This document shows, in pieces, positions 1-64,000 of a stretch of DNA of 64,000 bases. Positions within the stretch are counted from its first letter, which is position 1, and each line of letters begins with the position of its first letter. This DNA is from a virus. The stretch spans positions 64,203 through 128,202 of the IMG/VR virus record IMGVR_UViG_3300035704_000002, one strand, 5' to 3'. The translations under genes were made by a program, and so were the position numbers. The notes below the pieces were generated by a model, which saw nothing but the letters and a program-made list of their open reading frames with translations, did no database searches and had not been told where the DNA came from.

Positions 1-10
1 CGGATCAGCC

Positions 11-1201
11 GTGGTAACCGGGCCAATGCAGGACGAGATGGCACAAGCCCGCTCCGAGGTGCTGGGACTGCACGAACTTCCCGACGGCCATCTGGAAGTC
101 GAGCCCGAGGTGGGCGCCCGCCAGGACCGCGTGGCCAAGCTGCTCACCGAGCACGAGGCCGGCGCGCTGGACCTGAAGTCGCGCAGTACGGAAGACCTGC
201 ACCAGCATCACCGTGACCTGTCCAACGAACTGCGCCTTCAGCAGGAAATCGCCCGCCGCGACGCCGTGCACCCGCCCAAGCGTGTGTCGGTGGCCACCAC
301 ACAGGCCGGCACCCCACGCGTGCGGCCCGGTCTGGCCGGCGCTGCCCAGGATCACGCCGAAGCCCTGCGGTCCGAGGACGCCGCCGCGATCAACCGCACG
401 CGGCAGCGACTGGAGTCCGCGCTACGCCGCTCACGCGCCAACTCCGACACCGCGCACACCCTGGCGCAGCATGTCGACGCTGGCCACGCCCACGCCTCGA
501 CCCTGGACTCCCTGGCCGGCAGCCTGCGCGCCGAATCCCGTCAGAAGCGCAACGACGCCGCGCGCAAGCGCACCACCGCCAAGCGACTGGACCGCGAACG
601 CATCACCTCGGTACTGGGCAGCGTGAACTCCGAACTGCGCAGCCGGGGCGAGTCACCGGAGGTGGCCAAGGAGCTGGGCGCGCCGCGCACCGCGAACACC
701 CCTGAGACACCGCTGATGTCCGAGGGGCCGGTACTGCGCGAGGTGGTCGGGGGGCCAGGTGCCGTGCGGCAGGTGGCCAGCGAAGAACCGAAAGCCGAAC
801 CGGTCGCCACCGCCAACAACGCCAACGTGTCCCACGTCTTGCATAGTGTCCCATCGTGGGATAGTATTAAGGAGTCAGCAGGAACTCAACCTGAAGGACC
901 CCCAATGGCCACCGCCGCCCAGGTTCGCTACGCCACAAAGCTCCAGGCAGACCTCCGCGAACGCATCACCTGGCCCCTGGACCGCGACATTCTCGCCCGC
1001 GCACTGCGCCCCCCAACCGCAAACATGCTCGCCAACCCCGAAGATAGGGCCGCTGCACGGGCCGCGATCGAGGCATACGACCCCAACGCCGCCATCGACG
1101 CCTGGATCGCCCGCCGCGCCGATCTGGCCGACACTGATCTGGCCACCTTGGACGGCACTCAGATGTCCGCCTGGATCGACGCCGTCAAGAAATCCTTGTG
1201 A
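11..1201 (+). CDS. 3' part of a large Ala/Arg-rich protein (start probably upstream of the window), possibly head-morphogenesis associated; last 98 codons probably also a separate gene
   Basis: Frame open from the window start, helical low-complexity sequence, upstream of the capsid gene; no recognisable motif. Confidence 0.45.
   Translation: MVTGPMQDEMAQARSEVLGLHELPDGHLEVEPEVGARQDRVAKLLTEHEAGALDLKSRSTEDLHQHHRDLSNELRLQQEIARRDAVHPPKRVSVATTQAGTPRVRPGLAGAAQDHAEALRSEDAAAINRTRQRLESALRRSRANSDTAHTLAQHVDAGHAHASTLDSLAGSLRAESRQKRNDAARKRTTAKRLDRERITSVLGSVNSELRSRGESPEVAKELGAPRTANTPETPLMSEGPVLREVVGGPGAVRQVASEEPKAEPVATANNANVSHVLHSVPSWDSIKESAGTQPEGPPMATAAQVRYATKLQADLRERITWPLDRDILARALRPPTANMLANPEDRAAARAAIEAYDPNAAIDAWIARRADLADTDLATLDGTQMSAWIDAVKKSL
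827..867 (+). promoter_or_regulatory. sigma70/HrdB-type promoter with overlapping operator-like repeats, inside ORF 11-1201
   Basis: TTGCAT (839-844), 17 nt, TAGTAT (862-867); GTGTCCCA at 827 and 846 plus inverted TGGGA at 857; locally AT-rich. Confidence 0.7.
905..1201 (+). CDS. small phage protein (MATAAQVRYATKLQ...SAWIDAVKKSL), in frame with the upstream ORF
   Basis: AAGGA RBS and ATG downstream of the 839-867 promoter; AT.Q..Y and S..ID motifs typical of small actinophage proteins. Confidence 0.6.
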   Translation: MATAAQVRYATKLQADLRERITWPLDRDILARALRPPTANMLANPEDRAAARAAIEAYDPNAAIDAWIARRADLADTDLATLDGTQMSAWIDAVKKSL

Positions 1202-1911
1202 TCCGAATGACCGACGAGGTGATCACCGCGACCGAGGCGGCAACGATCTTGAGCCTTGCCGACGGCGCGACCGCGCGCCGCACCCTGTCCCGGCGCGGCG
1301 TCATCCCCATAGGGCGCGCACCCGGCCGAGGTGGCGAGTCCCTGTACCGACGTGACCACGTCGAGCATGAACGGGACTATCCGCCGTTGCGAGGCAAGGT
1401 GCCGCCCGACATCGCCGACTTGACGCGCCGCGTGCTCGGCGACGCAGCTCCCCCCGGTGCGTCCTGGCAACGGGAGTACATGCTGGACGACGGCGTACGC
1501 ATCATGGTGTCCTGGGGGCCGTCGGCCGATACGGCGACTACGACCGGCGACGGCGTGAACGGCCACCGGAAGCGGACCCTGTCGCGAGACGCCGACGAAC
1601 TGGCTGCGCAGTTGGGACCGCTGGTGCGTGCTGCCCGTCGCGACCTGGCCAAGCGGCTGCGCGTGGAGCAAGAGCTTGCGGCCATCCATGTCGATCACCT
1701 GGATCGGGTACGTGCGGCGCGGGTTGAAGTGGAGCGCGTTCGAACACTTCCGCCGGGGCAGCATGGCGAGCTGATGACAGCGTTGCCGACCCTGCGCCAT
1801 GAGGTCGCGTTGGCGCGGGAAGTCGAATCGGCGGCTGGCGGCCTGATCTCGGCGGCTGAGATCGCCGAGGCGGCCAGGATCAGCCTCACCGAAGTCAACA
1901 CGGCCCATTAA
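1198..1911 (+). CDS. putative DNA-binding protein with N-terminal excisionase/MerR-like HTH and possible C-terminal HTH
   Basis: ITATEAATILSL...SLYRRDHV and ISAAEIAEAARISLTEV; overlaps the stop of the upstream gene. Confidence 0.6.
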   Translation: MIRMTDEVITATEAATILSLADGATARRTLSRRGVIPIGRAPGRGGESLYRRDHVEHERDYPPLRGKVPPDIADLTRRVLGDAAPPGASWQREYMLDDGVRIMVSWGPSADTATTTGDGVNGHRKRTLSRDADELAAQLGPLVRAARRDLAKRLRVEQELAAIHVDHLDRVRAARVEVERVRTLPPGQHGELMTALPTLRHEVALAREVESAAGGLISAAEIAEAARISLTEVNTAH

Positions 1912-1931
1912 TACCGCTGAGTAAACGTAAG

Positions 1932-1966
1932 ACGGCTCCCGCGCTCATCGTCGAGGCGGGGGCCGT
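1932..1966 (+). terminator. hairpin terminator after the HTH gene
   Basis: ACGGCTCCCGC...GCGGGGGCCGT stem with one G-U pair. Confidence 0.5.
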
Positions 1967-2034
1967 AGCCGCCGCTGGAGGGTCAGCGGCCGACGAGCGC
2001 AACATCAGCGTGGCGTGAGCGGAGAACCTGACCC

Positions 2035-2214
2035 GTGACCGATCACATTCACCTGTACCGGTTCGGCCGGACAATGCGGTGCGTGGTGTGCCGTCAAGCC
2101 GTGCTCCCGTGGCGTCGGCGAGCATGGATCTGGGCCACAGCGAACATCATGGTGTGCACCCGTATCGCGATCTGGTGGTCTGACCGGCATCGCTCCACGC
2201 TGCCACAGAAGTAG
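2035..2214 (+). CDS. 59-aa hypothetical protein (HxH...CxxC), not in the ORF track
   Basis: GGAG RBS, GTG start, MTDHIHLYRFGRTMRCVVC...LPQK*; followed by a hairpin. Confidence 0.4.
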   Translation: MTDHIHLYRFGRTMRCVVCRQAVLPWRRRAWIWATANIMVCTRIAIWWSDRHRSTLPQK

Positions 2215-2221
2215 CAGCGTC

Positions 2222-2266
2222 ACGCCACGCACCCACTGACCACACAGGTCGGTTGGTGCGTGGCGT
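2222..2266 (+). terminator. 12-bp stem hairpin upstream of the capsid gene
   Basis: ACGCCACGCACC / GGTGCGTGGCGT. Confidence 0.5.
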
Positions 2267-2383
2267 CGGCGTGTCTCCCCCCGCGTGATCGTCGCTCTCC
2301 CTATCCTGCCGCGCAGATCGTGGCGCGCTTGGTGCTGACCGGCGCGAACGAACCCATTCGTTTGCGAACCGAGGAGCAACCTC

Positions 2384-3730
2384 ATGCCCACCATCGTGGA
2401 CGAGGATCTGCGCAAGGCCGGTATGGAACGCCTGCGTGTGATCGTCGGCAAGCTGGACAACCTCACCACCAACGGCTTCAAGTCCGAGGACAACGGCATC
2501 GTCGTCAGCGCGGAAGCCAAGTCCGAGTTCGACGGCCTGATCGCCGAACAGAAGGACATCCGGTCGACCCTGGCCGGCTTCGACGCGGCCAAGGAACTTC
2601 AGGCGTGGCTGGACACCCCCGCCACCGAGAGCAAGGCCATGCCCGCCCAGATCGCGGCCGGTATGCCGCTGGCACAGCACAAGTCGATCGGTCAGTTGTT
2701 CCTGGAGTCCGACGCCTACAAGACGCGCGGCTCCGACGGCTTGACCCGGACCGACTTCGAGCTGAAGGCGCTGCTCTACGGCAACGGCGGTTCGCCCGGC
2801 CTGGAGCGCAAGGACATCTACACCGCCGCCGGTGGCACGTTCACGAACTTCGCGTTCGGGACACCGATGATCGAGCCGATCGTGCCTCGCGCCTACCGTA
2901 CCCAGCGTGTGCGCGACCTGTTCCCGGTGGCCACCACCAGCGCGAACCTGATCGAGTACCTGCGTGTGCTGGGCTACGTGGACGGCACCAACAACGCCGC
3001 GCCGGTGCCCGAGCGCGACACGGGTTCACCGCAGAACTTCGGCCTCAAGCCGCACACGAGCCTGTCGCTCCAGCCGGCCCAGAGCCCGATCCGCACCATC
3101 GCCCACTACGAAGTGGCGCACCGCAACACCCTGAACGACGAACCACAGCTCCAGTCGATCATCGACACGGAACTGCTGTACGGCCTGCGGCTGGCCGAGG
3201 ACGACCAGATCCTCAACGGCGACGGCACCGGGGAGAACATCCTCGGTCTGCTGATGACGCCAGGCATCCAGCAGTACCCCGGCACCCCGATCCCCACCCC
3301 GTCGCCGGTGCTGACCACTGACACACCGGTGGACGCGATCCGCCGCGCCGCCACCCGGATCATGCTGGCGTACTACGAGCCCACCGGCGTCGTGGTGCAT
3401 CCGTTCGACTGGGAGACGATGGAAACGATCAAGGATACGCTCGGCCAGTACATCCTCGCGATCAACGTCGCGATCGGCGCCCAGAAGCAGGTATGGCAGA
3501 TGCCCGTCGTGGCGTCGCCGGCCATGCAGCAGGGTGTCAGCCTGGTCGGCGCGTTCGGGTTGGGCGCCAAGGTCTACGACCGCGAGCAGGCCAACATCCG
3601 GGTCGCCGAGCAGCACGCCGACCTGTTCACGCGCAACGCCGTCGCGATCCTGGCGGAGGAGCGCGTCGGCCTGACCGTGTCTCGGCCGGAATCGTTCATC
3701 AAGATCGACCTGATCCACGGCATCGGCTGA
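2384..3730 (+). CDS. major capsid protein, HK97 fold, with N-terminal coiled-coil scaffold (delta-like) segment
   Basis: VRDLFPV, EDDQILNGDGTGENILGLL, VVVHPFDW, FTRNAVAILAEERVGLTVSRPESF; GAGGAG RBS. Confidence 0.95.
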   Translation: MPTIVDEDLRKAGMERLRVIVGKLDNLTTNGFKSEDNGIVVSAEAKSEFDGLIAEQKDIRSTLAGFDAAKELQAWLDTPATESKAMPAQIAAGMPLAQHKSIGQLFLESDAYKTRGSDGLTRTDFELKALLYGNGGSPGLERKDIYTAAGGTFTNFAFGTPMIEPIVPRAYRTQRVRDLFPVATTSANLIEYLRVLGYVDGTNNAAPVPERDTGSPQNFGLKPHTSLSLQPAQSPIRTIAHYEVAHRNTLNDEPQLQSIIDTELLYGLRLAEDDQILNGDGTGENILGLLMTPGIQQYPGTPIPTPSPVLTTDTPVDAIRRAATRIMLAYYEPTGVVVHPFDWETMETIKDTLGQYILAINVAIGAQKQVWQMPVVASPAMQQGVSLVGAFGLGAKVYDREQANIRVAEQHADLFTRNAVAILAEERVGLTVSRPESFIKIDLIHGIG

Positions 3731-3747
3731 TCCCCCGATTCCACTGT

Positions 3748-3784
3748 GCCCGGCCTGGTCACACGGGTGATGACCAGGCCGGGC
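3748..3784 (+). terminator. 14-bp stem hairpin after the capsid gene
   Basis: GCCCGGCCTGGTCA / TGACCAGGCCGGGC. Confidence 0.65.
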
Positions 3785-3794
3785 GCGGCGTCCG

Positions 3795-4382
3795 GTGACC
3801 GACCTACCCGCCAGTTACCCTGCCGCCATGACAAGCCCAGCCGATCCCGACGGCACCGACCTGAGCGGCCTGAAGGGGCGACGCAAGTCGCGCGCGCACC
3901 CACGCCGACCGGCCATGCCGACCCTGGACACCGTGGAGCTGCCACCGCTGCCCGACGCGCACGAGACCATGGCCGACGCGCTGCGCCGGCCCGCCGGCCT
4001 GCCCGCGTTGCACCCGCTGGAACGCACCCGGCTGGTTGTGGTGGAAACCGGTGGCCACGTGCCCGCCGCCAACCTCACGGGCAACTACGTGGTGGCCGAG
4101 TTCGACGGCACCGAACAGCACACGCCGTGGGGCTGCCGCACCCCCATCTCGCGCGTGCTGTGGAACAAGGGTCAGCACGTGCGTCGCGACGTGTACGCCA
4201 CCTACCTGGCCGAGCACCCCGAACTGGCCGCCGATGCGAACGAGATGCCGGATGGCGGCGAAGGCGACACGAGCGGCGGCGAAGACAGGACCGGAACGGA
4301 CGGCGGACCCGATACCTCGGCTGACGAGGGTGGCGTTGAGGAGGTCGGCGTGGCGACCACCACCCCACCAGCGGCTGTGTGA
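3795..4382 (+). CDS. hypothetical protein, acidic C-terminus
   Basis: ORF track, GC3-biased codons, position in head module; start uncertain. Confidence 0.6.
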   Translation: MTDLPASYPAAMTSPADPDGTDLSGLKGRRKSRAHPRRPAMPTLDTVELPPLPDAHETMADALRRPAGLPALHPLERTRLVVVETGGHVPAANLTGNYVVAEFDGTEQHTPWGCRTPISRVLWNKGQHVRRDVYATYLAEHPELAADANEMPDGGEGDTSGGEDRTGTDGGPDTSADEGGVEEVGVATTTPPAAV

Positions 4383-4450
4383 CGATCTCGCGCGGGTCGG
4401 CGGCATCCGCGCCACCGGCACTCTGACCAGCCCCGAGCGAGGGACACCGA

Positions 4451-4762
4451 ATGAGCGCTCCGGTAACCAATCCGGTCAAGACCTGCCTGGGGTGCGGGCA
4501 GTCAGACGATCACCCCAAGCACGTCGTGATGCTGCCCGACCACAGCGAAGTCGTATGGCACAACGACTGCCACTCGCGCGCCAACCCGCCGTGCGAAATC
4601 TGCGCGCACGTCGTCACGCACTCCGACGGCAAGCAGGGCGCGGCGTTGCGCGACCACATCGTCGGCTACAACATCCCGACCCTGGACCATCCCGTGCACG
4701 GCCTGCTGTTCGCCAAGCCGGACGAGATCGCGGCCCTGGCTGCCGCACAGGGCGGTGAGTGA
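4451..4762 (+). CDS. small Cys/His-rich (Zn-binding) hypothetical protein
   Basis: CLGCGQSDDHPKH...HNDC...CEIC; GAGGG RBS. Confidence 0.7.
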   Translation: MSAPVTNPVKTCLGCGQSDDHPKHVVMLPDHSEVVWHNDCHSRANPPCEICAHVVTHSDGKQGAALRDHIVGYNIPTLDHPVHGLLFAKPDEIAALAAAQGGE

Positions 4763-5151
4763 GCATGGCCGGCAACATCGACCAGACCCATGCCAATAAC
4801 GTCATCGACGCCTCGCTGGGCACCGCGACGATCACCGCGACCGTCACGCCGCTCAAACTGGCGCTGATGTCCAGCGTGGGCACGAACACCACCGGTGGCA
4901 CCGAGGTGTCCGGCGGCTCCTACGCCCGACAGTCCATCGCGTTCTCGGCTGCTTCGGCCGGCGCCACTTCCAACTCCGGTGCCGTGACGTTCACCAACAT
5001 GCCGGCGGTCGCCACCAACGGGATCGAACTGGACGACAACTCCGGTACCCCGAAGCGCAAGTGGCTGGGCAATCTCGCGACGCCGAAGACCACCGGCGCG
5101 GGCGACACCCTGACGTTCGCGGTGGGTTCGGTCACCGTGTCGATGCCCTGA
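4759..5151 (+). CDS. small beta-rich virion fibre/adaptor protein
   Basis: EVSGGSYARQSIAFSAASAG...TPKTTGAGDTLTFAVGSVTV pattern typical of phage fibre-associated proteins. Confidence 0.75.
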   Translation: MSMAGNIDQTHANNVIDASLGTATITATVTPLKLALMSSVGTNTTGGTEVSGGSYARQSIAFSAASAGATSNSGAVTFTNMPAVATNGIELDDNSGTPKRKWLGNLATPKTTGAGDTLTFAVGSVTVSMP

Positions 5152-5186
5152 CCTGACCGCGACAGGGCCGGCCGGGGGAGTGCGCG

Positions 5187-8100
5187 GTGGCGACGAAGGT
5201 AGCTCAAACCGACTGGGTGCACGCCAAGTCCGGTGGTGCCAGCTTCTCCGTTACGATCCCCACTCCCGCGACCGGTCATACATTGATCTTCACCTCGGCC
5301 GGCGGCGCTATCGCCACCCCGGCCGGCTTTACGCGCGCGCCCGACGCGCCCTACGGCGGCGGCACCCAAGATGTGAGCATCTGGTACAAAACCGCCACCG
5401 GCCTGGAAACCCTGGTCGCGGTGACGCTCAACGGGTCCGGCGACAACGTCGGCGGCACGATCATGGAGTTCTCCGGCTCGCTGAGCTACGCCACCGGCAG
5501 CAACAACGGCACCGGTGTCAGCATCAGCTCCACCAGCGATTTTCAGGTAGCCGCCAGCGGCGCCACCGTGTCCGCACAATCTCTGGCCATCGCGGTGTTC
5601 TCCGTTGGTCAGTCCACTGCCTGGTCGCAGTCCAACCAGTGGCGGCAGATGGGGCCAGCCGGCGCGCTCGTACGGTCGGCCGGCGCCCAGGACGCCAGTG
5701 GCTTCGCCTCGATCTTCGCCGTCGGCATCGCCGACATCGACGCCAGCCACCAGTACCCGCCGCAAGCCTCCACCGGGCACTACTCGGCCACCTCGATCTA
5801 CCAGGCCAGCGGTCCCGGCACCGCCTTCGCCTGTCAAGCGATCTTTACCGACACGTCCGGCGTCGCCACCGTGTCCTTCGCCAACAGCATCGTCAAGGAA
5901 AATTCGCTGCCTGGCACCGACAACGGCAACTGGATGCTGGGCACCGCCGGCACCGACGCCACTATCGCCGGATTCCCGACAACCCCTTCCGTACAGCCCG
6001 GCGGTACTGTCAACTTCAAGGTTGGTTGCGCATTCACGTTCCGCGCCGAGATATACCGACTTGGGTTCTATGGATACGACAACTTCGGTGCCCGCAACGT
6101 GCTGGGCAATCAGGCCGGCTACCTGACCGGTACCGTCGTGAGTCAACCGACTCCAGCCGTGGACGGCACACTGGGGTCGACCTCGTGCGCGGCGTGGACA
6201 ACGAACGTCACGTGGAGCGTGCCGTCCGACGCGGTACCCGGCGTCTACTACGTGATCTTCAGACGCACCGACGCGGGCAACACCAGCAAGGCCGCCAGTA
6301 CGCACTTCGTGGTTCGAGAATCCTCACCCTCGGGCAAGATGGCCATCGTCATCCCGGATCTCACCCACCACGCCTACAGCGTCTGGGGCGCCATCACCGA
6401 CCACGGGGACCTCTCCACGGGCACGTGGACCGGCCGGTCGCTGTATCAGACCGGCTCGGACGGTTCCTCGTCCAACATCGCGCACCGTGCCTACGCGGTG
6501 TGCCTCGATCGGCCCTACAGCGTGCAGTCCACTCAGGAGCCGACCTACATCTTCGATTCGGAGTTCGGTTTCATCCAGTTTTGCGAGGCGCAGGGATACA
6601 ACCTCACCTACCTGTCCGACATGGATCTGGAAGGTAGCTCAACCCTACTGAACTCGGCCGCCATGGTGCTCATGGTCGGCCATCACGAATACTGGACAGC
6701 CAACATTTTCAGCGCTTTTCAAAACGCGGTCGCTGCTGGCGTCAACACGTTCGTCTACTCCGCGAACACGGCCGGGTGGCGCGTGCGGTTCGCGTCAGCG
6801 GACACCAACAAGCGCACCGCGATCTGCTACAAGGACGGCATCACCCGCGACACGAGCGCCGGCTGGAGCGGTACCGGTTATGACCCGCTCACTCCGACCG
6901 GCACGTGGCGCGATTCCGGCGCCACCAACGGCATCGCCAACCCCGATCGGCGGCTGGACAACACCCTGACCGGTCAACGCTTCATCGGCAGCGGCCCGCT
7001 GCTCGCGCCGATGCAATTCGCCAACACCGTCAAGACCAAGCCGATCTGGCGAAATTCACCAGCGGTGCAGGCGCTGGCCAGCGGTACGCACGTCACCGAC
7101 ATCAGCAACTCGATCGGCTACGAGCTGGACGCCGCCGACGGCGCGACCGGCCAGCCCTCCAACCTCGTCATCGTGGCCAGTACCAGCATCTCGGTCACCA
7201 CCGGCGCCAACGCGGCCGGCACCGTCTACACCACCTCGGCCACCCTCACCGCGACCTGGACCCTGTACCGCGACGGCACGTCCGGCGCGCTGGTGTTCAA
7301 CACGGGCAACTGGCGCTCCTGGTGGTCGGCCACCCGCTGGCACGGCTCCAGCCCGGTCGGCAGCGTCAGCATCGACGTGATCAACGCGCTGCTGGCCATC
7401 CTCTACGACCTCGGCGGCACGCCGCACACACTCACCGCGCTGGAGCCCGGCGCCGACACGACGCCCACCGACCCGGCCACCGGTGCGCCCACGGCCGGCA
7501 ACGCCAACGTGGCACTGGCCTATGGCCTCACCGCCAGCAGCACCGTGCTCGGTGCCGCCACGCTATCGGCCACCGGCGCACTGACCGCGACCGCCGTGGA
7601 CGTCGTATCCGCCAGCGCCGCCCTGTCCACCACCGGCGCCATCGGCGCCGCCGGCCTGGCCATCGACCTGGGCGCCACAGCACTGTCGAGCACCGGCGCC
7701 CTGGGCACCACGGGCACCCTGGGCGCGGCCGGCGCGACCACCCTCGCGGCCACGCCCGCGCTTGGCGCGGCGGCCACCAGGGGGACCGGCGCCACCGTAG
7801 TGATGAGTTCCGCGCCCGGCCTCGGCGCGGCACCCATCGAGACCGCCGTGAGCAGTGCCGCACTGAGCAGCGCGCCGGCCCTCACCGCGACCGCCACGCA
7901 GACCAGCGGCGCCAGTGCCGCACTGAGCAGCGCGCCGGCCCTCACCGCGACCGCCACCCGCACCGCGCTGGGCACCGTCACCCTGGCCACCACGCCTACC
8001 GTCACCGCGACCGGCACCCAGACCCTGACCGGCGCCAGCGTGGTGTTGAGCGCCACGCCCGTGTTGAGCGCGGTCCCGATGGCCACGCTGGGTGCCGCCG

Positions 8101-9542
8101 CCACACTGTCCGCGATGCCGGCACTGGGTGGCACCGCCCTGGGTTCCGCATCCGGCGTGGCCGGACTGATCTGCGTGCCCACACTGACAGCGACGACCGT
8201 ATACGGCGCGCACGGCACCGTGGCCCTGGCCACCACGCCCGCCGTAACGGCCGCCGCCGTGATGTTGGCCGTCGATTCGGCCGCCCTGTCAGCCGTCGGC
8301 GCCGTGTCGGCCGCCGCGTCCTACCTCGGCGCGCCGACGGCCGCCCTGTCAGCCGTCGGCGCCGTGTCGGCCGTCGCCGTCACACAGACCACGGCCACGG
8401 CCGCACTGGCGTGCGAACCGGCCATGACCACCATCGGCACCTACGTGGCCGTGACCACGGTCGCCCTGTCCAGCACCGCGACCCTGGCCGCCGCCGTAAC
8501 CCACACCGCCGTGGCGCTGGCCGCCCTGTCCAGTGAGACCACGCTGGGCACTGTCGCCGTGAACATCCTGGCCGCGCTGACCGCGCTGGCCAGCGAGCCC
8601 GTACTGGTAGGTAGCTCGGTACTCGGCGTGGCCAACCTGGCATGTGGCCCGGTGCTGTTCGTGGATGTGTTCGGTGGCGCGTTCGTAGCCGACCTCTCGG
8701 TCACCGGCGTGCTCACGGCCAGCCCCGGCACAGTCACTACCGATGCCGCTGATCTGGCGTGTGAACCGTCGATCAGCGCCGGCACCGCGTTCCTCGTCAC
8801 CGGTGCCGCCGACCTGGCATGCACCGCCGTCCTGATCGCGGCGGCCGTCACCGTGGCGCCGGGCGTCGTCACGCTGACCAGTACGCCAGCGCTCACCGTC
8901 GCGGCCGTGCGCACCGTCAGCGCGGGCATGGTCGCGCTGAGCGCGATCGGCGTACTGGTGGCGCGCGAAACCGAGGCGTTCCTGGCCAGCGCGCCGCGCA
9001 TCTCGGTGGCCGCGCTGCGCACCGTCTTCGGTGTGGTGACGCTGAGCGCCGCGCCCGCGTTGACGGCCGGTGCGTTCATCACGATGCGGACCACGGTCAC
9101 GCTGAGCGCCACGCCCACCTTGTTGATCACGTCGGTGGCAGCCATTCGCAACCAGCAAGGCGCGGCTGTCCTCCTGGTGTGCGCGCCCGCCGTCGTGTCA
9201 GCCGCGTTGCAGACGTGGGACACGCGCGTCATCCTGATGCGATCGATCGCAGTTCTGGGTGCGAACGGAACGCACCTCACGCTCGCCGCGATCGACCTTT
9301 CAGCCACCGGCACCGTGGGCGCCCACGGCCAGTGGCTGATTAACGGCATCGTGGCTCTCACCGTTGCCGCCGCGCTCACCTCGGCCGCCCAGCGCGCCGA
9401 GTTCAACCCGGTGCCGATGAGCGCGGTCGGGGTGCTGCATGCCGGCGCGCTGATCATCCGCGCGTCCTGGCCCTACCTGTTCGCCCTGATGCCGGACCGC
9501 TGGTCATTCCAGGTGCTCGAACCCCTGGGAGGGGGAGACTGA
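5187..9542 (+). CDS. 1451-aa virion fibre-like protein: N-terminal beta domain, N,N-dimethylformamidase beta-subunit-like (DUF6605-like) domain, long 20-aa Ala/Thr/Ser repeat stalk
   Basis: ENSLPGT, SVQPGGTVNFKV, EIYRLGFYG, HAYSVWG, GRSLY, LDRPY, GHHEYWT, ICYKD, TGTWRD; repeats such as AALSSAPALTATA. Confidence 0.8.
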   Translation: MATKVAQTDWVHAKSGGASFSVTIPTPATGHTLIFTSAGGAIATPAGFTRAPDAPYGGGTQDVSIWYKTATGLETLVAVTLNGSGDNVGGTIMEFSGSLSYATGSNNGTGVSISSTSDFQVAASGATVSAQSLAIAVFSVGQSTAWSQSNQWRQMGPAGALVRSAGAQDASGFASIFAVGIADIDASHQYPPQASTGHYSATSIYQASGPGTAFACQAIFTDTSGVATVSFANSIVKENSLPGTDNGNWMLGTAGTDATIAGFPTTPSVQPGGTVNFKVGCAFTFRAEIYRLGFYGYDNFGARNVLGNQAGYLTGTVVSQPTPAVDGTLGSTSCAAWTTNVTWSVPSDAVPGVYYVIFRRTDAGNTSKAASTHFVVRESSPSGKMAIVIPDLTHHAYSVWGAITDHGDLSTGTWTGRSLYQTGSDGSSSNIAHRAYAVCLDRPYSVQSTQEPTYIFDSEFGFIQFCEAQGYNLTYLSDMDLEGSSTLLNSAAMVLMVGHHEYWTANIFSAFQNAVAAGVNTFVYSANTAGWRVRFASADTNKRTAICYKDGITRDTSAGWSGTGYDPLTPTGTWRDSGATNGIANPDRRLDNTLTGQRFIGSGPLLAPMQFANTVKTKPIWRNSPAVQALASGTHVTDISNSIGYELDAADGATGQPSNLVIVASTSISVTTGANAAGTVYTTSATLTATWTLYRDGTSGALVFNTGNWRSWWSATRWHGSSPVGSVSIDVINALLAILYDLGGTPHTLTALEPGADTTPTDPATGAPTAGNANVALAYGLTASSTVLGAATLSATGALTATAVDVVSASAALSTTGAIGAAGLAIDLGATALSSTGALGTTGTLGAAGATTLAATPALGAAATRGTGATVVMSSAPGLGAAPIETAVSSAALSSAPALTATATQTSGASAALSSAPALTATATRTALGTVTLATTPTVTATGTQTLTGASVVLSATPVLSAVPMATLGAAATLSAMPALGGTALGSASGVAGLICVPTLTATTVYGAHGTVALATTPAVTAAAVMLAVDSAALSAVGAVSAAASYLGAPTAALSAVGAVSAVAVTQTTATAALACEPAMTTIGTYVAVTTVALSSTATLAAAVTHTAVALAALSSETTLGTVAVNILAALTALASEPVLVGSSVLGVANLACGPVLFVDVFGGAFVADLSVTGVLTASPGTVTTDAADLACEPSISAGTAFLVTGAADLACTAVLIAAAVTVAPGVVTLTSTPALTVAAVRTVSAGMVALSAIGVLVARETEAFLASAPRISVAALRTVFGVVTLSAAPALTAGAFITMRTTVTLSATPTLLITSVAAIRNQQGAAVLLVCAPAVVSAALQTWDTRVILMRSIAVLGANGTHLTLAAIDLSATGTVGAHGQWLINGIVALTVAAALTSAAQRAEFNPVPMSAVGVLHAGALIIRASWPYLFALMPDRWSFQVLEPLGGGD
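7530..9440 (+). repeat. about 60-nt (20-aa) period degenerate coding tandem repeats
   Basis: Identical 45-mers at 7853-7897 and 7913-7957; second identical pair near 8280 and 8340. Confidence 0.85.
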
Positions 9543-9543
9543 T

Positions 9544-9843
9544 ATGCGCCGAATCGCCGCTGCATCCCTGCGATACCTCGACGTCGGCGCCACCGTGCCC
9601 CCCGATGCCAACCCGAGTGTCGATCTGGTCGAGTTCGCGTTCATCCCCACTGACGACGACCCCGTCAGCGGCGACTGGATGACCGGCACCTGGTTCACCA
9701 CGGCCACCCGACTCGTGGCCCGCATCCTGATCGGACCCGGCGGTGTGGTCACTCTGACGCCCAACGTGTACCGCGTGTGGGTACGGGTGAGCGCCACGCC
9801 CGAGCGCGTGGTAGCCGAGGCCGGTCGGATGCAGGTGTACTGA
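9544..9843 (+). CDS. small Ig-like fibre-adaptor protein
   Basis: VEFAF...DWMTGTW...ARILIGPGG...YRVWVRV..PE pattern common after actinophage fibre genes. Confidence 0.65.
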   Translation: MRRIAAASLRYLDVGATVPPDANPSVDLVEFAFIPTDDDPVSGDWMTGTWFTTATRLVARILIGPGGVVTLTPNVYRVWVRVSATPERVVAEAGRMQVY

Positions 9844-9901
9844 CCCCGGCTGGCTCGTGCCTGCCGCCCACTCGTCGTCCGGTCGGTCATACTCCCTGGC
9901 C

Positions 9902-10522
9902 ATGGCCATCGTGGACTCAGCACGCCTGAACCGGTTCCTGTCCAACCCGGCATGGCGTACCGATCAGTACGAGGAGGCCGACGAACTGCTGGAGGAGATG
10001 GAGCAGGAGCTGGGCAACGCGCTGGGCACGTTCATCACACCGGTGCGCTACACCGAAACGGTGACCGTGTTGCAAACCGGACTGCTGGCCACCGCGCACC
10101 CCGTCAGCGTGGTGAACAGCTTGGACGGCGTCGCGGTGATCAGCAACGTGCTGCCCACCTCGTGGATGCTGTTGCCACCACCGGAGTCCCGGTTGCGCTG
10201 GGTTGATCCAGGCAACTTTCCGCCGATGACGCCGCCCACCTTTGACCTGATGACCGGCTGGTCGCCAATCGGCAAGGTGCCGCGCGTGGCAGGTGTCGGC
10301 GCCATGGCCATCGACTACCTGGCCGGCTGGGGCAATCAGCCCGCCATCCGCAAGGCGCTGCTGGTCAAGGCCGGCATTCTGTTCCAGAACCGGCACGACG
10401 ACACGGTGATCGCTCGCAATCTGGACGCCCAGCAGCCACCACCACTGCCCACCGAGACCTGGACGGCCGCCGAACTGGCGCCGCTCCAGGTCTACCGCAA
10501 CAACGTGGCGTCCTGGAAGTGA
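9902..10522 (+). CDS. head-tail connector/adaptor (gp6-like)
   Basis: N-terminal helices, IDYLAGW, IRKALLVKAG, LAPLQVYR; synteny. Confidence 0.65.
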   Translation: MAIVDSARLNRFLSNPAWRTDQYEEADELLEEMEQELGNALGTFITPVRYTETVTVLQTGLLATAHPVSVVNSLDGVAVISNVLPTSWMLLPPPESRLRWVDPGNFPPMTPPTFDLMTGWSPIGKVPRVAGVGAMAIDYLAGWGNQPAIRKALLVKAGILFQNRHDDTVIARNLDAQQPPPLPTETWTAAELAPLQVYRNNVASWK

Positions 10523-10526
10523 CGCG

Positions 10527-11009
10527 ATGAGTTCAGCGGTGAAGATCGACGGACGCTCGCTCACCCAGGTGCGCCGCAAGATCCACGACATGCGCACTCG
10601 CACGGACAACCTGATGGCCGCGTGGGAGACGTTCCTGGACTGGTTCGCCAACCAGAACCGACTCCAGTTCGGTTCACGCGGCGAACGGTGGCGTGACCTG
10701 TGGCCCGAACTGGCACCCTCGACTCTGATCGACAAACGCCGAGAAGGCTTCTACACCGACATTCTCGTGCGCACCTCGGACCTGTTGCGCTCCCTATCGG
10801 ACCGTCCGTTGAACATCGAAATGGTGTTGCCACACGAAGTTCAGGCCGGCACCCGCGTCAGCTACGCGAAGTACCACCAGTACGGAACGCGCTTCATGCC
10901 GCGCCGCCGACTGTTCGACGCGGCCGAGATCGAACGTGAGGGCGCGCTGTCCAGTGTCATCGGTTCCTGGATCGCCACCGGTCGCCCCGTTGTGCGGAGC
11001 GGCAAATGA
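10527..11009 (+). CDS. phage virion morphogenesis / tail completion protein (P2 gpS / Mu gpG-like)
   Basis: WPELAPSTL, ILVRTSDLLRSL, GTRVSYAKYHQYGTRFMPRR. Confidence 0.85.
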   Translation: MSSAVKIDGRSLTQVRRKIHDMRTRTDNLMAAWETFLDWFANQNRLQFGSRGERWRDLWPELAPSTLIDKRREGFYTDILVRTSDLLRSLSDRPLNIEMVLPHEVQAGTRVSYAKYHQYGTRFMPRRRLFDAAEIEREGALSSVIGSWIATGRPVVRSGK

Positions 11010-11632
11010 GGGGCGCCGACGAGATGCGCGACCGGCTGGTCACGCTGGTCCAGCAAGCCGCGCCGCCCAAGATCGCGCTGTTGCGGCAGGCGTGGGACTA
11101 CACAACCGAACAACTGCCCGACATCGACCTGGTGTCCTCTGGCGAAACTGTGGAGAACGTGCTGAACGCGGCGGTTGCCAGCAACACCGTCATCGTGATC
11201 AACCCCCGACTGCTCACCACCGACCAGGTGGACATCGACCCCTACGGCCAACCCGTCTACAACTGCCGGTACTCGTGCCGGATCTACGTGTGGGCCTACG
11301 GCGAGAACTGGGACAAGGCCAAGACCGCGCGCGACCACCTGGCCGTGGTGGTGCGACTGTGCCTGCTGGAATGGCCCAACCTCACGTACAACATGATCGG
11401 CAACACGAACTTCAGGCTGCACCGCAACACCTACACCGAGGAATTCGGCGAGCCGCACCGCATCACCAACCGGGCCGGTGGCCGCGTCTGGGCGCCCGCC
11501 CTGCTGTCGGTGGACGTCGACCGCGAAGACGACATGCACGACGGCTCACTGCACCCACCGCTGGGCACCGCGCACACCCTGACCCCGGCCGCCCAGAACG
11601 TCGGACCGGACCAGCCACTACCTGGAGCGTGA
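11006..11632 (+). CDS. putative tail terminator
   Basis: Synteny between tail completion and sheath; size. Confidence 0.55.
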   Translation: MRGADEMRDRLVTLVQQAAPPKIALLRQAWDYTTEQLPDIDLVSSGETVENVLNAAVASNTVIVINPRLLTTDQVDIDPYGQPVYNCRYSCRIYVWAYGENWDKAKTARDHLAVVVRLCLLEWPNLTYNMIGNTNFRLHRNTYTEEFGEPHRITNRAGGRVWAPALLSVDVDREDDMHDGSLHPPLGTAHTLTPAAQNVGPDQPLPGA

Positions 11633-11634
11633 CC

Positions 11635-11883
11635 ATGATTCTGGTGAACCCCACCAACGGCCCCCTGGTCTTCACCGACGACGCGCGCACGATCGGGGCC
11701 GGCGAGCGGCTGAGCGACGTGCAACCCGACGACACCACCCGGACCGGGCTGGCGCGCGGCTACCTCGTGGAGGTCACACCCGAACAAGCGCGGATCGCCG
11801 AGGACACGAGCGCGGGCGCACCGGAACCCGGTGGCGAGCCGGCCGCCGCGCCGGGCGTGGCTGACCCGAAACCCGCTGGCTGA
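11635..11883 (+). CDS. small pre-sheath protein
   Basis: GGAG RBS; MILVNPTNGPLVF...GLARGYLVEV. Confidence 0.65.
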   Translation: MILVNPTNGPLVFTDDARTIGAGERLSDVQPDDTTRTGLARGYLVEVTPEQARIAEDTSAGAPEPGGEPAAAPGVADPKPAG

Positions 11884-11931
11884 AGTGCCATGATTCCCGC
11901 GACCTGAGCTGACAGGCGCGAGGAGGATTCA

Positions 11932-13395
11932 ATGCCGGGTGTGGTCGTCACCACCGGTGCCGTGGCCGGACCGTCCGCCCCCACACGTGCACCCTCGTCC
12001 CAATTCTTCTGCGTCGGTCTCGCCGAACGCGGTCCCACGGGCAAGGCACTACTGGTCAACTCGTTGGCCGACTTCAACGCCGCCTACGGTGGTCAGACCA
12101 GCTACGGCGCCCTGTACGACGCGCTGACCACCTATTTTCAGGAAGGTGGCAGCCGCGCCTACGTGGCGCGCGTCGTCGGGCCGTCCGCCACCACCGGCAC
12201 CCTGGCCGGCGGCCTGCTGGACGGGGCGTCCAGTCCGGTCGCCACGCTCAACGTCTCGGCCGCCAACCCCGGCTCGTGGTCCTCGAACGTGTCGGTTCAG
12301 GTTTTGGCGGGCTCCAGTGCCAGCACCTTCCGGCTCCAGGTCTTCTACTCGGGCGTGCTGACCGAGGACTACACCAACCTGGGCAGTCCCCAGGAAGCCG
12401 TCTCCAAGGTCAACTCGCGGTCGGTCTACATCATGTTGGCCGACGCCGGCTCACCCACCGCCGCGCCCGCCAACAACCCGGCGCCCACCGGTTCGCCCGG
12501 CACGCTCTCGGCCGGCGCGGACGACCGCAGTCACGTCGTCACCCAGACCTACCTCAGCGCGTTGAGCCTGTTCCCTGTCGACTTCGGCGATGGCGCCGTG
12601 GCCATCCCCGGTGCCGGTAGCTCGGTGCACGCCGGCCTGATCGGCCATGCCGATGCCTACAACCGGATCGCACTGCTGGCCGCCGAACGTGGTGCGGACA
12701 AGAACACGCTGATCGGCTACGCCTCCAACCTCAACGCCAAGCGCGCCGGCCTGTTCGCTCCGTGGGTACAGGTGCCTGATGGATTCGGCGGCACCAAGGC
12801 CATCAGTCCGGAGGCTTTCGTCGCGGCGGCCCGCTCCAAGGCACACAACCAGGCCGGCCCATGGAAGGCGGCGGCCGGCGGCATCAGTACGGCCATCTAC
12901 GTGGTCGCGCCCGACCAGGTCTTCACCGTCACCGATTCCAACGACCTGGACTCAGCCAAGGTCGACGTCATCCGAACCATCGCGGGAACCGTCCGACTCT
13001 ACGGCTGGCGGTCGCTGTCGGCCGACTTCGACAATTGGGCGTACCTGACCGGCGCCGATACGGTCAACCGCTACGTCACCGAGGCCACGGTGCAGCTCGA
13101 ACAGTACGTGTTCGGCGTCATCGACTCCTCCGGCCACCTGCTGGCCACCATCAAGGGCACGCTGGTCGGCATCGCGAAACCCATGGCGGACGCCAACGGT
13201 CTGTTCGCGGCCTACGACCCGACGACCGGCGCGCTGATCGATCCCGGCTACGCGGTCGACACCGGGAGCACGCTCAACACCGTGGCCAGCCTGGCGCTGA
13301 ACCAGGTGCTGGCCACCGTCTCGCTGCGCGTATCGCCCACCGGCGCCACGGTCAGCCTGTCCGTCACCAAGGCCGGCGTGACCGCCGCACTGTAA
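11932..13395 (+). CDS. contractile tail sheath protein
   Basis: MPGVVV, GLAERGP, YFQEGGSRAYVARV, AANPGSWSSN, FAPWVQV, GPWKAAAG, VRLYGWRSL. Confidence 0.93.
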   Translation: MPGVVVTTGAVAGPSAPTRAPSSQFFCVGLAERGPTGKALLVNSLADFNAAYGGQTSYGALYDALTTYFQEGGSRAYVARVVGPSATTGTLAGGLLDGASSPVATLNVSAANPGSWSSNVSVQVLAGSSASTFRLQVFYSGVLTEDYTNLGSPQEAVSKVNSRSVYIMLADAGSPTAAPANNPAPTGSPGTLSAGADDRSHVVTQTYLSALSLFPVDFGDGAVAIPGAGSSVHAGLIGHADAYNRIALLAAERGADKNTLIGYASNLNAKRAGLFAPWVQVPDGFGGTKAISPEAFVAAARSKAHNQAGPWKAAAGGISTAIYVVAPDQVFTVTDSNDLDSAKVDVIRTIAGTVRLYGWRSLSADFDNWAYLTGADTVNRYVTEATVQLEQYVFGVIDSSGHLLATIKGTLVGIAKPMADANGLFAAYDPTTGALIDPGYAVDTGSTLNTVASLALNQVLATVSLRVSPTGATVSLSVTKAGVTAAL

Positions 13396-13410
13396 CTGGG
13401 AGGTACTGCA

Positions 13411-13818
13411 ATGAAAGCGGCAAAGCGCCAATTCCTCGTCAAGATCGACGGCATCGACGGGTACTGGTCGAAAAAGACGGGCGCGGAACTGAAGTCCGCC
13501 ACCGCCAAGGTCTACGACGGCGGCAGTCTCGTACCCGACGTGATCGCCGCGCCGGCTGAAGTGGCCGACGTCGTCCTGACCCGGCCGTTCGACCCCGATC
13601 GAGACCAGTCCGTGGTGAACCTGCTCAAGCGGCGTGTGGGCCAGTGGACCACCACGATCTCCATCACCCCCACCGAGGCCGATCTCTCCACGATCGCCGT
13701 GGCCGGAGACACCTACCCGAACGCGCTACTGGTCGCGATCATGCCGCCCGAAGTGGACGCTTCCTCGGGCGAGTCGGCCGAACTGGTACTCACCTTCTCG
13801 GTCGGGTCCGTGGCCTGA
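13411..13818 (+). CDS. tail tube protein
   Basis: 135 aa directly after sheath; DVVLTRPFD, TYPNALL, PEVDASS. Confidence 0.85.
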   Translation: MKAAKRQFLVKIDGIDGYWSKKTGAELKSATAKVYDGGSLVPDVIAAPAEVADVVLTRPFDPDRDQSVVNLLKRRVGQWTTTISITPTEADLSTIAVAGDTYPNALLVAIMPPEVDASSGESAELVLTFSVGSVA

Positions 13819-13827
13819 TCACGATCA

Positions 13828-13871
13828 TCCGGCACCGGATACCGCGTACAGGCGCGGCGCCCGGTGCCGGA
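13828..13871 (+). terminator. hairpin after the tube gene
   Basis: TCCGGCACCGG / CCGGTGCCGGA followed by GTTGTTCT. Confidence 0.55.
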
Positions 13872-13995
13872 GTTGTTCTCGCCCCGTCGGATGCGTGCGG
13901 GCTGGACACGGGGCTCGGGGCGTCCTCCCAGACACGCGCCGTGTCCGGCCCGGACGTCTCCGGCGTCCACAGTCGATAGTCCACTGGGAGGACAC

Positions 13996-14559
13996 ATGCC
14001 AACCTTCGACGGCTCCCACCCGTCCGGGAGTCACGCCGGGCTCCTGACCGATCCGTCCGAACGGGACGCGGCCCCGTTCGACGCCTTGGCGGCACTGCGT
14101 GAACAGTTGGAGGAGCGCGCCGAGCAGACCGAGCGCACCTGTTATGTCGACATCCCCGGCCTGGGCTGGCGGCTGGTGTGCTCACTGGATTTCCCCTACA
14201 GCCAGTACGCGCGATGGCAGAAGGCCAGTCTGCCGGTCAACCAGCGCAACCGCTCGCGCGGCCCCAACCTGCTGGACCTGGATCAGGCCATGCTGTCGCG
14301 GTTCGTGCTGCTGGGCACGTGCCAGGGCGTCGAATACCGCAACAGCACCGACGAGTGGGTGTCCGTCGCGGACGGCCAGGGCAACCCGATCAAGCCCGAC
14401 GGCGAGGAGATGATGGCGCGTTTCGGTGAGGTCGACCCCGGCGTATTCCTGCGCAAGCTGTTCGGCGGCGACGCCGCCGTGATGCGGGCCGGCGAGGTTG
14501 TCATGCGCGCGGCCGGCTGGATGGAGGCCGACGACCCGGACGCGGACCCTACGGTCTGA
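13996..14559 (+). CDS. tail assembly chaperone (G form)
   Basis: GGGAGG RBS, between tube and tape measure, ends DADPTV*. Confidence 0.8.
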   Translation: MPTFDGSHPSGSHAGLLTDPSERDAAPFDALAALREQLEERAEQTERTCYVDIPGLGWRLVCSLDFPYSQYARWQKASLPVNQRNRSRGPNLLDLDQAMLSRFVLLGTCQGVEYRNSTDEWVSVADGQGNPIKPDGEEMMARFGEVDPGVFLRKLFGGDAAVMRAGEVVMRAAGWMEADDPDADPTV

Positions 14560-14780
14560 GCGCGAGATCACCAGCCGCCGAGCGCCACGCCGAACTGCTG
14601 GAATGGCTGTCGGAGCACCCCACGGTGCAGATGGCCGCCCGCGTCGGCTACGTGTTCGGCATGGACCCGGTGGCCGTGCTCCGCGACGAGGGCGACGAGT
14701 TTCTGACGATGGTCCGCGTAGCCGCGCTGGACATCTGGATCAGCGACGAACGGGAACGCAACCGTCAGAGCAGCGCCTGA
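14547..14780 (+). CDS. tail assembly chaperone GT extension in the -1 frame (not in the ORF track)
   Basis: -1 frame open from GACCCTA: PYGLSARSPAAERHAELLEWLSEHPTVQMAARVGYVFGMDPVAVL...QSSA*; GC3-biased codons. Confidence 0.65.
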   Translation, partial: PYGLSARSPAAERHAELLEWLSEHPTVQMAARVGYVFGMDPVAVLRDEGDEFLTMVRVAALDIWISDERERNRQSSA

Positions 14781-14822
14781 ATCGCTATCCTGATCGTGTC
14801 GTCACTAGCGGGGATGGCAGTT

Positions 14823-14863
14823 CGGCCCCCGAGAGCGAGTCCAGCGTGGGCTCTCGGGGGCCG
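14823..14863 (+). terminator. perfect 14-bp stem hairpin
   Basis: CGGCCCCCGAGAGC / GCTCTCGGGGGCCG. Confidence 0.6.
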
Positions 14864-14979
14864 CGCCGTGTCTAACCGACTCCGGTCGGCTTGACGCTCA
14901 CCTCGCCCGCGCGCCTGCGCTGATCGGCGTCGTCCACCCGGCACTCTCGCCCGCGTGATCCAGCGCGGGGCGGTGAGAC

Positions 14980-17900
14980 GTGTCTAACGACATCCTGATC
15001 AAGGGCACGATGAGCGATGAGATCTCCGCTGCCCTGGCTCGCATCGAGCAACGCCTGGCCGACGTCGAACGCAAACTCGCCGAGGTCGGCACCGCCGGCC
15101 GCACCATGGGCGACGGGGTGGACGCGGGCGCCAGCAAGGCTAGTCGCTCCATCGACAAGGCCGGCCGTTCAGCCGAGACCGCCGCACCGAAGATCAAGAA
15201 GGCGGGCGACGAGGCCGAGAAGGCCGGCGCCAAGGCCGGCTTGGGCTCCAAGGGGTTCAAGGACTTCGCCGACAAGGTCGAGAAGGCCGGGAAGAAAAGC
15301 TCTGACTTTGCGGCCATCACCTCCGCGTTCCGCTTCGGCGCGATCGGCACCGGCATCTACGCGGCCCTGGGTGCCATCTCCGCACTCGGTGCCGGCAGCG
15401 TCGTCGCCGTGGCGCACGTCGCGCCCCTGCTGCTCAACCTGCTCAACCTCGCGCCCGCCGGCCTGGCCGCCGCCGCCGCCATGGCCGTGTTCAAGCTGAC
15501 CAGCACCCAACTGGCCGGCCCGATCACGCAGATCAAAAACGGATTCTCAGGACTGGGTAACGAAATCGCGGGCGGCGGCCTGCTCAAGGGCGTGCAGACC
15601 CTGGCCAACGACCTACGCCCACTGGAAAAGCTGTCCGGCCAGGGTCTGCGCATGGTGGGCGGTGACATCGGCTACGCCGCCGGCCAGCTCGGCAAGTTCA
15701 TCAAACAGGGCAGCACTCTTGACTCCATACGTCAGATCTTCGATGGCATCAGTCCGATCGTCTCGCATGTCCTCGATGCGCTGATCGTCATGCTGCCGGC
15801 CGTGCTCGCGGCGATCAAGGCGATCATCCCCGTCACCGACAAAATGGCCTACAGCCTGGACAACGTGGCCGGCATTTTCAGCGCGTGGGTGCAGCAGGCG
15901 GCCGCATCCGGCTCTATCACACGCTGGATGACCGCCGCCTGGATGGGTCTGCACACCGCCGGAACGATCCTATGGAACATTCTGGTGGCGTTGTTCAACA
16001 TCTTCCGCGACGCCTATAGCGCTTCGCAGAATCTCGGCGGTGGCATCCTCGGGATTACCCAGCGCTTCCGTGACTGGACCAGCAGCGTGTCCGGGCAAGC
16101 CAGCATCCAGAAGTATTTCGCTGACGCCATGCCGGTCGTACACGACCTAGGTGTACTGCTGGGCTCGGTGCTGCGCATGATCGGGCACATCGCCGGAGGG
16201 TCGAACATCGGTCCGCTGCTGAATCTGATCCAGTCTCAACTCGTGCCGGCGCTGGGTGCCCTACTCACCCACTTGACCGCTGTGGGCAGCTTCGGGCCGG
16301 CCATCGTCACGCTCGCGTCTAATCTGATCAAGATCTTCTCCGGCCTCGGATTCTCCGGTTTGTCGGTCGCCGTTAACGCACTCGTGGCTATCTCGAACTG
16401 GCTGGTGCAGCTACAGAAGACCGTCCCCGCTTTCAATGTGGTGGTATCCGCGCTACTGACGACCTTCCTGGCGTTCAAGTTGGTCACGCCAATTCTTCAG
16501 GGCATCGGCGCCGCGCTCCAGTTCATGACGAAGATTCCCGCGATCATCGCCGGTGTTTCGTCGGCCATGGAAACGATGGGTATCGTCGGGCTCTACGCCA
16601 TGGACGCCCTGTCGGCCGGAATAGGCGCGGTAGGAACCGCTATCGATGCCGCGTTCGTCTCGACACCGATTGGCTGGATCGTTCTGGCGATTATCGCGGT
16701 AATCGCGATAGTCGTCATTTTGTGGACTAAGTGCGCCTGGTTCCGCGATGCCGTCAAGGCAGTTTGGAATGCGATCAAGATCGCGACGCTGGCTGTGTGG
16801 CGCGCGATACAGGTTGCCTGGAATGCCACGATCAACGCGCTTGTCACGGCAGCCAAGGCTGTCGTGGGGTTTTTCTCGGACATCTGGCGGGCCATCGTTT
16901 CCGTAGCGATGGTGATATGGAACGGGCTCGTTGTCGCCTGGAAATTTATATGGACGATCATCTCCACCTACGTCAGGATTTACATTGACGTGATCAAGTT
17001 CATCATCCAAACTGCCGTCTACATTATCGTAGCGATAATCACGTTGATCGCAATCATCGTCAAGGGCGTCTGGGATCTCATAGCTTTCGGCGCGAATTGG
17101 TTGTGGAAAACCGTACTGCTGCCCATATTTACACTCGTCGGAAGCGTGGCGACATCGACCTGGCAGGGTATATCAGCCATCGCGCAATGGTGCTGGGGCA
17201 TTATCGTTGCGGGCGCCCAATGGTTGTGGCTAACCATTCTTCAGCCGATATTCAACCTGGTAGGAATAGTCGCCGGGGCTGTCTGGACCGGAATATCTGT
17301 GGCGGCACAATGGTGCTGGAACATGATCACCGCTGGCGCGAACGCAGTATGGAATGGATTCCTGCACCCGATATTCTCGTTTATCGGGTCGGTCGGCTCC
17401 GCCGTGTGGACCGCCATCGTGACGGCGGCGCAGTGGGCATGGGGGATCATCAAGTCCGTTTGGTCTGCTGTGTCCGGTTTCTTCGGTGGCATCTGGTCCG
17501 GCGTCGAAGCCGGCGCGAAAGCCGTATGGGGCGGCATCGGCAACGTGATCAGCGGCGTCGGCAACGTCGTGTCCGGCGTGTGGAACGCCATCGTCGGCGC
17601 GGTCAAGTCGGTGTGGAACTTCATCGCGAAGGGCTGGAACTCCATCCCCGACATCCACGTTCCGGACTGGGTTCCCGGCATCGGCGGCGACACATTCGGC
17701 CTGCCCAAGCTGCCCGTGCTTTACCGGGGCGGCCCCACGCCCGGCGGCCCCGCCGTCGTCGGCGAGCACGGCCCCGAACTGCTCGTGCGCAACAACAGCA
17801 TCACGCAGGTGCTGGGCGCCCGTGGCCCCCAGATCGCCGACCTGCCACGCGGCGGCTACGTCGTCCCCAACTTCCGCACCATCGCCGCCGGTATGGCTCG

Positions 17901-18150
17901 ACCCATCCCCGCCTCCGTGGCCGCCGCCATCGCCCACTCCGGCACCCAGGCCGCCGCGTCCGCCGGTGGTGACCGCGTCCTGCAACGCATTCTCGCCGAG
18001 CTGGTCAACGCGCTACGCGAACAACGACCACCCATCAACGTCGCACCCGGTGCCGACCACGTGCGCGACCAGGTGCTGGATGCCCTGCGCGACCGCGACC
18101 GGGAAACCCGCGCGGCCGGCCGCTACGCCTACACCGCCGGACGGGGCTGA
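14980..18150 (+). CDS. tape measure protein
   Basis: 1056 aa, helical, Trp-periodic repeats, WFRDAVKAVW, VVGEHGPELL. Confidence 0.93.
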   Translation: MSNDILIKGTMSDEISAALARIEQRLADVERKLAEVGTAGRTMGDGVDAGASKASRSIDKAGRSAETAAPKIKKAGDEAEKAGAKAGLGSKGFKDFADKVEKAGKKSSDFAAITSAFRFGAIGTGIYAALGAISALGAGSVVAVAHVAPLLLNLLNLAPAGLAAAAAMAVFKLTSTQLAGPITQIKNGFSGLGNEIAGGGLLKGVQTLANDLRPLEKLSGQGLRMVGGDIGYAAGQLGKFIKQGSTLDSIRQIFDGISPIVSHVLDALIVMLPAVLAAIKAIIPVTDKMAYSLDNVAGIFSAWVQQAAASGSITRWMTAAWMGLHTAGTILWNILVALFNIFRDAYSASQNLGGGILGITQRFRDWTSSVSGQASIQKYFADAMPVVHDLGVLLGSVLRMIGHIAGGSNIGPLLNLIQSQLVPALGALLTHLTAVGSFGPAIVTLASNLIKIFSGLGFSGLSVAVNALVAISNWLVQLQKTVPAFNVVVSALLTTFLAFKLVTPILQGIGAALQFMTKIPAIIAGVSSAMETMGIVGLYAMDALSAGIGAVGTAIDAAFVSTPIGWIVLAIIAVIAIVVILWTKCAWFRDAVKAVWNAIKIATLAVWRAIQVAWNATINALVTAAKAVVGFFSDIWRAIVSVAMVIWNGLVVAWKFIWTIISTYVRIYIDVIKFIIQTAVYIIVAIITLIAIIVKGVWDLIAFGANWLWKTVLLPIFTLVGSVATSTWQGISAIAQWCWGIIVAGAQWLWLTILQPIFNLVGIVAGAVWTGISVAAQWCWNMITAGANAVWNGFLHPIFSFIGSVGSAVWTAIVTAAQWAWGIIKSVWSAVSGFFGGIWSGVEAGAKAVWGGIGNVISGVGNVVSGVWNAIVGAVKSVWNFIAKGWNSIPDIHVPDWVPGIGGDTFGLPKLPVLYRGGPTPGGPAVVGEHGPELLVRNNSITQVLGARGPQIADLPRGGYVVPNFRTIAAGMARPIPASVAAAIAHSGTQAAASAGGDRVLQRILAELVNALREQRPPINVAPGADHVRDQVLDALRDRDRETRAAGRYAYTAGRG

Positions 18151-18152
18151 GC

Positions 18153-18839
18153 ATGACACTGACCGTGATCCGCGACCCGCTGTCCGGCCTGAGCTTCACC
18201 GCCATTGCCAGCGCCCGAATGTATATCTATGCCGAAACCACGGGCACGCTCACGCTCACCGCGCCCTACGCTCCGCAGGAGATCCAGTACGACGGCTTCG
18301 CCCAGGACTGGCAGACCGCCGATCGATCCGGCAGTACACCGCTACTACTGCGCAAGGGACAGCCCCTCAAGACGATCAAGTTCTCGCTGACGTTCGCCAA
18401 CCCCAACCCGTTCACCGTGCAAACCGGCCAGTTCGCGGCACTCACCGCGCTGGCGGCCACCTCGGAGCGTGTGCTGGTCCGCTATGGACCCAACGAGGCG
18501 GGACTGTGGCGCATCACGGCGTGCTCCATGACTTCTGTACGCCGGCACCCGGACACCAACGAGATCACCAACATGACGGCGTCGGTCACCATGACGCAGG
18601 CATCCGATGCCGCGCCCGCCGTCGGCCCGATCACACCGCCCGCCCCGCCGGCACCGCCGCCGCCTTCCTCATGGCCCGCCCCGCGCAGCTACGTCGTTGT
18701 CAGGGGTGACTGTCTCTGGAACATCGCAAAACGGTATTATGGGTCAGGACCCCTATGGCCACGTATTTTCGACGCAAATCGGACAATTATTAAGAACCCA
18801 AACCTCATCTTTCCCGGTCAGAGATTTGTGATCCCATGA
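18153..18839 (+). CDS. tail tube initiator with C-terminal LysM (XkdP-like)
   Basis: YVVVRGDCLWNIAKRYYGSGPLWPRIFDAN..IKNPNLIFPGQ. Confidence 0.9.
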   Translation: MTLTVIRDPLSGLSFTAIASARMYIYAETTGTLTLTAPYAPQEIQYDGFAQDWQTADRSGSTPLLLRKGQPLKTIKFSLTFANPNPFTVQTGQFAALTALAATSERVLVRYGPNEAGLWRITACSMTSVRRHPDTNEITNMTASVTMTQASDAAPAVGPITPPAPPAPPPPSSWPAPRSYVVVRGDCLWNIAKRYYGSGPLWPRIFDANRTIIKNPNLIFPGQRFVIP

Positions 18840-18875
18840 GGTCAGAGCATCGTTTTGGTAAGGTACCATCGCCCC

Positions 18876-19499
18876 ATGAAAACGATCAAGTGGGGCGACT
18901 CGCGCCTACCTGCCCGCTTCTGGATCAAGATTCGCATCAACCCACAGACTGGGTGCTGGGAGTGGATCAACCCACTGGACAAGGATGGCTATGCCCACTT
19001 CCGCCTCGCCGGATCACCAACTCGAATCGCGCACCGAATTGCCTACCTCGTACTGGTTGGACCAATCCCCGAGGCAACACTGAATCACGACTGCCGGATA
19101 CGACACTGTGTGAACCCCAATCGTGGGCATGCTGCAACACCCATGTCCAGCGAAAACAATGTACGCGAAGGCAAGGCGCGCATCACTCACTGTCCCCATG
19201 GGCATGCCTATACCGAGGCGAACACCATGATGACCGGCCCGACCAAACGCAGTCGAGCGTGTCGCACTTGCTACAACGCAAAGTCGAAAAAGTATTGGCG
19301 CACAACGCAGAGACACAGAGAGAAAGAAGCACGTCGCGCGGCTGGCTATCGCGGAAGTGTAGCCGAGACCGCCACATGCAAATACGGACATCCACGAACC
19401 AAGAGGAACACCTATACGACACCCAGCGGCTACAAAACGTGTCGCGTGTGCCGTCACGAACGCTCTACGGCCTACAACAAGGTCGGTCGCGCCAAGTAG
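18876..19499 (+). CDS. free-standing HNH endonuclease with two C-terminal Zn-ribbon repeats
   Basis: RFWIKI, TGCWEW, AHRIAY..LVGPIP, LNHDC...CVNP; HCPHGH..NT..RACRTC and CKYGHP..NT..CRVC; lower GC. Confidence 0.88.
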   Translation: MKTIKWGDSRLPARFWIKIRINPQTGCWEWINPLDKDGYAHFRLAGSPTRIAHRIAYLVLVGPIPEATLNHDCRIRHCVNPNRGHAATPMSSENNVREGKARITHCPHGHAYTEANTMMTGPTKRSRACRTCYNAKSKKYWRTTQRHREKEARRAAGYRGSVAETATCKYGHPRTKRNTYTTPSGYKTCRVCRHERSTAYNKVGRAK

Positions 19500-19506
19500 G
19501 TGCTTC

Positions 19507-21396
19507 GTGACGATCCTGTCCGCCGCACAGGTCGCCGGCCTGGTCAAGAACGCCGGATTCCCCGCCGACGTGCAGGCCACCATGGTCGCGATCTCCAAAG
19601 CGGAGTCCGGCTACAACACCACGGCCACGCACACGAACAACAACGGCACCGTCGACCGTGGTCTGTTCCAGATCAACTCTGTGCACCGCCAGTTCGACGG
19701 CAACCGGTTGCTGTCCGATCCGCAGTACAACACGAACGCAGCCAAGAGCATCTACGACGGCCAGGGCTTGTCCACGTGGGCCACCTACACCTCGGGTGCC
19801 TTCGAGAAATTCATCAACGAGGCACGGGCCGCCGTGGCGAACGCGGCATCGGTCAACGGATCGTCGGTCACGTCCACCGACTCCAGCAGTAGCAACGGAA
19901 CCGGCCAGCAGTCGGTCACCTACGGACCGCCCGGACCGCAGTACACCGACGCCGGCATCGGCACACCATTGACCAGTGCCGAGGAGACCGACTCGCCGCT
20001 GACGGGGTTGCGCGTGCTGGGCAGTGAACTGGGTGGCGACTACGCCAGCGTAGTGATCAACACACCGAGCTATACGGCCGCCATGGAGACGATCCCGAAC
20101 CTGACGTTCACCGTGGCCGACCCCGAGGGAAACTTGTTGTTCCAACAGGCCAACGTCTGGGTCAAGGGTGCCCACGTGGTCTACCAAGACCTGAACATGC
20201 GCATCGACACCATCGTGTTCGAGCCTGGCACCGTCACCACCGGACAGATCACGGTCACCTGTGTCGATGACATCGTGTGGCGCCTGATGAACCTCACCGG
20301 ACCGCGTACCGCGTCCGGGCAGTCGGCGTCGCAGTGGATCGCCGAGGAGATGCGCATCGTCGGTGTCGACCCGGAACAGTGGCTGCTCGCCGAATCCGTG
20401 CCGACGCAATCGCAGATCAGCCGCGACATCCCCGACCAGTCCGGCACGGAGGCCGCCGGCAATCTACCCAGCGCGTGGACCACGATCGTGCGCTTGGCGC
20501 GCGAGTTGGGCAAGCGCGTGTTCATCTCCGGTCGGCGTCTGGTATTCGGGTCCAGCGCGTTTGCCATGCGGTGGACCGCGCCCGCACCGGTGCGCCTGTC
20601 CTGGCATGAGCTGGACTGGTCGGAACGCTTCATCACGATGCCCACCGTCACGCAGTCCTCTGTGTCCAGTAACGCCAATGTCACCGAGGTCACCGGCAAG
20701 ATCCCGCTGTCCCGAGCCAAGTATTTCCGTCCCGGCGTACCAGTGATCTTGCGGAGCGTGCCCGGCTTGGCAGCGGCCGACTGGGTGACGATGATGTGCT
20801 TCACGGTCGACTTCACCCTGGGTACCGACACTCAGGGTGCCGACATCACGCTGGCCCTTCCGGTGAACCCGCCTCCCCAACCGCCCACCGGCGGCACCGC
20901 CACGGGCACGAACGCCGGCAGCACCTCCAACGGCGCCAGCGTGTCCGGCGGCGGCGCCGACGGACAGATCGCCAGTTTCGTGGCCCTGGCGCTCCAGCAG
21001 GCCGGCAAGCGCTACGTCTACGGCGCGTACGCCAGCCCCAGCAATCCGAACCCAACGGCGTTCGACTGCTCGGAACTGGTGCAGTGGTGCTGCGAGCGCA
21101 CCGGCATCAGCGGCTGCCCACGCACCTCGTCCGAACAGCACCAGTGGTGCGCGTCCAACGGAAAGATCATCGCGGTCAACACCGCGATCAACACCAAGGG
21201 CGCGCTGCTGTTCGCCAACGGGCATGTCGCGATCTCGCTGGGCAACGGGAAGACGATCGAGGCCATGAACGCCCAGGCCGGCGTGCGTCAGGGCAACGCG
21301 CTGGGTGCGCGCGGCTGGATCGACGGCGGCCTGGTCCCCGGCGCCCTGGGCTACCAGGTAGCCGCACCCGCGCCGGCCACCGGCCGAGCGGTCTGA
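19507..21396 (+). CDS. baseplate hub with N-terminal SLT lytic transglycosylase and C-terminal NlpC/P60 peptidase
   Basis: AISKAESG, DRGLFQINS; GKRYVYGA, AFDCSELVQW, GHVAISLGNGKTIEA. Confidence 0.88.
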   Translation: MTILSAAQVAGLVKNAGFPADVQATMVAISKAESGYNTTATHTNNNGTVDRGLFQINSVHRQFDGNRLLSDPQYNTNAAKSIYDGQGLSTWATYTSGAFEKFINEARAAVANAASVNGSSVTSTDSSSSNGTGQQSVTYGPPGPQYTDAGIGTPLTSAEETDSPLTGLRVLGSELGGDYASVVINTPSYTAAMETIPNLTFTVADPEGNLLFQQANVWVKGAHVVYQDLNMRIDTIVFEPGTVTTGQITVTCVDDIVWRLMNLTGPRTASGQSASQWIAEEMRIVGVDPEQWLLAESVPTQSQISRDIPDQSGTEAAGNLPSAWTTIVRLARELGKRVFISGRRLVFGSSAFAMRWTAPAPVRLSWHELDWSERFITMPTVTQSSVSSNANVTEVTGKIPLSRAKYFRPGVPVILRSVPGLAAADWVTMMCFTVDFTLGTDTQGADITLALPVNPPPQPPTGGTATGTNAGSTSNGASVSGGGADGQIASFVALALQQAGKRYVYGAYASPSNPNPTAFDCSELVQWCCERTGISGCPRTSSEQHQWCASNGKIIAVNTAINTKGALLFANGHVAISLGNGKTIEAMNAQAGVRQGNALGARGWIDGGLVPGALGYQVAAPAPATGRAV

Positions 21397-21413
21397 CGAG
21401 AGGGAGAACGATC

Positions 21414-21881
21414 ATGTCGGCACTGCACACCGTCGCCGCGCTGTGGCGCCACCATCCGGCCGTGCGCACCGGCGAGCAGCTCACCGGTGCCGAGCGGTTC
21501 GGTGAGGCCGTCGTCAACGGGATGGGCTCGCTGCGATTCCTGGCTTGGCAGACCGTTGTTGTCGCCCTGTGGATCGTGCTCAACCTGGCCGTGGTGATAC
21601 TGCGCTGGGATGCCTATCCGTTCATCCTGCTCAACCTGGCCTTCTCCACCCAGGCCGCCTACGCCGCGCCGCTGATCCTGCTCGGCGGCAAATCCTCCGA
21701 CCGCCGCAACAGCGAGGTCGCCCTGGGATCGCTGCGCGCGGATGAGGAGAACCGGGCGCTGGTCCGCCTGCTGTGTGCCCGCGCCGGCATCACGCTCGAG
21801 GAGATCGACCAGGCCGTGGCGACGTGCCACACGATGCCCGCACTACTTCCATCGGGTGAACCTCCCGAAATCAGTACGTGA
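21414..21881 (+). CDS. DUF1003-family membrane protein
   Basis: MGSLRFLAWQTVVVALWIVLN...WDAYPFILLNLAFSTQAAYAAPLILL; AGGGAG RBS. Confidence 0.85.
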   Translation: MSALHTVAALWRHHPAVRTGEQLTGAERFGEAVVNGMGSLRFLAWQTVVVALWIVLNLAVVILRWDAYPFILLNLAFSTQAAYAAPLILLGGKSSDRRNSEVALGSLRADEENRALVRLLCARAGITLEEIDQAVATCHTMPALLPSGEPPEIST

Positions 21882-21924
21882 TCACGGCCTCTTGATCGGT
21901 TCATCCAGTGAAAGGCCATGCGCG

Positions 21925-23979
21925 ATGACCTCGCACCAGATCACACCGACCCCGTCACCGCCCGCCATCCCCGGCCAGTACGGCTCCCTGCTCCGTGGCC
22001 GCGTGCTCAAGGCTGGCCCGATCACCGGCACATGGATGGTGTCGGTACCCGCCGCCGCGCCGGGCAGCTCCTGGGGGCCGATGTCCTCCCTGGCGCCGGA
22101 TATCGTCGCGGGCGACCTCGTACTGCTCGCCCAGGTCGGCACCACCCGTGGTGATCTGGTCATCATCGGCAAGGTGCCCGGCGCCTACCCGGCGTACGGC
22201 AGCCTGCCGGGACTCACCGCCGCGCTGGCCGCGCTGAGCAGTGGAGAGGCCAGCCTGAACGCCAGTGTGACCAGCTTGAACACTGGCGTGGCCAGCCTGA
22301 ACACCACCGTGGCGACGACCGTTCGTCACGGCGACCTGATGATCAACGCGAAGGACTACGGCGCGAAGATCGACGGGCGCCGGCTGCGCAACATCACCGC
22401 GACCGCCGCCGGCACCACCGTCACTGACAACTCCGGCCTGGCCAACTTCACCTCGGCCGACGTCGGCAAGAAGTGTGCGGTGTACCTCGATGGCGACCAG
22501 GACACCACGAGCGTGGTCGGCACCGTCACCACCATCGCGGCCGTGGTGGACGCCACGCACGTCACGTTGAGCGTCGTCGCCGGCCTCACCGCCAGCGGCA
22601 CCAGTGCCTACTTTCTGTACGGCACCGACGACAGCACCGCCCTGGCCGCCGCGTTCACCGCCGCCGCCACCTTGACCAGCGTCGACACCACTGTCGGCCC
22701 CAACGAACCGCAGGGACTCGGCCGCCCGACTGTCCTGATACCGGCCAGTAGTCCCGCCAGTCTCTGTGTCCTGGGCTCCGCGCTCACCGTGCCCTCGGGT
22801 ACGGCCCTGCTCGCGCAGTCCTTCCTTGCCAACCTGCTCGCCGACCGGTTCGCGCCCTGCCTGATCGTCAACCCCTACGCCCGGCTGGCCGACCTGCTGG
22901 GCATCGAAGTGCTTTACGGCACCGGCGTGCAACTCGGTAACGCCGCCGGCACACAGGCCGATGTGCACTTCGGCAGCCTGGTGCTGTGGCATGTGGGCAA
23001 AACGCGCGAAGTCGGTGGCGCCACCCGCTATCCTGACGCCGTGGCCGCCCTGGGATACGGCTTCCTGGGCGGCCTCATCTGGACCAAGGGTGGCGCCCGC
23101 GCCCTGTCCATGAACGCCGGCAGCGACATGATGCTGGACCGGCTGTTCGCCATCGGCGCGCACTGCGCCGTGTCCATGTCGCAGAGCAACCAAGTTTCCC
23201 TTGGCGAGATCACGATGGACTCGTGCGGCATCGTCGGGGGCGGCTACAACGGCATCGAGCTGGACAACGCGTGTTCCGATATCCGGCTGGCCGCCAAGGC
23301 GTTCGTCATCACCGGATCCACTCGCAGCCTGGACAACGTCCTGATCATCGGCAAGACCAGCACGAACAAGTGCGTCGACATTCGAGCCGAGATCAGCGCG
23401 CAGGCAACCGGCGGCGTGGCGTTGAGCCTGGCCAACGCCCAGGACATCGATGTCACCGTACTGGCTTCCAACACCGCCTCACCCAGCTCCGGCGGCGGCA
23501 ACGTGACTACCGCCGTGGCGTTCGGCACCGTGGCCGGCTCGTGCCGGGTGGCCAGCGAGATGAACGGCAGCATCACGCCCTACACCGGTACGCCACCCGG
23601 CATCTACCGCTACACCCGTGGCGGGGTGGAGTACCGCGTCCAGGGCGGCTCCGCACCGGCCGGCGCGGCCGTGACGGCCAACGGTACGAGCCCGCCCGCG
23701 CCCACCGTTACCGGTAACGATCAGCGTGGCAGCGTGTCGTTCGGGTCCGGCACCGGACCCACCACGGGAACGCAAGTCACGCTCACGTTCGCCAGCGCCA
23801 CCGGCTGGGTCACCACCGCGCCCTACGTCCAGTTGCAGGCGCTCAACGCGGCCACGACCGCACTCCAGCCCTACGTCGCCAGTTGCACCGCGACCGTGCT
23901 GAGCATCGGATTCGGTGTCGCGCCCACCGCCGGCCAGGCTGTTGGCACCTACAAGCTCGGCTATCGGATCGAGGGCTAA
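21925..23979 (+). CDS. baseplate spike (gpV-like N-terminus) fused to a pectate-lyase-like beta-helix tailspike domain
   Basis: LRGRV...VSVP...VAGDLVLL...LVIIG; short coiled coil; INAKDYGAKIDG...GTDDSTALAAAF; beta-repeat C-terminal half; position between hub and wedge. Confidence 0.7.
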   Translation: MTSHQITPTPSPPAIPGQYGSLLRGRVLKAGPITGTWMVSVPAAAPGSSWGPMSSLAPDIVAGDLVLLAQVGTTRGDLVIIGKVPGAYPAYGSLPGLTAALAALSSGEASLNASVTSLNTGVASLNTTVATTVRHGDLMINAKDYGAKIDGRRLRNITATAAGTTVTDNSGLANFTSADVGKKCAVYLDGDQDTTSVVGTVTTIAAVVDATHVTLSVVAGLTASGTSAYFLYGTDDSTALAAAFTAAATLTSVDTTVGPNEPQGLGRPTVLIPASSPASLCVLGSALTVPSGTALLAQSFLANLLADRFAPCLIVNPYARLADLLGIEVLYGTGVQLGNAAGTQADVHFGSLVLWHVGKTREVGGATRYPDAVAALGYGFLGGLIWTKGGARALSMNAGSDMMLDRLFAIGAHCAVSMSQSNQVSLGEITMDSCGIVGGGYNGIELDNACSDIRLAAKAFVITGSTRSLDNVLIIGKTSTNKCVDIRAEISAQATGGVALSLANAQDIDVTVLASNTASPSSGGGNVTTAVAFGTVAGSCRVASEMNGSITPYTGTPPGIYRYTRGGVEYRVQGGSAPAGAAVTANGTSPPAPTVTGNDQRGSVSFGSGTGPTTGTQVTLTFASATGWVTTAPYVQLQALNAATTALQPYVASCTATVLSIGFGVAPTAGQAVGTYKLGYRIEG

Positions 23980-24043
23980 TGCCCTGCTCAGGACATCAGC
24001 GTGGCTTGCCGGAGTGCTCCGGTGGGCATGCGACGATCCCGTC

Positions 24044-24373
24044 ATGACGGCGCGCGTGATCAGCTTTCCGTTCCGACTGGACCCCACCGGCGCGGTGGCC
24101 ACCGTGGAGCAGGACTCCGATCAGGAGATCGAGGAGTCACTGGCGGTGGCCATGCTCGTGCGCCCTGGCGAACGAATCCAGTGCCCCACGTTCGGCGTGG
24201 CCGACCCCGCCTTCGACGGCTTCGTACTGGGCGCACTTCAGCGTCACGCCATCGACTTCGGCCCGGATGTGCAGATCACCCAGGTCGGACAGACTCAACT
24301 CGCTGACGGCAGCGAACAGGTCACGATCTCCTGGGCGCGCAACGCCCATCCACAGGGAGTGCCCAGCACATGA
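24044..24373 (+). CDS. baseplate wedge gp25/gpW-like
   Basis: ISFPFRLD.TG, VRPGERIQCPTFGV.DP. Confidence 0.85.
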   Translation: MTARVISFPFRLDPTGAVATVEQDSDQEIEESLAVAMLVRPGERIQCPTFGVADPAFDGFVLGALQRHAIDFGPDVQITQVGQTQLADGSEQVTISWARNAHPQGVPST

Positions 24374-25515
24374 CGCAACCATCACCGGACATCACCGCCT
24401 ACGTGGACCTGCGTCCGTTCGACCTGTCCGACCAGGACATCATCAACACCGCGCTGGCCAACCTGCGACTGAACCTGCCTGGCTGGATTCCACGCGAGGG
24501 CAACATCGAGTCGCTGATCATCGAGTCGGTCGCACTGGAGATGGCCGAACAGATCGTGGCGATCAACCGCGTACCTGGTGCTGTCGTAGAAGCGATCATC
24601 ACCCTGGCGGGGATCTCCAAGGACTACGGTCAGCCTCCCGACGCGACCGCCACCATCACCTTCGGCGACACACTCGGGCACACACTGCCCACCGGCACCC
24701 GGGTCTACCTCTCGCTGGGTGACGGCACCTCGGTGACCTTCCTGGTCGAACCACCCGGCCTGACCGTGGCACCCGGTGGCGCCACCGGCACCGTGAGCCT
24801 GATCGGTGACACGTTCACCGCCGCCGCCAACGGCACGCCGATCGGCACCGTCATGGTGCTGGCTGACTCGCTGCCCTACGTCGACTCTGTCGTGCTGCTC
24901 ACGGCCGTGGCCGACGGACGTGATCCAGAGACGGACGACTCGTGGCGCAACCGGGGTGTGGAGGAGTTGTCCCGGCTGTCCAGCGCGCTGGTGGTAGCCA
25001 ACCAGTTCGTCGCCTACGCCCTGAGCCAGGCCGGCGTGGCCGCCGCGATGTCGTTCGACCAGTACAACCCGACCGGCGGCCACTCACCCGGCGACGATCC
25101 CGGCTACATGACAGTGGCTGTGCTTGGACCGAACGACACCACGCTGTCCAGTGGCGCGAAGTCTACCTTGCAGGCCGCGATGCAGGCACAGGCCGTTGCC
25201 ATCCTGCAAGTCGGCGTGATCGACGCCACGATCGTCACCGTCGCCGTGGCCACCAAGGTCGTGCCCATCGCCGGGGCCGACTTCAGCGTGGTGACCACCG
25301 CTGTGAGCACCGCCGTCACCACCTACCTCAATCCGCTGAACTGGACCGGCGGATCAACCATCTTCCTGAACGAGATGATCTCCCTGATCGACCAGGTGGC
25401 CGGCGTGGATCGCGTCGTCAACGTCACCCTGGCCGGCACCGGCGCCGACTACGCCATCACCGGGATCGCGGCGCTACCCAAGGCCGGCACGATCACCGTC
25501 ACCCAGGGACCGTGA
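24370..25515 (+). CDS. baseplate J-like protein
   Basis: PGWIPREGN, LPTGT, DGRDPETDDSWRNR, IDQVAGVDRV. Confidence 0.9.
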   Translation: MTQPSPDITAYVDLRPFDLSDQDIINTALANLRLNLPGWIPREGNIESLIIESVALEMAEQIVAINRVPGAVVEAIITLAGISKDYGQPPDATATITFGDTLGHTLPTGTRVYLSLGDGTSVTFLVEPPGLTVAPGGATGTVSLIGDTFTAAANGTPIGTVMVLADSLPYVDSVVLLTAVADGRDPETDDSWRNRGVEELSRLSSALVVANQFVAYALSQAGVAAAMSFDQYNPTGGHSPGDDPGYMTVAVLGPNDTTLSSGAKSTLQAAMQAQAVAILQVGVIDATIVTVAVATKVVPIAGADFSVVTTAVSTAVTTYLNPLNWTGGSTIFLNEMISLIDQVAGVDRVVNVTLAGTGADYAITGIAALPKAGTITVTQGP

Positions 25516-25516
25516 C

Positions 25517-26737
25517 GTGACAACGCCGCTGAGCAGTGAGCCGATGCCCGGTGACGGGCAGGTGCCGTACATGTCCGCCCTGGTAAACCGGATCTACCAA
25601 CGGATACCCGAGATCTACCGCACGCTGGACGCCCAGGATTCCACTTGGACATTCAAGCGCTATCTGGGCGCTATCCTCACGCAGGCCGCTGCCGGAGACG
25701 ACTGGATCGTCGGGGTGGACGGCGACCGCCCACTGGGGCCGGCCACGATCGTGCCGTGGGGTCTCACCGACACCGCGCTGACCGCATGGCTGGCCGCCCG
25801 ACGAAACCGCCTGTCCACCCTGGGCGACCCGCTACAAGCTGACCCCACTTGGTTGACCTGGTTGGCGCAGAACGTCGGCGCCAAACTGGACCCCACGGCC
25901 AGCATCGCCGAGCAGCGCGACACGATCCTGTTCGCCACCAGCGGGTGGCGCGCGGGCACCACGAATGCCATCGAAGACGCGGCCCGCTCCGCGTTGACCG
26001 GCTCCCAATACGCTCAGTGCCTTCTGGCCACGAATGGCAACGTGGCCGGCACGCCGTGGGACATCACCATCGTTACCCGCGCCAGCGAGACGCCCGATCC
26101 CGCTGCCGTGATCGATGCCGTGTTGCGCAAGGGGGTCAAGCCGGCCGGAGCCACGCTGCACACCCGTACCTACGAGTCCAGTTGGGACACCCTGGAGGGC
26201 GTGCGGCCCACCTGGGCCGACTGGGAGGCCGCCGGAAGCTGGACCGCACTGGAGGAAAGCGGACTGTCCTACGCGGCCGTACCCACCAACCTCATGGTCA
26301 ACCCCAGCTTCGAGACCAGTACGACCGGCTGGTCCGGACTGCACTCGGCCACCCTCGCGGCCGTGTCCGGCGGTATCGACTCCACCCACATGGGCTCGAT
26401 CACCGCCACCGGGGGCGGTGCGGGCATCGTCGCCAGCGCGGTGATCGGCTCGATCCTGACCGGTCGTGACTACCTGTACGGCTTTTCCATTCGGCCTACC
26501 AGCAGTCCATTGGTCGCGGTGACCATGAACGTCGCATGGACCACGTCGGGCGGTGGCGCCATCTCCACCACGACCATCACAATTCCGGCCATATCGATGG
26601 GTTCGTGGCTTCGTATTTCCGGTCAACACCTGGCGCCGGCCAGCGCGGCGAACGCGCTGATCTCCGTCGACCTGGGGTCGGTCAGCTCGGGCGATGTGAT
26701 CGATATCGATGCCGGGCTGTTCCGGCTAGTTGTGTGA
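25517..26737 (+). CDS. baseplate/tail protein (P2 gpI-like) with C-terminal CBM4/9-like domain
   Basis: RIPEIYRTLD, WLTWLAQNVG, RAGT..AI, KPAG; NLMVNPSFETSTTGW. Confidence 0.8.
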   Translation: MTTPLSSEPMPGDGQVPYMSALVNRIYQRIPEIYRTLDAQDSTWTFKRYLGAILTQAAAGDDWIVGVDGDRPLGPATIVPWGLTDTALTAWLAARRNRLSTLGDPLQADPTWLTWLAQNVGAKLDPTASIAEQRDTILFATSGWRAGTTNAIEDAARSALTGSQYAQCLLATNGNVAGTPWDITIVTRASETPDPAAVIDAVLRKGVKPAGATLHTRTYESSWDTLEGVRPTWADWEAAGSWTALEESGLSYAAVPTNLMVNPSFETSTTGWSGLHSATLAAVSGGIDSTHMGSITATGGGAGIVASAVIGSILTGRDYLYGFSIRPTSSPLVAVTMNVAWTTSGGGAISTTTITIPAISMGSWLRISGQHLAPASAANALISVDLGSVSSGDVIDIDAGLFRLVV

Positions 26738-26747
26738 GAGGACTGTC

Positions 26748-28454
26748 ATGACCGAGACCTGGACCACGCGCATGGTGGTTCCCCAGTGGGGAGCCGGCAC
26801 CGACGCACCCTCGCGTGTGGACTTCGACGCGGCCTTCCTCAATCTGGACGGGCGGGCGGCCTACGACGACGGCATGACCTACGCAGCCGTACCCAGCGTC
26901 AATCTGATTCCCGGACGCTATGCGCGAGTGTCCACAACGGATGGTTCGTACTCACTGTACCGGCGCTCCGCCACCGCATGGGAATACGTCGGTGGCCCCG
27001 TCTCGCCCGTCAAAACGCGCAGCGTCGCACTGGGCAGCCAGGTTGGCACCGATCAGGCGTTCAGCCTCGAACTAATGCTGGGAACCCCGACACTCTGGGG
27101 TACCTACCAGGGTGACCTGTACGCCAACGGCGTGCTGCGCACCAACAACATGATGGGCGCGGCACCTCTGGGGGACACGCTCACGCCAGCCACGACTGGT
27201 CGCGCCTACGTCAAGACGCAGGCATCCGGCGACCTCGGCCTGGTCGTGCGGGCGCACGCGACCACGGCCGGCAACCTGTTCACCGCGCGCGAACAGGGCG
27301 GCAGCGACATCGTCACCATCGATGCGCTGGGCCGCTTCCAGGCGCGACTGGCAGGTGCGTTCGGCGGCGCCACCATGCCGACCACCAGCACGCTGGCCAT
27401 CTCGCCCACCACCAATCCGAGCGATGGCGTCACCAACGGACTGCTGTTGTACGGTCAATCCTCGGTCGCCACGCGGGCGCTGCTGAATGCCTATTCGTTC
27501 GCCAGCGACACGGCGTCCATCGCAACCTGGCTGACCAACGGGATGTCATTCGGGAAGTTGCCCTGGGGCACGGCCGGCGCCAGCGACGGCGCCATGACGC
27601 TGGCGGCCGACGTTCAGTACTTCCGGGCGATCGGCGCGAACCTGCCCGGCGCGGCCCAGTACGGCACCTGGTTCACGTTCGGCAAAGCCGCCGTGTCCGC
27701 GCAGAGTGATTCCACGCAGGATACGCAGATTTTCTCGCTGGGCTCCGCCGGCTCTAGTCTGACCATTCCGCTGTACCTGTCCCAGGAAAACAACACGTCA
27801 GCGGCCAACCTATCACTGTACCGGTTCACAGACTTCACCGCTGGCCGCTTCCTGGTCTTGCAGCAGGCCACGCGTACCGGTCCTACCACGCTGACTTTCC
27901 AACTCGCCTCGGACTGGAACGCCGACGGCCGGCTACGTACCGGCGTGCTGTGGAAAGGTTCCGGAGCGGTGCGCGATGCGCGTCAGCCGATCATGCACGT
28001 CAGCACCAAGGTTTTCGGCGGTCCTGGCGGTCCACCCACTCTTGGTCAGGACATCCCGACCAACACGAGTTTCACTTATACGTTCTCGGTGATGCAGGCG
28101 CGCAGCTTCGGCAACTGCGATCTGAACATCGCTCTTCAGACAACCTACATTCTCAACAAGGCTGGGATCAACATCCCGCAAGGCCAGGGCTGCAACGTAA
28201 ACATCTACATTTCCGTTAACGGCGGCGCTTTCAATCAAGTTGACGTAGGCCGCGAATCCTTCAGTCTCGCAGCCGCGAGCGGCGATCCGCAACTAGTCGG
28301 TGAAGTATTCACCGATACGGCCCGCCTGGTATCCGTACCTAACGGTGCGACATTCCAAGTACGGGCCACAATGAACGCTTCAGGGGAAATGTTCCTGCGC
28401 CGCTGGGACCTCGAAGTAACCGAATGCAGCCTCGAAGTGTATGCCGCACCGTAA
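26748..28454 (+). CDS. tail fibre / receptor-binding protein
   Basis: After gpI-like gene; N-terminal TTRMVVPQW..GTD.PSR.DF; beta-rich; distal part lower GC. Confidence 0.7.
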   Translation: MTETWTTRMVVPQWGAGTDAPSRVDFDAAFLNLDGRAAYDDGMTYAAVPSVNLIPGRYARVSTTDGSYSLYRRSATAWEYVGGPVSPVKTRSVALGSQVGTDQAFSLELMLGTPTLWGTYQGDLYANGVLRTNNMMGAAPLGDTLTPATTGRAYVKTQASGDLGLVVRAHATTAGNLFTAREQGGSDIVTIDALGRFQARLAGAFGGATMPTTSTLAISPTTNPSDGVTNGLLLYGQSSVATRALLNAYSFASDTASIATWLTNGMSFGKLPWGTAGASDGAMTLAADVQYFRAIGANLPGAAQYGTWFTFGKAAVSAQSDSTQDTQIFSLGSAGSSLTIPLYLSQENNTSAANLSLYRFTDFTAGRFLVLQQATRTGPTTLTFQLASDWNADGRLRTGVLWKGSGAVRDARQPIMHVSTKVFGGPGGPPTLGQDIPTNTSFTYTFSVMQARSFGNCDLNIALQTTYILNKAGINIPQGQGCNVNIYISVNGGAFNQVDVGRESFSLAAASGDPQLVGEVFTDTARLVSVPNGATFQVRATMNASGEMFLRRWDLEVTECSLEVYAAP

Positions 28455-28471
28455 ACACGAATGGAGTTGTC

Positions 28472-28717
28472 GTGTACGTTATCCTGGACACCACCGGTCA
28501 AAAGCAGCTACGCATGGAACGCATCGTCGCACTTGAGAGCGAACATTGGCGCACCCAGCTTCAGATGGAGGAAGCCGACACCGCCGAGGAGTTGACGCTG
28601 CTGAGCAACCGTACCGCCGATCTGGAGCGCCGGTTGGCCATACATCATCAAGCGCTGAACACCGCCGTGCGCAAACCGGCGGCGACCGGAGATTCCTATG
28701 ACACATCGGAAAACTGA
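28472..28717 (+). CDS. small coiled-coil protein (possible fibre chaperone)
   Basis: GGAG RBS, GTG start, RIVALESEHWR. Confidence 0.55.
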   Translation: MYVILDTTGQKQLRMERIVALESEHWRTQLQMEEADTAEELTLLSNRTADLERRLAIHHQALNTAVRKPAATGDSYDTSEN

Positions 28718-29144
28718 CGCACATCGACGTCAGCGACATGTAGCGCGATCGCGGGGCGAGGTGCGTGCCCACCTAGCCGCACTAGCGGTGGTATGCCTTT
28801 TTCTGGCTGGAGGCTTGTGGTTTCAGCCTTACCGATTTACCGCTACGCCCGCCTACGCCTACCTACTGGATTTGCTGCCCCAGCAGGCATGGGCACTGCT
28901 CTATGCGGCAGTTGCGATACTGCTCATCGCCGCAACCATGTATCGCGACAAGGGAGTGCTGAATCTCGTGGTGCACACCGCGAGCATCACACTGCTCCTG
29001 GTGTGGTGGGCCGTGTTCGTCGTGCGGTGGCTGACCGACAGTCACACCACTGATGTCAACCTGCTGTCCTGGGGTGCCTACCTCTACCTTGCCGTACGCA
29101 GCGCCTGGCTCACCAGTCGGCACGTCGTTGCCTCGGTGAAGTAG
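28698..29144 (+). CDS. 4-TM membrane protein in the lysis cassette
   Basis: Four hydrophobic segments; start may be GTG 28761. Confidence 0.65.
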   Translation: MTHRKTDAHRRQRHVARSRGEVRAHLAALAVVCLFLAGGLWFQPYRFTATPAYAYLLDLLPQQAWALLYAAVAILLIAATMYRDKGVLNLVVHTASITLLLVWWAVFVVRWLTDSHTTDVNLLSWGAYLYLAVRSAWLTSRHVVASVK

Positions 29145-29146
29145 AC

Positions 29147-29536
29147 ATGGACGCCCAGGCGGCTTCCCTCTACGTGGCCGCCGCAGTGGCGGCCGGTAGT
29201 GGTATTGGTGTACCGATACTGTTTCGTCGCCGAGACAAACGCGAGCGAGAGCGAGCCACGAAACAGGCCGAGCGAGACAAATCGTTGGCCCAAGATATAG
29301 TCAGCGCCCAAAGCCTGATGGCGGACATTCAAAGCGAACGCAACGATTACCGTAGTGAACTTGCCGTAGTGCGCGCCGAGCTGACCGCAATCGACGGACA
29401 CTACCGCGAGCGCATTCGAGTTATCGAAGCTGAAGCGGACCGCGTCAATCTCGACGCTCGGCGACGCATCGCCGCCCTGGAAATCGAGGTGGCTACGCTG
29501 CGTCGCCGACTGGCTGCCGCTGGAGTCGAGGCATGA
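29147..29536 (+). CDS. N-terminal TM plus coiled-coil protein (lysis accessory)
   Basis: Single TM followed by long heptad region. Confidence 0.7.
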   Translation: MDAQAASLYVAAAVAAGSGIGVPILFRRRDKRERERATKQAERDKSLAQDIVSAQSLMADIQSERNDYRSELAVVRAELTAIDGHYRERIRVIEAEADRVNLDARRRIAALEIEVATLRRRLAAAGVEA

Positions 29537-29835
29537 CCACCGCCGCAGCCCTGGTCTACCTGGCCGTATCGGCAGAGAATGCGCTCTTTCAGGGCGTCGC
29601 GCTGTGGTATGCGCATCGCTACAACCGGCGGCGGCGCGGCACGGTGCGTACCATCGCGTCCCGCGTCCTGATCGCTCTGGTGTATGTCGGTCTCAGTGTG
29701 ATCACCCTGCTCGCTCAGCAAGCCCTGTCCTTCGCGGTTGCGCTGATCGTCTTTTCGGGCATCCAAGTGGTGTGGCAGGTCAACACCATCATCGACTTGC
29801 TGCAACGGCCGGCGACCCAGCCCTCGGCAAACTGA
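29533..29835 (+). CDS. small membrane protein (2-3 TM)
   Basis: Hydrophobic segments, ATGA overlap. Confidence 0.65.
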   Translation: MTTAAALVYLAVSAENALFQGVALWYAHRYNRRRRGTVRTIASRVLIALVYVGLSVITLLAQQALSFAVALIVFSGIQVVWQVNTIIDLLQRPATQPSAN

Positions 29836-29901
29836 GCGTGTCGCACCGTTGATCGCCTCGCCCAAGAGGATGCTGTGCCCCCAACCCTCGGGAGGACACG
29901 G

Positions 29902-31047
29902 ATGGACTACGGCATCGACGTCTCCAACTGGAACGCGATCAGCGACGCGCACCGGGTGCGCGCGGCCGGCATCAGCTTCGCCTGGTGCAAGGCCAGCGAA
30001 GGCGAGCGCTTCACCGATCCCACCTTTGCATTCAAGATCAGCCAGCTCCGCGCGGTCGGCATCGTCGTCAACGGCTACCACTTCCTGGACGGCTCCGACC
30101 CGGCCGCGCAGGGTCGCCGCTTCCGGCAGATCATCGGTGACGCCGGCTGCCTCACCGTGGGGTCACTCATGCCGATGGCTGACATGGAGAGCGCCAGCGT
30201 GCGCAGCTCGGCGAACGCCGCGCTGGCCGCATTCTACGACGCGGTCGGCGTCGGCCCCCAGGACGCGTATGGAAACCTGGACTGGTGGGCGAACGTGCTG
30301 CGCCGCGACCAGTGGGGCGCTCGAAACTTCTTGGGGCACATCGCCCGGTACAACGGTGATCCGGGCAATCCGGGCTATGCCACCGACAAGTTGGCCGTGC
30401 ATCAGCACACCGACGCCGGCAATGTGGACGGCATCCCCGGGCACGTCGACCGCAACGCCACCATGCCCGGCTACTCGCTGGCCCAGATCTGCATCGGCGG
30501 TGTCGCCCCGATTGTGCCGCCACCGCCCTACGTGCCACCGGCCGCGCCTCCCGGTGACATCTGGACTGTGCATGCCGGCGATACCCTTTCGCGCATCGCC
30601 AGCGTCTGGGGCGTCACGGTGTCCGCGCTCGCCTCGGTCAATGGGATCCCCAACGCAAACTTGATCAGCGTCGGCGAACTCATCCACAAGCCCGGATCCA
30701 GCGGCGCCGCGCCCGCACCCGTCGACAGTGGACAGATCTATGTGGTGCGCTCCGGCGACACCCTGTCCGGCATCGCGATCAGCCACGGCACCAGCGTGCC
30801 CGTGCTGGTTTCGCTCAACCACATCGCCAACCCAGACCGCATCTCGATCGGCCAGGCCATCGTGATGCCGGAGCGCGCTTCGGCCACACCGCCCGCGCCA
30901 CGCGTCTACCTCGTGCGGAGCGGCGACACGCTCGGCGCGATCGCGGCGAGGTTGGGCTATCCCGGCGGGTACGTGGCTTTGGGTGCCCACAACAACATCC
31001 ACGGGCCGCAGTACGTGATCTATCCCAACCAGCAGATCTTCTACTGA
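29902..31047 (+). CDS. endolysin: GH25 muramidase with three LysM domains
   Basis: [36 protein letters not shown]; three GDTL..IA repeats; GGGAGG RBS. Confidence 0.95.
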
Positions 31048-31049
31048 TC

Positions 31050-31379
31050 ATGACGCCCAGTACCGCCACGGTGGTCAGCGTCCTGGTCGGCACCGTGCTG
31101 CCCTGGCTGACCGGCCGCGCCGTGCGCATCGCCGCCCATCCCCGGGTGCGCGGCGCCGTGCTGCTCATCCTCACCCTGGTCGCCAGCGTGGTGACCGAAC
31201 TCGGTACCGCGATCTCCAGTGGTGCGCCCTACAACTTGTGGCAGGTGCTGCTGGATGCGACATGGGCCTACGTCCTGAGCGTCGCCCTGCACACCGGGAT
31301 ATATCGTCACACGGCGCTCTACCAGCGCAACGCCGCCACCGGCGGCATCATCGGCCCCGCAACCACCGCACTGAATTGA
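31050..31379 (+). CDS. holin-like membrane protein
   Basis: Three TM segments, GTVLPWLTG, directly after endolysin. Confidence 0.75.
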   Translation: MTPSTATVVSVLVGTVLPWLTGRAVRIAAHPRVRGAVLLILTLVASVVTELGTAISSGAPYNLWQVLLDATWAYVLSVALHTGIYRHTALYQRNAATGGIIGPATTALN

Positions 31380-31386
31380 GGACACC

Positions 31387-31695
31387 ATGGGCGCCATCAG
31401 CGATGAAATCGCCAATATCGTCCAGTACGTCAAAGACGTCTGGGACCGCATCGATCACAAGCTCACCGATCAGGGCAAGACCGAGATGAGCAAGCTGCAC
31501 GACCAGGCCACGGCCGTGCTCGACATGGTCAAGTCGGACATCGACAGCGATGCGGCCGACGTGAAAACCGACGTCGGCCAGGATGTCGCCGCCGCCAACC
31601 AGGCCGCCGCACCCAGTGCGCCGCCGGTAGCGCCTGCCGTGCCGGCCACAACAGAAGAGTCACCGATTACCACAGTTACCCCCAGTCAGTCCTGA
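31387..31695 (+). CDS. hypothetical protein
   Basis: GAGGA RBS, ORF track. Confidence 0.7.
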   Translation: MGAISDEIANIVQYVKDVWDRIDHKLTDQGKTEMSKLHDQATAVLDMVKSDIDSDAADVKTDVGQDVAAANQAAAPSAPPVAPAVPATTEESPITTVTPSQS

Positions 31696-31767
31696 CCGGA
31701 CACCCAACGCGGCCCGGCCCGCGTGGCGCGCTTGCGTCCGCCGGCCGGGCCATGATGCGCTGGTGAC

Positions 31768-32022
31768 ATGAGCACCCCTAAGCCCGACGCCGCCCCCACG
31801 GGCATGGAAACCAAAGACCTCCCCCAGGGCTACGGCCACGCCGGTACGCCGGTGCCCGAAGTACTGGGCTACAACCAGACCACCGACAGCCTGGAACCGG
31901 TCACGCCGGTCAACGCACCACCCGCCGAGCCGGCGACCGAGGCGGCCGCGTCCACCACCGAACCGGACATCGGCAAGCCAAGCGTCGCCGTGTCCAGCAC
32001 CAGGGTGCCCGGGGCGTCGTGA
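31768..32022 (+). CDS. hypothetical Pro/Thr-rich protein
   Basis: ORF track, codon bias. Confidence 0.55.
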   Translation: MSTPKPDAAPTGMETKDLPQGYGHAGTPVPEVLGYNQTTDSLEPVTPVNAPPAEPATEAAASTTEPDIGKPSVAVSSTRVPGAS

Positions 32023-32273
32023 GCGGCCAGGCGATACCGCCGCGACTGGGTGACCGGGTGCACTACGTGGCCGAAGGCAGTCCGCTGCGTGACGACGGCA
32101 CCCAGAAATACTCCTCGGTGTGTCGCGCGGCCGACGTCACCGAGGTAGATCCGGCCAGTCCGCACCGCGTCGGCCTCTGCGTGCTCAACCCGCTGGGGAT
32201 CTTTTTCCGGCCGCTGGAGCACGGCGGCAGCGAACTGGGTCACGCCGGTGGCCAGTGGCACCACCGGCACTAG
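32019..32273 (+). CDS. conserved small actinophage protein
   Basis: G.RVHYV..G...CRAA.VTEV....VGLCVLNP.GIFF...G.WH pattern. Confidence 0.75.
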   Translation: MSGQAIPPRLGDRVHYVAEGSPLRDDGTQKYSSVCRAADVTEVDPASPHRVGLCVLNPLGIFFRPLEHGGSELGHAGGQWHHRH

Positions 32274-32533
32274 CGCACGTCGTGATGGCGTGTCGACGCG
32301 ACCTGGTGCAGCTCCAGATCGTGCACCGCGTCCGCCAGGTTCCGGCGTGCCTGCAGTTCCGGCGTGCTGATGTCCACCAGGTCGCCCACCGCATCCATCT
32401 CGGCCGCCCAGCGCTGGGCGGCCGAGACCACGCGCGCGGCCAACCGATGCGGCACCGTCGGCGCCTGCGCCATCGGGAGTGACTCCACCAGCGCGCCGCC
32501 TCGCACCAGTCGCAGATGCGCCCGGCCGGTCAC
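32270..32533 (-). CDS. hypothetical protein, last gene of the leftward arm
   Basis: GTGA overlap with VRR-NUC stop; stop overlaps the convergent gene. Confidence 0.55.
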   Translation of the reverse strand: MTGRAHLRLVRGGALVESLPMAQAPTVPHRLAARVVSAAQRWAAEMDAVGDLVDISTPELQARRNLADAVHDLELHQVASTRHHDVR

Positions 32534-32970
32534 GGCTGTAGTTTCGCGTGACGCGGGCAGTGGCAGCCCGGATAGGCAAGGTCCGGCACGAACCCCACCT
32601 CGGTGAGATGATCCAGGATCTCCCGAATATGCCCGTTGGTGCGGAACCAGCCTACCAGGGCGCCGGCCTTGGCCCACTTGCGCAGCGCCACCATCTGCGG
32701 ACCGGTCGGCCTGTTGCCCACCGACTTCGCTTCCAGCTTGAGGCACCGGCCGTGCACGCACGCATCCAGATCGGGTTCGCCCACATTGCCGTGAATGCCG
32801 CCGTGCACCTTGCGTGCATAGCCGAGACTGCGCAGTAGGACCAGCGCGTCACGCACCACCTCGGCTTCTGATCGGTGCCGGGGCGCCGCACCGGCGCGCA
32901 TGATAACCCGGGCGATACCCGGATCAAACTCCTCATCCTCGGGAAGCAGCGGCACGCCGAACGCTGTCAC
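32530..32970 (-). CDS. VRR-NUC nuclease (Holliday junction resolvase-like)
   Basis: SEAEV, KVHGG..GEPDLDAC..G...LEAK..GNRPT..Q. Confidence 0.88.
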   Translation of the reverse strand: MTAFGVPLLPEDEEFDPGIARVIMRAGAAPRHRSEAEVVRDALVLLRSLGYARKVHGGIHGNVGEPDLDACVHGRCLKLEAKSVGNRPTGPQMVALRKWAKAGALVGWFRTNGHIREILDHLTEVGFVPDLAYPGCHCPRHAKLQP

Positions 32971-34700
32971 GCGATCACCTCCAGGTCGGGCGGGATCAGT
33001 TCGGCCGGCACCATGTGCCGGTTGGTGGTGGGCGCAAGCACGCGTAGTTCGGCGTACGCGCGGGTCATGGCCACGTAAAACAGCCGGATGGCCTCGTCGG
33101 TGCCGGTGCGGACTTGCATGTTGCGGGCAGCGGCGGCGGAGACGTCCGGGCACACGTACACCACGTCGGCCGCCGCACCCTTGACTGAATGGATGGTGCC
33201 GATCACCACCTGGGGCCGCTGCTCCAGCGCCGCCGCGCCGTAGTTGCGAGCCAGTTGCAGGGGGTAGCGCACCACGTCCACCTTCGCCTTGAGCAATGCT
33301 TGCTCCAGGAACGCCAGGTCCGGCTCTGTCGCCAGTTCCAGCGCCTCCTCGGTGGCGAACAACGCCGCGATCTGCTCGAAGGGCACCGGGTCGTTCGGCG
33401 CGAATCGGCCGATCATCGCCTTGGCGCCACGAACCATGCCGGCATCGGCCAGCTTGACCAGCCCGGACCAGGCTTGCACGTCCGCGCCGGTCCACTCTCG
33501 GTCGTTCACCGCCAAGTAGCGCGCCACCCGTTCCGCCGTGGACAGCGCGCCGTCCTGGGTCGGCGCGCCCAGTGGATTCCAGCGCTGCTCACCGGGGCGA
33601 AACGGGTTGTGGAACGGCAGGCCGACCGCACGCAGATTCTCGATCAGTCCTTCCAGCATGTAGTTGCACGACGCGATGATCATCACGGTGCGACCGGCCT
33701 CGGTCTCGGCCATCACCTTCTGCACCAGTTCCGGATCACCCAGCGTCTGCGGTACCCGATAGGCGATGCCCGGCACCACTTCGCCGGCTTCATCCAGTCG
33801 CGAGTGGTAGATCTTCGGCCGGCGCCGACTCAGTCGCCGCACCCAGCGTTCCGCGACCAGGCGCACCGCCTCGGGCACTCGGTAGGAACGGTCCAGGACA
33901 TGATCGCTCACGTGCTCACCAGTCAGCGCCAATAGCGGTTCCGGGTCGCCACCGCGCCACTGGTTGATCGCCTGATCATCGTCCATTCCCAGCACCAGCC
34001 TCTCGGCCAGGCGTCCCCACTCCAGCGCCAGCGCCACCTCCAGTGGTGTCATGTCCTGCGCCTCGTCCACGATCAGGTAGCTGGGCCGTCCGGGCGCCGG
34101 TACTCCTTCGCGGGCCGCCTCCAGCGCGTACTCGATCATGTCCGTGTAGTCGACCGCACCGCCCGCGCCGCGTTTCCAATCCCGCCAACGTCGCCCGAAC
34201 TCGCGCACGCCCAGCGGCCAGTCCTCGGGTGGCAGGCAGGACGCGCGCATCCGGTCCAGCGCACCGATCAGCTCGTCACCGGTGCGGGCCAGTTCCGGCG
34301 CGACGCTCAACGCACCGGAGTCGCCCGAGGTGCCACCGCTGCGTCGGGTGTCCGGCGTGATACGCAGCTCTGGCGTCGCCGTGGCGTTCCAGTCGGCGAG
34401 CACCTTGGGGTCCAGCGCGACCGGTGGATGGCCCAGCGAGCGGTAGGCGTGTGAGTGCAATGTTCCGATCATGGAGTCGGCCGGGCGGATGCCCGCGCCA
34501 TCGGAGGCGAATCGCGAACCGATCTCCTTGGCGGCCGTTGTAGAAAACGACGCCAGCAATAGAGCGTCGGGACCGTGTTCAGCGACCGTCTTGCGGACGC
34601 GTTCGGCTAGATAAGTGGTCTTCCCGGTGCCGGGCGGACCCCAGACGCGCAATACGTTTCCGGGGTATGTCTCGGTTTCCGGGGTAGCAGGGGATGCCAT
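32967..34700 (-). CDS. UvrD/REP-like SF1 helicase
   Basis: GPPGTGKT, GTLHS, VDEAQD, DDDQAI..WRG, SYRVP, TIHSVKG, RLFYVAMTRA. Confidence 0.95.
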   Translation of the reverse strand: MASPATPETETYPGNVLRVWGPPGTGKTTYLAERVRKTVAEHGPDALLLASFSTTAAKEIGSRFASDGAGIRPADSMIGTLHSHAYRSLGHPPVALDPKVLADWNATATPELRITPDTRRSGGTSGDSGALSVAPELARTGDELIGALDRMRASCLPPEDWPLGVREFGRRWRDWKRGAGGAVDYTDMIEYALEAAREGVPAPGRPSYLIVDEAQDMTPLEVALALEWGRLAERLVLGMDDDQAINQWRGGDPEPLLALTGEHVSDHVLDRSYRVPEAVRLVAERWVRRLSRRRPKIYHSRLDEAGEVVPGIAYRVPQTLGDPELVQKVMAETEAGRTVMIIASCNYMLEGLIENLRAVGLPFHNPFRPGEQRWNPLGAPTQDGALSTAERVARYLAVNDREWTGADVQAWSGLVKLADAGMVRGAKAMIGRFAPNDPVPFEQIAALFATEEALELATEPDLAFLEQALLKAKVDVVRYPLQLARNYGAAALEQRPQVVIGTIHSVKGAAADVVYVCPDVSAAAARNMQVRTGTDEAIRLFYVAMTRAYAELRVLAPTTNRHMVPAELIPPDLEVIA

Positions 34701-34761
34701 ACTTGCCCTCCCAGAGCGTCCTTATGTGACGGTAGCGCGCGCACCATGTGCGCGGCCACCG

Positions 34762-35625
34762 TTAGTTGATCAATCGGTGAATGCGATCCTTCTCCACCGC
34801 CACGGCGGTGATGTCTCGCACCGGCAGGTCGACTCCGGCGAACAGGGGGCAGTACGACCGGTAGTCACAGCGGGAGCACTGGCTATCGGGGTTCGTCGGG
34901 TATGCGTCCACTATGGACAACTCGCCGTGACCGACCAATTGCGCCGTGTCCACCGACTGGTGGTACTTCTCGACCAGGCGTCCCAGAACGTAGTCCAGTG
35001 TTTCCGCGTTGAACGTGCCCATCGTCTCGTTCAACGCTCGCGTCGGAAAGAGGCCCACGGTGATCGAGCGTGCCCACGGGAACCGTTCGCGCGTCGCCTG
35101 GAAGTAGGTACCCAACTGCGGATGTACGACGATCTCGGTAGGAACAGCGCCCGTCTTCCAGTCCCGCGTGTGCACCCCGTCCACCGCCGTACGCAGCAGC
35201 AAGTCGATCGCGCCGATGATGACCACGTCGTTCACCGTCATCCGAAACGGCAGCTCGACCCCCAGGATCGCCCCCATGGCGGGAATCGGCAGGACACGCA
35301 GCACACGCTCCACCTCCGCCAGCGCGGACTCCCGCTGGCGGACAGTGATCGGGTCGCGATCAACATAGACATTGATCGCCTCGCGGGCGGCTCCGGCGAA
35401 CATCGACATCACGGCGCCGCGCGACCAGCTCCCTGGACCGTTGGCCGCCGCCTGGTACGCGGCGGCCAACCCGACGTGCACGAGTCGGCCGTGCACCCGG
35501 TGTGGGTCCACCCGCTGTGACGGCGTCACCCGCTGCTCGTAGGCCAGCCAATACCGCATGCGGCAGTCCGACCAAGTCTGTGCGGCGCTCACCGACCACG
35601 TGCGCTCCTGGACCAGGGTGTTCAC
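34762..35625 (-). CDS. PD-(D/E)XK RecB/Cas4-like exonuclease
   Basis: SVS...W.DC..RY, G.LVH, GAIDL, DWKTG, QL..Y, CSRCDYRSYCP. Confidence 0.9.
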   Translation of the reverse strand: MNTLVQERTWSVSAAQTWSDCRMRYWLAYEQRVTPSQRVDPHRVHGRLVHVGLAAAYQAAANGPGSWSRGAVMSMFAGAAREAINVYVDRDPITVRQRESALAEVERVLRVLPIPAMGAILGVELPFRMTVNDVVIIGAIDLLLRTAVDGVHTRDWKTGAVPTEIVVHPQLGTYFQATRERFPWARSITVGLFPTRALNETMGTFNAETLDYVLGRLVEKYHQSVDTAQLVGHGELSIVDAYPTNPDSQCSRCDYRSYCPLFAGVDLPVRDITAVAVEKDRIHRLIN

Positions 35626-35990
35626 CGGTAGCGCTCCCGCGTGGCGTCGACCGGACTCACCGATCGAGGTGCGTCCGTGACCGCGTCCACGATAACCGTG
35701 CCCACGAACGTGACCAGGCCGACGATGGTCCACCACCACTGACCGGTGACCAGCCACGTCAACAGGGCCGCGACCAGCAGGCCGAAACCGATCACCATCA
35801 GTACCCGTGACTTGGCCGGCTCACCCTTGCCGTTGCCGGTGGCCCCGTCCACGACGGCCAGAAAGACGCACACGGTCAGGCCGCCCACGGCCCATTGCCA
35901 GCGATCCCAGCTCAGACTCAGGACAATCCCCGTCGTAGCGCCGGTGTAGCCGAGACACTGCAACACCGTCGACTTCAGGCGTCTGGACAT
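35622..35990 (-). CDS. 4-TM membrane protein with internal duplication
   Basis: Two TM-W.W-TM units; GAGGAGG RBS. Confidence 0.7.
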   Translation of the reverse strand: MSRRLKSTVLQCLGYTGATTGIVLSLSWDRWQWAVGGLTVCVFLAVVDGATGNGKGEPAKSRVLMVIGFGLLVAALLTWLVTGQWWWTIVGLVTFVGTVIVDAVTDAPRSVSPVDATRERYR

Positions 35991-36022
35991 GTGAAACCTC
36001 CTCGACTTCGGGTCGTCGCTGG

Positions 36023-36289
36023 TTAATCGATCGCAACAGCGACGTGGTTACGAGGTTCGGTCTCGCGGGGGCCGGGCGAGTCGAACAGGGGCACCTGGTT
36101 GGGGTCGGGCGCGGGCGGCGGCGTGCGGCCAGACCGCGCGCGCATCTCGGTGGCCAGTTCGGCCAGGCTAGCCCGCATCCGTTCGCGATCGTCAGCGCTG
36201 CCGTAACCGCGCACGAGGTAGCCGACGTGCTGATCGACCAGTTCGGCGACAAGCCCGGCCGCGATGCGCTTGGCCTGCCGCCGGTTCAC
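36023..36289 (-). CDS. hypothetical protein
   Basis: ORF track, GTGA coupling, C-terminal DPNQVPLF. Confidence 0.65.
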   Translation of the reverse strand: MNRRQAKRIAAGLVAELVDQHVGYLVRGYGSADDRERMRASLAELATEMRARSGRTPPPAPDPNQVPLFDSPGPRETEPRNHVAVAID

Positions 36290-36474
36290 CCGACACCCAG
36301 CATGGCGTCCAGGGCGATCTCGTAAGCGGCGTCCGGGCCACCGTAGAACAGGCCGTCATCCAGTTCGGCGATCAGTTCGGGGTGTTCCGCGCAGACCGTG
36401 TCGTACTCGGGGTGCTCCACCGTCACCGTGGTGGTGTCCAGTTCGTCATCGCACCAGCCGCATCGCTTGATCAT
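36286..36474 (-). CDS. small Cys-containing protein, probably leaderless
   Basis: CGWC...C; ATG 7 nt from the -10 of promoter 36481-36509. Confidence 0.65.
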   Translation of the reverse strand: MIKRCGWCDDELDTTTVTVEHPEYDTVCAEHPELIAELDDGLFYGGPDAAYEIALDAMLGVG

Positions 36475-36480
36475 GCAGCG

Positions 36481-36509
36481 AGTCTAGCCTGTTTGACTAG
36501 GCTAGTCAA
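36481..36509 (-). promoter_or_regulatory. early promoter with embedded palindromic operator
   Basis: TTGACT-AGCCTAGTCAAACAGGC-TAGACT. Confidence 0.85.
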
Positions 36510-36808
36510 GCAGAGATGGCGGCCTGAAGTCGCGCCCGCACGACCGCCGGCCGGTGGACACCCACGCGTGCGCGCTCACGGCCCACCGCGTGTGCGTAGC
36601 GCGCCACGATGGCGCTGATACGAGGGTCGGACTCCTGCTCCTGGGCAGCCACGCGCATCCGAGCGAAGAACGCCGTAAACGAGGCATCCTCGGCGGCGTC
36701 GGCCGCATGTCGACGTGCTCGCCAGTTCAGGACGCTGCGTCGCGCGGCCGGCGTCGCCACCACGGTCAGCCCCAGGATCAGCTCAACCTGGTCACTCGTG
36801 ATCATCAC
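36506..36808 (-). CDS. hypothetical protein
   Basis: ORF track, overlap coupling. Confidence 0.55.
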   Translation of the reverse strand: MMITSDQVELILGLTVVATPAARRSVLNWRARRHAADAAEDASFTAFFARMRVAAQEQESDPRISAIVARYAHAVGRERARVGVHRPAVVRARLQAAISA

Positions 36809-37427
36809 TGCCCACTTCCATCATCTGGTCGTGGATCAGCTCCAGCGGCACGGGCGTCTGCCAGGCATCCACGGACACATTGATCATTCGGTCCCGAGCG
36901 TGCCACGAGGAATCACCCTCGCCACACAGCAGCCACGGCGCCGATCCCTTAACGGGACGCTTCGGTCGCCAAGCGGCGAACGGCTCATTCGGACCGGTGG
37001 CGAACTGGAACGGCGAAAGCCAGAACACGGCTCGGCCCGGCCCGAGCGGCAGGCGCATCGCCCAGCCCTTGCGTGCCATCGCCGCGCCGTTGACCACCGC
37101 GTGAAAACCGGCGCGCTGGTAGTCATCGGTCAGTGCGGCCAGCTTCTTCGGGTCAGCGGTGTGCGCGGAGAAGCACGTATCGGTCTCGCCGGCCATCAGG
37201 ATCTTGCGCCCCTGGATGCCCGGAACCCGGCCCAGATCCGGCGTCACGCCAGGAGCGAACAGGTTGCCCAGCATCCACACCATGTCCCGCGCCTCGACGC
37301 ACGCGTTGTGTCGGTCGATCAACTGGGCGTCCCGCTGGACGTCCTGACCCAACCGCCAGTTTCCGGTGAACCACACATCCCCGTACTTCCGAGCCAGCAG
37401 GCCGAGATCGTATTCTCCAGTCATCAT
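36792..37427 (-). CDS. calcineurin-like metallophosphoesterase homologue with substituted metal ligands (pseudoenzyme)
   Basis: VWFTGNWRLG, VWMLGN, GRKILMAGETD, LSPF, WLLCGEGD, INVSVDAW. Confidence 0.8.
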   Translation of the reverse strand: MMTGEYDLGLLARKYGDVWFTGNWRLGQDVQRDAQLIDRHNACVEARDMVWMLGNLFAPGVTPDLGRVPGIQGRKILMAGETDTCFSAHTADPKKLAALTDDYQRAGFHAVVNGAAMARKGWAMRLPLGPGRAVFWLSPFQFATGPNEPFAAWRPKRPVKGSAPWLLCGEGDSSWHARDRMINVSVDAWQTPVPLELIHDQMMEVGSDDHE

Positions 37428-37430
37428 GTG

Positions 37431-37455
37431 AAGCCGTCCTAACTAGGCTAGTCAA
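37431..37455 (-). promoter_or_regulatory. operator copy with -35 TTGACT but non-consensus -10
   Basis: AAGCC-GTCCTAACTA-GGCTA-GTCAA abutting the phosphoesterase start. Confidence 0.6.
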
Positions 37456-38278
37456 CGATTCGCACCTTCTGCTGACGACGTACCTTCTTGACCGGAATCG
37501 TCGCCGGGTCCACCTCGAAGCGCTCGGAGTCCGGCGGCCACGACGGCCGCGTCGACACCGGTCGCAAGCAATCCAGGCAGTGGCCGGACACGTCGCCCCG
37601 CCACCTACCCGGCCACATGCGCGCACCGCATCCCCGGCAGTCCTCCCATCGACGTAACCGCGTCAGTCGCTCCCAGGGCAGAGCCTCATCCGGCGCAACA
37701 GTCTGACCCCATATCGGGCTCAGTACGCCATCCGGACCTACCACCCAGGAGCCAACGATCTCGGCATCGTTCGAGTAGGGATGGCCAGCTCGGGCCGAGG
37801 CCGCCCAGCGCGCGGCGATTCCGCGCGCGCTGGCCTCATTGTTCGAACACGGCACCACCGACATGTTCGCCGTGGTCAACACGCAGGCGACCCACGGCGC
37901 GCCCACCGGCATGCCCGGCCGGAAATAGGGTGAGCCACCATCACGAGATATCCGCACGGACCGCGCCGGCTCGATCGGCGCGTTCGATGTCGACGTGGAC
38001 AGCGTGGCGGCCCGCCGCGCGTACGCACCCGTACGCCGCACCGGGCCGACCGGCCGCGCCACGACGTCCTCCGTCTGCGCCCACAGCTCGATCAGCCGTT
38101 CCACGCAACGATCGTGCATCGGGTAGTAATCCCGGTCGCGCTGCCACCACCAGCCGGTCGCGTGGTCGCACACACAGCAGGCGCCCAGGATGCCCGAGCG
38201 CAGCTCGGACATGATCCGGTCCTTGTCCGGACACGGGCCGGCCTCATCGCGGGGCACCGGCGGTAGGCCGCTCATCAC
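37448..38278 (-). CDS. hypothetical protein with Zn-finger motifs at both ends
   Basis: CCVC...H.RC and CRGC...CLDC. Confidence 0.65.
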   Translation of the reverse strand: MMSGLPPVPRDEAGPCPDKDRIMSELRSGILGACCVCDHATGWWWQRDRDYYPMHDRCVERLIELWAQTEDVVARPVGPVRRTGAYARRAATLSTSTSNAPIEPARSVRISRDGGSPYFRPGMPVGAPWVACVLTTANMSVVPCSNNEASARGIAARWAASARAGHPYSNDAEIVGSWVVGPDGVLSPIWGQTVAPDEALPWERLTRLRRWEDCRGCGARMWPGRWRGDVSGHCLDCLRPVSTRPSWPPDSERFEVDPATIPVKKVRRQQKVRIVD

Positions 38279-40587
38279 GCACCCCCTTTGATCATGCGCA
38301 TGCCACGTCGTTCGCGCCCGTCAGCCGCGTCCTTGGCGGCCTGCAAGATCTCCCGCCACTCCAACGGCGTGAACTGACTCGACGCGATCTCGAACAGTCG
38401 CTTGCGACTCTGGCCGCCCTCACCCCGAAGGCGCGGCCGACTGCGGTGCACGTGCAGGTGGTCCAACAGCGCGATCGCGTCCCTGCCACTGCGACCACCG
38501 GGCTGCGTGGCGACGAAAGCGAGGAACCCAGACTGCTGCACCAGGATCGTCGGCGCCCCACCGACACCCCACTGGGCATGATCGGACAAGAACGGCCGGC
38601 CGGCCGTTACGGCCTCGGTCTCCTCCGTCGTGGCCGGTCGGCTGATCAGATACTCCAACAGCCACTCGTGCATCTGGGTCGTCATGTCGGTACCCGAGGA
38701 GTCCGGCGCCCAGAACGGCACCAACGCGGAGATCAGCATGATCCAGTCGTCCTTGCTGGAGCCGACCGGCTGCGCCGGGATCTTCGCGTCGCGCTCCATC
38801 GAGCGCCGAAAAGCCTTGGGCGTCTCGAAATCGTCCCGCCGCCACCAGTCCAGATAGAACGGCAAGCCGGGTCGGTAGAGCTTGGGCCGATTGCCGCCGG
38901 GCCAGTCGAAATCCACCGGCAGACGCAACACCAACCGGCCGGTGGCGGCCGGACCACGGTCCCGTTCCTCCAGCCGCCACACCTGCACGCCGCGCTCACG
39001 ATAGGGAGGGGGGGTCAGCAGTACGTCCAGTTCCTGCAAGGTGGCGACCGCGTCATCGTGGCGCTCACCCCACGGGTCCGCCGGGGGCGGCTGCTCCTCC
39101 TGTTCACGTCGCTGGGCCGCGACATGCACCCGGATCGGCACTGGGTCCGGCTGCGGTTCGGGCGCAGGCTCGGCGGCCAGCAGTTCAGTCGTGAAGTCGG
39201 CCAGCGGGTCACTCGGTAGCTCGGGCTCCAGTTCAACGGCGACGCTGGCCGCGCCGTGGCTGGTTGATGTGGCTCGCGCGGTGGGTGGCGCGACCGTCGG
39301 CGTGTCGTCGGAGTTGGTGACCGGCGCGGGAATGGCGACCCGCGCGGCTGCCGCGCGGGCCACGGTATCGGCCAGCGTGTCGCGACGGTGCTGGCTGGCT
39401 ACGGTGTCCACCCCGGCGGCGGCAGCGGCGCCGTGAACGTTGGCGATGGTGCGCACCAGGTAGTCGGTGCGCACCATCGGGTCGACCTTGTCCGGCTTCT
39501 GTCCAGTGGACAGACGCCGCGCCATGACCGCTTCGGCCTGCCGCTGCGCGGACACGCCAACGTTGAGCAGCAGTCGCACCAGCGCCGCGTCAAGCCTGTT
39601 CGGGTCGTCGTCCAGGTCGGGACGATCGTTCGCCCAGGTTGCCTCCAGGATCGATCCGGGTGAGAGTTCGAGCAGGTCGGCCAGCCACGTGGGCAAGTGG
39701 GCCGGTGCCGCGCGGGCGGCCTGCCATGCCGCGACCAGATTCACATCCGGCAACGAGGCGGCGACCTCGCCCGCGCGGCCGGTGATCGAGCGCTGCGCGA
39801 ACTCGGCCAGCACGTCGTCAGGTGCCAGGTGCTCCCGGATCTGATCGGGTTCATAGCGGGCACCGGGGTCGAAGTGAACCATTTTGACCGGGCGCGGCGC
39901 GACTCCCTTGCAGTTCAGGCTGCCAGGTGCCCGCATGACGCGGTCCAGGTTGAACACCGCGTCCACCGCCCAGGTGCCCAGTCTGCGCGCGTGGTGACCC
40001 AGCGTGTGCACCAGATCGCGGGACAGGGCGGCCATGGCGGTCTTTTCGGCCACCGGATCGGTGGCGTCGGTGGCCAGCCACGGCTCGACCAGTAGCCAGT
40101 AAGGCTGAAGTCCTCCCCCTGAGTGCAGGATCATGGACGGCGGCAGGCCGATCGCGTCGACAATCTGCATCGCGGACGCCTGATCCGGGGGGTAGTGCGT
40201 GGCCTTGTGGCCCGGACCAGCGATGTCGATATCAGCCCAGAGAGTCGGGATGCCCTGCACGTCGTCTGCCGTCAGGCGCCGTCGGTGGGCCGGTACAACC
40301 TCACCGTGGCGCGTGTTGTTCGCCTCGACGGCAGCCGTGGGCGCCATGCCCAGGCTGACGTATACGGCGCCGATCTGGTCGGGCTGTCGGCGAACCTCGG
40401 TATGCAGGATGGACGCGAGGGAGCCCGGCTGTGCCGGGCTCCACGTCGTCATCTTCGCGGGCTTGGGTTGTGCCTGGTCAAGCGTCCATACGTAGGTGGA
40501 CCACCCGTCCAGCCGGTCATCGCCCGTACCAAACGGTCCGCCGAGAAGTGCCGAGCAGAAGGCGTCGATCTGCTCGGCTCTGTTCAT
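38275..40587 (-). CDS. RepB-like (AEP superfamily) DNA primase with long C-terminal region
   Basis: LWADIDIAGPGHK, PSMILHSGGGLQPYWLL, VD.VFNLDRVMRAPGSLN.K; no Walker A seen. Confidence 0.85.
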   Translation of the reverse strand: MNRAEQIDAFCSALLGGPFGTGDDRLDGWSTYVWTLDQAQPKPAKMTTWSPAQPGSLASILHTEVRRQPDQIGAVYVSLGMAPTAAVEANNTRHGEVVPAHRRRLTADDVQGIPTLWADIDIAGPGHKATHYPPDQASAMQIVDAIGLPPSMILHSGGGLQPYWLLVEPWLATDATDPVAEKTAMAALSRDLVHTLGHHARRLGTWAVDAVFNLDRVMRAPGSLNCKGVAPRPVKMVHFDPGARYEPDQIREHLAPDDVLAEFAQRSITGRAGEVAASLPDVNLVAAWQAARAAPAHLPTWLADLLELSPGSILEATWANDRPDLDDDPNRLDAALVRLLLNVGVSAQRQAEAVMARRLSTGQKPDKVDPMVRTDYLVRTIANVHGAAAAAGVDTVASQHRRDTLADTVARAAAARVAIPAPVTNSDDTPTVAPPTARATSTSHGAASVAVELEPELPSDPLADFTTELLAAEPAPEPQPDPVPIRVHVAAQRREQEEQPPPADPWGERHDDAVATLQELDVLLTPPPYRERGVQVWRLEERDRGPAATGRLVLRLPVDFDWPGGNRPKLYRPGLPFYLDWWRRDDFETPKAFRRSMERDAKIPAQPVGSSKDDWIMLISALVPFWAPDSSGTDMTTQMHEWLLEYLISRPATTEETEAVTAGRPFLSDHAQWGVGGAPTILVQQSGFLAFVATQPGGRSGRDAIALLDHLHVHRSRPRLRGEGGQSRKRLFEIASSQFTPLEWREILQAAKDAADGRERRGMRMIKGGA

Positions 40588-41429
40588 CCGGTCGGACCGT
40601 CACCCACGCTGATGCCACCGTCGCCGGCCGCCTCGGCGGTGCCCGAGTCGGTGAAGTCGGCCACGGCGGCGTCGATCATGGCCTTGATCTCCAGGCCGTA
40701 CACCTGGGCGGCGCGCCGTTCGTCGTCGGACAGCGGGCCGACCATGCGTAGCTCGACCTGGTTGTACGTCTGGTTGTTGCTCGACTTCGCCTTGACTAGG
40801 CCCAGGCCGGTCTCCACCGCGAAGTAGGGCAACTGGTCTTCGGACAGGTCCATGGCGTAGCTCACGACCTTGCGCACCGAGGTGCGCGGCACCACGACCA
40901 CGACCGGGAACATCGCGCCGTCCGTCGCGAAGAACAGCAGCCGCTGCTCGCGGCATGCCTGGCCTTTCTCGCTCTTGGGGTCACTGCCCCGTTGGGCCAT
41001 GGGGCAGTTGCGGCACAGCCCCGTCGGGTTGAGGTGACCCAGTTCGCCGCTGGCGTGGTACCGGCCGCCTTCGTCCGGCGTCTTGCCGTCGGAGGAGAAG
41101 CAATCCGGGAAGCTGCCGTCGGGTTCGTTGCTCTCCCAGTAGCTGCGCCGTGCCTTGATCGCGATGACCACGCCGATCAGTTCCTTGACCGCCCGCTGCG
41201 TACCGGCGCGCGTGACCATCCAGGAGTCCAGTTCGCCGGACGGGACCTTGATCCGCTTGAAATCGCGGACCCCCAACTCCTCGTCTCCCAGGTTCTCCTG
41301 GAAAACCTCCATCATTTCCGGGGTCGGCGCGATCGCCGGGAAGCGTTCGGCGAAGGATTCGCGCACGTCCACCATGCCCGAGCCGTCGCGCAGGGCGACG
41401 CTGGTGGTGGGTTCCGTTTTCGTTGCCAT
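40584..41429 (-). CDS. putative ssDNA-binding/recombination protein (Zn-containing)
   Basis: RSYW...PDCFSSDG...CRNCPMAQRGS...ACRE.RLL, VPRTS; acidic C-terminus; AGGAAAGG RBS. Confidence 0.6.
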   Translation of the reverse strand: MATKTEPTTSVALRDGSGMVDVRESFAERFPAIAPTPEMMEVFQENLGDEELGVRDFKRIKVPSGELDSWMVTRAGTQRAVKELIGVVIAIKARRSYWESNEPDGSFPDCFSSDGKTPDEGGRYHASGELGHLNPTGLCRNCPMAQRGSDPKSEKGQACREQRLLFFATDGAMFPVVVVVPRTSVRKVVSYAMDLSEDQLPYFAVETGLGLVKAKSSNNQTYNQVELRMVGPLSDDERRAAQVYGLEIKAMIDAAVADFTDSGTAEAAGDGGISVGDGPTG

Positions 41430-41585
41430 CAGGGGGATGCCTTTCCTCATGGTGTTCCGTCCCTCGGGTCCAGTCCGAGGGTCCAACCGGCGGCGTTCGG
41501 TGAGACTAGCGCCGCCTCTCGGGGTCGCCGAGCTTCCGACGCGCGGGAGCACCGACGGCCCAAAGATGATCAGCGAGAGGCGTTC

Positions 41586-42443
41586 TCAGAGGCGTCGGCG
41601 CCCACGGTGGGAGACCGCCGCGCGGGCACCGGCCCGCCGCTTGGCCGAGGACTGCGTGGCGCGCACCTGTGGCCGGTTCTTGACCTCCACCAGCTTCGCC
41701 AGCTCGTCCGGGATGCCCAGGTCAGCCTCGATGCGCTCGCGCAACATCGCCTTGAGCGTGTTCCCGTTGTAGCCGTTCGTGACGATGCCCCGATCCATGT
41801 TCAGCTTCCGCAATGCCCGAATCACGTCGGCCGTCCCGAACTTGGCGCCGTCACCGTCGGCGAGATAGTTCACGTAGTACACCGGCGAGAACGAGAAGGT
41901 CATGCCGTCCAAGGCGGGGGGAGCGTCCAACCCGAGCAGCACCGTGTCCTCCACGATCTGTTCGTTCAGGGCGTCACGCTCGGCCTTGAGCGTCTTCAGC
42001 AGCGCGTCCGCCTCATCCACCTGCCGGTCGACCCACAGCCAACGTCGCTGTGCGTCCGCCAGCGTGGTGACAGCGGCATCGGGTGCCGGCGTGGCAGGCG
42101 CATCCACCGGGGCGGCCGTGTCGATGACCGGCGCGACCGCCTCGGGGAAGTCGGGCACCAGGCCCAGTTCGGCCGGTGCGGAGGCCAGAACGGTGTGCCA
42201 CTTGTCGGTGAGCCGGTCGGCGGACAGGCGTGCATGCTGCGTGCCGTCGGACAACAGCAGGATGGCGACGCTGCCGTCCTGGGTCAGGGTGATGGTGCGC
42301 ACGATCATCGTGACGTTCTTCGTGCGCCACGATCGACCGCTGGTGTCCAGCCACGTAGCGCTGACCACGGTGCCGTAGGCGGGTAGAGGTTGGCCTTTCC
42401 ACAGCAGGTCGACTGCTGCGGCGGCGGTGTCGGGCGTCGACAT
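41586..42443 (-). CDS. phage replication-module protein (coiled coil plus conserved C-terminal domain)
   Basis: LKAERDALNEQI...NTLKAMLRERIE...IPD; GGAGG RBS. Confidence 0.65.
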   Translation of the reverse strand: MSTPDTAAAAVDLLWKGQPLPAYGTVVSATWLDTSGRSWRTKNVTMIVRTITLTQDGSVAILLLSDGTQHARLSADRLTDKWHTVLASAPAELGLVPDFPEAVAPVIDTAAPVDAPATPAPDAAVTTLADAQRRWLWVDRQVDEADALLKTLKAERDALNEQIVEDTVLLGLDAPPALDGMTFSFSPVYYVNYLADGDGAKFGTADVIRALRKLNMDRGIVTNGYNGNTLKAMLRERIEADLGIPDELAKLVEVKNRPQVRATQSSAKRRAGARAAVSHRGRRRL

Positions 42444-42471
42444 CGGTCCTCCGGGGGTGAGAGTGATCACG

Positions 42472-42500
42472 AGGCTAGCCGTACCGGGCCGGCTAGTCAA
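42472..42500 (-). promoter_or_regulatory. early promoter with embedded operator
   Basis: TTGACT-AGCCGGCCCGGTACGGC-TAGCCT. Confidence 0.8.
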
Positions 42501-42780
42501 GCCATCGGACCAGCAATCCCTCACCCGACTCCGAAAGCTCCACAGTAGACACTCCCTCCTTGTTGGGATTGCCCACCACGAGCGCGCCGGCCTGTCGAAG
42601 ACTGGTCAGTGTCCGGAAGTCCCACCCACCCACCGCTTCGCCGGACAGCGACCACTCCGCCGCGCGCGGACGGTAGGTCACGCGCCGCGCGCGCACCGCC
42701 GTCAGGGCGTCCACGCGGGCGTCCGTTCGCTTGCCGATGTTGTTCTCCAGCCTGGTAACCGAGTCATACGGTTCGGTCAT
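42493..42780 (-). CDS. hypothetical protein, possible winged helix
   Basis: TLTSLRQAGALV...VELSESGEGLL. Confidence 0.6.
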   Translation of the reverse strand: MTEPYDSVTRLENNIGKRTDARVDALTAVRARRVTYRPRAAEWSLSGEAVGGWDFRTLTSLRQAGALVVGNPNKEGVSTVELSESGEGLLVRWLD

Positions 42781-43126
42781 TGCCTGCCCTCACAATCGAT
42801 TCGAGAATGGCGCCCACACGCGGATAGCTGTATTCGCCCACGCGAATGGTCGTATTCAGTAGATAGATCGACAACACGTCCTGACGCAGCGCGTAGTCGT
42901 CCGTGGTCAACTGCGCCACCGTGAAGCCATCACTGGCCGCGCGTAGATGGGCGGCCAACGCGCGGTACACGCTCTGTAGATCGCCACCGTCGGCCGCGAT
43001 CGACGCCAGGTGATCGAACAGATCGGCCTGCTGACGCACGCCCGACCGCACCGCCTCGACCGAGGTGGCCAGTTCCTCGTCGGTCGGTTCACGCGGCGGC
43101 GGCACGGCCGGCCTACTTCGTTTCAC
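42764..43126 (-). CDS. hypothetical protein
   Basis: ORF track, overlap coupling. Confidence 0.6.
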   Translation of the reverse strand: MKRSRPAVPPPREPTDEELATSVEAVRSGVRQQADLFDHLASIAADGGDLQSVYRALAAHLRAASDGFTVAQLTTDDYALRQDVLSIYLLNTTIRVGEYSYPRVGAILESIVRAGNDRTV

Positions 43127-43334
43127 GTGGAACGCCGCCCTTCGCCCACCGTGGCGCCTGGCCCCCCGCCGGACACTGGGGCACCATCTCGCCCGAGAAG
43201 TCGCGGGTGTACGGCTTGTGCGCGTAGAACGTGCCGGCCGTCGTCAGGCGAATCTTGCGGTGACACTGCCCGCACGGCACCCTCGTTCTGGCTCGCGGTA
43301 CCACCGACCCGGCTGGCTGCTGCGTCGCTGTCAT
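43113..43334 (-). CDS. small Zn-finger protein
   Basis: CGQC...H...C. Confidence 0.6.
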   Translation of the reverse strand: MTATQQPAGSVVPRARTRVPCGQCHRKIRLTTAGTFYAHKPYTRDFSGEMVPQCPAGGQAPRWAKGGVPRETK

Positions 43335-43822
43335 GCCGGGTCATCCGACGCGGTGTAGTCCAGCCGCATACCGGGGAGCAGTGTGCCGTCCTTGTGCAGC
43401 GCGGCCGTGATACGAGCCGCCATGGCCTCGTGTGTCGGCACCATGATGTGGTCGATGTAGGAGCGCTCCACCTGTTGCAGCGTCACCCCTGGCGTCGCCA
43501 CCATCGCCTCGTCCACGTCGAACATATCGGCGATGTCCTCCATCACGATCGTCGGATCGCCGCTGTTCCAGCCGTCACGCCGGTGCGCCAGGCGCAGCTT
43601 GAAACCGTGGCGAGCCAGCCGGACCGCGACCGCCGCACTGATCAGGGTGACCAACACGAGCGCGTGGCTCGTGGTGACCAGACCCGGCCTGGTATCGGTC
43701 GCGACCGTGGCGAACAGCAGAACGAGGGTGGCCAACGCGGCACGCACGGTCCACTGCTGCGCGTACAGCTCCGGATCGGCCGCGACACGGCGGCGTTGCC
43801 GGCGACGCTGACGTCGGTTCAT
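43331..43822 (-). CDS. 2-TM membrane protein
   Basis: MNRRQRR start, two hydrophobic segments. Confidence 0.65.
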   Translation of the reverse strand: MNRRQRRRQRRRVAADPELYAQQWTVRAALATLVLLFATVATDTRPGLVTTSHALVLVTLISAAVAVRLARHGFKLRLAHRRDGWNSGDPTIVMEDIADMFDVDEAMVATPGVTLQQVERSYIDHIMVPTHEAMAARITAALHKDGTLLPGMRLDYTASDDPA

Positions 43823-44187
43823 ACCCTCTCCTGCTGTTGCTCGGGTGGTTCGGCGTGCTCGACCAGTGCGGTGATGATGCGATCCCGCACCTGCTCCGGC
43901 ACGCTGGGGTCCTTGCTCAGCACGGTGAGCAGGCGGGCCAGCACCGTCCAGTGCGACCGCGCCTCGGCGGCGTCCAGGCCAAGGGTGACGCGCCGCTTGT
44001 GTTCCAGCGTGAGCGCGGCGCTGACCTCGCCGAACAACCGCGTGAGGTAGCTCACGATCACCTCGCGGTAGCCGGCCGGGCCGGACCGCGTAACGATCTT
44101 CTCGACCAGTGAACCGGCCTCCTGGGAGATCAGTCGATCAGGGCTGCGACCTCCCCGTAACTCGCGAACGATCAACTCGGTAGACAC
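43819..44187 (-). CDS. hypothetical helical protein
   Basis: GGAGG RBS, GTG start, downstream of promoter. Confidence 0.65.
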   Translation of the reverse strand: MSTELIVRELRGGRSPDRLISQEAGSLVEKIVTRSGPAGYREVIVSYLTRLFGEVSAALTLEHKRRVTLGLDAAEARSHWTVLARLLTVLSKDPSVPEQVRDRIITALVEHAEPPEQQQERV

Positions 44188-44227
44188 GGCAACCTCCAAC
44201 GCGGGGACAGGGCGGGAAATGGTCGCA

Positions 44228-44256
44228 AGCCTAGCCGAGTAAGATCGGCGAGACAA
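44228..44256 (-). promoter_or_regulatory. early promoter with embedded operator
   Basis: TTGTCT-CGCCGATCTTACTCGGC-TAGGCT. Confidence 0.8.
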
Positions 44257-44352
44257 GGTGCCTCTTGCCTGAACTGGTCTTCACACCCACTATCGGTAGT
44301 CGTGATCCAACCGGTTGAGGGATGCCAGACCGGACAGACCACGCACCAGGTG

Positions 44353-45273
44353 TCACTCGGGGTTATCTCCGGCCCGGCTGGGCGTCGTCGGGTCGGAGCC
44401 CGTGGCCACCATGGCGTCCACCAGTGATCGAGGCCGCATCGGCCACTGCGCCGCACTGACCATCAAATCCCGCGACCGCTCCCGCGTCTGCTCACAGGTC
44501 GCCGCCACCAGCGCGTCGTCAGGCTCCCGTGTGATCTCCAATCGATTCAACTTCGCCCGAACAAACGCGACGTTGCCGCTACTCCACGCGCGTTGCATCT
44601 TCGTGGCCTCACCGTCCAACCAGCCACCCATGTTCTCGCACCATGTGCGGTGCCAACGAATCTGGCGTTGATGCAGCTTGGCCAGATTGATGTAGCCGAC
44701 GGAACCCGCATACGTCGCGGCCAGCTTGTAGGCCAGCCGCATCGTGGCCAGTGTGTCAGCGACCGCGTCATGCGCGTCCTCGCCCAGCGGCACGCCGTAG
44801 TGCTGGCACATCTGGGTGAGCTTGCGGCCACCCTTGCGCCACCGATCGTTGGCCCGGTCGATCACCAGCGGGTCGACCAGGTAGCGGCCGGTGAAGTCGA
44901 TACCGGCGGTCGCGCCGAAGTGTCGCGCCAGTTCGCGGTCAGCCATCGTCAGGTCGTAGGAGCCGTTGAACGCGACGATCGGACACTGCGGTGTCCAGAG
45001 ACGTTGCATCAGCTCGCGCGCCTGCGCCCAGACCTTCTCGGGCGGCTCGCCATGGTCACGCGCGTAGTCGGTGGTGATGCCGTGCACGGCGGTGGCGGTC
45101 TCGGGGATCTCGATCCCCGGATTGATCAGGAAGTGGTATCGGGTCGGTTCGCGGCCGGGTTCCCGATGGATCAGGGCCAACGTAACGGCTCGATCGGACT
45201 CCGGATCGACACCCGTGGTTTCCAGGTCGAATCCCAGTAGCGGGCCATCGGCCCAACTTGAGCGTTGTCGCAT
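44353..45273 (-). CDS. DnaQ-like DEDDh 3'-5' exonuclease
   Basis: FDLETTG, VHGIT, AFNGSYDL, AHDAVADTLAT. Confidence 0.93.
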   Translation of the reverse strand: MRQRSSWADGPLLGFDLETTGVDPESDRAVTLALIHREPGREPTRYHFLINPGIEIPETATAVHGITTDYARDHGEPPEKVWAQARELMQRLWTPQCPIVAFNGSYDLTMADRELARHFGATAGIDFTGRYLVDPLVIDRANDRWRKGGRKLTQMCQHYGVPLGEDAHDAVADTLATMRLAYKLAATYAGSVGYINLAKLHQRQIRWHRTWCENMGGWLDGEATKMQRAWSSGNVAFVRAKLNRLEITREPDDALVAATCEQTRERSRDLMVSAAQWPMRPRSLVDAMVATGSDPTTPSRAGDNPE

Positions 45274-45405
45274 GCGGCGGACAATACCAAGTCTCACCGA
45301 CACAACGCGGCGTGCCGAGCCGGGGGGTCGCTCGGCACGCCGCATCGATTTCCCTGCATCCCCACGCAATCGGGTCGGAAGGCCGCCCCGGATCACTGAG
45401 AAGGG

Positions 45406-45434
45406 ACAGTAGCCGATCTAGAGCGGCTTGTCTA
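45406..45434 (-). promoter_or_regulatory. probable early promoter with embedded operator
   Basis: TAGACA-AGCCGCTCTAGATCGGC-TACTGT. Confidence 0.65.
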
Positions 45435-45438
45435 ACAC

Positions 45439-47862
45439 TTAGGTCAGCACGTCGTCCAGCCACAGCGCGTCCCGCTGCGCCTGCGACAGCACCGCGCGTA
45501 CCGGCGGGCGCGGATCACCCATCACGTCCACGCCGAACTCATCGATCGGCAGATGCACGCCGCCGCCATCTCCCCGCGCCGCGCCCGACATGACCGTGTC
45601 CACCGGCAGCGGCGACTCCGGATTGCCATCCCCACCGAGGCCGGGATGGTTCAGGCCGCGAATGGACAGCACGCCGGCCACCACGCTGCGCCGACACATC
45701 AGCGAGCGGTAGACGTCATGGTCGATGGTGTCGGCCACCTCCAGGTGCACGAACGTCACCGGCCGCGTCTGGCCCGGCCGATGCTGGCGGGCCAGCGCCT
45801 GATCGTAGTCACCCAGACTGTGCCCCTTGGAATACCAGATGCCGTAGCACGAGCGGGTCAAGTCCACTCCGGTACCGCCGGACTGAATCTGCACGCCGAC
45901 CACGTCAGCATCTGGCGCCATCTCGCTGGCCTCGGTCAGCCCGTCGCCGCGCCGGCCGGAGATCTCCCGGTAGCGCAGGCCGGCCCGCTCGGCGACCGCC
46001 CGAATGGCGTCCAGGTCGTCCCGGAAGTGCGCGTACACGCACACCGGCTCCGCGCCGCCGGGGTGCTGGGGGTAGCAGCCCGCTTCGTACAGCAGGCCGC
46101 CGGCCGGGTGGTTACCGTCGAACTCCATCAGGGCATCGGACTTCGCGGTCGAGAAACGCCGCTTGTCACCCTCATCGGTGGGCAGCGTGCCGCCGGTGGC
46201 CTGCATCAGGCGCAGCAGGCGTGCCAGCACGTTGCGCGGTGTCAGCGTGGCCTGTTCGACACCCGTGCCGAACAGCTCGGTGTCGTAGAGATCCTGGAAC
46301 TGGCCCAGTTCGTCGGCCAGGATCTTGTCCAGGTCCGCCATCATCACCGGATCGACATCGCCCACCGGAGTGATGGCCGCAAAGTCAGTCAGGTCGGCCC
46401 ACAGCTCGTTCTCCAGGCGCTCGTACTCGCGGCGGGCGTCGGGCTCGAACTCCACCGTGCGCGCGTAGTGCGTCACCTCGGGCAGCTTCAGGTCGACCGT
46501 GGGTCGATACATGATCGAATGCACGAGCCGGGAGAACTCCGCCCGCTGCTCGGGCAGGATCGCCACCGGGAACTTCTGGCCGTCGTCCTCACGCGTGCGC
46601 ATCTGGACGTACTGACCCTTGAACGGCGTCCACAACAGGCCGAAGATACCGGGGTCCAGCGCACGGTAGACACCGAAGATGTCCCACGGGTACTGCGGCA
46701 TCGGCGTGCCGGACAACCCGACCCGCTTGTGTGTGAAGTCCACCCACTTGCTCAGGTTGACCGACATGCGGCCGGTCGGCGACTTCGCCCGGTGCACCTC
46801 ATCATAGATGGCCAGGTCGATCGGCTGACTCGCCCGCCACGACGCCACCGGCTCGTGCACCAGCATCTCGTAGTTCATCACCGCCGCGTGTACCGCCGCC
46901 CCACATGGGCAGTCGAACAGACATTCCTCGGCCTGCGCCAGCCGCTCCGGCAACTTCAGATCCTGCCGTCGGCCACCCTTGCGCCGCGACTCCCGCTTGC
47001 CGTCCACGATGTGCCAGGTACGCGCCGACCACTTGCCCACCTCGCGCGGCCACACGCCACGCACCTTGTTCGGGCAGACGATCACGACTCGCCGGGCGCC
47101 AATGTCATTGGCCAGCGCGATCGTCGCGGCCGTCTTGCCGCCGCCCATCCGGATCGCCAGCATCGACGCCGTCACGCTCGCCGAGAAGCGCACCGCGCGC
47201 ATCTGATGGCCCCACAGCGTGCCGTTGACCAGATGGGCAGTGGGAAAGTCCGGTTCCGGCGCGTCCGGATGCAACACCGCACGACGCTGCGCCATCGTCG
47301 CGAACTCCTGCGCCAACTCGCTGACCCGCTCACTGCACACCGGGGCGAACGGCTCCAGTACCGACAACAGTGCCGCCGCGTGCGCCGGGGTGGCCGGCGT
47401 GTGCCAACAGCGCCGCTCGTCATCCCACAACGCGTGCGCCACAGCCTTGATAGCGTCGTTCGCGGCGAACGGGATGTCCGTCACCGTGATGTGCTGGTTG
47501 TACTGGTTCTTACGTTGCCGGCCCGCATGACCCCGAATCACGACCTGGGGCACGTATGTCGGCCGCGTCGCCACCTGGGGACGCACCGCCGGAGCTGGCT
47601 GCGCGGCGGCCAGGCCGGGAATCTCGATACCAGCCGCCCGCACCGCCGGCCCGTAACGGCTGAGCAGCCGCCATGCCTCGCGCGCCTCCTGCGTGCTCAG
47701 GCCGTGGCCGGTGTTCACCTTCGCCGCCAGCCGCGCCGCCACCGGCACCTCGGCCAGGCCGATGGCGTGCGCCTTCATCGCGGCCACCAACGCCAAGCTG
47801 GTCGCCTCCTGCAAGGCGGCGGCCTCCTGGGTGGTCGGCGTACTCACGGTCTGCTCACTCAC
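45439..47862 (-). CDS. SNF2-family SF2 helicase with N-terminal HARP-like region
   Basis: HQ, MGGGKT, NYE, DEVH, LSGTP, GGTGVDLT, QALARQHRPGQ. Confidence 0.92.
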   Translation of the reverse strand: MSEQTVSTPTTQEAAALQEATSLALVAAMKAHAIGLAEVPVAARLAAKVNTGHGLSTQEAREAWRLLSRYGPAVRAAGIEIPGLAAAQPAPAVRPQVATRPTYVPQVVIRGHAGRQRKNQYNQHITVTDIPFAANDAIKAVAHALWDDERRCWHTPATPAHAAALLSVLEPFAPVCSERVSELAQEFATMAQRRAVLHPDAPEPDFPTAHLVNGTLWGHQMRAVRFSASVTASMLAIRMGGGKTAATIALANDIGARRVVIVCPNKVRGVWPREVGKWSARTWHIVDGKRESRRKGGRRQDLKLPERLAQAEECLFDCPCGAAVHAAVMNYEMLVHEPVASWRASQPIDLAIYDEVHRAKSPTGRMSVNLSKWVDFTHKRVGLSGTPMPQYPWDIFGVYRALDPGIFGLLWTPFKGQYVQMRTREDDGQKFPVAILPEQRAEFSRLVHSIMYRPTVDLKLPEVTHYARTVEFEPDARREYERLENELWADLTDFAAITPVGDVDPVMMADLDKILADELGQFQDLYDTELFGTGVEQATLTPRNVLARLLRLMQATGGTLPTDEGDKRRFSTAKSDALMEFDGNHPAGGLLYEAGCYPQHPGGAEPVCVYAHFRDDLDAIRAVAERAGLRYREISGRRGDGLTEASEMAPDADVVGVQIQSGGTGVDLTRSCYGIWYSKGHSLGDYDQALARQHRPGQTRPVTFVHLEVADTIDHDVYRSLMCRRSVVAGVLSIRGLNHPGLGGDGNPESPLPVDTVMSGAARGDGGGVHLPIDEFGVDVMGDPRPPVRAVLSQAQRDALWLDDVLT

Positions 47863-48485
47863 CGCGTCCCCCATTCCTCGCGCACCCGCGCCAACACCGC
47901 CAGCGTGGCATCACAGGCGTCCACCATGACGCCCGTATCGCCGGACTCCACGAACACCTTGTTCTCGATCAGGTCGCGCACGTCCGCCTCCAGCCCCGCC
48001 GCCGGGAACCGCTCGACCGTGGGGACCGCGTTGGGCGTCCACACCTGCGTCTTCGGCAGGCAGGGCCGCGTTCCCACGCGCGCCAATGGCTCCAGGTGCA
48101 GCTCGTTCTCCTCGCACGGATGCCAGGCCAACACCCACCGTCCACGCGGGTCGCCGTCCACGGCGGTCAACACGGGGATCACATCGTCCACCGCCATGCC
48201 CAGATCGGCGAATCCGGTGACTCGACACTGTCCCGTCAGCGCTACCCAGCCGGGCGGTTCTCCGGACTCCTCGCGCCACCAGTGTCGATGCGACGGCGGC
48301 ATCGGGCAGTTCTCGCCGAGAACCTGGGGCGGCGACGAACAACCGCAGGGCGCGGTAATCCCGCACGGCGGCACGTACCCGCGTCGGGGAGCCGTGCATT
48401 CCAGGTTGAACTGCACCTCCTCCTCGTCATCGAACCCGTACACCGTCAGGATGTGCGCCACATCGCGCACCACGTCGGCGGTCAT
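47859..48485 (-). CDS. hypothetical Cys-rich protein
   Basis: ATGA/GTGA coupling at both ends. Confidence 0.6.
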   Translation of the reverse strand: MTADVVRDVAHILTVYGFDDEEEVQFNLECTAPRRGYVPPCGITAPCGCSSPPQVLGENCPMPPSHRHWWREESGEPPGWVALTGQCRVTGFADLGMAVDDVIPVLTAVDGDPRGRWVLAWHPCEENELHLEPLARVGTRPCLPKTQVWTPNAVPTVERFPAAGLEADVRDLIENKVFVESGDTGVMVDACDATLAVLARVREEWGTR

Positions 48486-49114
48486 ACCGTCAGACCCAAC
48501 GTGCGACCGGCGCGCTGCACCGCGTCCCATAGGCCGCGCTCGCCACCGTTATTGTCCGGATGGGTCGTCCTGCAGGCCGCCCGCCAAGCCTGGCCCGTCG
48601 TGGCCTCGCCTGAGTCACTGGGCGCCATCCGGCGCAGGAACCGCAATGCCCCGTCTGGTGTGGACAGTTCGTCGTCGGCGTTGCGTGGTGCCTCGATCGC
48701 CAGCCATGACCGGTACTGCTCACCGCGCGAGCCGACTCCGTAGCGGTCAAGCTTGCGCAGCGCCTCCAGACCCAAGGCGATGGCGCGCAAGTTGATCTGC
48801 CAGTCGACCTCACCGTAGGACGTGGCATGAAACGTGTCACACGGGTAGGTCAGCGAGCCGAACTTGCTTGTGAACTGCACCGCGACACCAGGGTGGAACA
48901 CCGTGGCCCGCGCGCGCAGCATGCCGTCCTGGCGCACGTCGACAGCGCCGGCCACGACCAGCAACGTGATCTCGCCGTCCAGTCCCAGGTGTTCGGCCTC
49001 CTGGGTCAGCAGTTTCAACGTTTGGTCGAACGTGGAACGAAAGGGGTTGCCACGCCGCTTCTCCGTGTCGGCGAACCGCCAGTTGTCCATCGGCTCGATG
49101 CGCCAGCGCGACAT
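48482..49114 (-). CDS. phage protein with C-terminal J-domain-like HPD motif
   Basis: NPF, RQDG, PGV, CD.F, WQ.NLRAIALGLEALRKLDRYGV, THPD..GG. Confidence 0.8.
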   Translation of the reverse strand: MSRWRIEPMDNWRFADTEKRRGNPFRSTFDQTLKLLTQEAEHLGLDGEITLLVVAGAVDVRQDGMLRARATVFHPGVAVQFTSKFGSLTYPCDTFHATSYGEVDWQINLRAIALGLEALRKLDRYGVGSRGEQYRSWLAIEAPRNADDELSTPDGALRFLRRMAPSDSGEATTGQAWRAACRTTHPDNNGGERGLWDAVQRAGRTLGLTV

Positions 49115-49830
49115 CAGCGATCACCTCCCGAGTGCGCGACCCGCGCGGCCTGCTCCGCCTCGCGCGCTTCGCGGGTGGCGTAGAACTCCGACAACGCCAC
49201 GCGGGTGACTCCGGTTGGCAGCGCGTCGGCCGGGAAGAACAGCGACCGCTCGCACACCAGGTAAACGGTGCCCTCCACCGCGATCTCGTAGCCCAGGGAG
49301 TACAGGGTCGACCTGGACAGCACGGAGGCCGGGATACCGTACTCGCGCAGCACATCGGATATGTTCGGCATCATCGAGAGCGCGGCGGCCTGCTCGCGCC
49401 AGTAGTCGCCCGCCCTGCCGCGCGCCGCCGTGGCGTAGCCGCGTCGCAGTGACATCGACAGGCCGGGGATCTTGGCGAACTTGTTGTCCTGAGCGAAACC
49501 GACGAACCGGGTATCGACGTCCAGACGTTCGAATCCCGCGCGGACACCCTTCTTGGCATGCGCCCTGTTCCACGCCAGCCACACGTCGTTCCTGAAATGC
49601 TGCTGCTGCTCATGTCGCGCCACGATCGCGGCTGATATGTCCGGCGAACAGCGGTAGGCGTACAGCTCGGGTTGTTCGCCCATCTCGCTCGTCACTCCCT
49701 CGCGCTTGTCGTTCTCCAGCAAGGTCCACAGTCCGGCCACCATCTCCGGCACCTCGGTCGCGATCGTGTCCGGCATGACGCGATCCATCGCCGCGCGCAC
49801 CCAGTCGCCATTAGCTACGCGCGCGTTCAC
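49114..49830 (-). CDS. hypothetical protein
   Basis: ORF track; C-terminal LSEFYA..E. Confidence 0.65.
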   Translation of the reverse strand: MNARVANGDWVRAAMDRVMPDTIATEVPEMVAGLWTLLENDKREGVTSEMGEQPELYAYRCSPDISAAIVARHEQQQHFRNDVWLAWNRAHAKKGVRAGFERLDVDTRFVGFAQDNKFAKIPGLSMSLRRGYATAARGRAGDYWREQAAALSMMPNISDVLREYGIPASVLSRSTLYSLGYEIAVEGTVYLVCERSLFFPADALPTGVTRVALSEFYATREAREAEQAARVAHSGGDR

Positions 49831-49967
49831 GAGTCCATCTCTTTGATCAGGTAGTGCCCGTTGGTGAAGGTATGCAGCGCGCGGACCTGCTCACCGTTCA
49901 GCGTGGCCGGCAGTGCGCCACGCAACGTCGACAGGGCATGCAGCACCTGCTCACTCAGTGGCGTCAT
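49827..49967 (-). CDS. 46-aa hypothetical protein (not in the ORF track)
   Basis: GAGGAGG RBS, fills the gap, GTGA overlap with the next gene. Confidence 0.45.
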   Translation of the reverse strand: MTPLSEQVLHALSTLRGALPATLNGEQVRALHTFTNGHYLIKEMDS

Positions 49968-50142
49968 CGGCGGTGACCTCCTCGGGACTCGCCGGGCCGG
50001 GCCAGGATGGTGCGGGCAGGTGCGGGATGGGGTCGCCGAGTTCAGCGACCAGCGCGTCCCAGACGGGCGTGGGCTCCGGCGGTGGGACGAGATCTTCGAT
50101 CCTCATGCTAAACGCGGCGAACGCGGGCACGGCGTGGGTCAT
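49951..50142 (-). CDS. hypothetical protein
   Basis: GAGAGG RBS, first gene after promoter. Confidence 0.55.
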   Translation of the reverse strand: MTHAVPAFAAFSMRIEDLVPPPEPTPVWDALVAELGDPIPHLPAPSWPGPASPEEVTADDATE

Positions 50143-50168
50143 CGGGTACCTCTCACTCGGGTGGTATG

Positions 50169-50197
50169 AATCTAGCCGAGTTAGCTCGGCGTTTCAA
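50169..50197 (-). promoter_or_regulatory. early promoter with embedded operator
   Basis: TTGAAA-CGCCGAGCTAACTCGGC-TAGATT. Confidence 0.82.
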
Positions 50198-50738
50198 GCC
50201 CATGGGCGCCAGGCTCAAGAAGGTAGGCACGACCGTTACCCTCCAGTAGGTACACCTGGTCGCCGATGCGAAGCCGATTCCCGAACAGCGCCTCATCTAC
50301 GGTGACGATCGTCAGCGGTACATCGTCCACCGCAGTGCGCAGGTCTGCGTCGCTGGAGTCCTTGTCGCCGATCAAGGCGGCCAATCGGTGCCCCACTGCC
50401 GGCGACGCAACGGCAATGCCGCCAGTACGCCGACCCAGATCAACCACCTCGCGTGGAGTCAGGATCGGACCACCGCGCTGCGGCCCGACCCAACGCGGCT
50501 CACCCCAGGGAATCACCTGGGGCACCGGAAGCTGATACGACAAGACCAGCATGGGGTCGTCGTCCTCACCGTCCACCCTGGCGGCCAGCGCGCCATGCTG
50601 CTCGGCGCGCTCCTGCCCAATCACCGCGACAATGGCCGCCTGCAACTTCGCCCACTCCGGCAGGCTGCCCAAGCTGCGCACCGGGATTGTCCACTCGATG
50701 TATTCGCGTACGACCTTCTTCTCCGTGTAGTCGGCCAC
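50181..50738 (-). CDS. hypothetical protein
   Basis: ORF track, codon bias. Confidence 0.6.
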   Translation of the reverse strand: MADYTEKKVVREYIEWTIPVRSLGSLPEWAKLQAAIVAVIGQERAEQHGALAARVDGEDDDPMLVLSYQLPVPQVIPWGEPRWVGPQRGGPILTPREVVDLGRRTGGIAVASPAVGHRLAALIGDKDSSDADLRTAVDDVPLTIVTVDEALFGNRLRIGDQVYLLEGNGRAYLLEPGAHGLETPS

Positions 50739-50741
50739 GAT

Positions 50742-51014
50742 TCAGCTACCCCCATCCGTTGTGCGCGTGCTCGCGCCGATCGTCGGCTCCGGACCGGCGT
50801 TGTCCAGTTCGGCCACATCGGACAGCAGGCTCTCCAGCACATGCGAGAACATCGCGATGGCGAACAGCGTCATGCGCTCGCGCAGGCCGGCGTGTCGCCA
50901 CTTCGTGTGCACCATGTCCAGACACCAGCGCCGCAACCGGCGCAGCGCGTTCGCGTCGCCGGACCCGAAATACTCCGACAGATCCGGCATCGGCGCCGGG
51001 GTTCGTCTACTCAT
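50742..51014 (-). CDS. hypothetical protein
   Basis: ATG overlapping the upstream gene end. Confidence 0.55.
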   Translation of the reverse strand: MSRRTPAPMPDLSEYFGSGDANALRRLRRWCLDMVHTKWRHAGLRERMTLFAIAMFSHVLESLLSDVAELDNAGPEPTIGASTRTTDGGS

Positions 51015-51684
51015 GTCCCTGTCCTGTGCTCGTCTGGGTTGTCTCGATCCACCGCACCGTGCATACGGCGCACTCACGCACCACATGGCCGTCACTACTG
51101 TCCACAATGGCGTGACAGCCCCAGTGTCCGTCAGGGCAGTCACACTCCGCCCGCGTGGAACGTCGCACCACCAGTAGCGCGCCCTCGAAAGCCAAACTGA
51201 AGATCGAGTCGTCCGCCGCCTGCCGCGTCCGCGCCAACTCGACCTGCGCCTGCTCGATCTCCGCGCGAATGGCGATGCGGTCCAACTCCGAGAGCGCCAG
51301 CAGCAACAGCCGCGCACCGAGCACCGCGATGCGCTCCTCGATCTGCTCTGTGCGATTCACCAGATCGCGCTGACGCTGGCGGCGCTCCCGCGTGGCCGCC
51401 AGGAACGCGCGATCGCGCAGGTCGACCGGTAGGCGCGCCGAGTCCATCGGTGGAAACAACGGCTGAAGTGCCGGCCGCTCCTGCGGTGCGGACGCGGCCC
51501 GCCGGGCATCCCGCCATCGCGTCCAGCCCAGCAGGTACGCCACCGTGATGAGCACCATCAGCGGCGCGCCCCACAGCGGCGCGCCCAGCGCGATCACCAG
51601 GAACAGCAGGCACAACACCAACGCCGCGCCACTGGGCCACGCCGGACCGACCGGGCCACGCTGTCGCCAACGTCGCTGCGTCAC
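51007..51684 (-). CDS. membrane protein (2 TM, coiled coil, C-terminal Zn ribbon)
   Basis: TM pair, heptads, CDCPDGH...CAVC. Confidence 0.65.
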   Translation of the reverse strand: MTQRRWRQRGPVGPAWPSGAALVLCLLFLVIALGAPLWGAPLMVLITVAYLLGWTRWRDARRAASAPQERPALQPLFPPMDSARLPVDLRDRAFLAATRERRQRQRDLVNRTEQIEERIAVLGARLLLLALSELDRIAIRAEIEQAQVELARTRQAADDSIFSLAFEGALLVVRRSTRAECDCPDGHWGCHAIVDSSDGHVVRECAVCTVRWIETTQTSTGQGHE

Positions 51685-52217
51685 GAACCGGCCGAGCCCG
51701 CCGCCGGCTTCGACGCCGCGCCGCCACCGCCGAAACCACCGCGCACCACCGGCGAGCCCGGCTTGGGCGCCACCTTCGGTGCGGCCGGCCGGGCTGCCAC
51801 GGTGCGCGCCGAACCCGACTGCACCGCCCGAGTTCGCAACATCGACGCACTGCCGCCGCCCGAGGAAACTCCCCGATCCACCACGATCACCGTCGTCGTG
51901 GGCAGCGTGCGCACGAACGTCACGCCGCGCGGCATCGGCCGGCCCACCGCGATCACCGAGCCGGCATAGCCCGGCGTGTAGTAATCCCAGTAGTAACCGT
52001 CCAGGTCCGCCGCCAGGCCGAGAGCCGACACGGCACCACCGCACTCCCAGTCCGGGGCGCGCCATCCGGTCAACGGGTCCACGCACACGCCGATGTACGT
52101 CGGGTCGGCCACCAGCGGCGCGGCCGGCTCGCCACACCCGGCCAGGACGGGCGCCGCGATCGCGGCGCCCACCAGCGCCGTGAGCCACGCACCCGGCCGG
52201 CGTCCCTGCTTGGTCAT
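51681..52217 (-). CDS. putative lipoprotein (DUF1190-like)
   Basis: Lipobox LAGC, CVD..T.WR.PD..C, C-terminal RGGFGGG. Confidence 0.65.
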   Translation of the reverse strand: MTKQGRRPGAWLTALVGAAIAAPVLAGCGEPAAPLVADPTYIGVCVDPLTGWRAPDWECGGAVSALGLAADLDGYYWDYYTPGYAGSVIAVGRPMPRGVTFVRTLPTTTVIVVDRGVSSGGGSASMLRTRAVQSGSARTVAARPAAPKVAPKPGSPVVRGGFGGGGAASKPAAGSAGS

Positions 52218-53551
52218 GCTCGCTCCTCGGGGTCATCGGTGTGGCCGTCGTCGGGGTCGTCAGCGGGCGCGTGCTCGACGAAGGCAGCGTTGATGTCCCA
52301 CATTCCGGGTCCGCCGTCACCGCCGTCGGTGACGATCAGCTCCATTGGGGCTTCGCCATCCTCGTCCAGTAGCTCCACATCGGACAGTCCAGCCTCCGAG
52401 GTGCCGCCACTGTCGATGGCGACGCCGAACCGAGTCTTCGTTGGATCGACGTTCCTGGTGATCCACGTGACGCACCCGATGCCGTGATTGCGCTGAACGT
52501 CGGGAGCGCCGTGGTGCGGTCCGGGAAACACGCGGACCCGAACGCCGTGATCGATGTCATCGTTGGTCGGCGTGCGTACGGTGTTCTCGGTCGAACCGGC
52601 GGCGTCAGTGGCCGATGTCGCCACGTCGGGCAGCACCCACGGACCGTGCTGGTTGCTGGGCGACACGCAGTCCACCGAGCGGCGCAGCTTGCGCGTCCAC
52701 GACCGGTGGCAGTATCGGCAGACCGGCCGCACCGATGCCCTTCTGATCAGCTTCGCCAGTCGGCGCGCCAGCGGCTGCTCGCCCATCCAGGTCACCGCGT
52801 CCTGCTCGCAGAGCTGGTCAAACTCGCGCTCCGCGCCATCGACCGCGCCGTCGCCGCTCGGCCCCAACGGTCCGGACAGCAGACTGGCGAACTGGCCGAT
52901 CTCGCGCTCGTGGAAGCGCTGCGCCCGCCGATAGAGCCAGTCCAGCATGTTCGCCTGGTGCGTCACCGCCATGTCGTCCAGTCGGATCGGGTCGGCCTTG
53001 GCCGGCTTCCACCACACGTCCTGCTCCAACAGCGTCGTGACGCCCACGCCGGCCGGCGGCGGTGTGGCGCCGTCGCCCACCGACCAGATCAGCGCGGCGT
53101 GGCGCCGCTCCTGGGCGTGCTGCTCGTCCCCGGTGAGCGCCCGCGCGTACCGGGCCGACACCGTCAAGCCGTACAGCGACGTGACCGGATCGGGCGCGAT
53201 CGTGCCGCCGTAGCTCATGCCGTCGTGCACCACGCCGTTCGCGTCCCGGATCAGCGTGCTGATGCGCTTGACGTGCCAGAAGTGAGCCGTCACGGCCTGG
53301 ACGGCCTCCAGCAGGGCGTCGCTGAGTTGGCTGTCGGCGATGACACGGTAGCCGGGCTGCGCGGCCAGTTCGCGGTAGAGCAGGGTGGTGAGCGCGTACT
53401 GAAACTCAACCAGGGGGCTGAGCGACGCGATCGGCGGGCTGAGTATGTCGATGTTGGGAACGACGGGCAGGTTGAGGCCGTGTTCGGGGTCGAGTGTGGC
53501 GGGCGGGTCGCCGAACACGGCGCGGTAGTCCGCATCGATCGGATGTGTCAT
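52214..53551 (-). CDS. multidomain hypothetical protein
   Basis: GGAGG RBS; LLEQDVWW...LDDM..H..N.L.WL segment; CRYC. Confidence 0.7.
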   Translation of the reverse strand: MTHPIDADYRAVFGDPPATLDPEHGLNLPVVPNIDILSPPIASLSPLVEFQYALTTLLYRELAAQPGYRVIADSQLSDALLEAVQAVTAHFWHVKRISTLIRDANGVVHDGMSYGGTIAPDPVTSLYGLTVSARYARALTGDEQHAQERRHAALIWSVGDGATPPPAGVGVTTLLEQDVWWKPAKADPIRLDDMAVTHQANMLDWLYRRAQRFHEREIGQFASLLSGPLGPSGDGAVDGAEREFDQLCEQDAVTWMGEQPLARRLAKLIRRASVRPVCRYCHRSWTRKLRRSVDCVSPSNQHGPWVLPDVATSATDAAGSTENTVRTPTNDDIDHGVRVRVFPGPHHGAPDVQRNHGIGCVTWITRNVDPTKTRFGVAIDSGGTSEAGLSDVELLDEDGEAPMELIVTDGGDGGPGMWDINAAFVEHAPADDPDDGHTDDPEERA

Positions 53552-53580
53552 CGAGTCCTCCAGGTCAGACGGGGGATGCT

Positions 53581-53614
53581 CGGCTAGCCTAGCTGATACG
53601 GCTAGGTAAGACTA
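53581..53614 (-). promoter_or_regulatory. operator copy and probable promoter
   Basis: TAGCC-TAGCTGATAC-GGCTA (53585-53604); TAGTCT-17-TAGGCT possible. Confidence 0.65.
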
Positions 53615-53950
53615 GGGCAAATCCAGCGCCGTGAGCACGGCGCCCAACGCACTGGCCCGCGCGATCTCCGGCACCTGGTAGACCGGCGCCTGCGCGCGCG
53701 CCGACGCCAACACGTCCGGCTGGTCGTGCAGCGCCCATACCGACGCCGCATCGAAGCGCACCCGCTCCCACTGCGGCCACGGCGACATCGGCACCTGCGC
53801 GTGCAGCAGGCCGGCCGCCACCAGGAACGCCAGCACCGGCGGCTCGCACGCCAGCTCCCTGGCCGCGTCCGCAGCCACGGTGGAATACACGTAATGCCGG
53901 CGCGGCGCCGAGGCGACCGCGCGCACCGGTGGGCGGTCGGCGCGCGTCAT
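53612..53950 (-). CDS. hypothetical protein, possible excisionase-like HTH
   Basis: ADAARELAC...LVAAGLLHA...RFD. Confidence 0.55.
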   Translation of the reverse strand: MTRADRPPVRAVASAPRRHYVYSTVAADAARELACEPPVLAFLVAAGLLHAQVPMSPWPQWERVRFDAASVWALHDQPDVLASARAQAPVYQVPEIARASALGAVLTALDLP

Positions 53951-54648
53951 CGGGCATCACCCGTCGGTGCGTCCGCCAGGCGCAACGCGGGCGCCCGGTC
54001 CGCGCTCACGTCCGGCAGGTCGCCGGACTGCTGAAGCGCCGGCCAGTCACCGAAGTCCAGGCCCCACTCGCCGGTGGGTGACCACATCGAGCGCGGAACG
54101 CGCCACCAGGTGTGCCAGCGCTGCTTGCCGTCGGCCAGCGCTCGAACACCGCGCACCGAAATGCAGCCCAACCGGTCCAGCGCCTTGGCGGTGTGCGACG
54201 GCATGCCGGCGAACGCGCCCGGCCCGGACAGCGGTGCTCCTCGGCGCACCCAGTCGGCCAGCACCGTCTGTTGGATGTGCGCCAAGACGTGGCCGGAGTT
54301 GTTGCGACCCAGGACCGGCAGATTCTCGTGGATCGCCTGCGCGTAGTAGCCCACGGGCTGGTGTTGGGCCAGGTAGTCGCGCAGCGCGCGCGCGACGATG
54401 CGGATCTCGGCACTGGTCAGCGCATCGTCGCGCACCTCCAGTCGAGCGCGCAGTTCGGCCAACAGTCCGGGCGCGAAGAACATCGGCGGCCGGTCAGTGG
54501 TTAGTTCGGTCGGCGCGATCAGCGCGAAGGTGCAGCCAGCGCGGGTCAGGTCCAGCAGGTCGGTCGGCGGCATGTCCAGTACGGCGGCGGCCTGCGGAAG
54601 CGTCAGCGTGAAGGCGCCGGCCGCGTCCGGAAATGTGACGGGAGTCAT
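53947..54648 (-). CDS. putative DNA-binding protein (N-terminal HTH), first gene of the early arm, probably leaderless
   Basis: LTLPQAAAVLDMPPTDLLDL; TTGTCG-17-TACGGT promoter at 54655-54683. Confidence 0.6.
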   Translation of the reverse strand: MTPVTFPDAAGAFTLTLPQAAAVLDMPPTDLLDLTRAGCTFALIAPTELTTDRPPMFFAPGLLAELRARLEVRDDALTSAEIRIVARALRDYLAQHQPVGYYAQAIHENLPVLGRNNSGHVLAHIQQTVLADWVRRGAPLSGPGAFAGMPSHTAKALDRLGCISVRGVRALADGKQRWHTWWRVPRSMWSPTGEWGLDFGDWPALQQSGDLPDVSADRAPALRLADAPTGDAR

Positions 54649-54651
54649 AGC

Positions 54652-55510
54652 GGTACCGTAGCTGACCGAACTGCTATCGACAAGTCAATCTCAACTGTAG
54701 TGACCCGAGTAACAGGCGAATCTCGCCATCGAGTATTCGTTAGACAGGTTGCGCATTACGATTCTGTAACGCAATCTCAGTCAACGAGATGTCAAGATCA
54801 GGAACGAATACCTCATAACGGCGTCTTGTTGTATATCGGACTTGAATCGGTTCAGCAACCACCAAGATCGTGTCCATGCTGGTACCAGAACCTCGGTCAG
54901 GTTTACAAATTCCGCGCAGGTCAGAGCGATATTAGGCCGTTCGCCAAGAAGCGGTTTTCGGCCCTGGTACCGCGTGCCGGTACCAGGCACCACAGGGCCG
55001 CTGAACGACCATCGCCGAAGCGGCCATGACGCGGCACTGGGCGTGACCTGCGGGAGGTCAGGCGGCATCACGGAGCGCCCGGACGGGAGCAGTGGCGAAC
55101 GGCGGTCCATGACTAGCCGAGCAGTCCCCGAGGTCGTTCGGCGCCTTCTATAGGGAAAAAGTGATCAACATCTGGTACCAGGACCGCGACGTTTTTTAAA
55201 CAGCGTGACTGCAAACTCAAAGAGGCTCTTGACGACTGTAGCGGGTTGAGTTTGCAGTGTAGTTGTTTCGCAGTTCGCCCGGTCCAGGACCACAAGCCGG
55301 ATGGTAGAACGTTTTCCCAGTAGGGACCGATTCAGATAGTGGACACGATCACGGACAGGGCCGGTCCACTTAGCAACTAAGAGATCGCCTGACCTGTATG
55401 AAGACCGAAATGTCTGGACAGGGCTGGTACCCGGCGGTGCAATCGGAGCAGCCTCCGGATATACGAGATCACCGCTCTACCACTGGGTAATCCGCCATCC
55501 GGCCGGTACC
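54652..55510. other. noncoding control region, candidate replication origin
   Basis: Seven GGTACC copies, inverted GGTACCAG-N27/28-CAGGTCAG modules, AT-rich core, divergent transcription. Confidence 0.5.
55208..55258. repeat. perfect 13-bp inverted repeat with 25-nt spacer
   Basis: ACTGCAAACTCAA / TTGAGTTTGCAGT. Confidence 0.85.
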
Positions 55511-55780
55511 CCGAAGATCACTACTCGCACACCCGCTGTAGCTAAAGCTAGTCTTAACCAGCTCTTGTCTGGTAATTAGAAAGCGACGCGATGCGGAGAG
55601 TAACGGACGCTAACGCTCCGCCGAGCAAGAGGGGGGTCGGCGTGCGTGCGCGCGAACTACCAGAAGTACGCTCGTACTGCAAACACTTTCCTGGTGAGAG
55701 ACTGCGCGCTCAACTAATCCGGCCTGAAGTCCGGGCGGTTCGCGCGCCGCTCCGGGCGATCGCCGACCTACCCTGTGGCC

Positions 55781-56413
55781 ATGGCGGCTGATCAGGACGA
55801 GGTGGCGTTCGAACGGCGCCTGCGCGATGCCATGCCGCACTTCGGATCGCCGGACTTGGCACCGGTGCAGATGGCCGATCTGTTCGCGACGCTGGCCGCG
55901 ACGGCGGCGGCACGCGCGGCGTGGCTCGGGGAGCTGTTGGCCGAGCAGGTGCGCGTCCAGGGCTTGTCCGGCCTGGTCGGCCACCGCTACGGCGTGGACC
56001 AGGTCAACGGCGGCACTGTGGAGCTGAGCGAGGATCTGCGCGCCCTGGTGGTGCTGGAGGCGGCTGAGCGCGACCGCGCGGAGCGGCTGGCCCGTGACGG
56101 CCTGCGAATCGGGATCGAGGCCAAGCAGCTTGACGTGATGCGTGGCTACGGGCGCAGTATCGCCGAGAGTCTGCGCGCGTTCGCGCTGGAGCTGGGCTTG
56201 GAGTGGTCCGACGCGGCTACGCGGCGCGCGGCTCAGCGAGCGGTGTTGGCGGCGCGGCAAAACCTGGGTGTGGACTTCGCCTCGCCGGATCGGGTGGGTC
56301 CGCGCCTGAGTCCGGCGGAGCGGACGCGGGTGCTGGCGGCCGGGGCGATCGAGCCAGCCACGGCCAGCCTGGACGCCGCGCAACCGGCCCTGGAAGGCGC
56401 CGAGGATGCCTGA
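55781..56413 (+). CDS. putative terminase small subunit-like protein
   Basis: EDLRALVVLEAAERDRAERLARDGLRIGIEAKQ resembles the helical C-terminal region of actinophage terS-like proteins; next to HNH. Confidence 0.5.
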   Translation: MAADQDEVAFERRLRDAMPHFGSPDLAPVQMADLFATLAATAAARAAWLGELLAEQVRVQGLSGLVGHRYGVDQVNGGTVELSEDLRALVVLEAAERDRAERLARDGLRIGIEAKQLDVMRGYGRSIAESLRAFALELGLEWSDAATRRAAQRAVLAARQNLGVDFASPDRVGPRLSPAERTRVLAAGAIEPATASLDAAQPALEGAEDA

Positions 56414-56452
56414 GAGCGCCGAGCGGCCCGTTCCCCAACAGGCGGGCGCGAC

Positions 56453-56472
56453 TAGCCGTCCTGACTCGGCTG
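56453..56472. promoter_or_regulatory. operator copy, no clear promoter
   Basis: TAGCC-GTCCTGACTC-GGCTG, intergenic. Confidence 0.55.
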
Positions 56473-56572
56473 GCGGCGATCTGAGCGCCACCGGGCTCGA
56501 ACTGGACGGGGTGCGGTTCCCGCACTGTGATCAGCGCGTACTTCACGCACCTTTACCTGTTACACTTGCGGC

Positions 56573-57133
56573 GTGAATGTTCTTCCACCTGATAGGGCCT
56601 CGGCACGCCTGCTGGGTAATTCTCGCTATTTCACTGGTCGTTCGTGCCCCAAAGAGCACGTTACCGCTCGGTATACCTCGAACGGCGCGTGCCTCGGCTG
56701 CCTCGGCTTGGCGGCAGATGAATTGCAGCGTGGTGATCGTGCTCGGTATTGCGCTAAGCATGATAAACAGTACCGCGCTCAGTGCACAGCGTGTCGAGCT
56801 GAATGGCGTCGCGATCATCCCTACTCGCCTGAAAGGAAGGCTGAATTAGCGGCGGCACAACGTCAGAGAATAGCAGTCTGTCGCGCGTATTCACGCGAGG
56901 TGCGGACTGCACCGTGTGCTGATTGTGGTTGTAGTTACCCATGGTACGTAATGGAGTTCGATCATCGGTTGGGTCGCCGAGGTGGCAGCGACGCTACCGT
57001 GTCTTCGTTGATCGGACAGGGAAATATACGACGCATTCGGGAGGAGATTGATAAGTGCGACGTAGTGTGCGCTAACTGTCACCGAGTTCGAACCCATCAG
57101 CGTGATGTAGAATTAGGAAAAAGATCTGCATGA
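56573..57133 (+). CDS. HNH endonuclease with N-terminal Zn motifs
   Basis: YFTGRSCPKEH..RY..NGACLGC; CADCG...MEFDH...EIDKCDVVCANCHRVRT; lower GC; TGTTACACT extended -10 just before the GTG. Confidence 0.88.
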   Translation: MNVLPPDRASARLLGNSRYFTGRSCPKEHVTARYTSNGACLGCLGLAADELQRGDRARYCAKHDKQYRAQCTACRAEWRRDHPYSPERKAELAAAQRQRIAVCRAYSREVRTAPCADCGCSYPWYVMEFDHRLGRRGGSDATVSSLIGQGNIRRIREEIDKCDVVCANCHRVRTHQRDVELGKRSA

Positions 57134-57330
57134 TCGGGAAATGGTTTACCGTACTGTCCGGCAACCGACCCGTGGCGCCCGGATCGTCGGCACCCTCGGC
57201 CGCGACCTACGTCGCCGCGCCACCCCGCGACGAAGCTGGCCGGCCGATCGCGCACTACGGCGACGCCAGTTCGGGCATCCTGCGCAGACTGGCACGCGGC
57301 TGGCGACGGCCGGGCCGGTACTGGCCGTGA
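57130..57330 (+). CDS. hypothetical protein
   Basis: ATGA/GTGA coupling. Confidence 0.5.
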   Translation: MIGKWFTVLSGNRPVAPGSSAPSAATYVAAPPRDEAGRPIAHYGDASSGILRRLARGWRRPGRYWP

Positions 57331-57638
57331 GCACCGAGCCGCTGGATCTGGGGCACGACCACACGGTGACGTTCACCAGCACGTATGGCGAACCGGACGG
57401 CGACTGGTTGGGGGCGATCGTGTCGCACCGGAAACCTGACGGCACGCCCTGTCTGGGCGGCTCTGTGCTATTCGAAGTGAGCCGACACGGCGTTGCGGCA
57501 ACCGAGTCGCAGCGCCAGGGTCGTCACACCTGGCAAGTCCAGTCGTGGGAGCCGCCCACCCTATGGCCCTCGCTGCGCTGCCGACTCTGTGGCGACCACG
57601 GGTGGGTGCGCGAGGGTCGCTGGGTGGCGGCGCCGTGA
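57327..57638 (+). CDS. DUF6527-like small Zn-binding protein
   Basis: W....EPPTLWPSLRCRLCGDHGWVREGRWV. Confidence 0.7.
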   Translation: MSTEPLDLGHDHTVTFTSTYGEPDGDWLGAIVSHRKPDGTPCLGGSVLFEVSRHGVAATESQRQGRHTWQVQSWEPPTLWPSLRCRLCGDHGWVREGRWVAAP

Positions 57639-58066
57639 GCGCGGCGCGCTACCGGGCGCACTACTGGTTGGTGAGCCCCGTTGATGTTCTTGCCGATCCG
57701 GTTCTGTTCGCGCGGGATGTCGCCGACGTGATGCGCGGGGTGAGCGAGGTATGGGCGCTGGATTCGGTTACCGATGGCCGCGTTCCGGGTGACATTCAAC
57801 TCACCGTGCGCACATCCGAGCTTTACACCAATCTGGTACGCATCGAAGCGGTACTACCGGAGGTACTGCCCGGTGACACGAAGCGCGTGGCCTACACGAT
57901 TACGGTCGATCCAGGGGTGCGCGGTACGTCGGTTACGGACTCGGCTGGGCGCTTGTACGTACGTTTCGAGGATGGCTGGCTCTGTCCTGCTGAGAGCAGT
58001 TTTGTTCAGTGGTATACGATCGCGGAATGTGGCCCCGTCGTCAGTCTCAGTCAACTGTCCACATGA
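57635..58066 (+). CDS. hypothetical protein
   Basis: GTGA coupling. Confidence 0.55.
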   Translation: MSAARYRAHYWLVSPVDVLADPVLFARDVADVMRGVSEVWALDSVTDGRVPGDIQLTVRTSELYTNLVRIEAVLPEVLPGDTKRVAYTITVDPGVRGTSVTDSAGRLYVRFEDGWLCPAESSFVQWYTIAECGPVVSLSQLST

Positions 58067-58088
58067 GTGCTGCTCACGAGGATTGCGC

Positions 58089-58337
58089 ATGTTGGCCGCG
58101 ATGAAGCGCGACAGCCACCCCATTCTGTGCCCTCGTGCATGCGGAACAGAACTGGTCAAACCACTTACCGGACCTATTATCCGTCCATTTTTGCTGCGCA
58201 TAAACTCGGGTGACATGACCGCAATAGACGACCTGAACAAAGCCTATTCGGTAGCTGTTCGGGAATTGAACAAGGAGCACCTGACGACATGCACGGGACC
58301 TATTCTGCCGACCACGCGAGCGCGCCCGTCCGACTGA
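58089..58337 (+). CDS. small C2HC Zn-binding protein
   Basis: CPRAC...EHLTTC; lower GC. Confidence 0.5.
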   Translation: MLAAMKRDSHPILCPRACGTELVKPLTGPIIRPFLLRINSGDMTAIDDLNKAYSVAVRELNKEHLTTCTGPILPTTRARPSD

Positions 58338-58736
58338 GCTGTCCCACGGTTCGCTGGTCGGCGTGCTGTGGCGGCCGGTCGAGCATCCCGACGGCGTCAT
58401 GCTGGCACCCGAGGAGACGACGCTGGTGTTCGGCGCCGCTGCCCGGCCGGTGCCGGTCATGGTGTATCCGACTCCCGTTCCGTCAGTGTGGCGCGCAGCA
58501 CGGGCGCGGGACCGCGCACGTCAAACCATGCGACCAGCACGCCGGGTAGCCGGCCGGCGGTGACGGGGTCGGCATGCCAGGCGGCGTGCATGGCGTGGAT
58601 GGCCTCGTCGCGTAGCCACTCGCGCGCCACCGGGTCGAACAGCACGCCTGGCGGGCAGTCCTGTTCGTAGCAGGCCACGAGCAGCGGCCGACCGAGCGAT
58701 GAGATCATGGGCACCATGTTTCGAGTGGGGGGCGAC

Positions 58737-58856
58737 GTGGCGTCCTGGCTGTCACTGGGCGGCCTGTCGGTCTTGGTGGTGACAACGGTGGTGCTGGTGG
58801 GTGCGCTGGTGCGGCGCGATCGACATGCGGTACGACGGCGGGATGCTACGGTGTAG
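58737..58856 (+). CDS. 39-aa single-TM protein (not in the ORF track)
   Basis: MASWLSLGGLSVLVVTTVVLVGALVRRDRH...; ends before the terminator. Confidence 0.35.
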   Translation: MASWLSLGGLSVLVVTTVVLVGALVRRDRHAVRRRDATV

Positions 58857-58891
58857 CCGAGTCCGACCACCCCGGCCCGGTACTTACCCCT

Positions 58892-58920
58892 GATGCCCCC
58901 GTCCTGCGAGCGGGGGCATC
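58892..58920. terminator. hairpin between convergent units
   Basis: GATGCCCCCG / CGGGGGCATC. Confidence 0.65.
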
Positions 58921-58933
58921 GGCGCGTCCGGGT

Positions 58934-59599
58934 CTAGCTTGTCGTCACCGTGACGGCGTAGCCGCTGCTGTGCGTGATGCGCTCGCCGAGCCGTAGGGCG
59001 GCTGCCCAGATCTTCGCCTCCGTGACACTGGCCGCGCCGTTGTCCGCCAGCATGCGGCCGGCCATCTCGCGCGCCCTGGCCGGCGTGAGCGACGACGTGG
59101 TTACGTCGCCACCGGAGCGCAGGTGCCGGGTCAGGGTTACCCTGGCCGGCCACGCCATGTCAGCGGTGTCGTCGGTCCACTCGATGCGCTCGTGGCGTCG
59201 AGCGAACCACCTGTCCTGTATCGCGCGGTCGGCCACGTGGGAGAGCGTTCGTGCGGCGTCGCGCAGGACATGTAGCTCAGTTACGTCCATTTTGGATAGT
59301 GCGGAGTCGACTTCATCACCCGTGGGAGTCGCGATCGTCGGTCGTAGTCGATCTGTTGCGCGCTGGGCGTGTTCGATGCGTAGAACGGCGTTCAGTGCCG
59401 CGATGTGCCGGGCGTCGACATGGGTGGCGGCACCGGGCAGCAGCAGCCACGTGTGGGGCCGCATGTGAAGGGGATGCTGGATGTTGTTCAGTCGGGCCAG
59501 TTCGGTCACGGTCGTGTCATGACGGATCGCGATGCCGCTCAACGTGTCGCCGGGAAGCACGTAGTGGCAACCGATCTCGGCATCGTTCGGTTCGGTCAT
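58934..59599 (-). CDS. LysM-domain protein without signal peptide
   Basis: [31 protein letters not shown]; AAGGGA RBS. Confidence 0.8.
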   Translation of the reverse strand: MTEPNDAEIGCHYVLPGDTLSGIAIRHDTTVTELARLNNIQHPLHMRPHTWLLLPGAATHVDARHIAALNAVLRIEHAQRATDRLRPTIATPTGDEVDSALSKMDVTELHVLRDAARTLSHVADRAIQDRWFARRHERIEWTDDTADMAWPARVTLTRHLRSGGDVTTSSLTPARAREMAGRMLADNGAASVTEAKIWAAALRLGERITHSSGYAVTVTTS

Positions 59600-59610
59600 G
59601 GCTGGTCCCT

Positions 59611-61506
59611 TCAGATTTGGCGCGGCGGCTGGCCGGCGGCGCCACTGGCGTCATCGATCAGGGTGACGGGCACGGGCGTGATGGAGAGGTAGTCGTCGCA
59701 TCCGTCGCAGTGCAGCAGGCCGTCCGCCATGCGCTGTTCGCCAATCTCGCCCTGAACGGTGCGTTCACCCTCGCACGTGGTGGTCCGGTCGCAGGGCTTG
59801 CAGTACGCGGTCGCCTCGAATCGGATGTGGTTGCGCACTTGGGTACAACCGGCCAGGCGGCGCGTCGCCGGCTGCTGCGCCCATGCGTAGGCGTCCACCA
59901 GTTCGCCGCCGGGCAGCATCACGACGTGACCGGTGCGGGAGTGGATGCGGTCGTCCCGGAAGATCGCGGTACAGAGGTCGGCGGCCAGCGCGGCCACGTC
60001 GTCGTACCGCGTGGCTAGCTGTTGCACCGGCGCGGCGCCAGCGCTGCCGCGTCCGAGCCAGCACCGTTGCGGCGCGGTGGGGTCGAACTCGATCGGCGCG
60101 TAGCCGGCCAGGTGCTGCGTCTCGGCCTGCTGCGCCCACTCGAAGGCGTCCACCAGTTCGCCGCCGGGAAGTACGACCGTGAGCGGTGTGCTGCTGGTCG
60201 TCAGCCGGTCGTGGCCGCGTTGCACCTCGAACACCTTGCGGCACACTTCGGCGGCCAGCGCGGCCACGTCGTCGTATGAGGTGGCCAGCTTCTCCATCGG
60301 CGCTGGTTCCGCCTCGTCCTTCGGGGTCGGCCCTATCCAGCACCGCTGTGGCGCGGCGGGGTCGGTCCGCACCGGCAGGTAACCGGCGAGCCGGCGTGTC
60401 TCGGGTCGGTGCGCCCATTCGTCGGCGTCCACTAGTTCGCCGCCGGGCAGCATCAGAGTGTGTGGCGCGTCGAATCCGTTCTTGCCGGGGCCGAAGACGC
60501 CCCGGCACACCTCGGCGGCCAGTTCCTCCACAGTGTCGTAGGAGCGGGCGCACGGCCGCGCCATGCGTCCGGAGGGCAGTGTCTGGCCCGACCAGCATCG
60601 GCTCGGCTTGGCGGGGTCGAACTCACCCTTGCCGTCGTACTGTCCGTGGCCGCCGGCCAGTTCCAGGTTCTCGGACTGTTCGATCCAGGCGCGCGCGTCC
60701 ACGACGCTGCCGTTCTCCAGTTCGATGAACGAGGCGCCGTAGGGTTCTTCCCATTCCAGCACGCCGTCCAGCACTTCCTCGGCCAGGCGTTTGACGCTGC
60801 GGAATCCCTCGCAGTCGGTCCGCTTGACCTTCGTGCCGTCGGCGCTGCGCTCGCCCCACCAGAACCGGTCTGGCTTGGTGGTGTCGCAGTCATCGTGCAC
60901 GGACTGTTCTTCATTCGTGGTGGGCGCGTCCAGCGGTTCGTCGCACTCGTAGCAGTGGGTGAAAACCTCCGGCTCGATCGGCGTGTCCTCGTCTTCGTCC
61001 TTCTCGCCATTCTCGGCTTCGCAGTTAGGCTGGTTTGTCTGCTTGATTTCCCAGTCCGCCCGTTGCGCGCTGATCTTCTTTTCGCCCTTGCAGGTGGAGC
61101 AGACGCCGAGGCCATTGGGTGCGAGATGGTTCGCTCCTGACGTTCCGGAGCCTTGGCAGACGGGGCAGGTGACTTCCTGTTCGCGGGATGGCAGCGTGGC
61201 GAGTGCGGCACCTGGATTGGTGCCCGTCGCGGCGCCGCCCTGGAGTGCCCGGATCGTGGCGTATCCCTGGGCCAGGCCGCGCCGCTGGGCGGCGTCGTGT
61301 TCGGCGGCGGTGGCTTCCTCGCTCAGTCGCTGGGCGGCGGTGTTCATGTCGGGCCGGCCGACCAGTTCGCCGGCCCGTGCGCGCGCGGTGCGCGCGTCGT
61401 CGTCCAGTCGGGCGGCCGAGGCCAGCGCGGTGTGTTCGGCGGTGCTCCAGGCGTCGGCGCGGGTCGCGGGGGTGGACGCGGTGAGGTCTGCGCGGCCCAT
61501 CGTCAT
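59611..61506 (-). CDS. protein with DnaJ-type Zn finger, four tandem ~85-93-aa repeats and C-terminal Zn ribbon
   Basis: CPVCQGSG/CSTCKGEK; 4x P.RCW.G...Y..V..LA.EVC...LPGGELVDA..W......LAG; CKPC/CDGC. Confidence 0.8.
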   Translation of the reverse strand: MTMGRADLTASTPATRADAWSTAEHTALASAARLDDDARTARARAGELVGRPDMNTAAQRLSEEATAAEHDAAQRRGLAQGYATIRALQGGAATGTNPGAALATLPSREQEVTCPVCQGSGTSGANHLAPNGLGVCSTCKGEKKISAQRADWEIKQTNQPNCEAENGEKDEDEDTPIEPEVFTHCYECDEPLDAPTTNEEQSVHDDCDTTKPDRFWWGERSADGTKVKRTDCEGFRSVKRLAEEVLDGVLEWEEPYGASFIELENGSVVDARAWIEQSENLELAGGHGQYDGKGEFDPAKPSRCWSGQTLPSGRMARPCARSYDTVEELAAEVCRGVFGPGKNGFDAPHTLMLPGGELVDADEWAHRPETRRLAGYLPVRTDPAAPQRCWIGPTPKDEAEPAPMEKLATSYDDVAALAAEVCRKVFEVQRGHDRLTTSSTPLTVVLPGGELVDAFEWAQQAETQHLAGYAPIEFDPTAPQRCWLGRGSAGAAPVQQLATRYDDVAALAADLCTAIFRDDRIHSRTGHVVMLPGGELVDAYAWAQQPATRRLAGCTQVRNHIRFEATAYCKPCDRTTTCEGERTVQGEIGEQRMADGLLHCDGCDDYLSITPVPVTLIDDASGAAGQPPRQI

Positions 61507-61513
61507 GATCCCA

Positions 61514-61542
61514 AGTCTAGCCGAGTTAGCCCGGTTGGTCAA
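61514..61542 (-). promoter_or_regulatory. early promoter with embedded operator
   Basis: TTGACC-AACCGGGCTAACTCGGC-TAGACT. Confidence 0.82.
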
Positions 61543-62084
61543 GCGGCGGGCTTCGGCCGCGACAGTGCCGGCAACGACGCCAGCGCCACCAGCCAGCCCA
61601 ACGCGCCCAGCAGCAGCGCTTCACCGATCGAGGCGGTCAGCAGCGGCACCGAACGCGGCCCGGTTACCCAGAACACCACCAGCCCGCACAGCGGCAGCAG
61701 GCAGAACGTCACCAGGTCCACGGCGGTCTGTACGTAGCCGCGCACGCGGACGTAGACACCGCTGCGGTGGGCGGTCTCCCATCCGAACACACCGGTGCCG
61801 TTGCTCAGAAACGTCAGGCGCGGTGCGAGCTGGTCGCGAAGGTAGCGGCCGGCTGACGAGATCTTCTCGTCATTCGCGAGGTACTTCCAACCGAGCACCA
61901 CCGCGATCGGCGGCAGGAGCAGCAGTACGGCCGCGCTGTGCTGCTGCACGGTGCCGGCGACCGTGGCCGCCATCGCGGCCAGCGTGGTGTAGGTCAGGCT
62001 GTCGCGGTGCTGGATGCGGCTCTGCTGCTCGGACTTGATCTTGTCGTACTCGGCCAGATGCACCGCGACCTCGGGGTCGGTCAC
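61539..62084 (-). CDS. 4-TM integral membrane protein
   Basis: LAEYDKIKSEQQSRIQHRD..TM pair..NDEKIS..GRYLR..L...FGWE..TM pair. Confidence 0.75.
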   Translation of the reverse strand: MTDPEVAVHLAEYDKIKSEQQSRIQHRDSLTYTTLAAMAATVAGTVQQHSAAVLLLLPPIAVVLGWKYLANDEKISSAGRYLRDQLAPRLTFLSNGTGVFGWETAHRSGVYVRVRGYVQTAVDLVTFCLLPLCGLVVFWVTGPRSVPLLTASIGEALLLGALGWLVALASLPALSRPKPAA

Positions 62085-62242
62085 GACGCGGGAAGCAGAT
62101 GGCGGCCGACCAGATCGGGTGCCTCGTCGGCGTAGAGCACCCACTGGAGCGTGTCCAGCACGGCCCGCTCGCCGTCGCCGGGCGACGTGGTCGAGCTGAG
62201 AAGCGACTGGTACATCGTGCGGATGTCCTCGGCGTTGCGCAT
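62081..62242 (-). CDS. 53-aa hypothetical protein (not in the ORF track)
   Basis: GGAGG RBS; MRNAEDI...VLDTLQWVL; GTGA overlap. Confidence 0.55.
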   Translation of the reverse strand: MRNAEDIRTMYQSLLSSTTSPGDGERAVLDTLQWVLYADEAPDLVGRHLLPAS

Positions 62243-62362
62243 GACGATGGCCTCCAGTTGGTCACAAGCCGGTCACTTCCTGGTCGAACTTCGGTCAGAG
62301 CGGTCGCCCGTGTCGAGAACGGGCACGGGCGACCGACTCCAGGTAGATCGTTTTCCGTCGGG

Positions 62363-62494
62363 CTACTGATTGCGCGCGGCGTTGCCGGCACGAATGGCGG
62401 CCATTGCTTGCTCGGTGGTGACTGTTTTGGCGGGCGGCGTGGTCTGGATGTCCTTCGCTTTCGCGACGACGGCGCGTTTCAGTTCACGTGACAT
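62363..62494 (-). CDS. 43-aa hypothetical protein
   Basis: GGAG RBS, ATG. Confidence 0.45.
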   Translation of the reverse strand: MSRELKRAVVAKAKDIQTTPPAKTVTTEQAMAAIRAGNAARNQ

Positions 62495-62573
62495 GGCGAC
62501 TCCAGGTGATCGGTACTGAGAAGGCTTCGTACGCGGTCGCCCGCATCGACCAGCGATGCGGGCGACTGCTTCG

Positions 62574-62867
62574 TCAGGCCGGCATGTCGTCGGTGGGGAA
62601 CTGCCACGACCACTGCGCAGGAACACCGCGCAGCTTCGGCGCCAGCTCGATGCAGTCGGCTACCGATTCCAGGCAGGTCTCGCAGTACAACTGCACGGTG
62701 CCGCTGGCCTCACGACCGTCGACACACTCCTGAACGTCGCCCAGCGTGAACAGCAGGCCGGGCACGCTGAACACTTCACCGGTGACGACGTTGGCGGTCA
62801 GTACCCGACGGATTGGGTACTGCTGCGCCGGCTTGCGGATGGGAACGGTGGTCCTCTTGGTGGCCAT
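62574..62867 (-). CDS. hypothetical protein (C...CxxC...C)
   Basis: AAGGGAG RBS, first gene after promoter. Confidence 0.6.
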   Translation of the reverse strand: MATKRTTVPIRKPAQQYPIRRVLTANVVTGEVFSVPGLLFTLGDVQECVDGREASGTVQLYCETCLESVADCIELAPKLRGVPAQWSWQFPTDDMPA

Positions 62868-62936
62868 GTCGGCTCCCTTTCGGATGGTGCGCTCCCTGGT
62901 GGAACGCGGTGAGTGTCTACCGTTCCCGATGAGGTA

Positions 62937-62965
62937 AATCTAGCCTGTTTAGCTAGGCTTGTCAA
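62937..62965 (-). promoter_or_regulatory. early promoter with embedded operator
   Basis: TTGACA-AGCCTAGCTAAACAGGC-TAGATT. Confidence 0.88.
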
Positions 62966-63431
62966 GCTCCACGCGCTCGAACTCGACCAGCGCACTGGGC
63001 ACCTCGGCGTCCGGCCGCGTCGACAGCACGCGGGTTACGCGAACCCAGGATGACGAGCCGTCACGCATCGGCACCTCGATCAGCTCACCTGGCATGGCCA
63101 TCTCGATGGGCACGCGCACCAGCCAGCGCTCGTCACACCGGGCGAAGTGGGGCAGCGGCGTCGGTACGGACTTGAACTCGGCCAGGGTGAACGTGGGTGC
63201 GCTCCGGGGGTAGTCGCCGACCACGCGGGTGATCTCGATGCGGGCCGTTGATCCGTCGCCGCGCTTGACGTCGATGTGCGCGCCGATCTCGGCGGTGCCG
63301 AGCGCCAGCCGCACCCGCCAGCCCTTGTGGTAGCGGCTGAACATCGGGAAGCCGGCGCGCGCGGCCAGTTCCAGCGCTTCGACCTTCCAGCGCTGCTCCC
63401 ACGTCGCGAATCCCACGGCGCACCCCCTCAC
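62949..63431 (-). CDS. hypothetical protein with duplicated small beta domain
   Basis: Two W.VR....G..I.V..RDGS....(I/V)TRV units. Confidence 0.7.
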   Translation of the reverse strand: MRGCAVGFATWEQRWKVEALELAARAGFPMFSRYHKGWRVRLALGTAEIGAHIDVKRGDGSTARIEITRVVGDYPRSAPTFTLAEFKSVPTPLPHFARCDERWLVRVPIEMAMPGELIEVPMRDGSSSWVRVTRVLSTRPDAEVPSALVEFERVELDKPS

Positions 63432-63782
63432 CAGGTGGACAGAAAGCGGGCGAATTCCCGGTCATTCGTGGGCACCGTGGCGCCCAGTCGAGCGGCGTCG
63501 GCCAACGCGGCCTGCTTGCGGGTGACCATGTCCCGCGCTCGGGCGTACCAGGTCTGGAACGTCTCGCCGGCCGCCCACATGGCGTTACGGTGGATGTCGG
63601 CGTATTGGAAGGCCGCGCCGCGCATCTGCGCTTCGGTTGGCTCGTTGGTCTCCGGAAGGCTGTAGAGAGCGAGCATCCGACGCCCGTCGTAGGCGCTCTC
63701 GATCAGCTTGCGATGGGCGGCCCGCGCGGTGCCCAGCACTCGTGCGGACGCGCCGCGACCGGTGACACCCAGGGCGCGCGCG
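63428..63782 (-). pseudogene. phage gene whose 5' end is interrupted by the IS insertion
   Basis: The track's start codon (63841) lies inside the IS terminal repeats. Confidence 0.55.
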
Positions 63783-64000
63783 TGGCAGCGGACGCGAGAA
63801 GATCCGGGTAGGCGGACAGTTTGATCCGGATAGCCGGACATGAAAGCTCCGGACTGATGGACATGAGATCTCCGGTGCGACTTGATCGTGGTCGACGATA
63901 TCGGGATGTTGCCGGCTGGTCAGGATGCCGCCGAGGCGTTCTACCGGATCATCGATGCCGCCTACGAACGTCGTTCGATCGCGGTGACCAGCAATATTCA
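63783..64000 (+). mobile_element. IS21-family element, left end, internally deleted; runs off the window
   Basis: Starts TGGCAGCGGAC; four 22-24-nt repeats GGAC-N-TCCGG (63790, 63814, 63836, 63859) joined directly to istB sequence. Confidence 0.75.
63876..64000 (+). pseudogene. istB: IstB ATPase fragment starting at the Walker B region
   Basis: CDLIVVDDIGMLPAGQDAAEAFYRIIDAAYERRSIAVTSNI. Confidence 0.88.

Follow-up and report, generated by a model that had tools for sequence, protein, structure and literature searches.

Why would a phage keep a metallophosphoesterase (MPE) gene whose product has lost its active site? The question is raised by a reading frame at 36792..37427 on the minus strand of the window, the whole stretch of viral DNA analysed here (64,000 nucleotides; positions 64,203 to 128,202 of IMG/VR record IMGVR_UViG_3300035704_000002). 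To our knowledge, phage MPEs are widespread and few of them (D29 Gp66, Bxb1 gp47, and A10ZJ24 Gp48) have been studied. Genome annotation routinely labels phage MPEs as enzymes. The protein considered here, referred to as pseudo-MPE, belongs to this family by sequence and fold, and it has none of the residues through which such enzymes bind metal.

The frame starts with ATG, is open throughout, and encodes 211 amino acids that form a single MPE-fold domain. Residues 32-205 match PHROG 547, "phosphoesterase" (E 2.3e-8), the group of D29 Gp66 and L5 gp66, with which pseudo-MPE shares sequence family, size, and single-domain organization; D29 gp66 is matched at a pairwise E of 1e-8 and fits the family profile with 99.95 % probability. 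A phmmer search with pseudo-MPE gives 210 relatives at E <= 1e-3. Against PDB sequences direct phmmer finds nothing significant (best E 0.53); the family profile of pseudo-MPE matches 1xm7, the aq_1665 protein of Aquifex aeolicus, with an E of 3.9e-26. The Pfam Metallophos profiles (PF00149 / PF12850) return nothing for pseudo-MPE even at E <= 10, so that the gathering threshold is not reached, and the same cut-off is passed by two annotated phage MPEs, ANI8 gp72 (37.6 bits) and DrManhattan gp34 (30.4 bits). Searches of NCBIfam and PADLOC give no family for the protein.

The AlphaFold2 (AF2) model of pseudo-MPE (pLDDT 91.7, pTM 0.87) has the four-layer alpha/beta MPE fold; its input alignment consisted mostly of active relatives, so a collapsed or altered pocket would not be visible in it. 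The closest structure is 1xm7_A (Z 16.0, rmsd 3.3, 157 residues aligned), which Foldseek also recovers (E 4.8e-5), with LpxH (about Z 11) and SbcD/Mre11 (about Z 9) as weaker matches; models of viral MPEs add 16 matches at E <= 1e-3. Away from the active site, the sequence blocks typical of the family (VWFT, WxLG, GRKxL, WLL, and INVxVDxW) are all kept. Pseudo-MPE is thus a member of the D29-gp66 / aq_1665-type calcineurin-like metallophosphoesterases. An earlier reading of the locus, made from the letters alone and referred to below as the sequence-only reading, had described an intact frame with the layout of L5/D29-type enzymes and conserved flanking blocks, and had proposed a structure prediction as a check on the fold; the frame, the relationship to D29 gp66, the blocks (VWFT at 18-21, VWMLG at 50-54, GRKIL at 73-77, WLL at 165-167, and INVSVDAW at 182-189), and the MPE fold all agree with it.

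The remnants of all five catalytic motifs, each on the minus strand, were located by aligning pseudo-MPE with the annotated phage MPEs ANI8 gp72, BaileyBlu gp36, and DrManhattan gp34 and with 150 database relatives. Motif I, DxHxxH, has become N23-W-R25-L-G-Q28 (37344..37361); motif II, GD, reads G54-N55 (37263..37268); motif III, GNHD, reads G80-E81-T82-D83 (37179..37190); motif IV, SHFP, reads S138-P139-F140-Q141 (37005..37016); and motif V, (H/C)GHxH in general and CGHVH in intact sisters, reads CGEGD at residues 168-172 (36912..36926). The positions taken here as metal ligands and catalytic His are presumed from the superfamily pattern (DxH, GD, GNH(D/E), H, and GHxH). All seven ligand positions are substituted (D23N, H25R, D55N, N81E, H139P, H170E, and H172D), as is the catalytic His (H82T), so that none of the eight is retained, the residues now found there being, in sequence order, N, R, N, E, T, P, E, and D. 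By comparison, D29 Gp66 and 1xm7 retain all five motifs, and the window protein further differs from both by an N-terminal extension of 14-16 residues and by the absence of the RPF loop; this 13-residue loop, which directly follows motif I and carries a conserved RPF in relatives, is deleted in the window subclade. The five motif replacements had been noted from the sequence and all are present in the alignments, except that the first residue of motif V, C168, is not a loss, since motif-intact sisters likewise read CGHVH.

Pseudo-MPE most likely can no longer hold a two-metal centre while keeping the fold, its inactivity being judged from the loss of the ligands. A different phage MPE lost activity and toxicity when any one of three residues was replaced: the Asp of motif I, the Asp of motif II, or one His of motif V (PMC12287305). 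The Asp of motif III, D83, is present in all aligned family members. In the window protein and in two relatives, P0002 and P0003, coordination of a hard metal by E81, E170, and D172 with N23, N55, and D83 is possible in principle.

The losses are not confined to one genome. Four metagenomic relatives have the same losses, at 82, 78, 57, and 40-46 % identity, and all are full length (208-228 aa); the seven distinct proteins of the P0004 cluster are 210-211 aa long, and their contigs reach 122,532 bp. Between the window and the related locus L005 (57 % protein identity), dN/dS of the pseudo-MPE gene is 0.37 (NG86), 0.34 (LWL85), or 0.16 (ML), and by the same three methods it is 0.28/0.28/0.09 for the neighboring primase-polymerase gene and 0.39/0.42/0.08 for ORF276, all of these ratios being rough because dS is saturated (about 1-2). 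The protein identity of 57 % itself lies inside the 50-67 % range of the neighbors. Of 211 columns, 72 are identical in all five clade proteins, the most distant of which has 40-46 % identity. Pseudo-MPE is thus very probably a dead enzyme under selection. The sequence-only reading had argued that catalysis was lost selectively while selection continued, and had named a clade search and dN/dS as checks; the shared losses, the full-length frames, ratios below 1 like those of the neighbors, and the retained fold bear this out, and with four relatives and ratios of 0.16-0.37 the gene is not a decaying singleton.

The gene occupies a conserved slot. The order primase-polymerase, Cys-rich ORF276, MPE, four small ORFs, and Cas4-like nuclease is conserved, and the same flanking genes surround an MPE that is degenerate in L005 and intact in L006 and L012. 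The block is headed by a primase-polymerase-like protein of 770 aa (38275..40587, minus strand; PHROG 2478 "DNA polymerase/primase", E 2.2e-16), with full-length identity of 66.6 % to its counterpart in L005 and 40 % to that in L012. Next comes ORF276 (37448..38278, minus strand), which carries two Cys/His clusters; it is found ahead of the MPE slot not only in the window but also in L005 and L012. No known family (NCBIfam, PADLOC) or fold (Foldseek, nothing at E <= 1e-3) was found for ORF276; its AF2 model has a pLDDT of 77, and the best match in a wide structural search (Z 4.8) is uninformative. A complex prediction for ORF276 with pseudo-MPE scored 0.00 in both runs, which weighs neither for nor against binding. 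Downstream, ORF100 (36506..36808, minus strand) is conserved in L005 and L006; its first 17 nt are shared with the 3' end of the pseudo-MPE gene. The block ends with a Cas4-like PD-(D/E)XK exonuclease (34762..35757, minus strand; PF12705, E 7e-23), matched by tblastn in L005, L006, and L012; homology begins at residue 54, so its true start is probably further downstream. Genes of the D29 Gp66 / L5 gp66 type have a comparable neighborhood, flanked by replication genes on one side and a Cas4-like exonuclease on the other.

The motif-intact sister P0006 is encoded on a contig of 126,398 bp, and the ORF276 homologue P0160 likewise on a 126,398-bp contig. PF00149 finds no active MPE paralogue in the 128-kb genome of the window phage, where the family profile finds the pseudo-MPE ORF alone. 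Judged by gene order and sequence, pseudo-MPE takes the place of an active MPE as its positional orthologue, and purifying selection has preserved it in a lineage of soil phages of about 120-128 kb. Megablast of window positions 30000-45000 gave no match among 50,697 phage records, and scans of viral and genome contig collections for clade relatives of pseudo-MPE found none. Two sequencing runs match DNA of the window, both of them soil metagenomes, one probably the source of this DNA and the other with just short identical pieces; no RNA run was among the matches listed, and the two runs contained no variants usable for pN/pS.

Degenerate members also occur elsewhere in the family; in the wider alignment, 23 of the 157 rows are degenerate. 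Well-supported branches require at least two changes in a 152-row tree and at least three in a 43-row tree from which the motif columns were removed; on these trees, degeneration arose in at least two to three separate lineages of the wider family. For one relative, P0005, a firm claim of independent motif loss was rejected: constraining the window protein, P0002-P0004, and P0005 to one clade costs 17.3 lnL (p-AU 0.041), which leaves the single-origin test ambiguous because the group was chosen after the tree had been seen and because P0005 has Q25, N55, E170, and G171 in common with the window clade. With tblastn, the degenerate proteins P0021 and P0009 match 123 and 19 cultured-phage records, respectively, all below 60 % identity; the four records inspected among the 123 (MaGuCo, Liebe, Kumao, and Dulcita) are all motif-intact. 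Scans of viral contigs with P0021 and P0009 gave no match.

A dead clade under selection in the slot of active orthologues, together with the other degenerate lineages, suggests that part of the value of this family is independent of hydrolysis. The label "calcineurin-like phosphoesterase", given by JGI to degenerate members of the P0004 cluster, is misleading for such proteins, and otherwise syntenic phages in which one orthologue is active and the other dead are ready material to separate a catalytic from a structural role. No description of phage pseudo-MPEs was found in the openly available article texts searched.

With every metal-binding residue replaced and the gene intact and conserved, pseudo-MPE is most likely kept for a binding or structural job. 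The best explanation overall, to which we give close to an even chance, is a pseudoenzyme retained for a non-catalytic binding role in an early replication/recombination module. Pseudo-MPE would act by binding rather than hydrolysis, may be a structural or accessory component of this early gene block, and would continue a catalysis-independent job already present in its active ancestors. The assignment of that binding component to replication and recombination in particular draws on gene position and is plausible, if tentative. A scaffold for replication proteins was among the roles offered by the sequence-only reading, and it fits the conserved gene slot best; we infer the role from the slot.

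Known MPE-fold proteins provide partial parallels. The MPE domains of the B subunits of Pol alpha, delta, and epsilon and of retromer Vps29 have lost their ligands and serve as protein-binding scaffolds; in the polymerase B subunit, an OB-fold domain is fused to an inactivated MPE and bound to the Cys-rich C-terminal domain of the catalytic subunit. B-subunit chains are found among the fold matches of pseudo-MPE (Pol delta 6p1h_B, Z 8.7; Pol zeta 8tlq_F, Z 8.5), but with Z no higher than for many active MPEs, and the pseudo-MPE model is a single MPE domain without OB; the analogy is one of function and not of specific relationship. An extended form of the binding role, in which the D29-gp66-type MPE has a second, catalysis-independent job in the primase-polymerase/Cas4-nuclease module that is exposed by the repeated dead versions, and in which the dead MPE would here be an accessory subunit like the polymerase B subunit, with ORF276 and the primase-polymerase, is speculative and on balance doubtful.

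Among actinophage proteins, Bxb1 gp47 (L5 gp54 type) is of MPE fold and has known roles independent of phosphoesterase chemistry, being needed for phage DNA replication besides its role as directionality factor (PMC11795197). As to its own chemistry, that article reports limited exonuclease activity, whereas another states that none was detected (PMC12287305). Unlike pseudo-MPE, gp47 keeps GNHD- and GHxH-type motifs, and an integrase is absent from the window phage. A10ZJ24 Gp48, like pseudo-MPE the product of an MPE-superfamily gene of phage, and an early actinophage gene, degrades host DNA and counters defence, with its motifs required for activity (PMC12287305); it is of the Bxb1-gp47 type, active, and toxic, and its mechanism would be closed to pseudo-MPE for want of a metal centre.

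Several other explanations were weighed against the binding role in the replication/recombination module. That pseudo-MPE is a nucleotide-signal sponge or decoy, whose dead pocket would still bind and sequester either the substrate of its ancestors or a second messenger of immunity, had been suggested from the sequence. Pseudoenzymes often retain substrate binding; MPEs, however, hold phosphate via metals. Cyclic nucleotides and phosphodiesters are substrates of active relatives, among them D29 Gp66, which is summarized as a 2',3'-cyclic nucleotide phosphodiesterase (PMC12287305, after Dutta 2014). The pocket itself speaks against the sponge: the RPF loop beside the active site is deleted, and only one of ten former pocket positions is invariant in the clade, against 71 of 201 elsewhere, which is a trend (Fisher p 0.17 with five rows and 0.054 with four). 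The clade proteins have R or Q at position 25, Q, L, A, or N at 28, E, P, or H at 81, T, H, G, or L at 82, P or H at 139, E or A at 170, and D, G, or A at 172; N55 is the sole former ligand position that is invariant across the five, and in P0171 even the residual motif IV His has changed, to Tyr. Such variation argues against a conserved ligand pocket, and there is no PADLOC or NCBIfam family match, which leaves the sponge unsupported and unlikely.

Quite unlikely, too, is that pseudo-MPE regulates some active nuclease or phosphoesterase, or inhibits it in a dominant-negative way (the target being a host SbcD/Mre11-like or other MPE enzyme, or a phage nuclease of the block), by heteromerization or by competition for a shared partner. 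The resemblance of the fold to SbcD/Mre11, the Cas4-like nuclease within the same block, and the toxicity that an active phage MPE can exert as a nuclease (PMC12287305) are in keeping with it; but the nearest structural relative is aq_1665 and not SbcD, and a single domain of 211 aa has neither the capping part of Mre11/SbcD nor the part that binds Rad50. Pseudo-MPE might instead have kept an enzymatic role, its site remodelled into a carboxylate-rich one (E81, D83, E170, D172, N23, and N55) that binds Mg2+ or Ca2+ and performs a different reaction. Three His/Asn ligands have indeed become Glu/Asp in the window protein, P0002, and P0003, yet these carboxylates are absent in P0004 (P81, A170, G172) and P0005 (H81, A172), and P139 and T82 take away further essential groups, which makes this reading improbable.

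A functionless relic, its frame open by chance, through high G+C, or through translational coupling to ORF100, is decidedly improbable: high G+C does reduce stop-codon density and the 3' end does overlap ORF100 by those 17 nt, but just 1.5 % of 4000 simulated frames were still open at the observed 35 % nucleotide divergence, before any indels, and the dN/dS ratios, the invariant columns, and a divergence no faster than that of the neighbors all point the other way. A role like that of Bxb1 gp47, an MPE-fold protein that serves a serine integrase as recombination directionality factor (PMC11795197), is disfavoured to the point of being highly improbable, since the complete 128-kb genome has no match to the serine or tyrosine recombinase domains PF07508, PF00239, and PF00589 (positive controls for the first two worked) and since gp47 falls in another MPE subfamily and shows no significant sequence similarity to pseudo-MPE (gp47 / L5 gp54: BLASTP best E 0.77; hhalign 7.5 % probability over 14 columns).

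The start of the gene had been described as carrying an operator. A motif copy is present near it, TTGACTAGCCTAGTTAG (37439..37455, minus strand), but it lies 12-28 nt upstream of the ATG, overlapping the stop codon of ORF276, with an AGGA-type ribosome-binding site between the copy and the start. It comprises just the 5' half (the -35 hexamer and half of the spacer) of a promoter-like motif of about 29 nt and fails the -10 half of the pattern. The promoter-like motif itself is matched 38 times in the 128-kb genome, whereas 50 shuffles gave a mean of 1.9 matches (maximum 5).

The 211-residue ORF at 36792-37427 (minus strand), here called the pseudo-MPE, represents a new, degenerate form of the calcineurin-like metallophosphoesterases (MPEs), a family of phage enzymes already known; the finding matters chiefly for the recurrence of the loss and for the natural pairs of active and dead orthologues in syntenic phages. 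Pfam Metallophos gives no match to the protein even at E <= 10; residues 32-205 match PHROG 547, "phosphoesterase" (E 2.3e-8). In tblastn against 50,697 phage records, 26 records are matched, all at 24-29 % identity (22 from Arthrobacter phages, four from Mycobacterium phages), and the genes concerned are annotated as (metallo)phosphoesterases. Since D29 gp66 also aligns with the pseudo-MPE (E 1e-8, pairwise) and fits the family profile (99.95 % probability), the D29-type reference family named in an earlier, sequence-only reading was correctly chosen.

Alignment with three annotated phage MPEs (ANI8 gp72, BaileyBlu gp36, and DrManhattan gp34) and 150 further relatives bears out every substitution listed in that reading, together with the flanking blocks it described as kept; the frame, which it considered intact, is open from the ATG. 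NWRLGQ replaces DxHxxH in motif I, GN replaces GD in motif II, GETD replaces GNHD in motif III, SPFQ replaces SHFP in motif IV, and CGEGD replaces (H/C)GHxH in motif V. The first-place cysteine of motif V is also present in motif-intact sisters and is therefore not a loss. Eight positions were scored, the seven metal ligands of the superfamily and the catalytic histidine of motif III; none of the eight is kept. A 13-residue loop after motif I, which carries a conserved RPF in relatives, is absent from the window subclade.

The AlphaFold2 model (mean pLDDT 91.7, pTM 0.87; input alignment of 148 rows) agrees with the earlier view that the scaffold is intact. Its sole PDB match by Foldseek at E <= 1e-3 is 1xm7_A, Aquifex aq_1665 (E 4.8e-5; Z 16.0, rmsd 3.3 over 157 residues in VIA-align), which the family profile also recovers from sequence (E 3.9e-26); LpxH scores Z about 11, SbcD/Mre11 and GpdQ about 9, and there are matches to 16 viral phosphoesterase models at E <= 1e-3. 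The predicted scaffold is thus compatible with an MPE fold; the model speaks for the scaffold and not for the pocket, whose present shape cannot be read from it, because most of the input rows are active relatives.

The window is the right half of a 128,202-bp IMG/VR record with direct terminal repeats, 100 % complete by CheckV and of 61-71 % G+C. Matching DNA was found in two sequencing runs, both soil metagenomes; one is the probable source and the other holds small identical pieces. No close cultured relative was found (a 15-kb segment has no megablast match among 50,697 phage records), no tRNA gene lies in the window, and no integrase was found in the phage genome; the phage appears to belong to a lineage that is uncultured, actinophage-like, and probably lytic, and several assemblies contain related contigs of 112-126 kb.

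On the minus strand the gene order is primase-polymerase, ORF276, pseudo-MPE, ORF100 (overlapping the pseudo-MPE by 17 nt), ORF62, ORF88, ORF122, and a Cas4-like exonuclease. The primase-polymerase-like protein (38275-40587; 770 aa; PHROG 2478, E 2.2e-16) matches known families only at residues ~60-260; the remaining ~500 residues belong to no family, yet are conserved in the related loci L005 and L012, and an Ala/Pro-rich low-complexity linker lies around residues 400-510. ORF276 (37448-38278), a Cys-rich protein, falls into no family of Pfam, PHROG, or NCBIfam, and its fold matches are uninformative (best Z 4.8); its 15 metagenomic homologues and one from an Actinophytocola genome share an N-terminal cluster, C-x2-C...H-x2-C, and the blocks GAYARRA and S-x-DGGSPYFRPGMP-x-GAPW, and long forms carry a second cluster, C-x2-C...C-x2-C. 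The PD-(D/E)XK exonuclease (34762-35757; PF12705, E 7e-23) probably starts at a downstream codon, because its listed start overlaps ORF122 (35622-35990) by 136 nt and its relatives are homologous only from residue 54 onwards.

The same slot is occupied by a degenerate MPE in L005 and by motif-intact MPEs in two other loci: in L006 the MPE precedes homologues of ORF100, ORF62, ORF88, ORF122, and Cas4, and in L012 it follows a primase-polymerase (40 % identical to that of the window over its full length) and an ORF276-like gene. By its position, the pseudo-MPE is therefore orthologous to an active enzyme. The intact sister P0006 and the ORF276 homologue P0160 lie on contigs of equal size (126,398 bp), as do the degenerate relatives P0002 and P0003 and the ORF276 homologues P0156 and P0155; these linkages are presumed from contig size rather than directly observed. 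The phage's own genome holds no second family member: PF00149 matches nothing there, and the pseudo-MPE is the sole hit of the family profile.

An operator copy had been placed on the start of the gene. A partial copy, TTGACTAGCCTAGTTAG (37439-37455, minus strand), does lie upstream, but it corresponds only to the 5' half of a motif of ~29 nt and overlaps the ORF276 stop codon; an AGGA-type ribosome-binding site follows. The full motif (TTGACa-AGCC, 9-12 nt, GGCTA-nAnT, with an ATG usually 5-8 nt further on) combines a -35 element, TTGACa, a conserved spacer, AGCC...GGCTA, and a -10 element, TAnAnT. It has 38 hits on both strands of the 128-kb genome (mean 1.9, maximum 5 in 50 shuffles), the majority outside the window. 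Within the window, a complete palindromic copy precedes ORF62 (36481-36509), and others lie at 42472-42500, 44228-44256, 45406-45434, 53581-53609, 61514-61542, and 62937-62965, all on the minus strand. The spacing to the ATG looks like a leaderless arrangement, and because the spacer is conserved, the motif suggests promoters bound by a putative phage-specific regulator. The pseudo-MPE itself is probably read through from upstream, because the -10 half is absent and because the N-terminal extension, which any transcript starting at the half-motif would lose, is conserved in P0002 and P0003.

Apart from the window's own protein, a search of 5.8 billion proteins found four relatives, P0002 (82 % identity), P0003 (78 %), P0004 (57 %), and P0005 (40-46 %), of 208-228 aa. 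Each of the four reads GN at motif II and CG(E/A)G at motif V, motifs I and III are incomplete in all of them, and the five proteins are identical in 72 of 211 columns. The P0004 cluster comprises seven distinct sequences (210-211 aa, 93-100 % identity), one of them found on 13 contigs; the largest contigs bearing members are of 122,532 and 112,414 bp, and one source, JGI, labels two members "calcineurin-like phosphoesterase family protein". Against L005, the sole relative with DNA, dN/dS (NG86, LWL85, ML) is 0.37, 0.34, and 0.16 for the pseudo-MPE, 0.28, 0.28, and 0.09 for the primase-polymerase, 0.39, 0.42, and 0.08 for ORF276, and 0.42, 0.38, and 0.09 for ORF100, ratios that are rough because dS is saturated at about 1-2. 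When substitutions alone are simulated up to the 35 % nucleotide divergence observed, only 1.5 % of 4000 frames stay open, and protein identity to L005 (57 %) is like that of neighbouring genes (50-67 %). The sequence-only reading had proposed a pseudoenzyme under continued selection, as against a singleton in neutral decay; the clade sharing its substitutions, the dN/dS values (0.16-0.37, with 0.08-0.42 for neighbours), and the simulation support it, and the neighbour-like identity likewise argues against decay.

We infer from the motif losses that the pseudo-MPE is catalytically inactive. This is supported by the phage MPE A10ZJ24 Gp48, in which D10G, D41V, and H175D each abolish toxicity and nuclease activity, and D10G phosphodiesterase activity as well (PMC12287305). 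Former pocket positions tend to vary: 1 of 10 is invariant versus 71 of 201 elsewhere across five rows (Fisher p 0.17), and 2 of 10 versus 106 of 201 across four rows (p 0.054); the residual motif IV histidine is tyrosine in one P0004-cluster member. This trend would disfavour a conserved ligand pocket and favour a function residing in the remaining surface. The best available reading is a putative non-catalytic binding role inside the replication/recombination block. Polymerase B subunits, which have inactivated MPE domains, are one precedent for a non-catalytic role. Bxb1 gp47, likewise an MPE, is another, being required for replication (PMC11795197). That the pseudo-MPE might act, as Bxb1 gp47 does, as a directionality factor is unlikely, since the phage has no integrase; gp47, moreover, belongs to a different MPE subfamily.

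Catalytic positions have been lost repeatedly in the family. Five or fewer of the eight are kept in 23 of 157 rows (the window, 151 database proteins, three cultured-phage proteins, L005, and L006), a count in which the window is included and L005 duplicates P0004; another six rows are truncated or deviate at one or two positions. FastTree on 152 rows (four removed for length, L005 as a repeat; motif columns kept) needs four state changes, two of them forced by strongly supported branches, and a quick mixture-model IQ-TREE on 43 rows picked from it, with motif columns removed, needs six, three of them forced by starred branches. Both trees unite the window with P0002, P0003, and P0004 in a clade (support 99-100) nested in an eight-row clade (support 97-100) that includes the intact P0006, P0007, and L006, and the other degenerate rows mostly fall outside it. 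A separate loss in P0005 is no more than a candidate reading: a single clade of the window and P0002-P0005 gives p 0.041 in the AU test, for a group chosen after the tree was seen, and P0005 and the window clade have four identical replacement residues in common. The degenerate MPEs outside the window clade (P0008, P0009, P0012, P0014-P0016, P0018, P0021, P0028, P0045, P0051, P0052, P0068, P0074, P0140, and P0150) all come from metagenome assemblies; their motif III is often GPGD or GPxD, and serine often replaces glycine in the INVGVD block.
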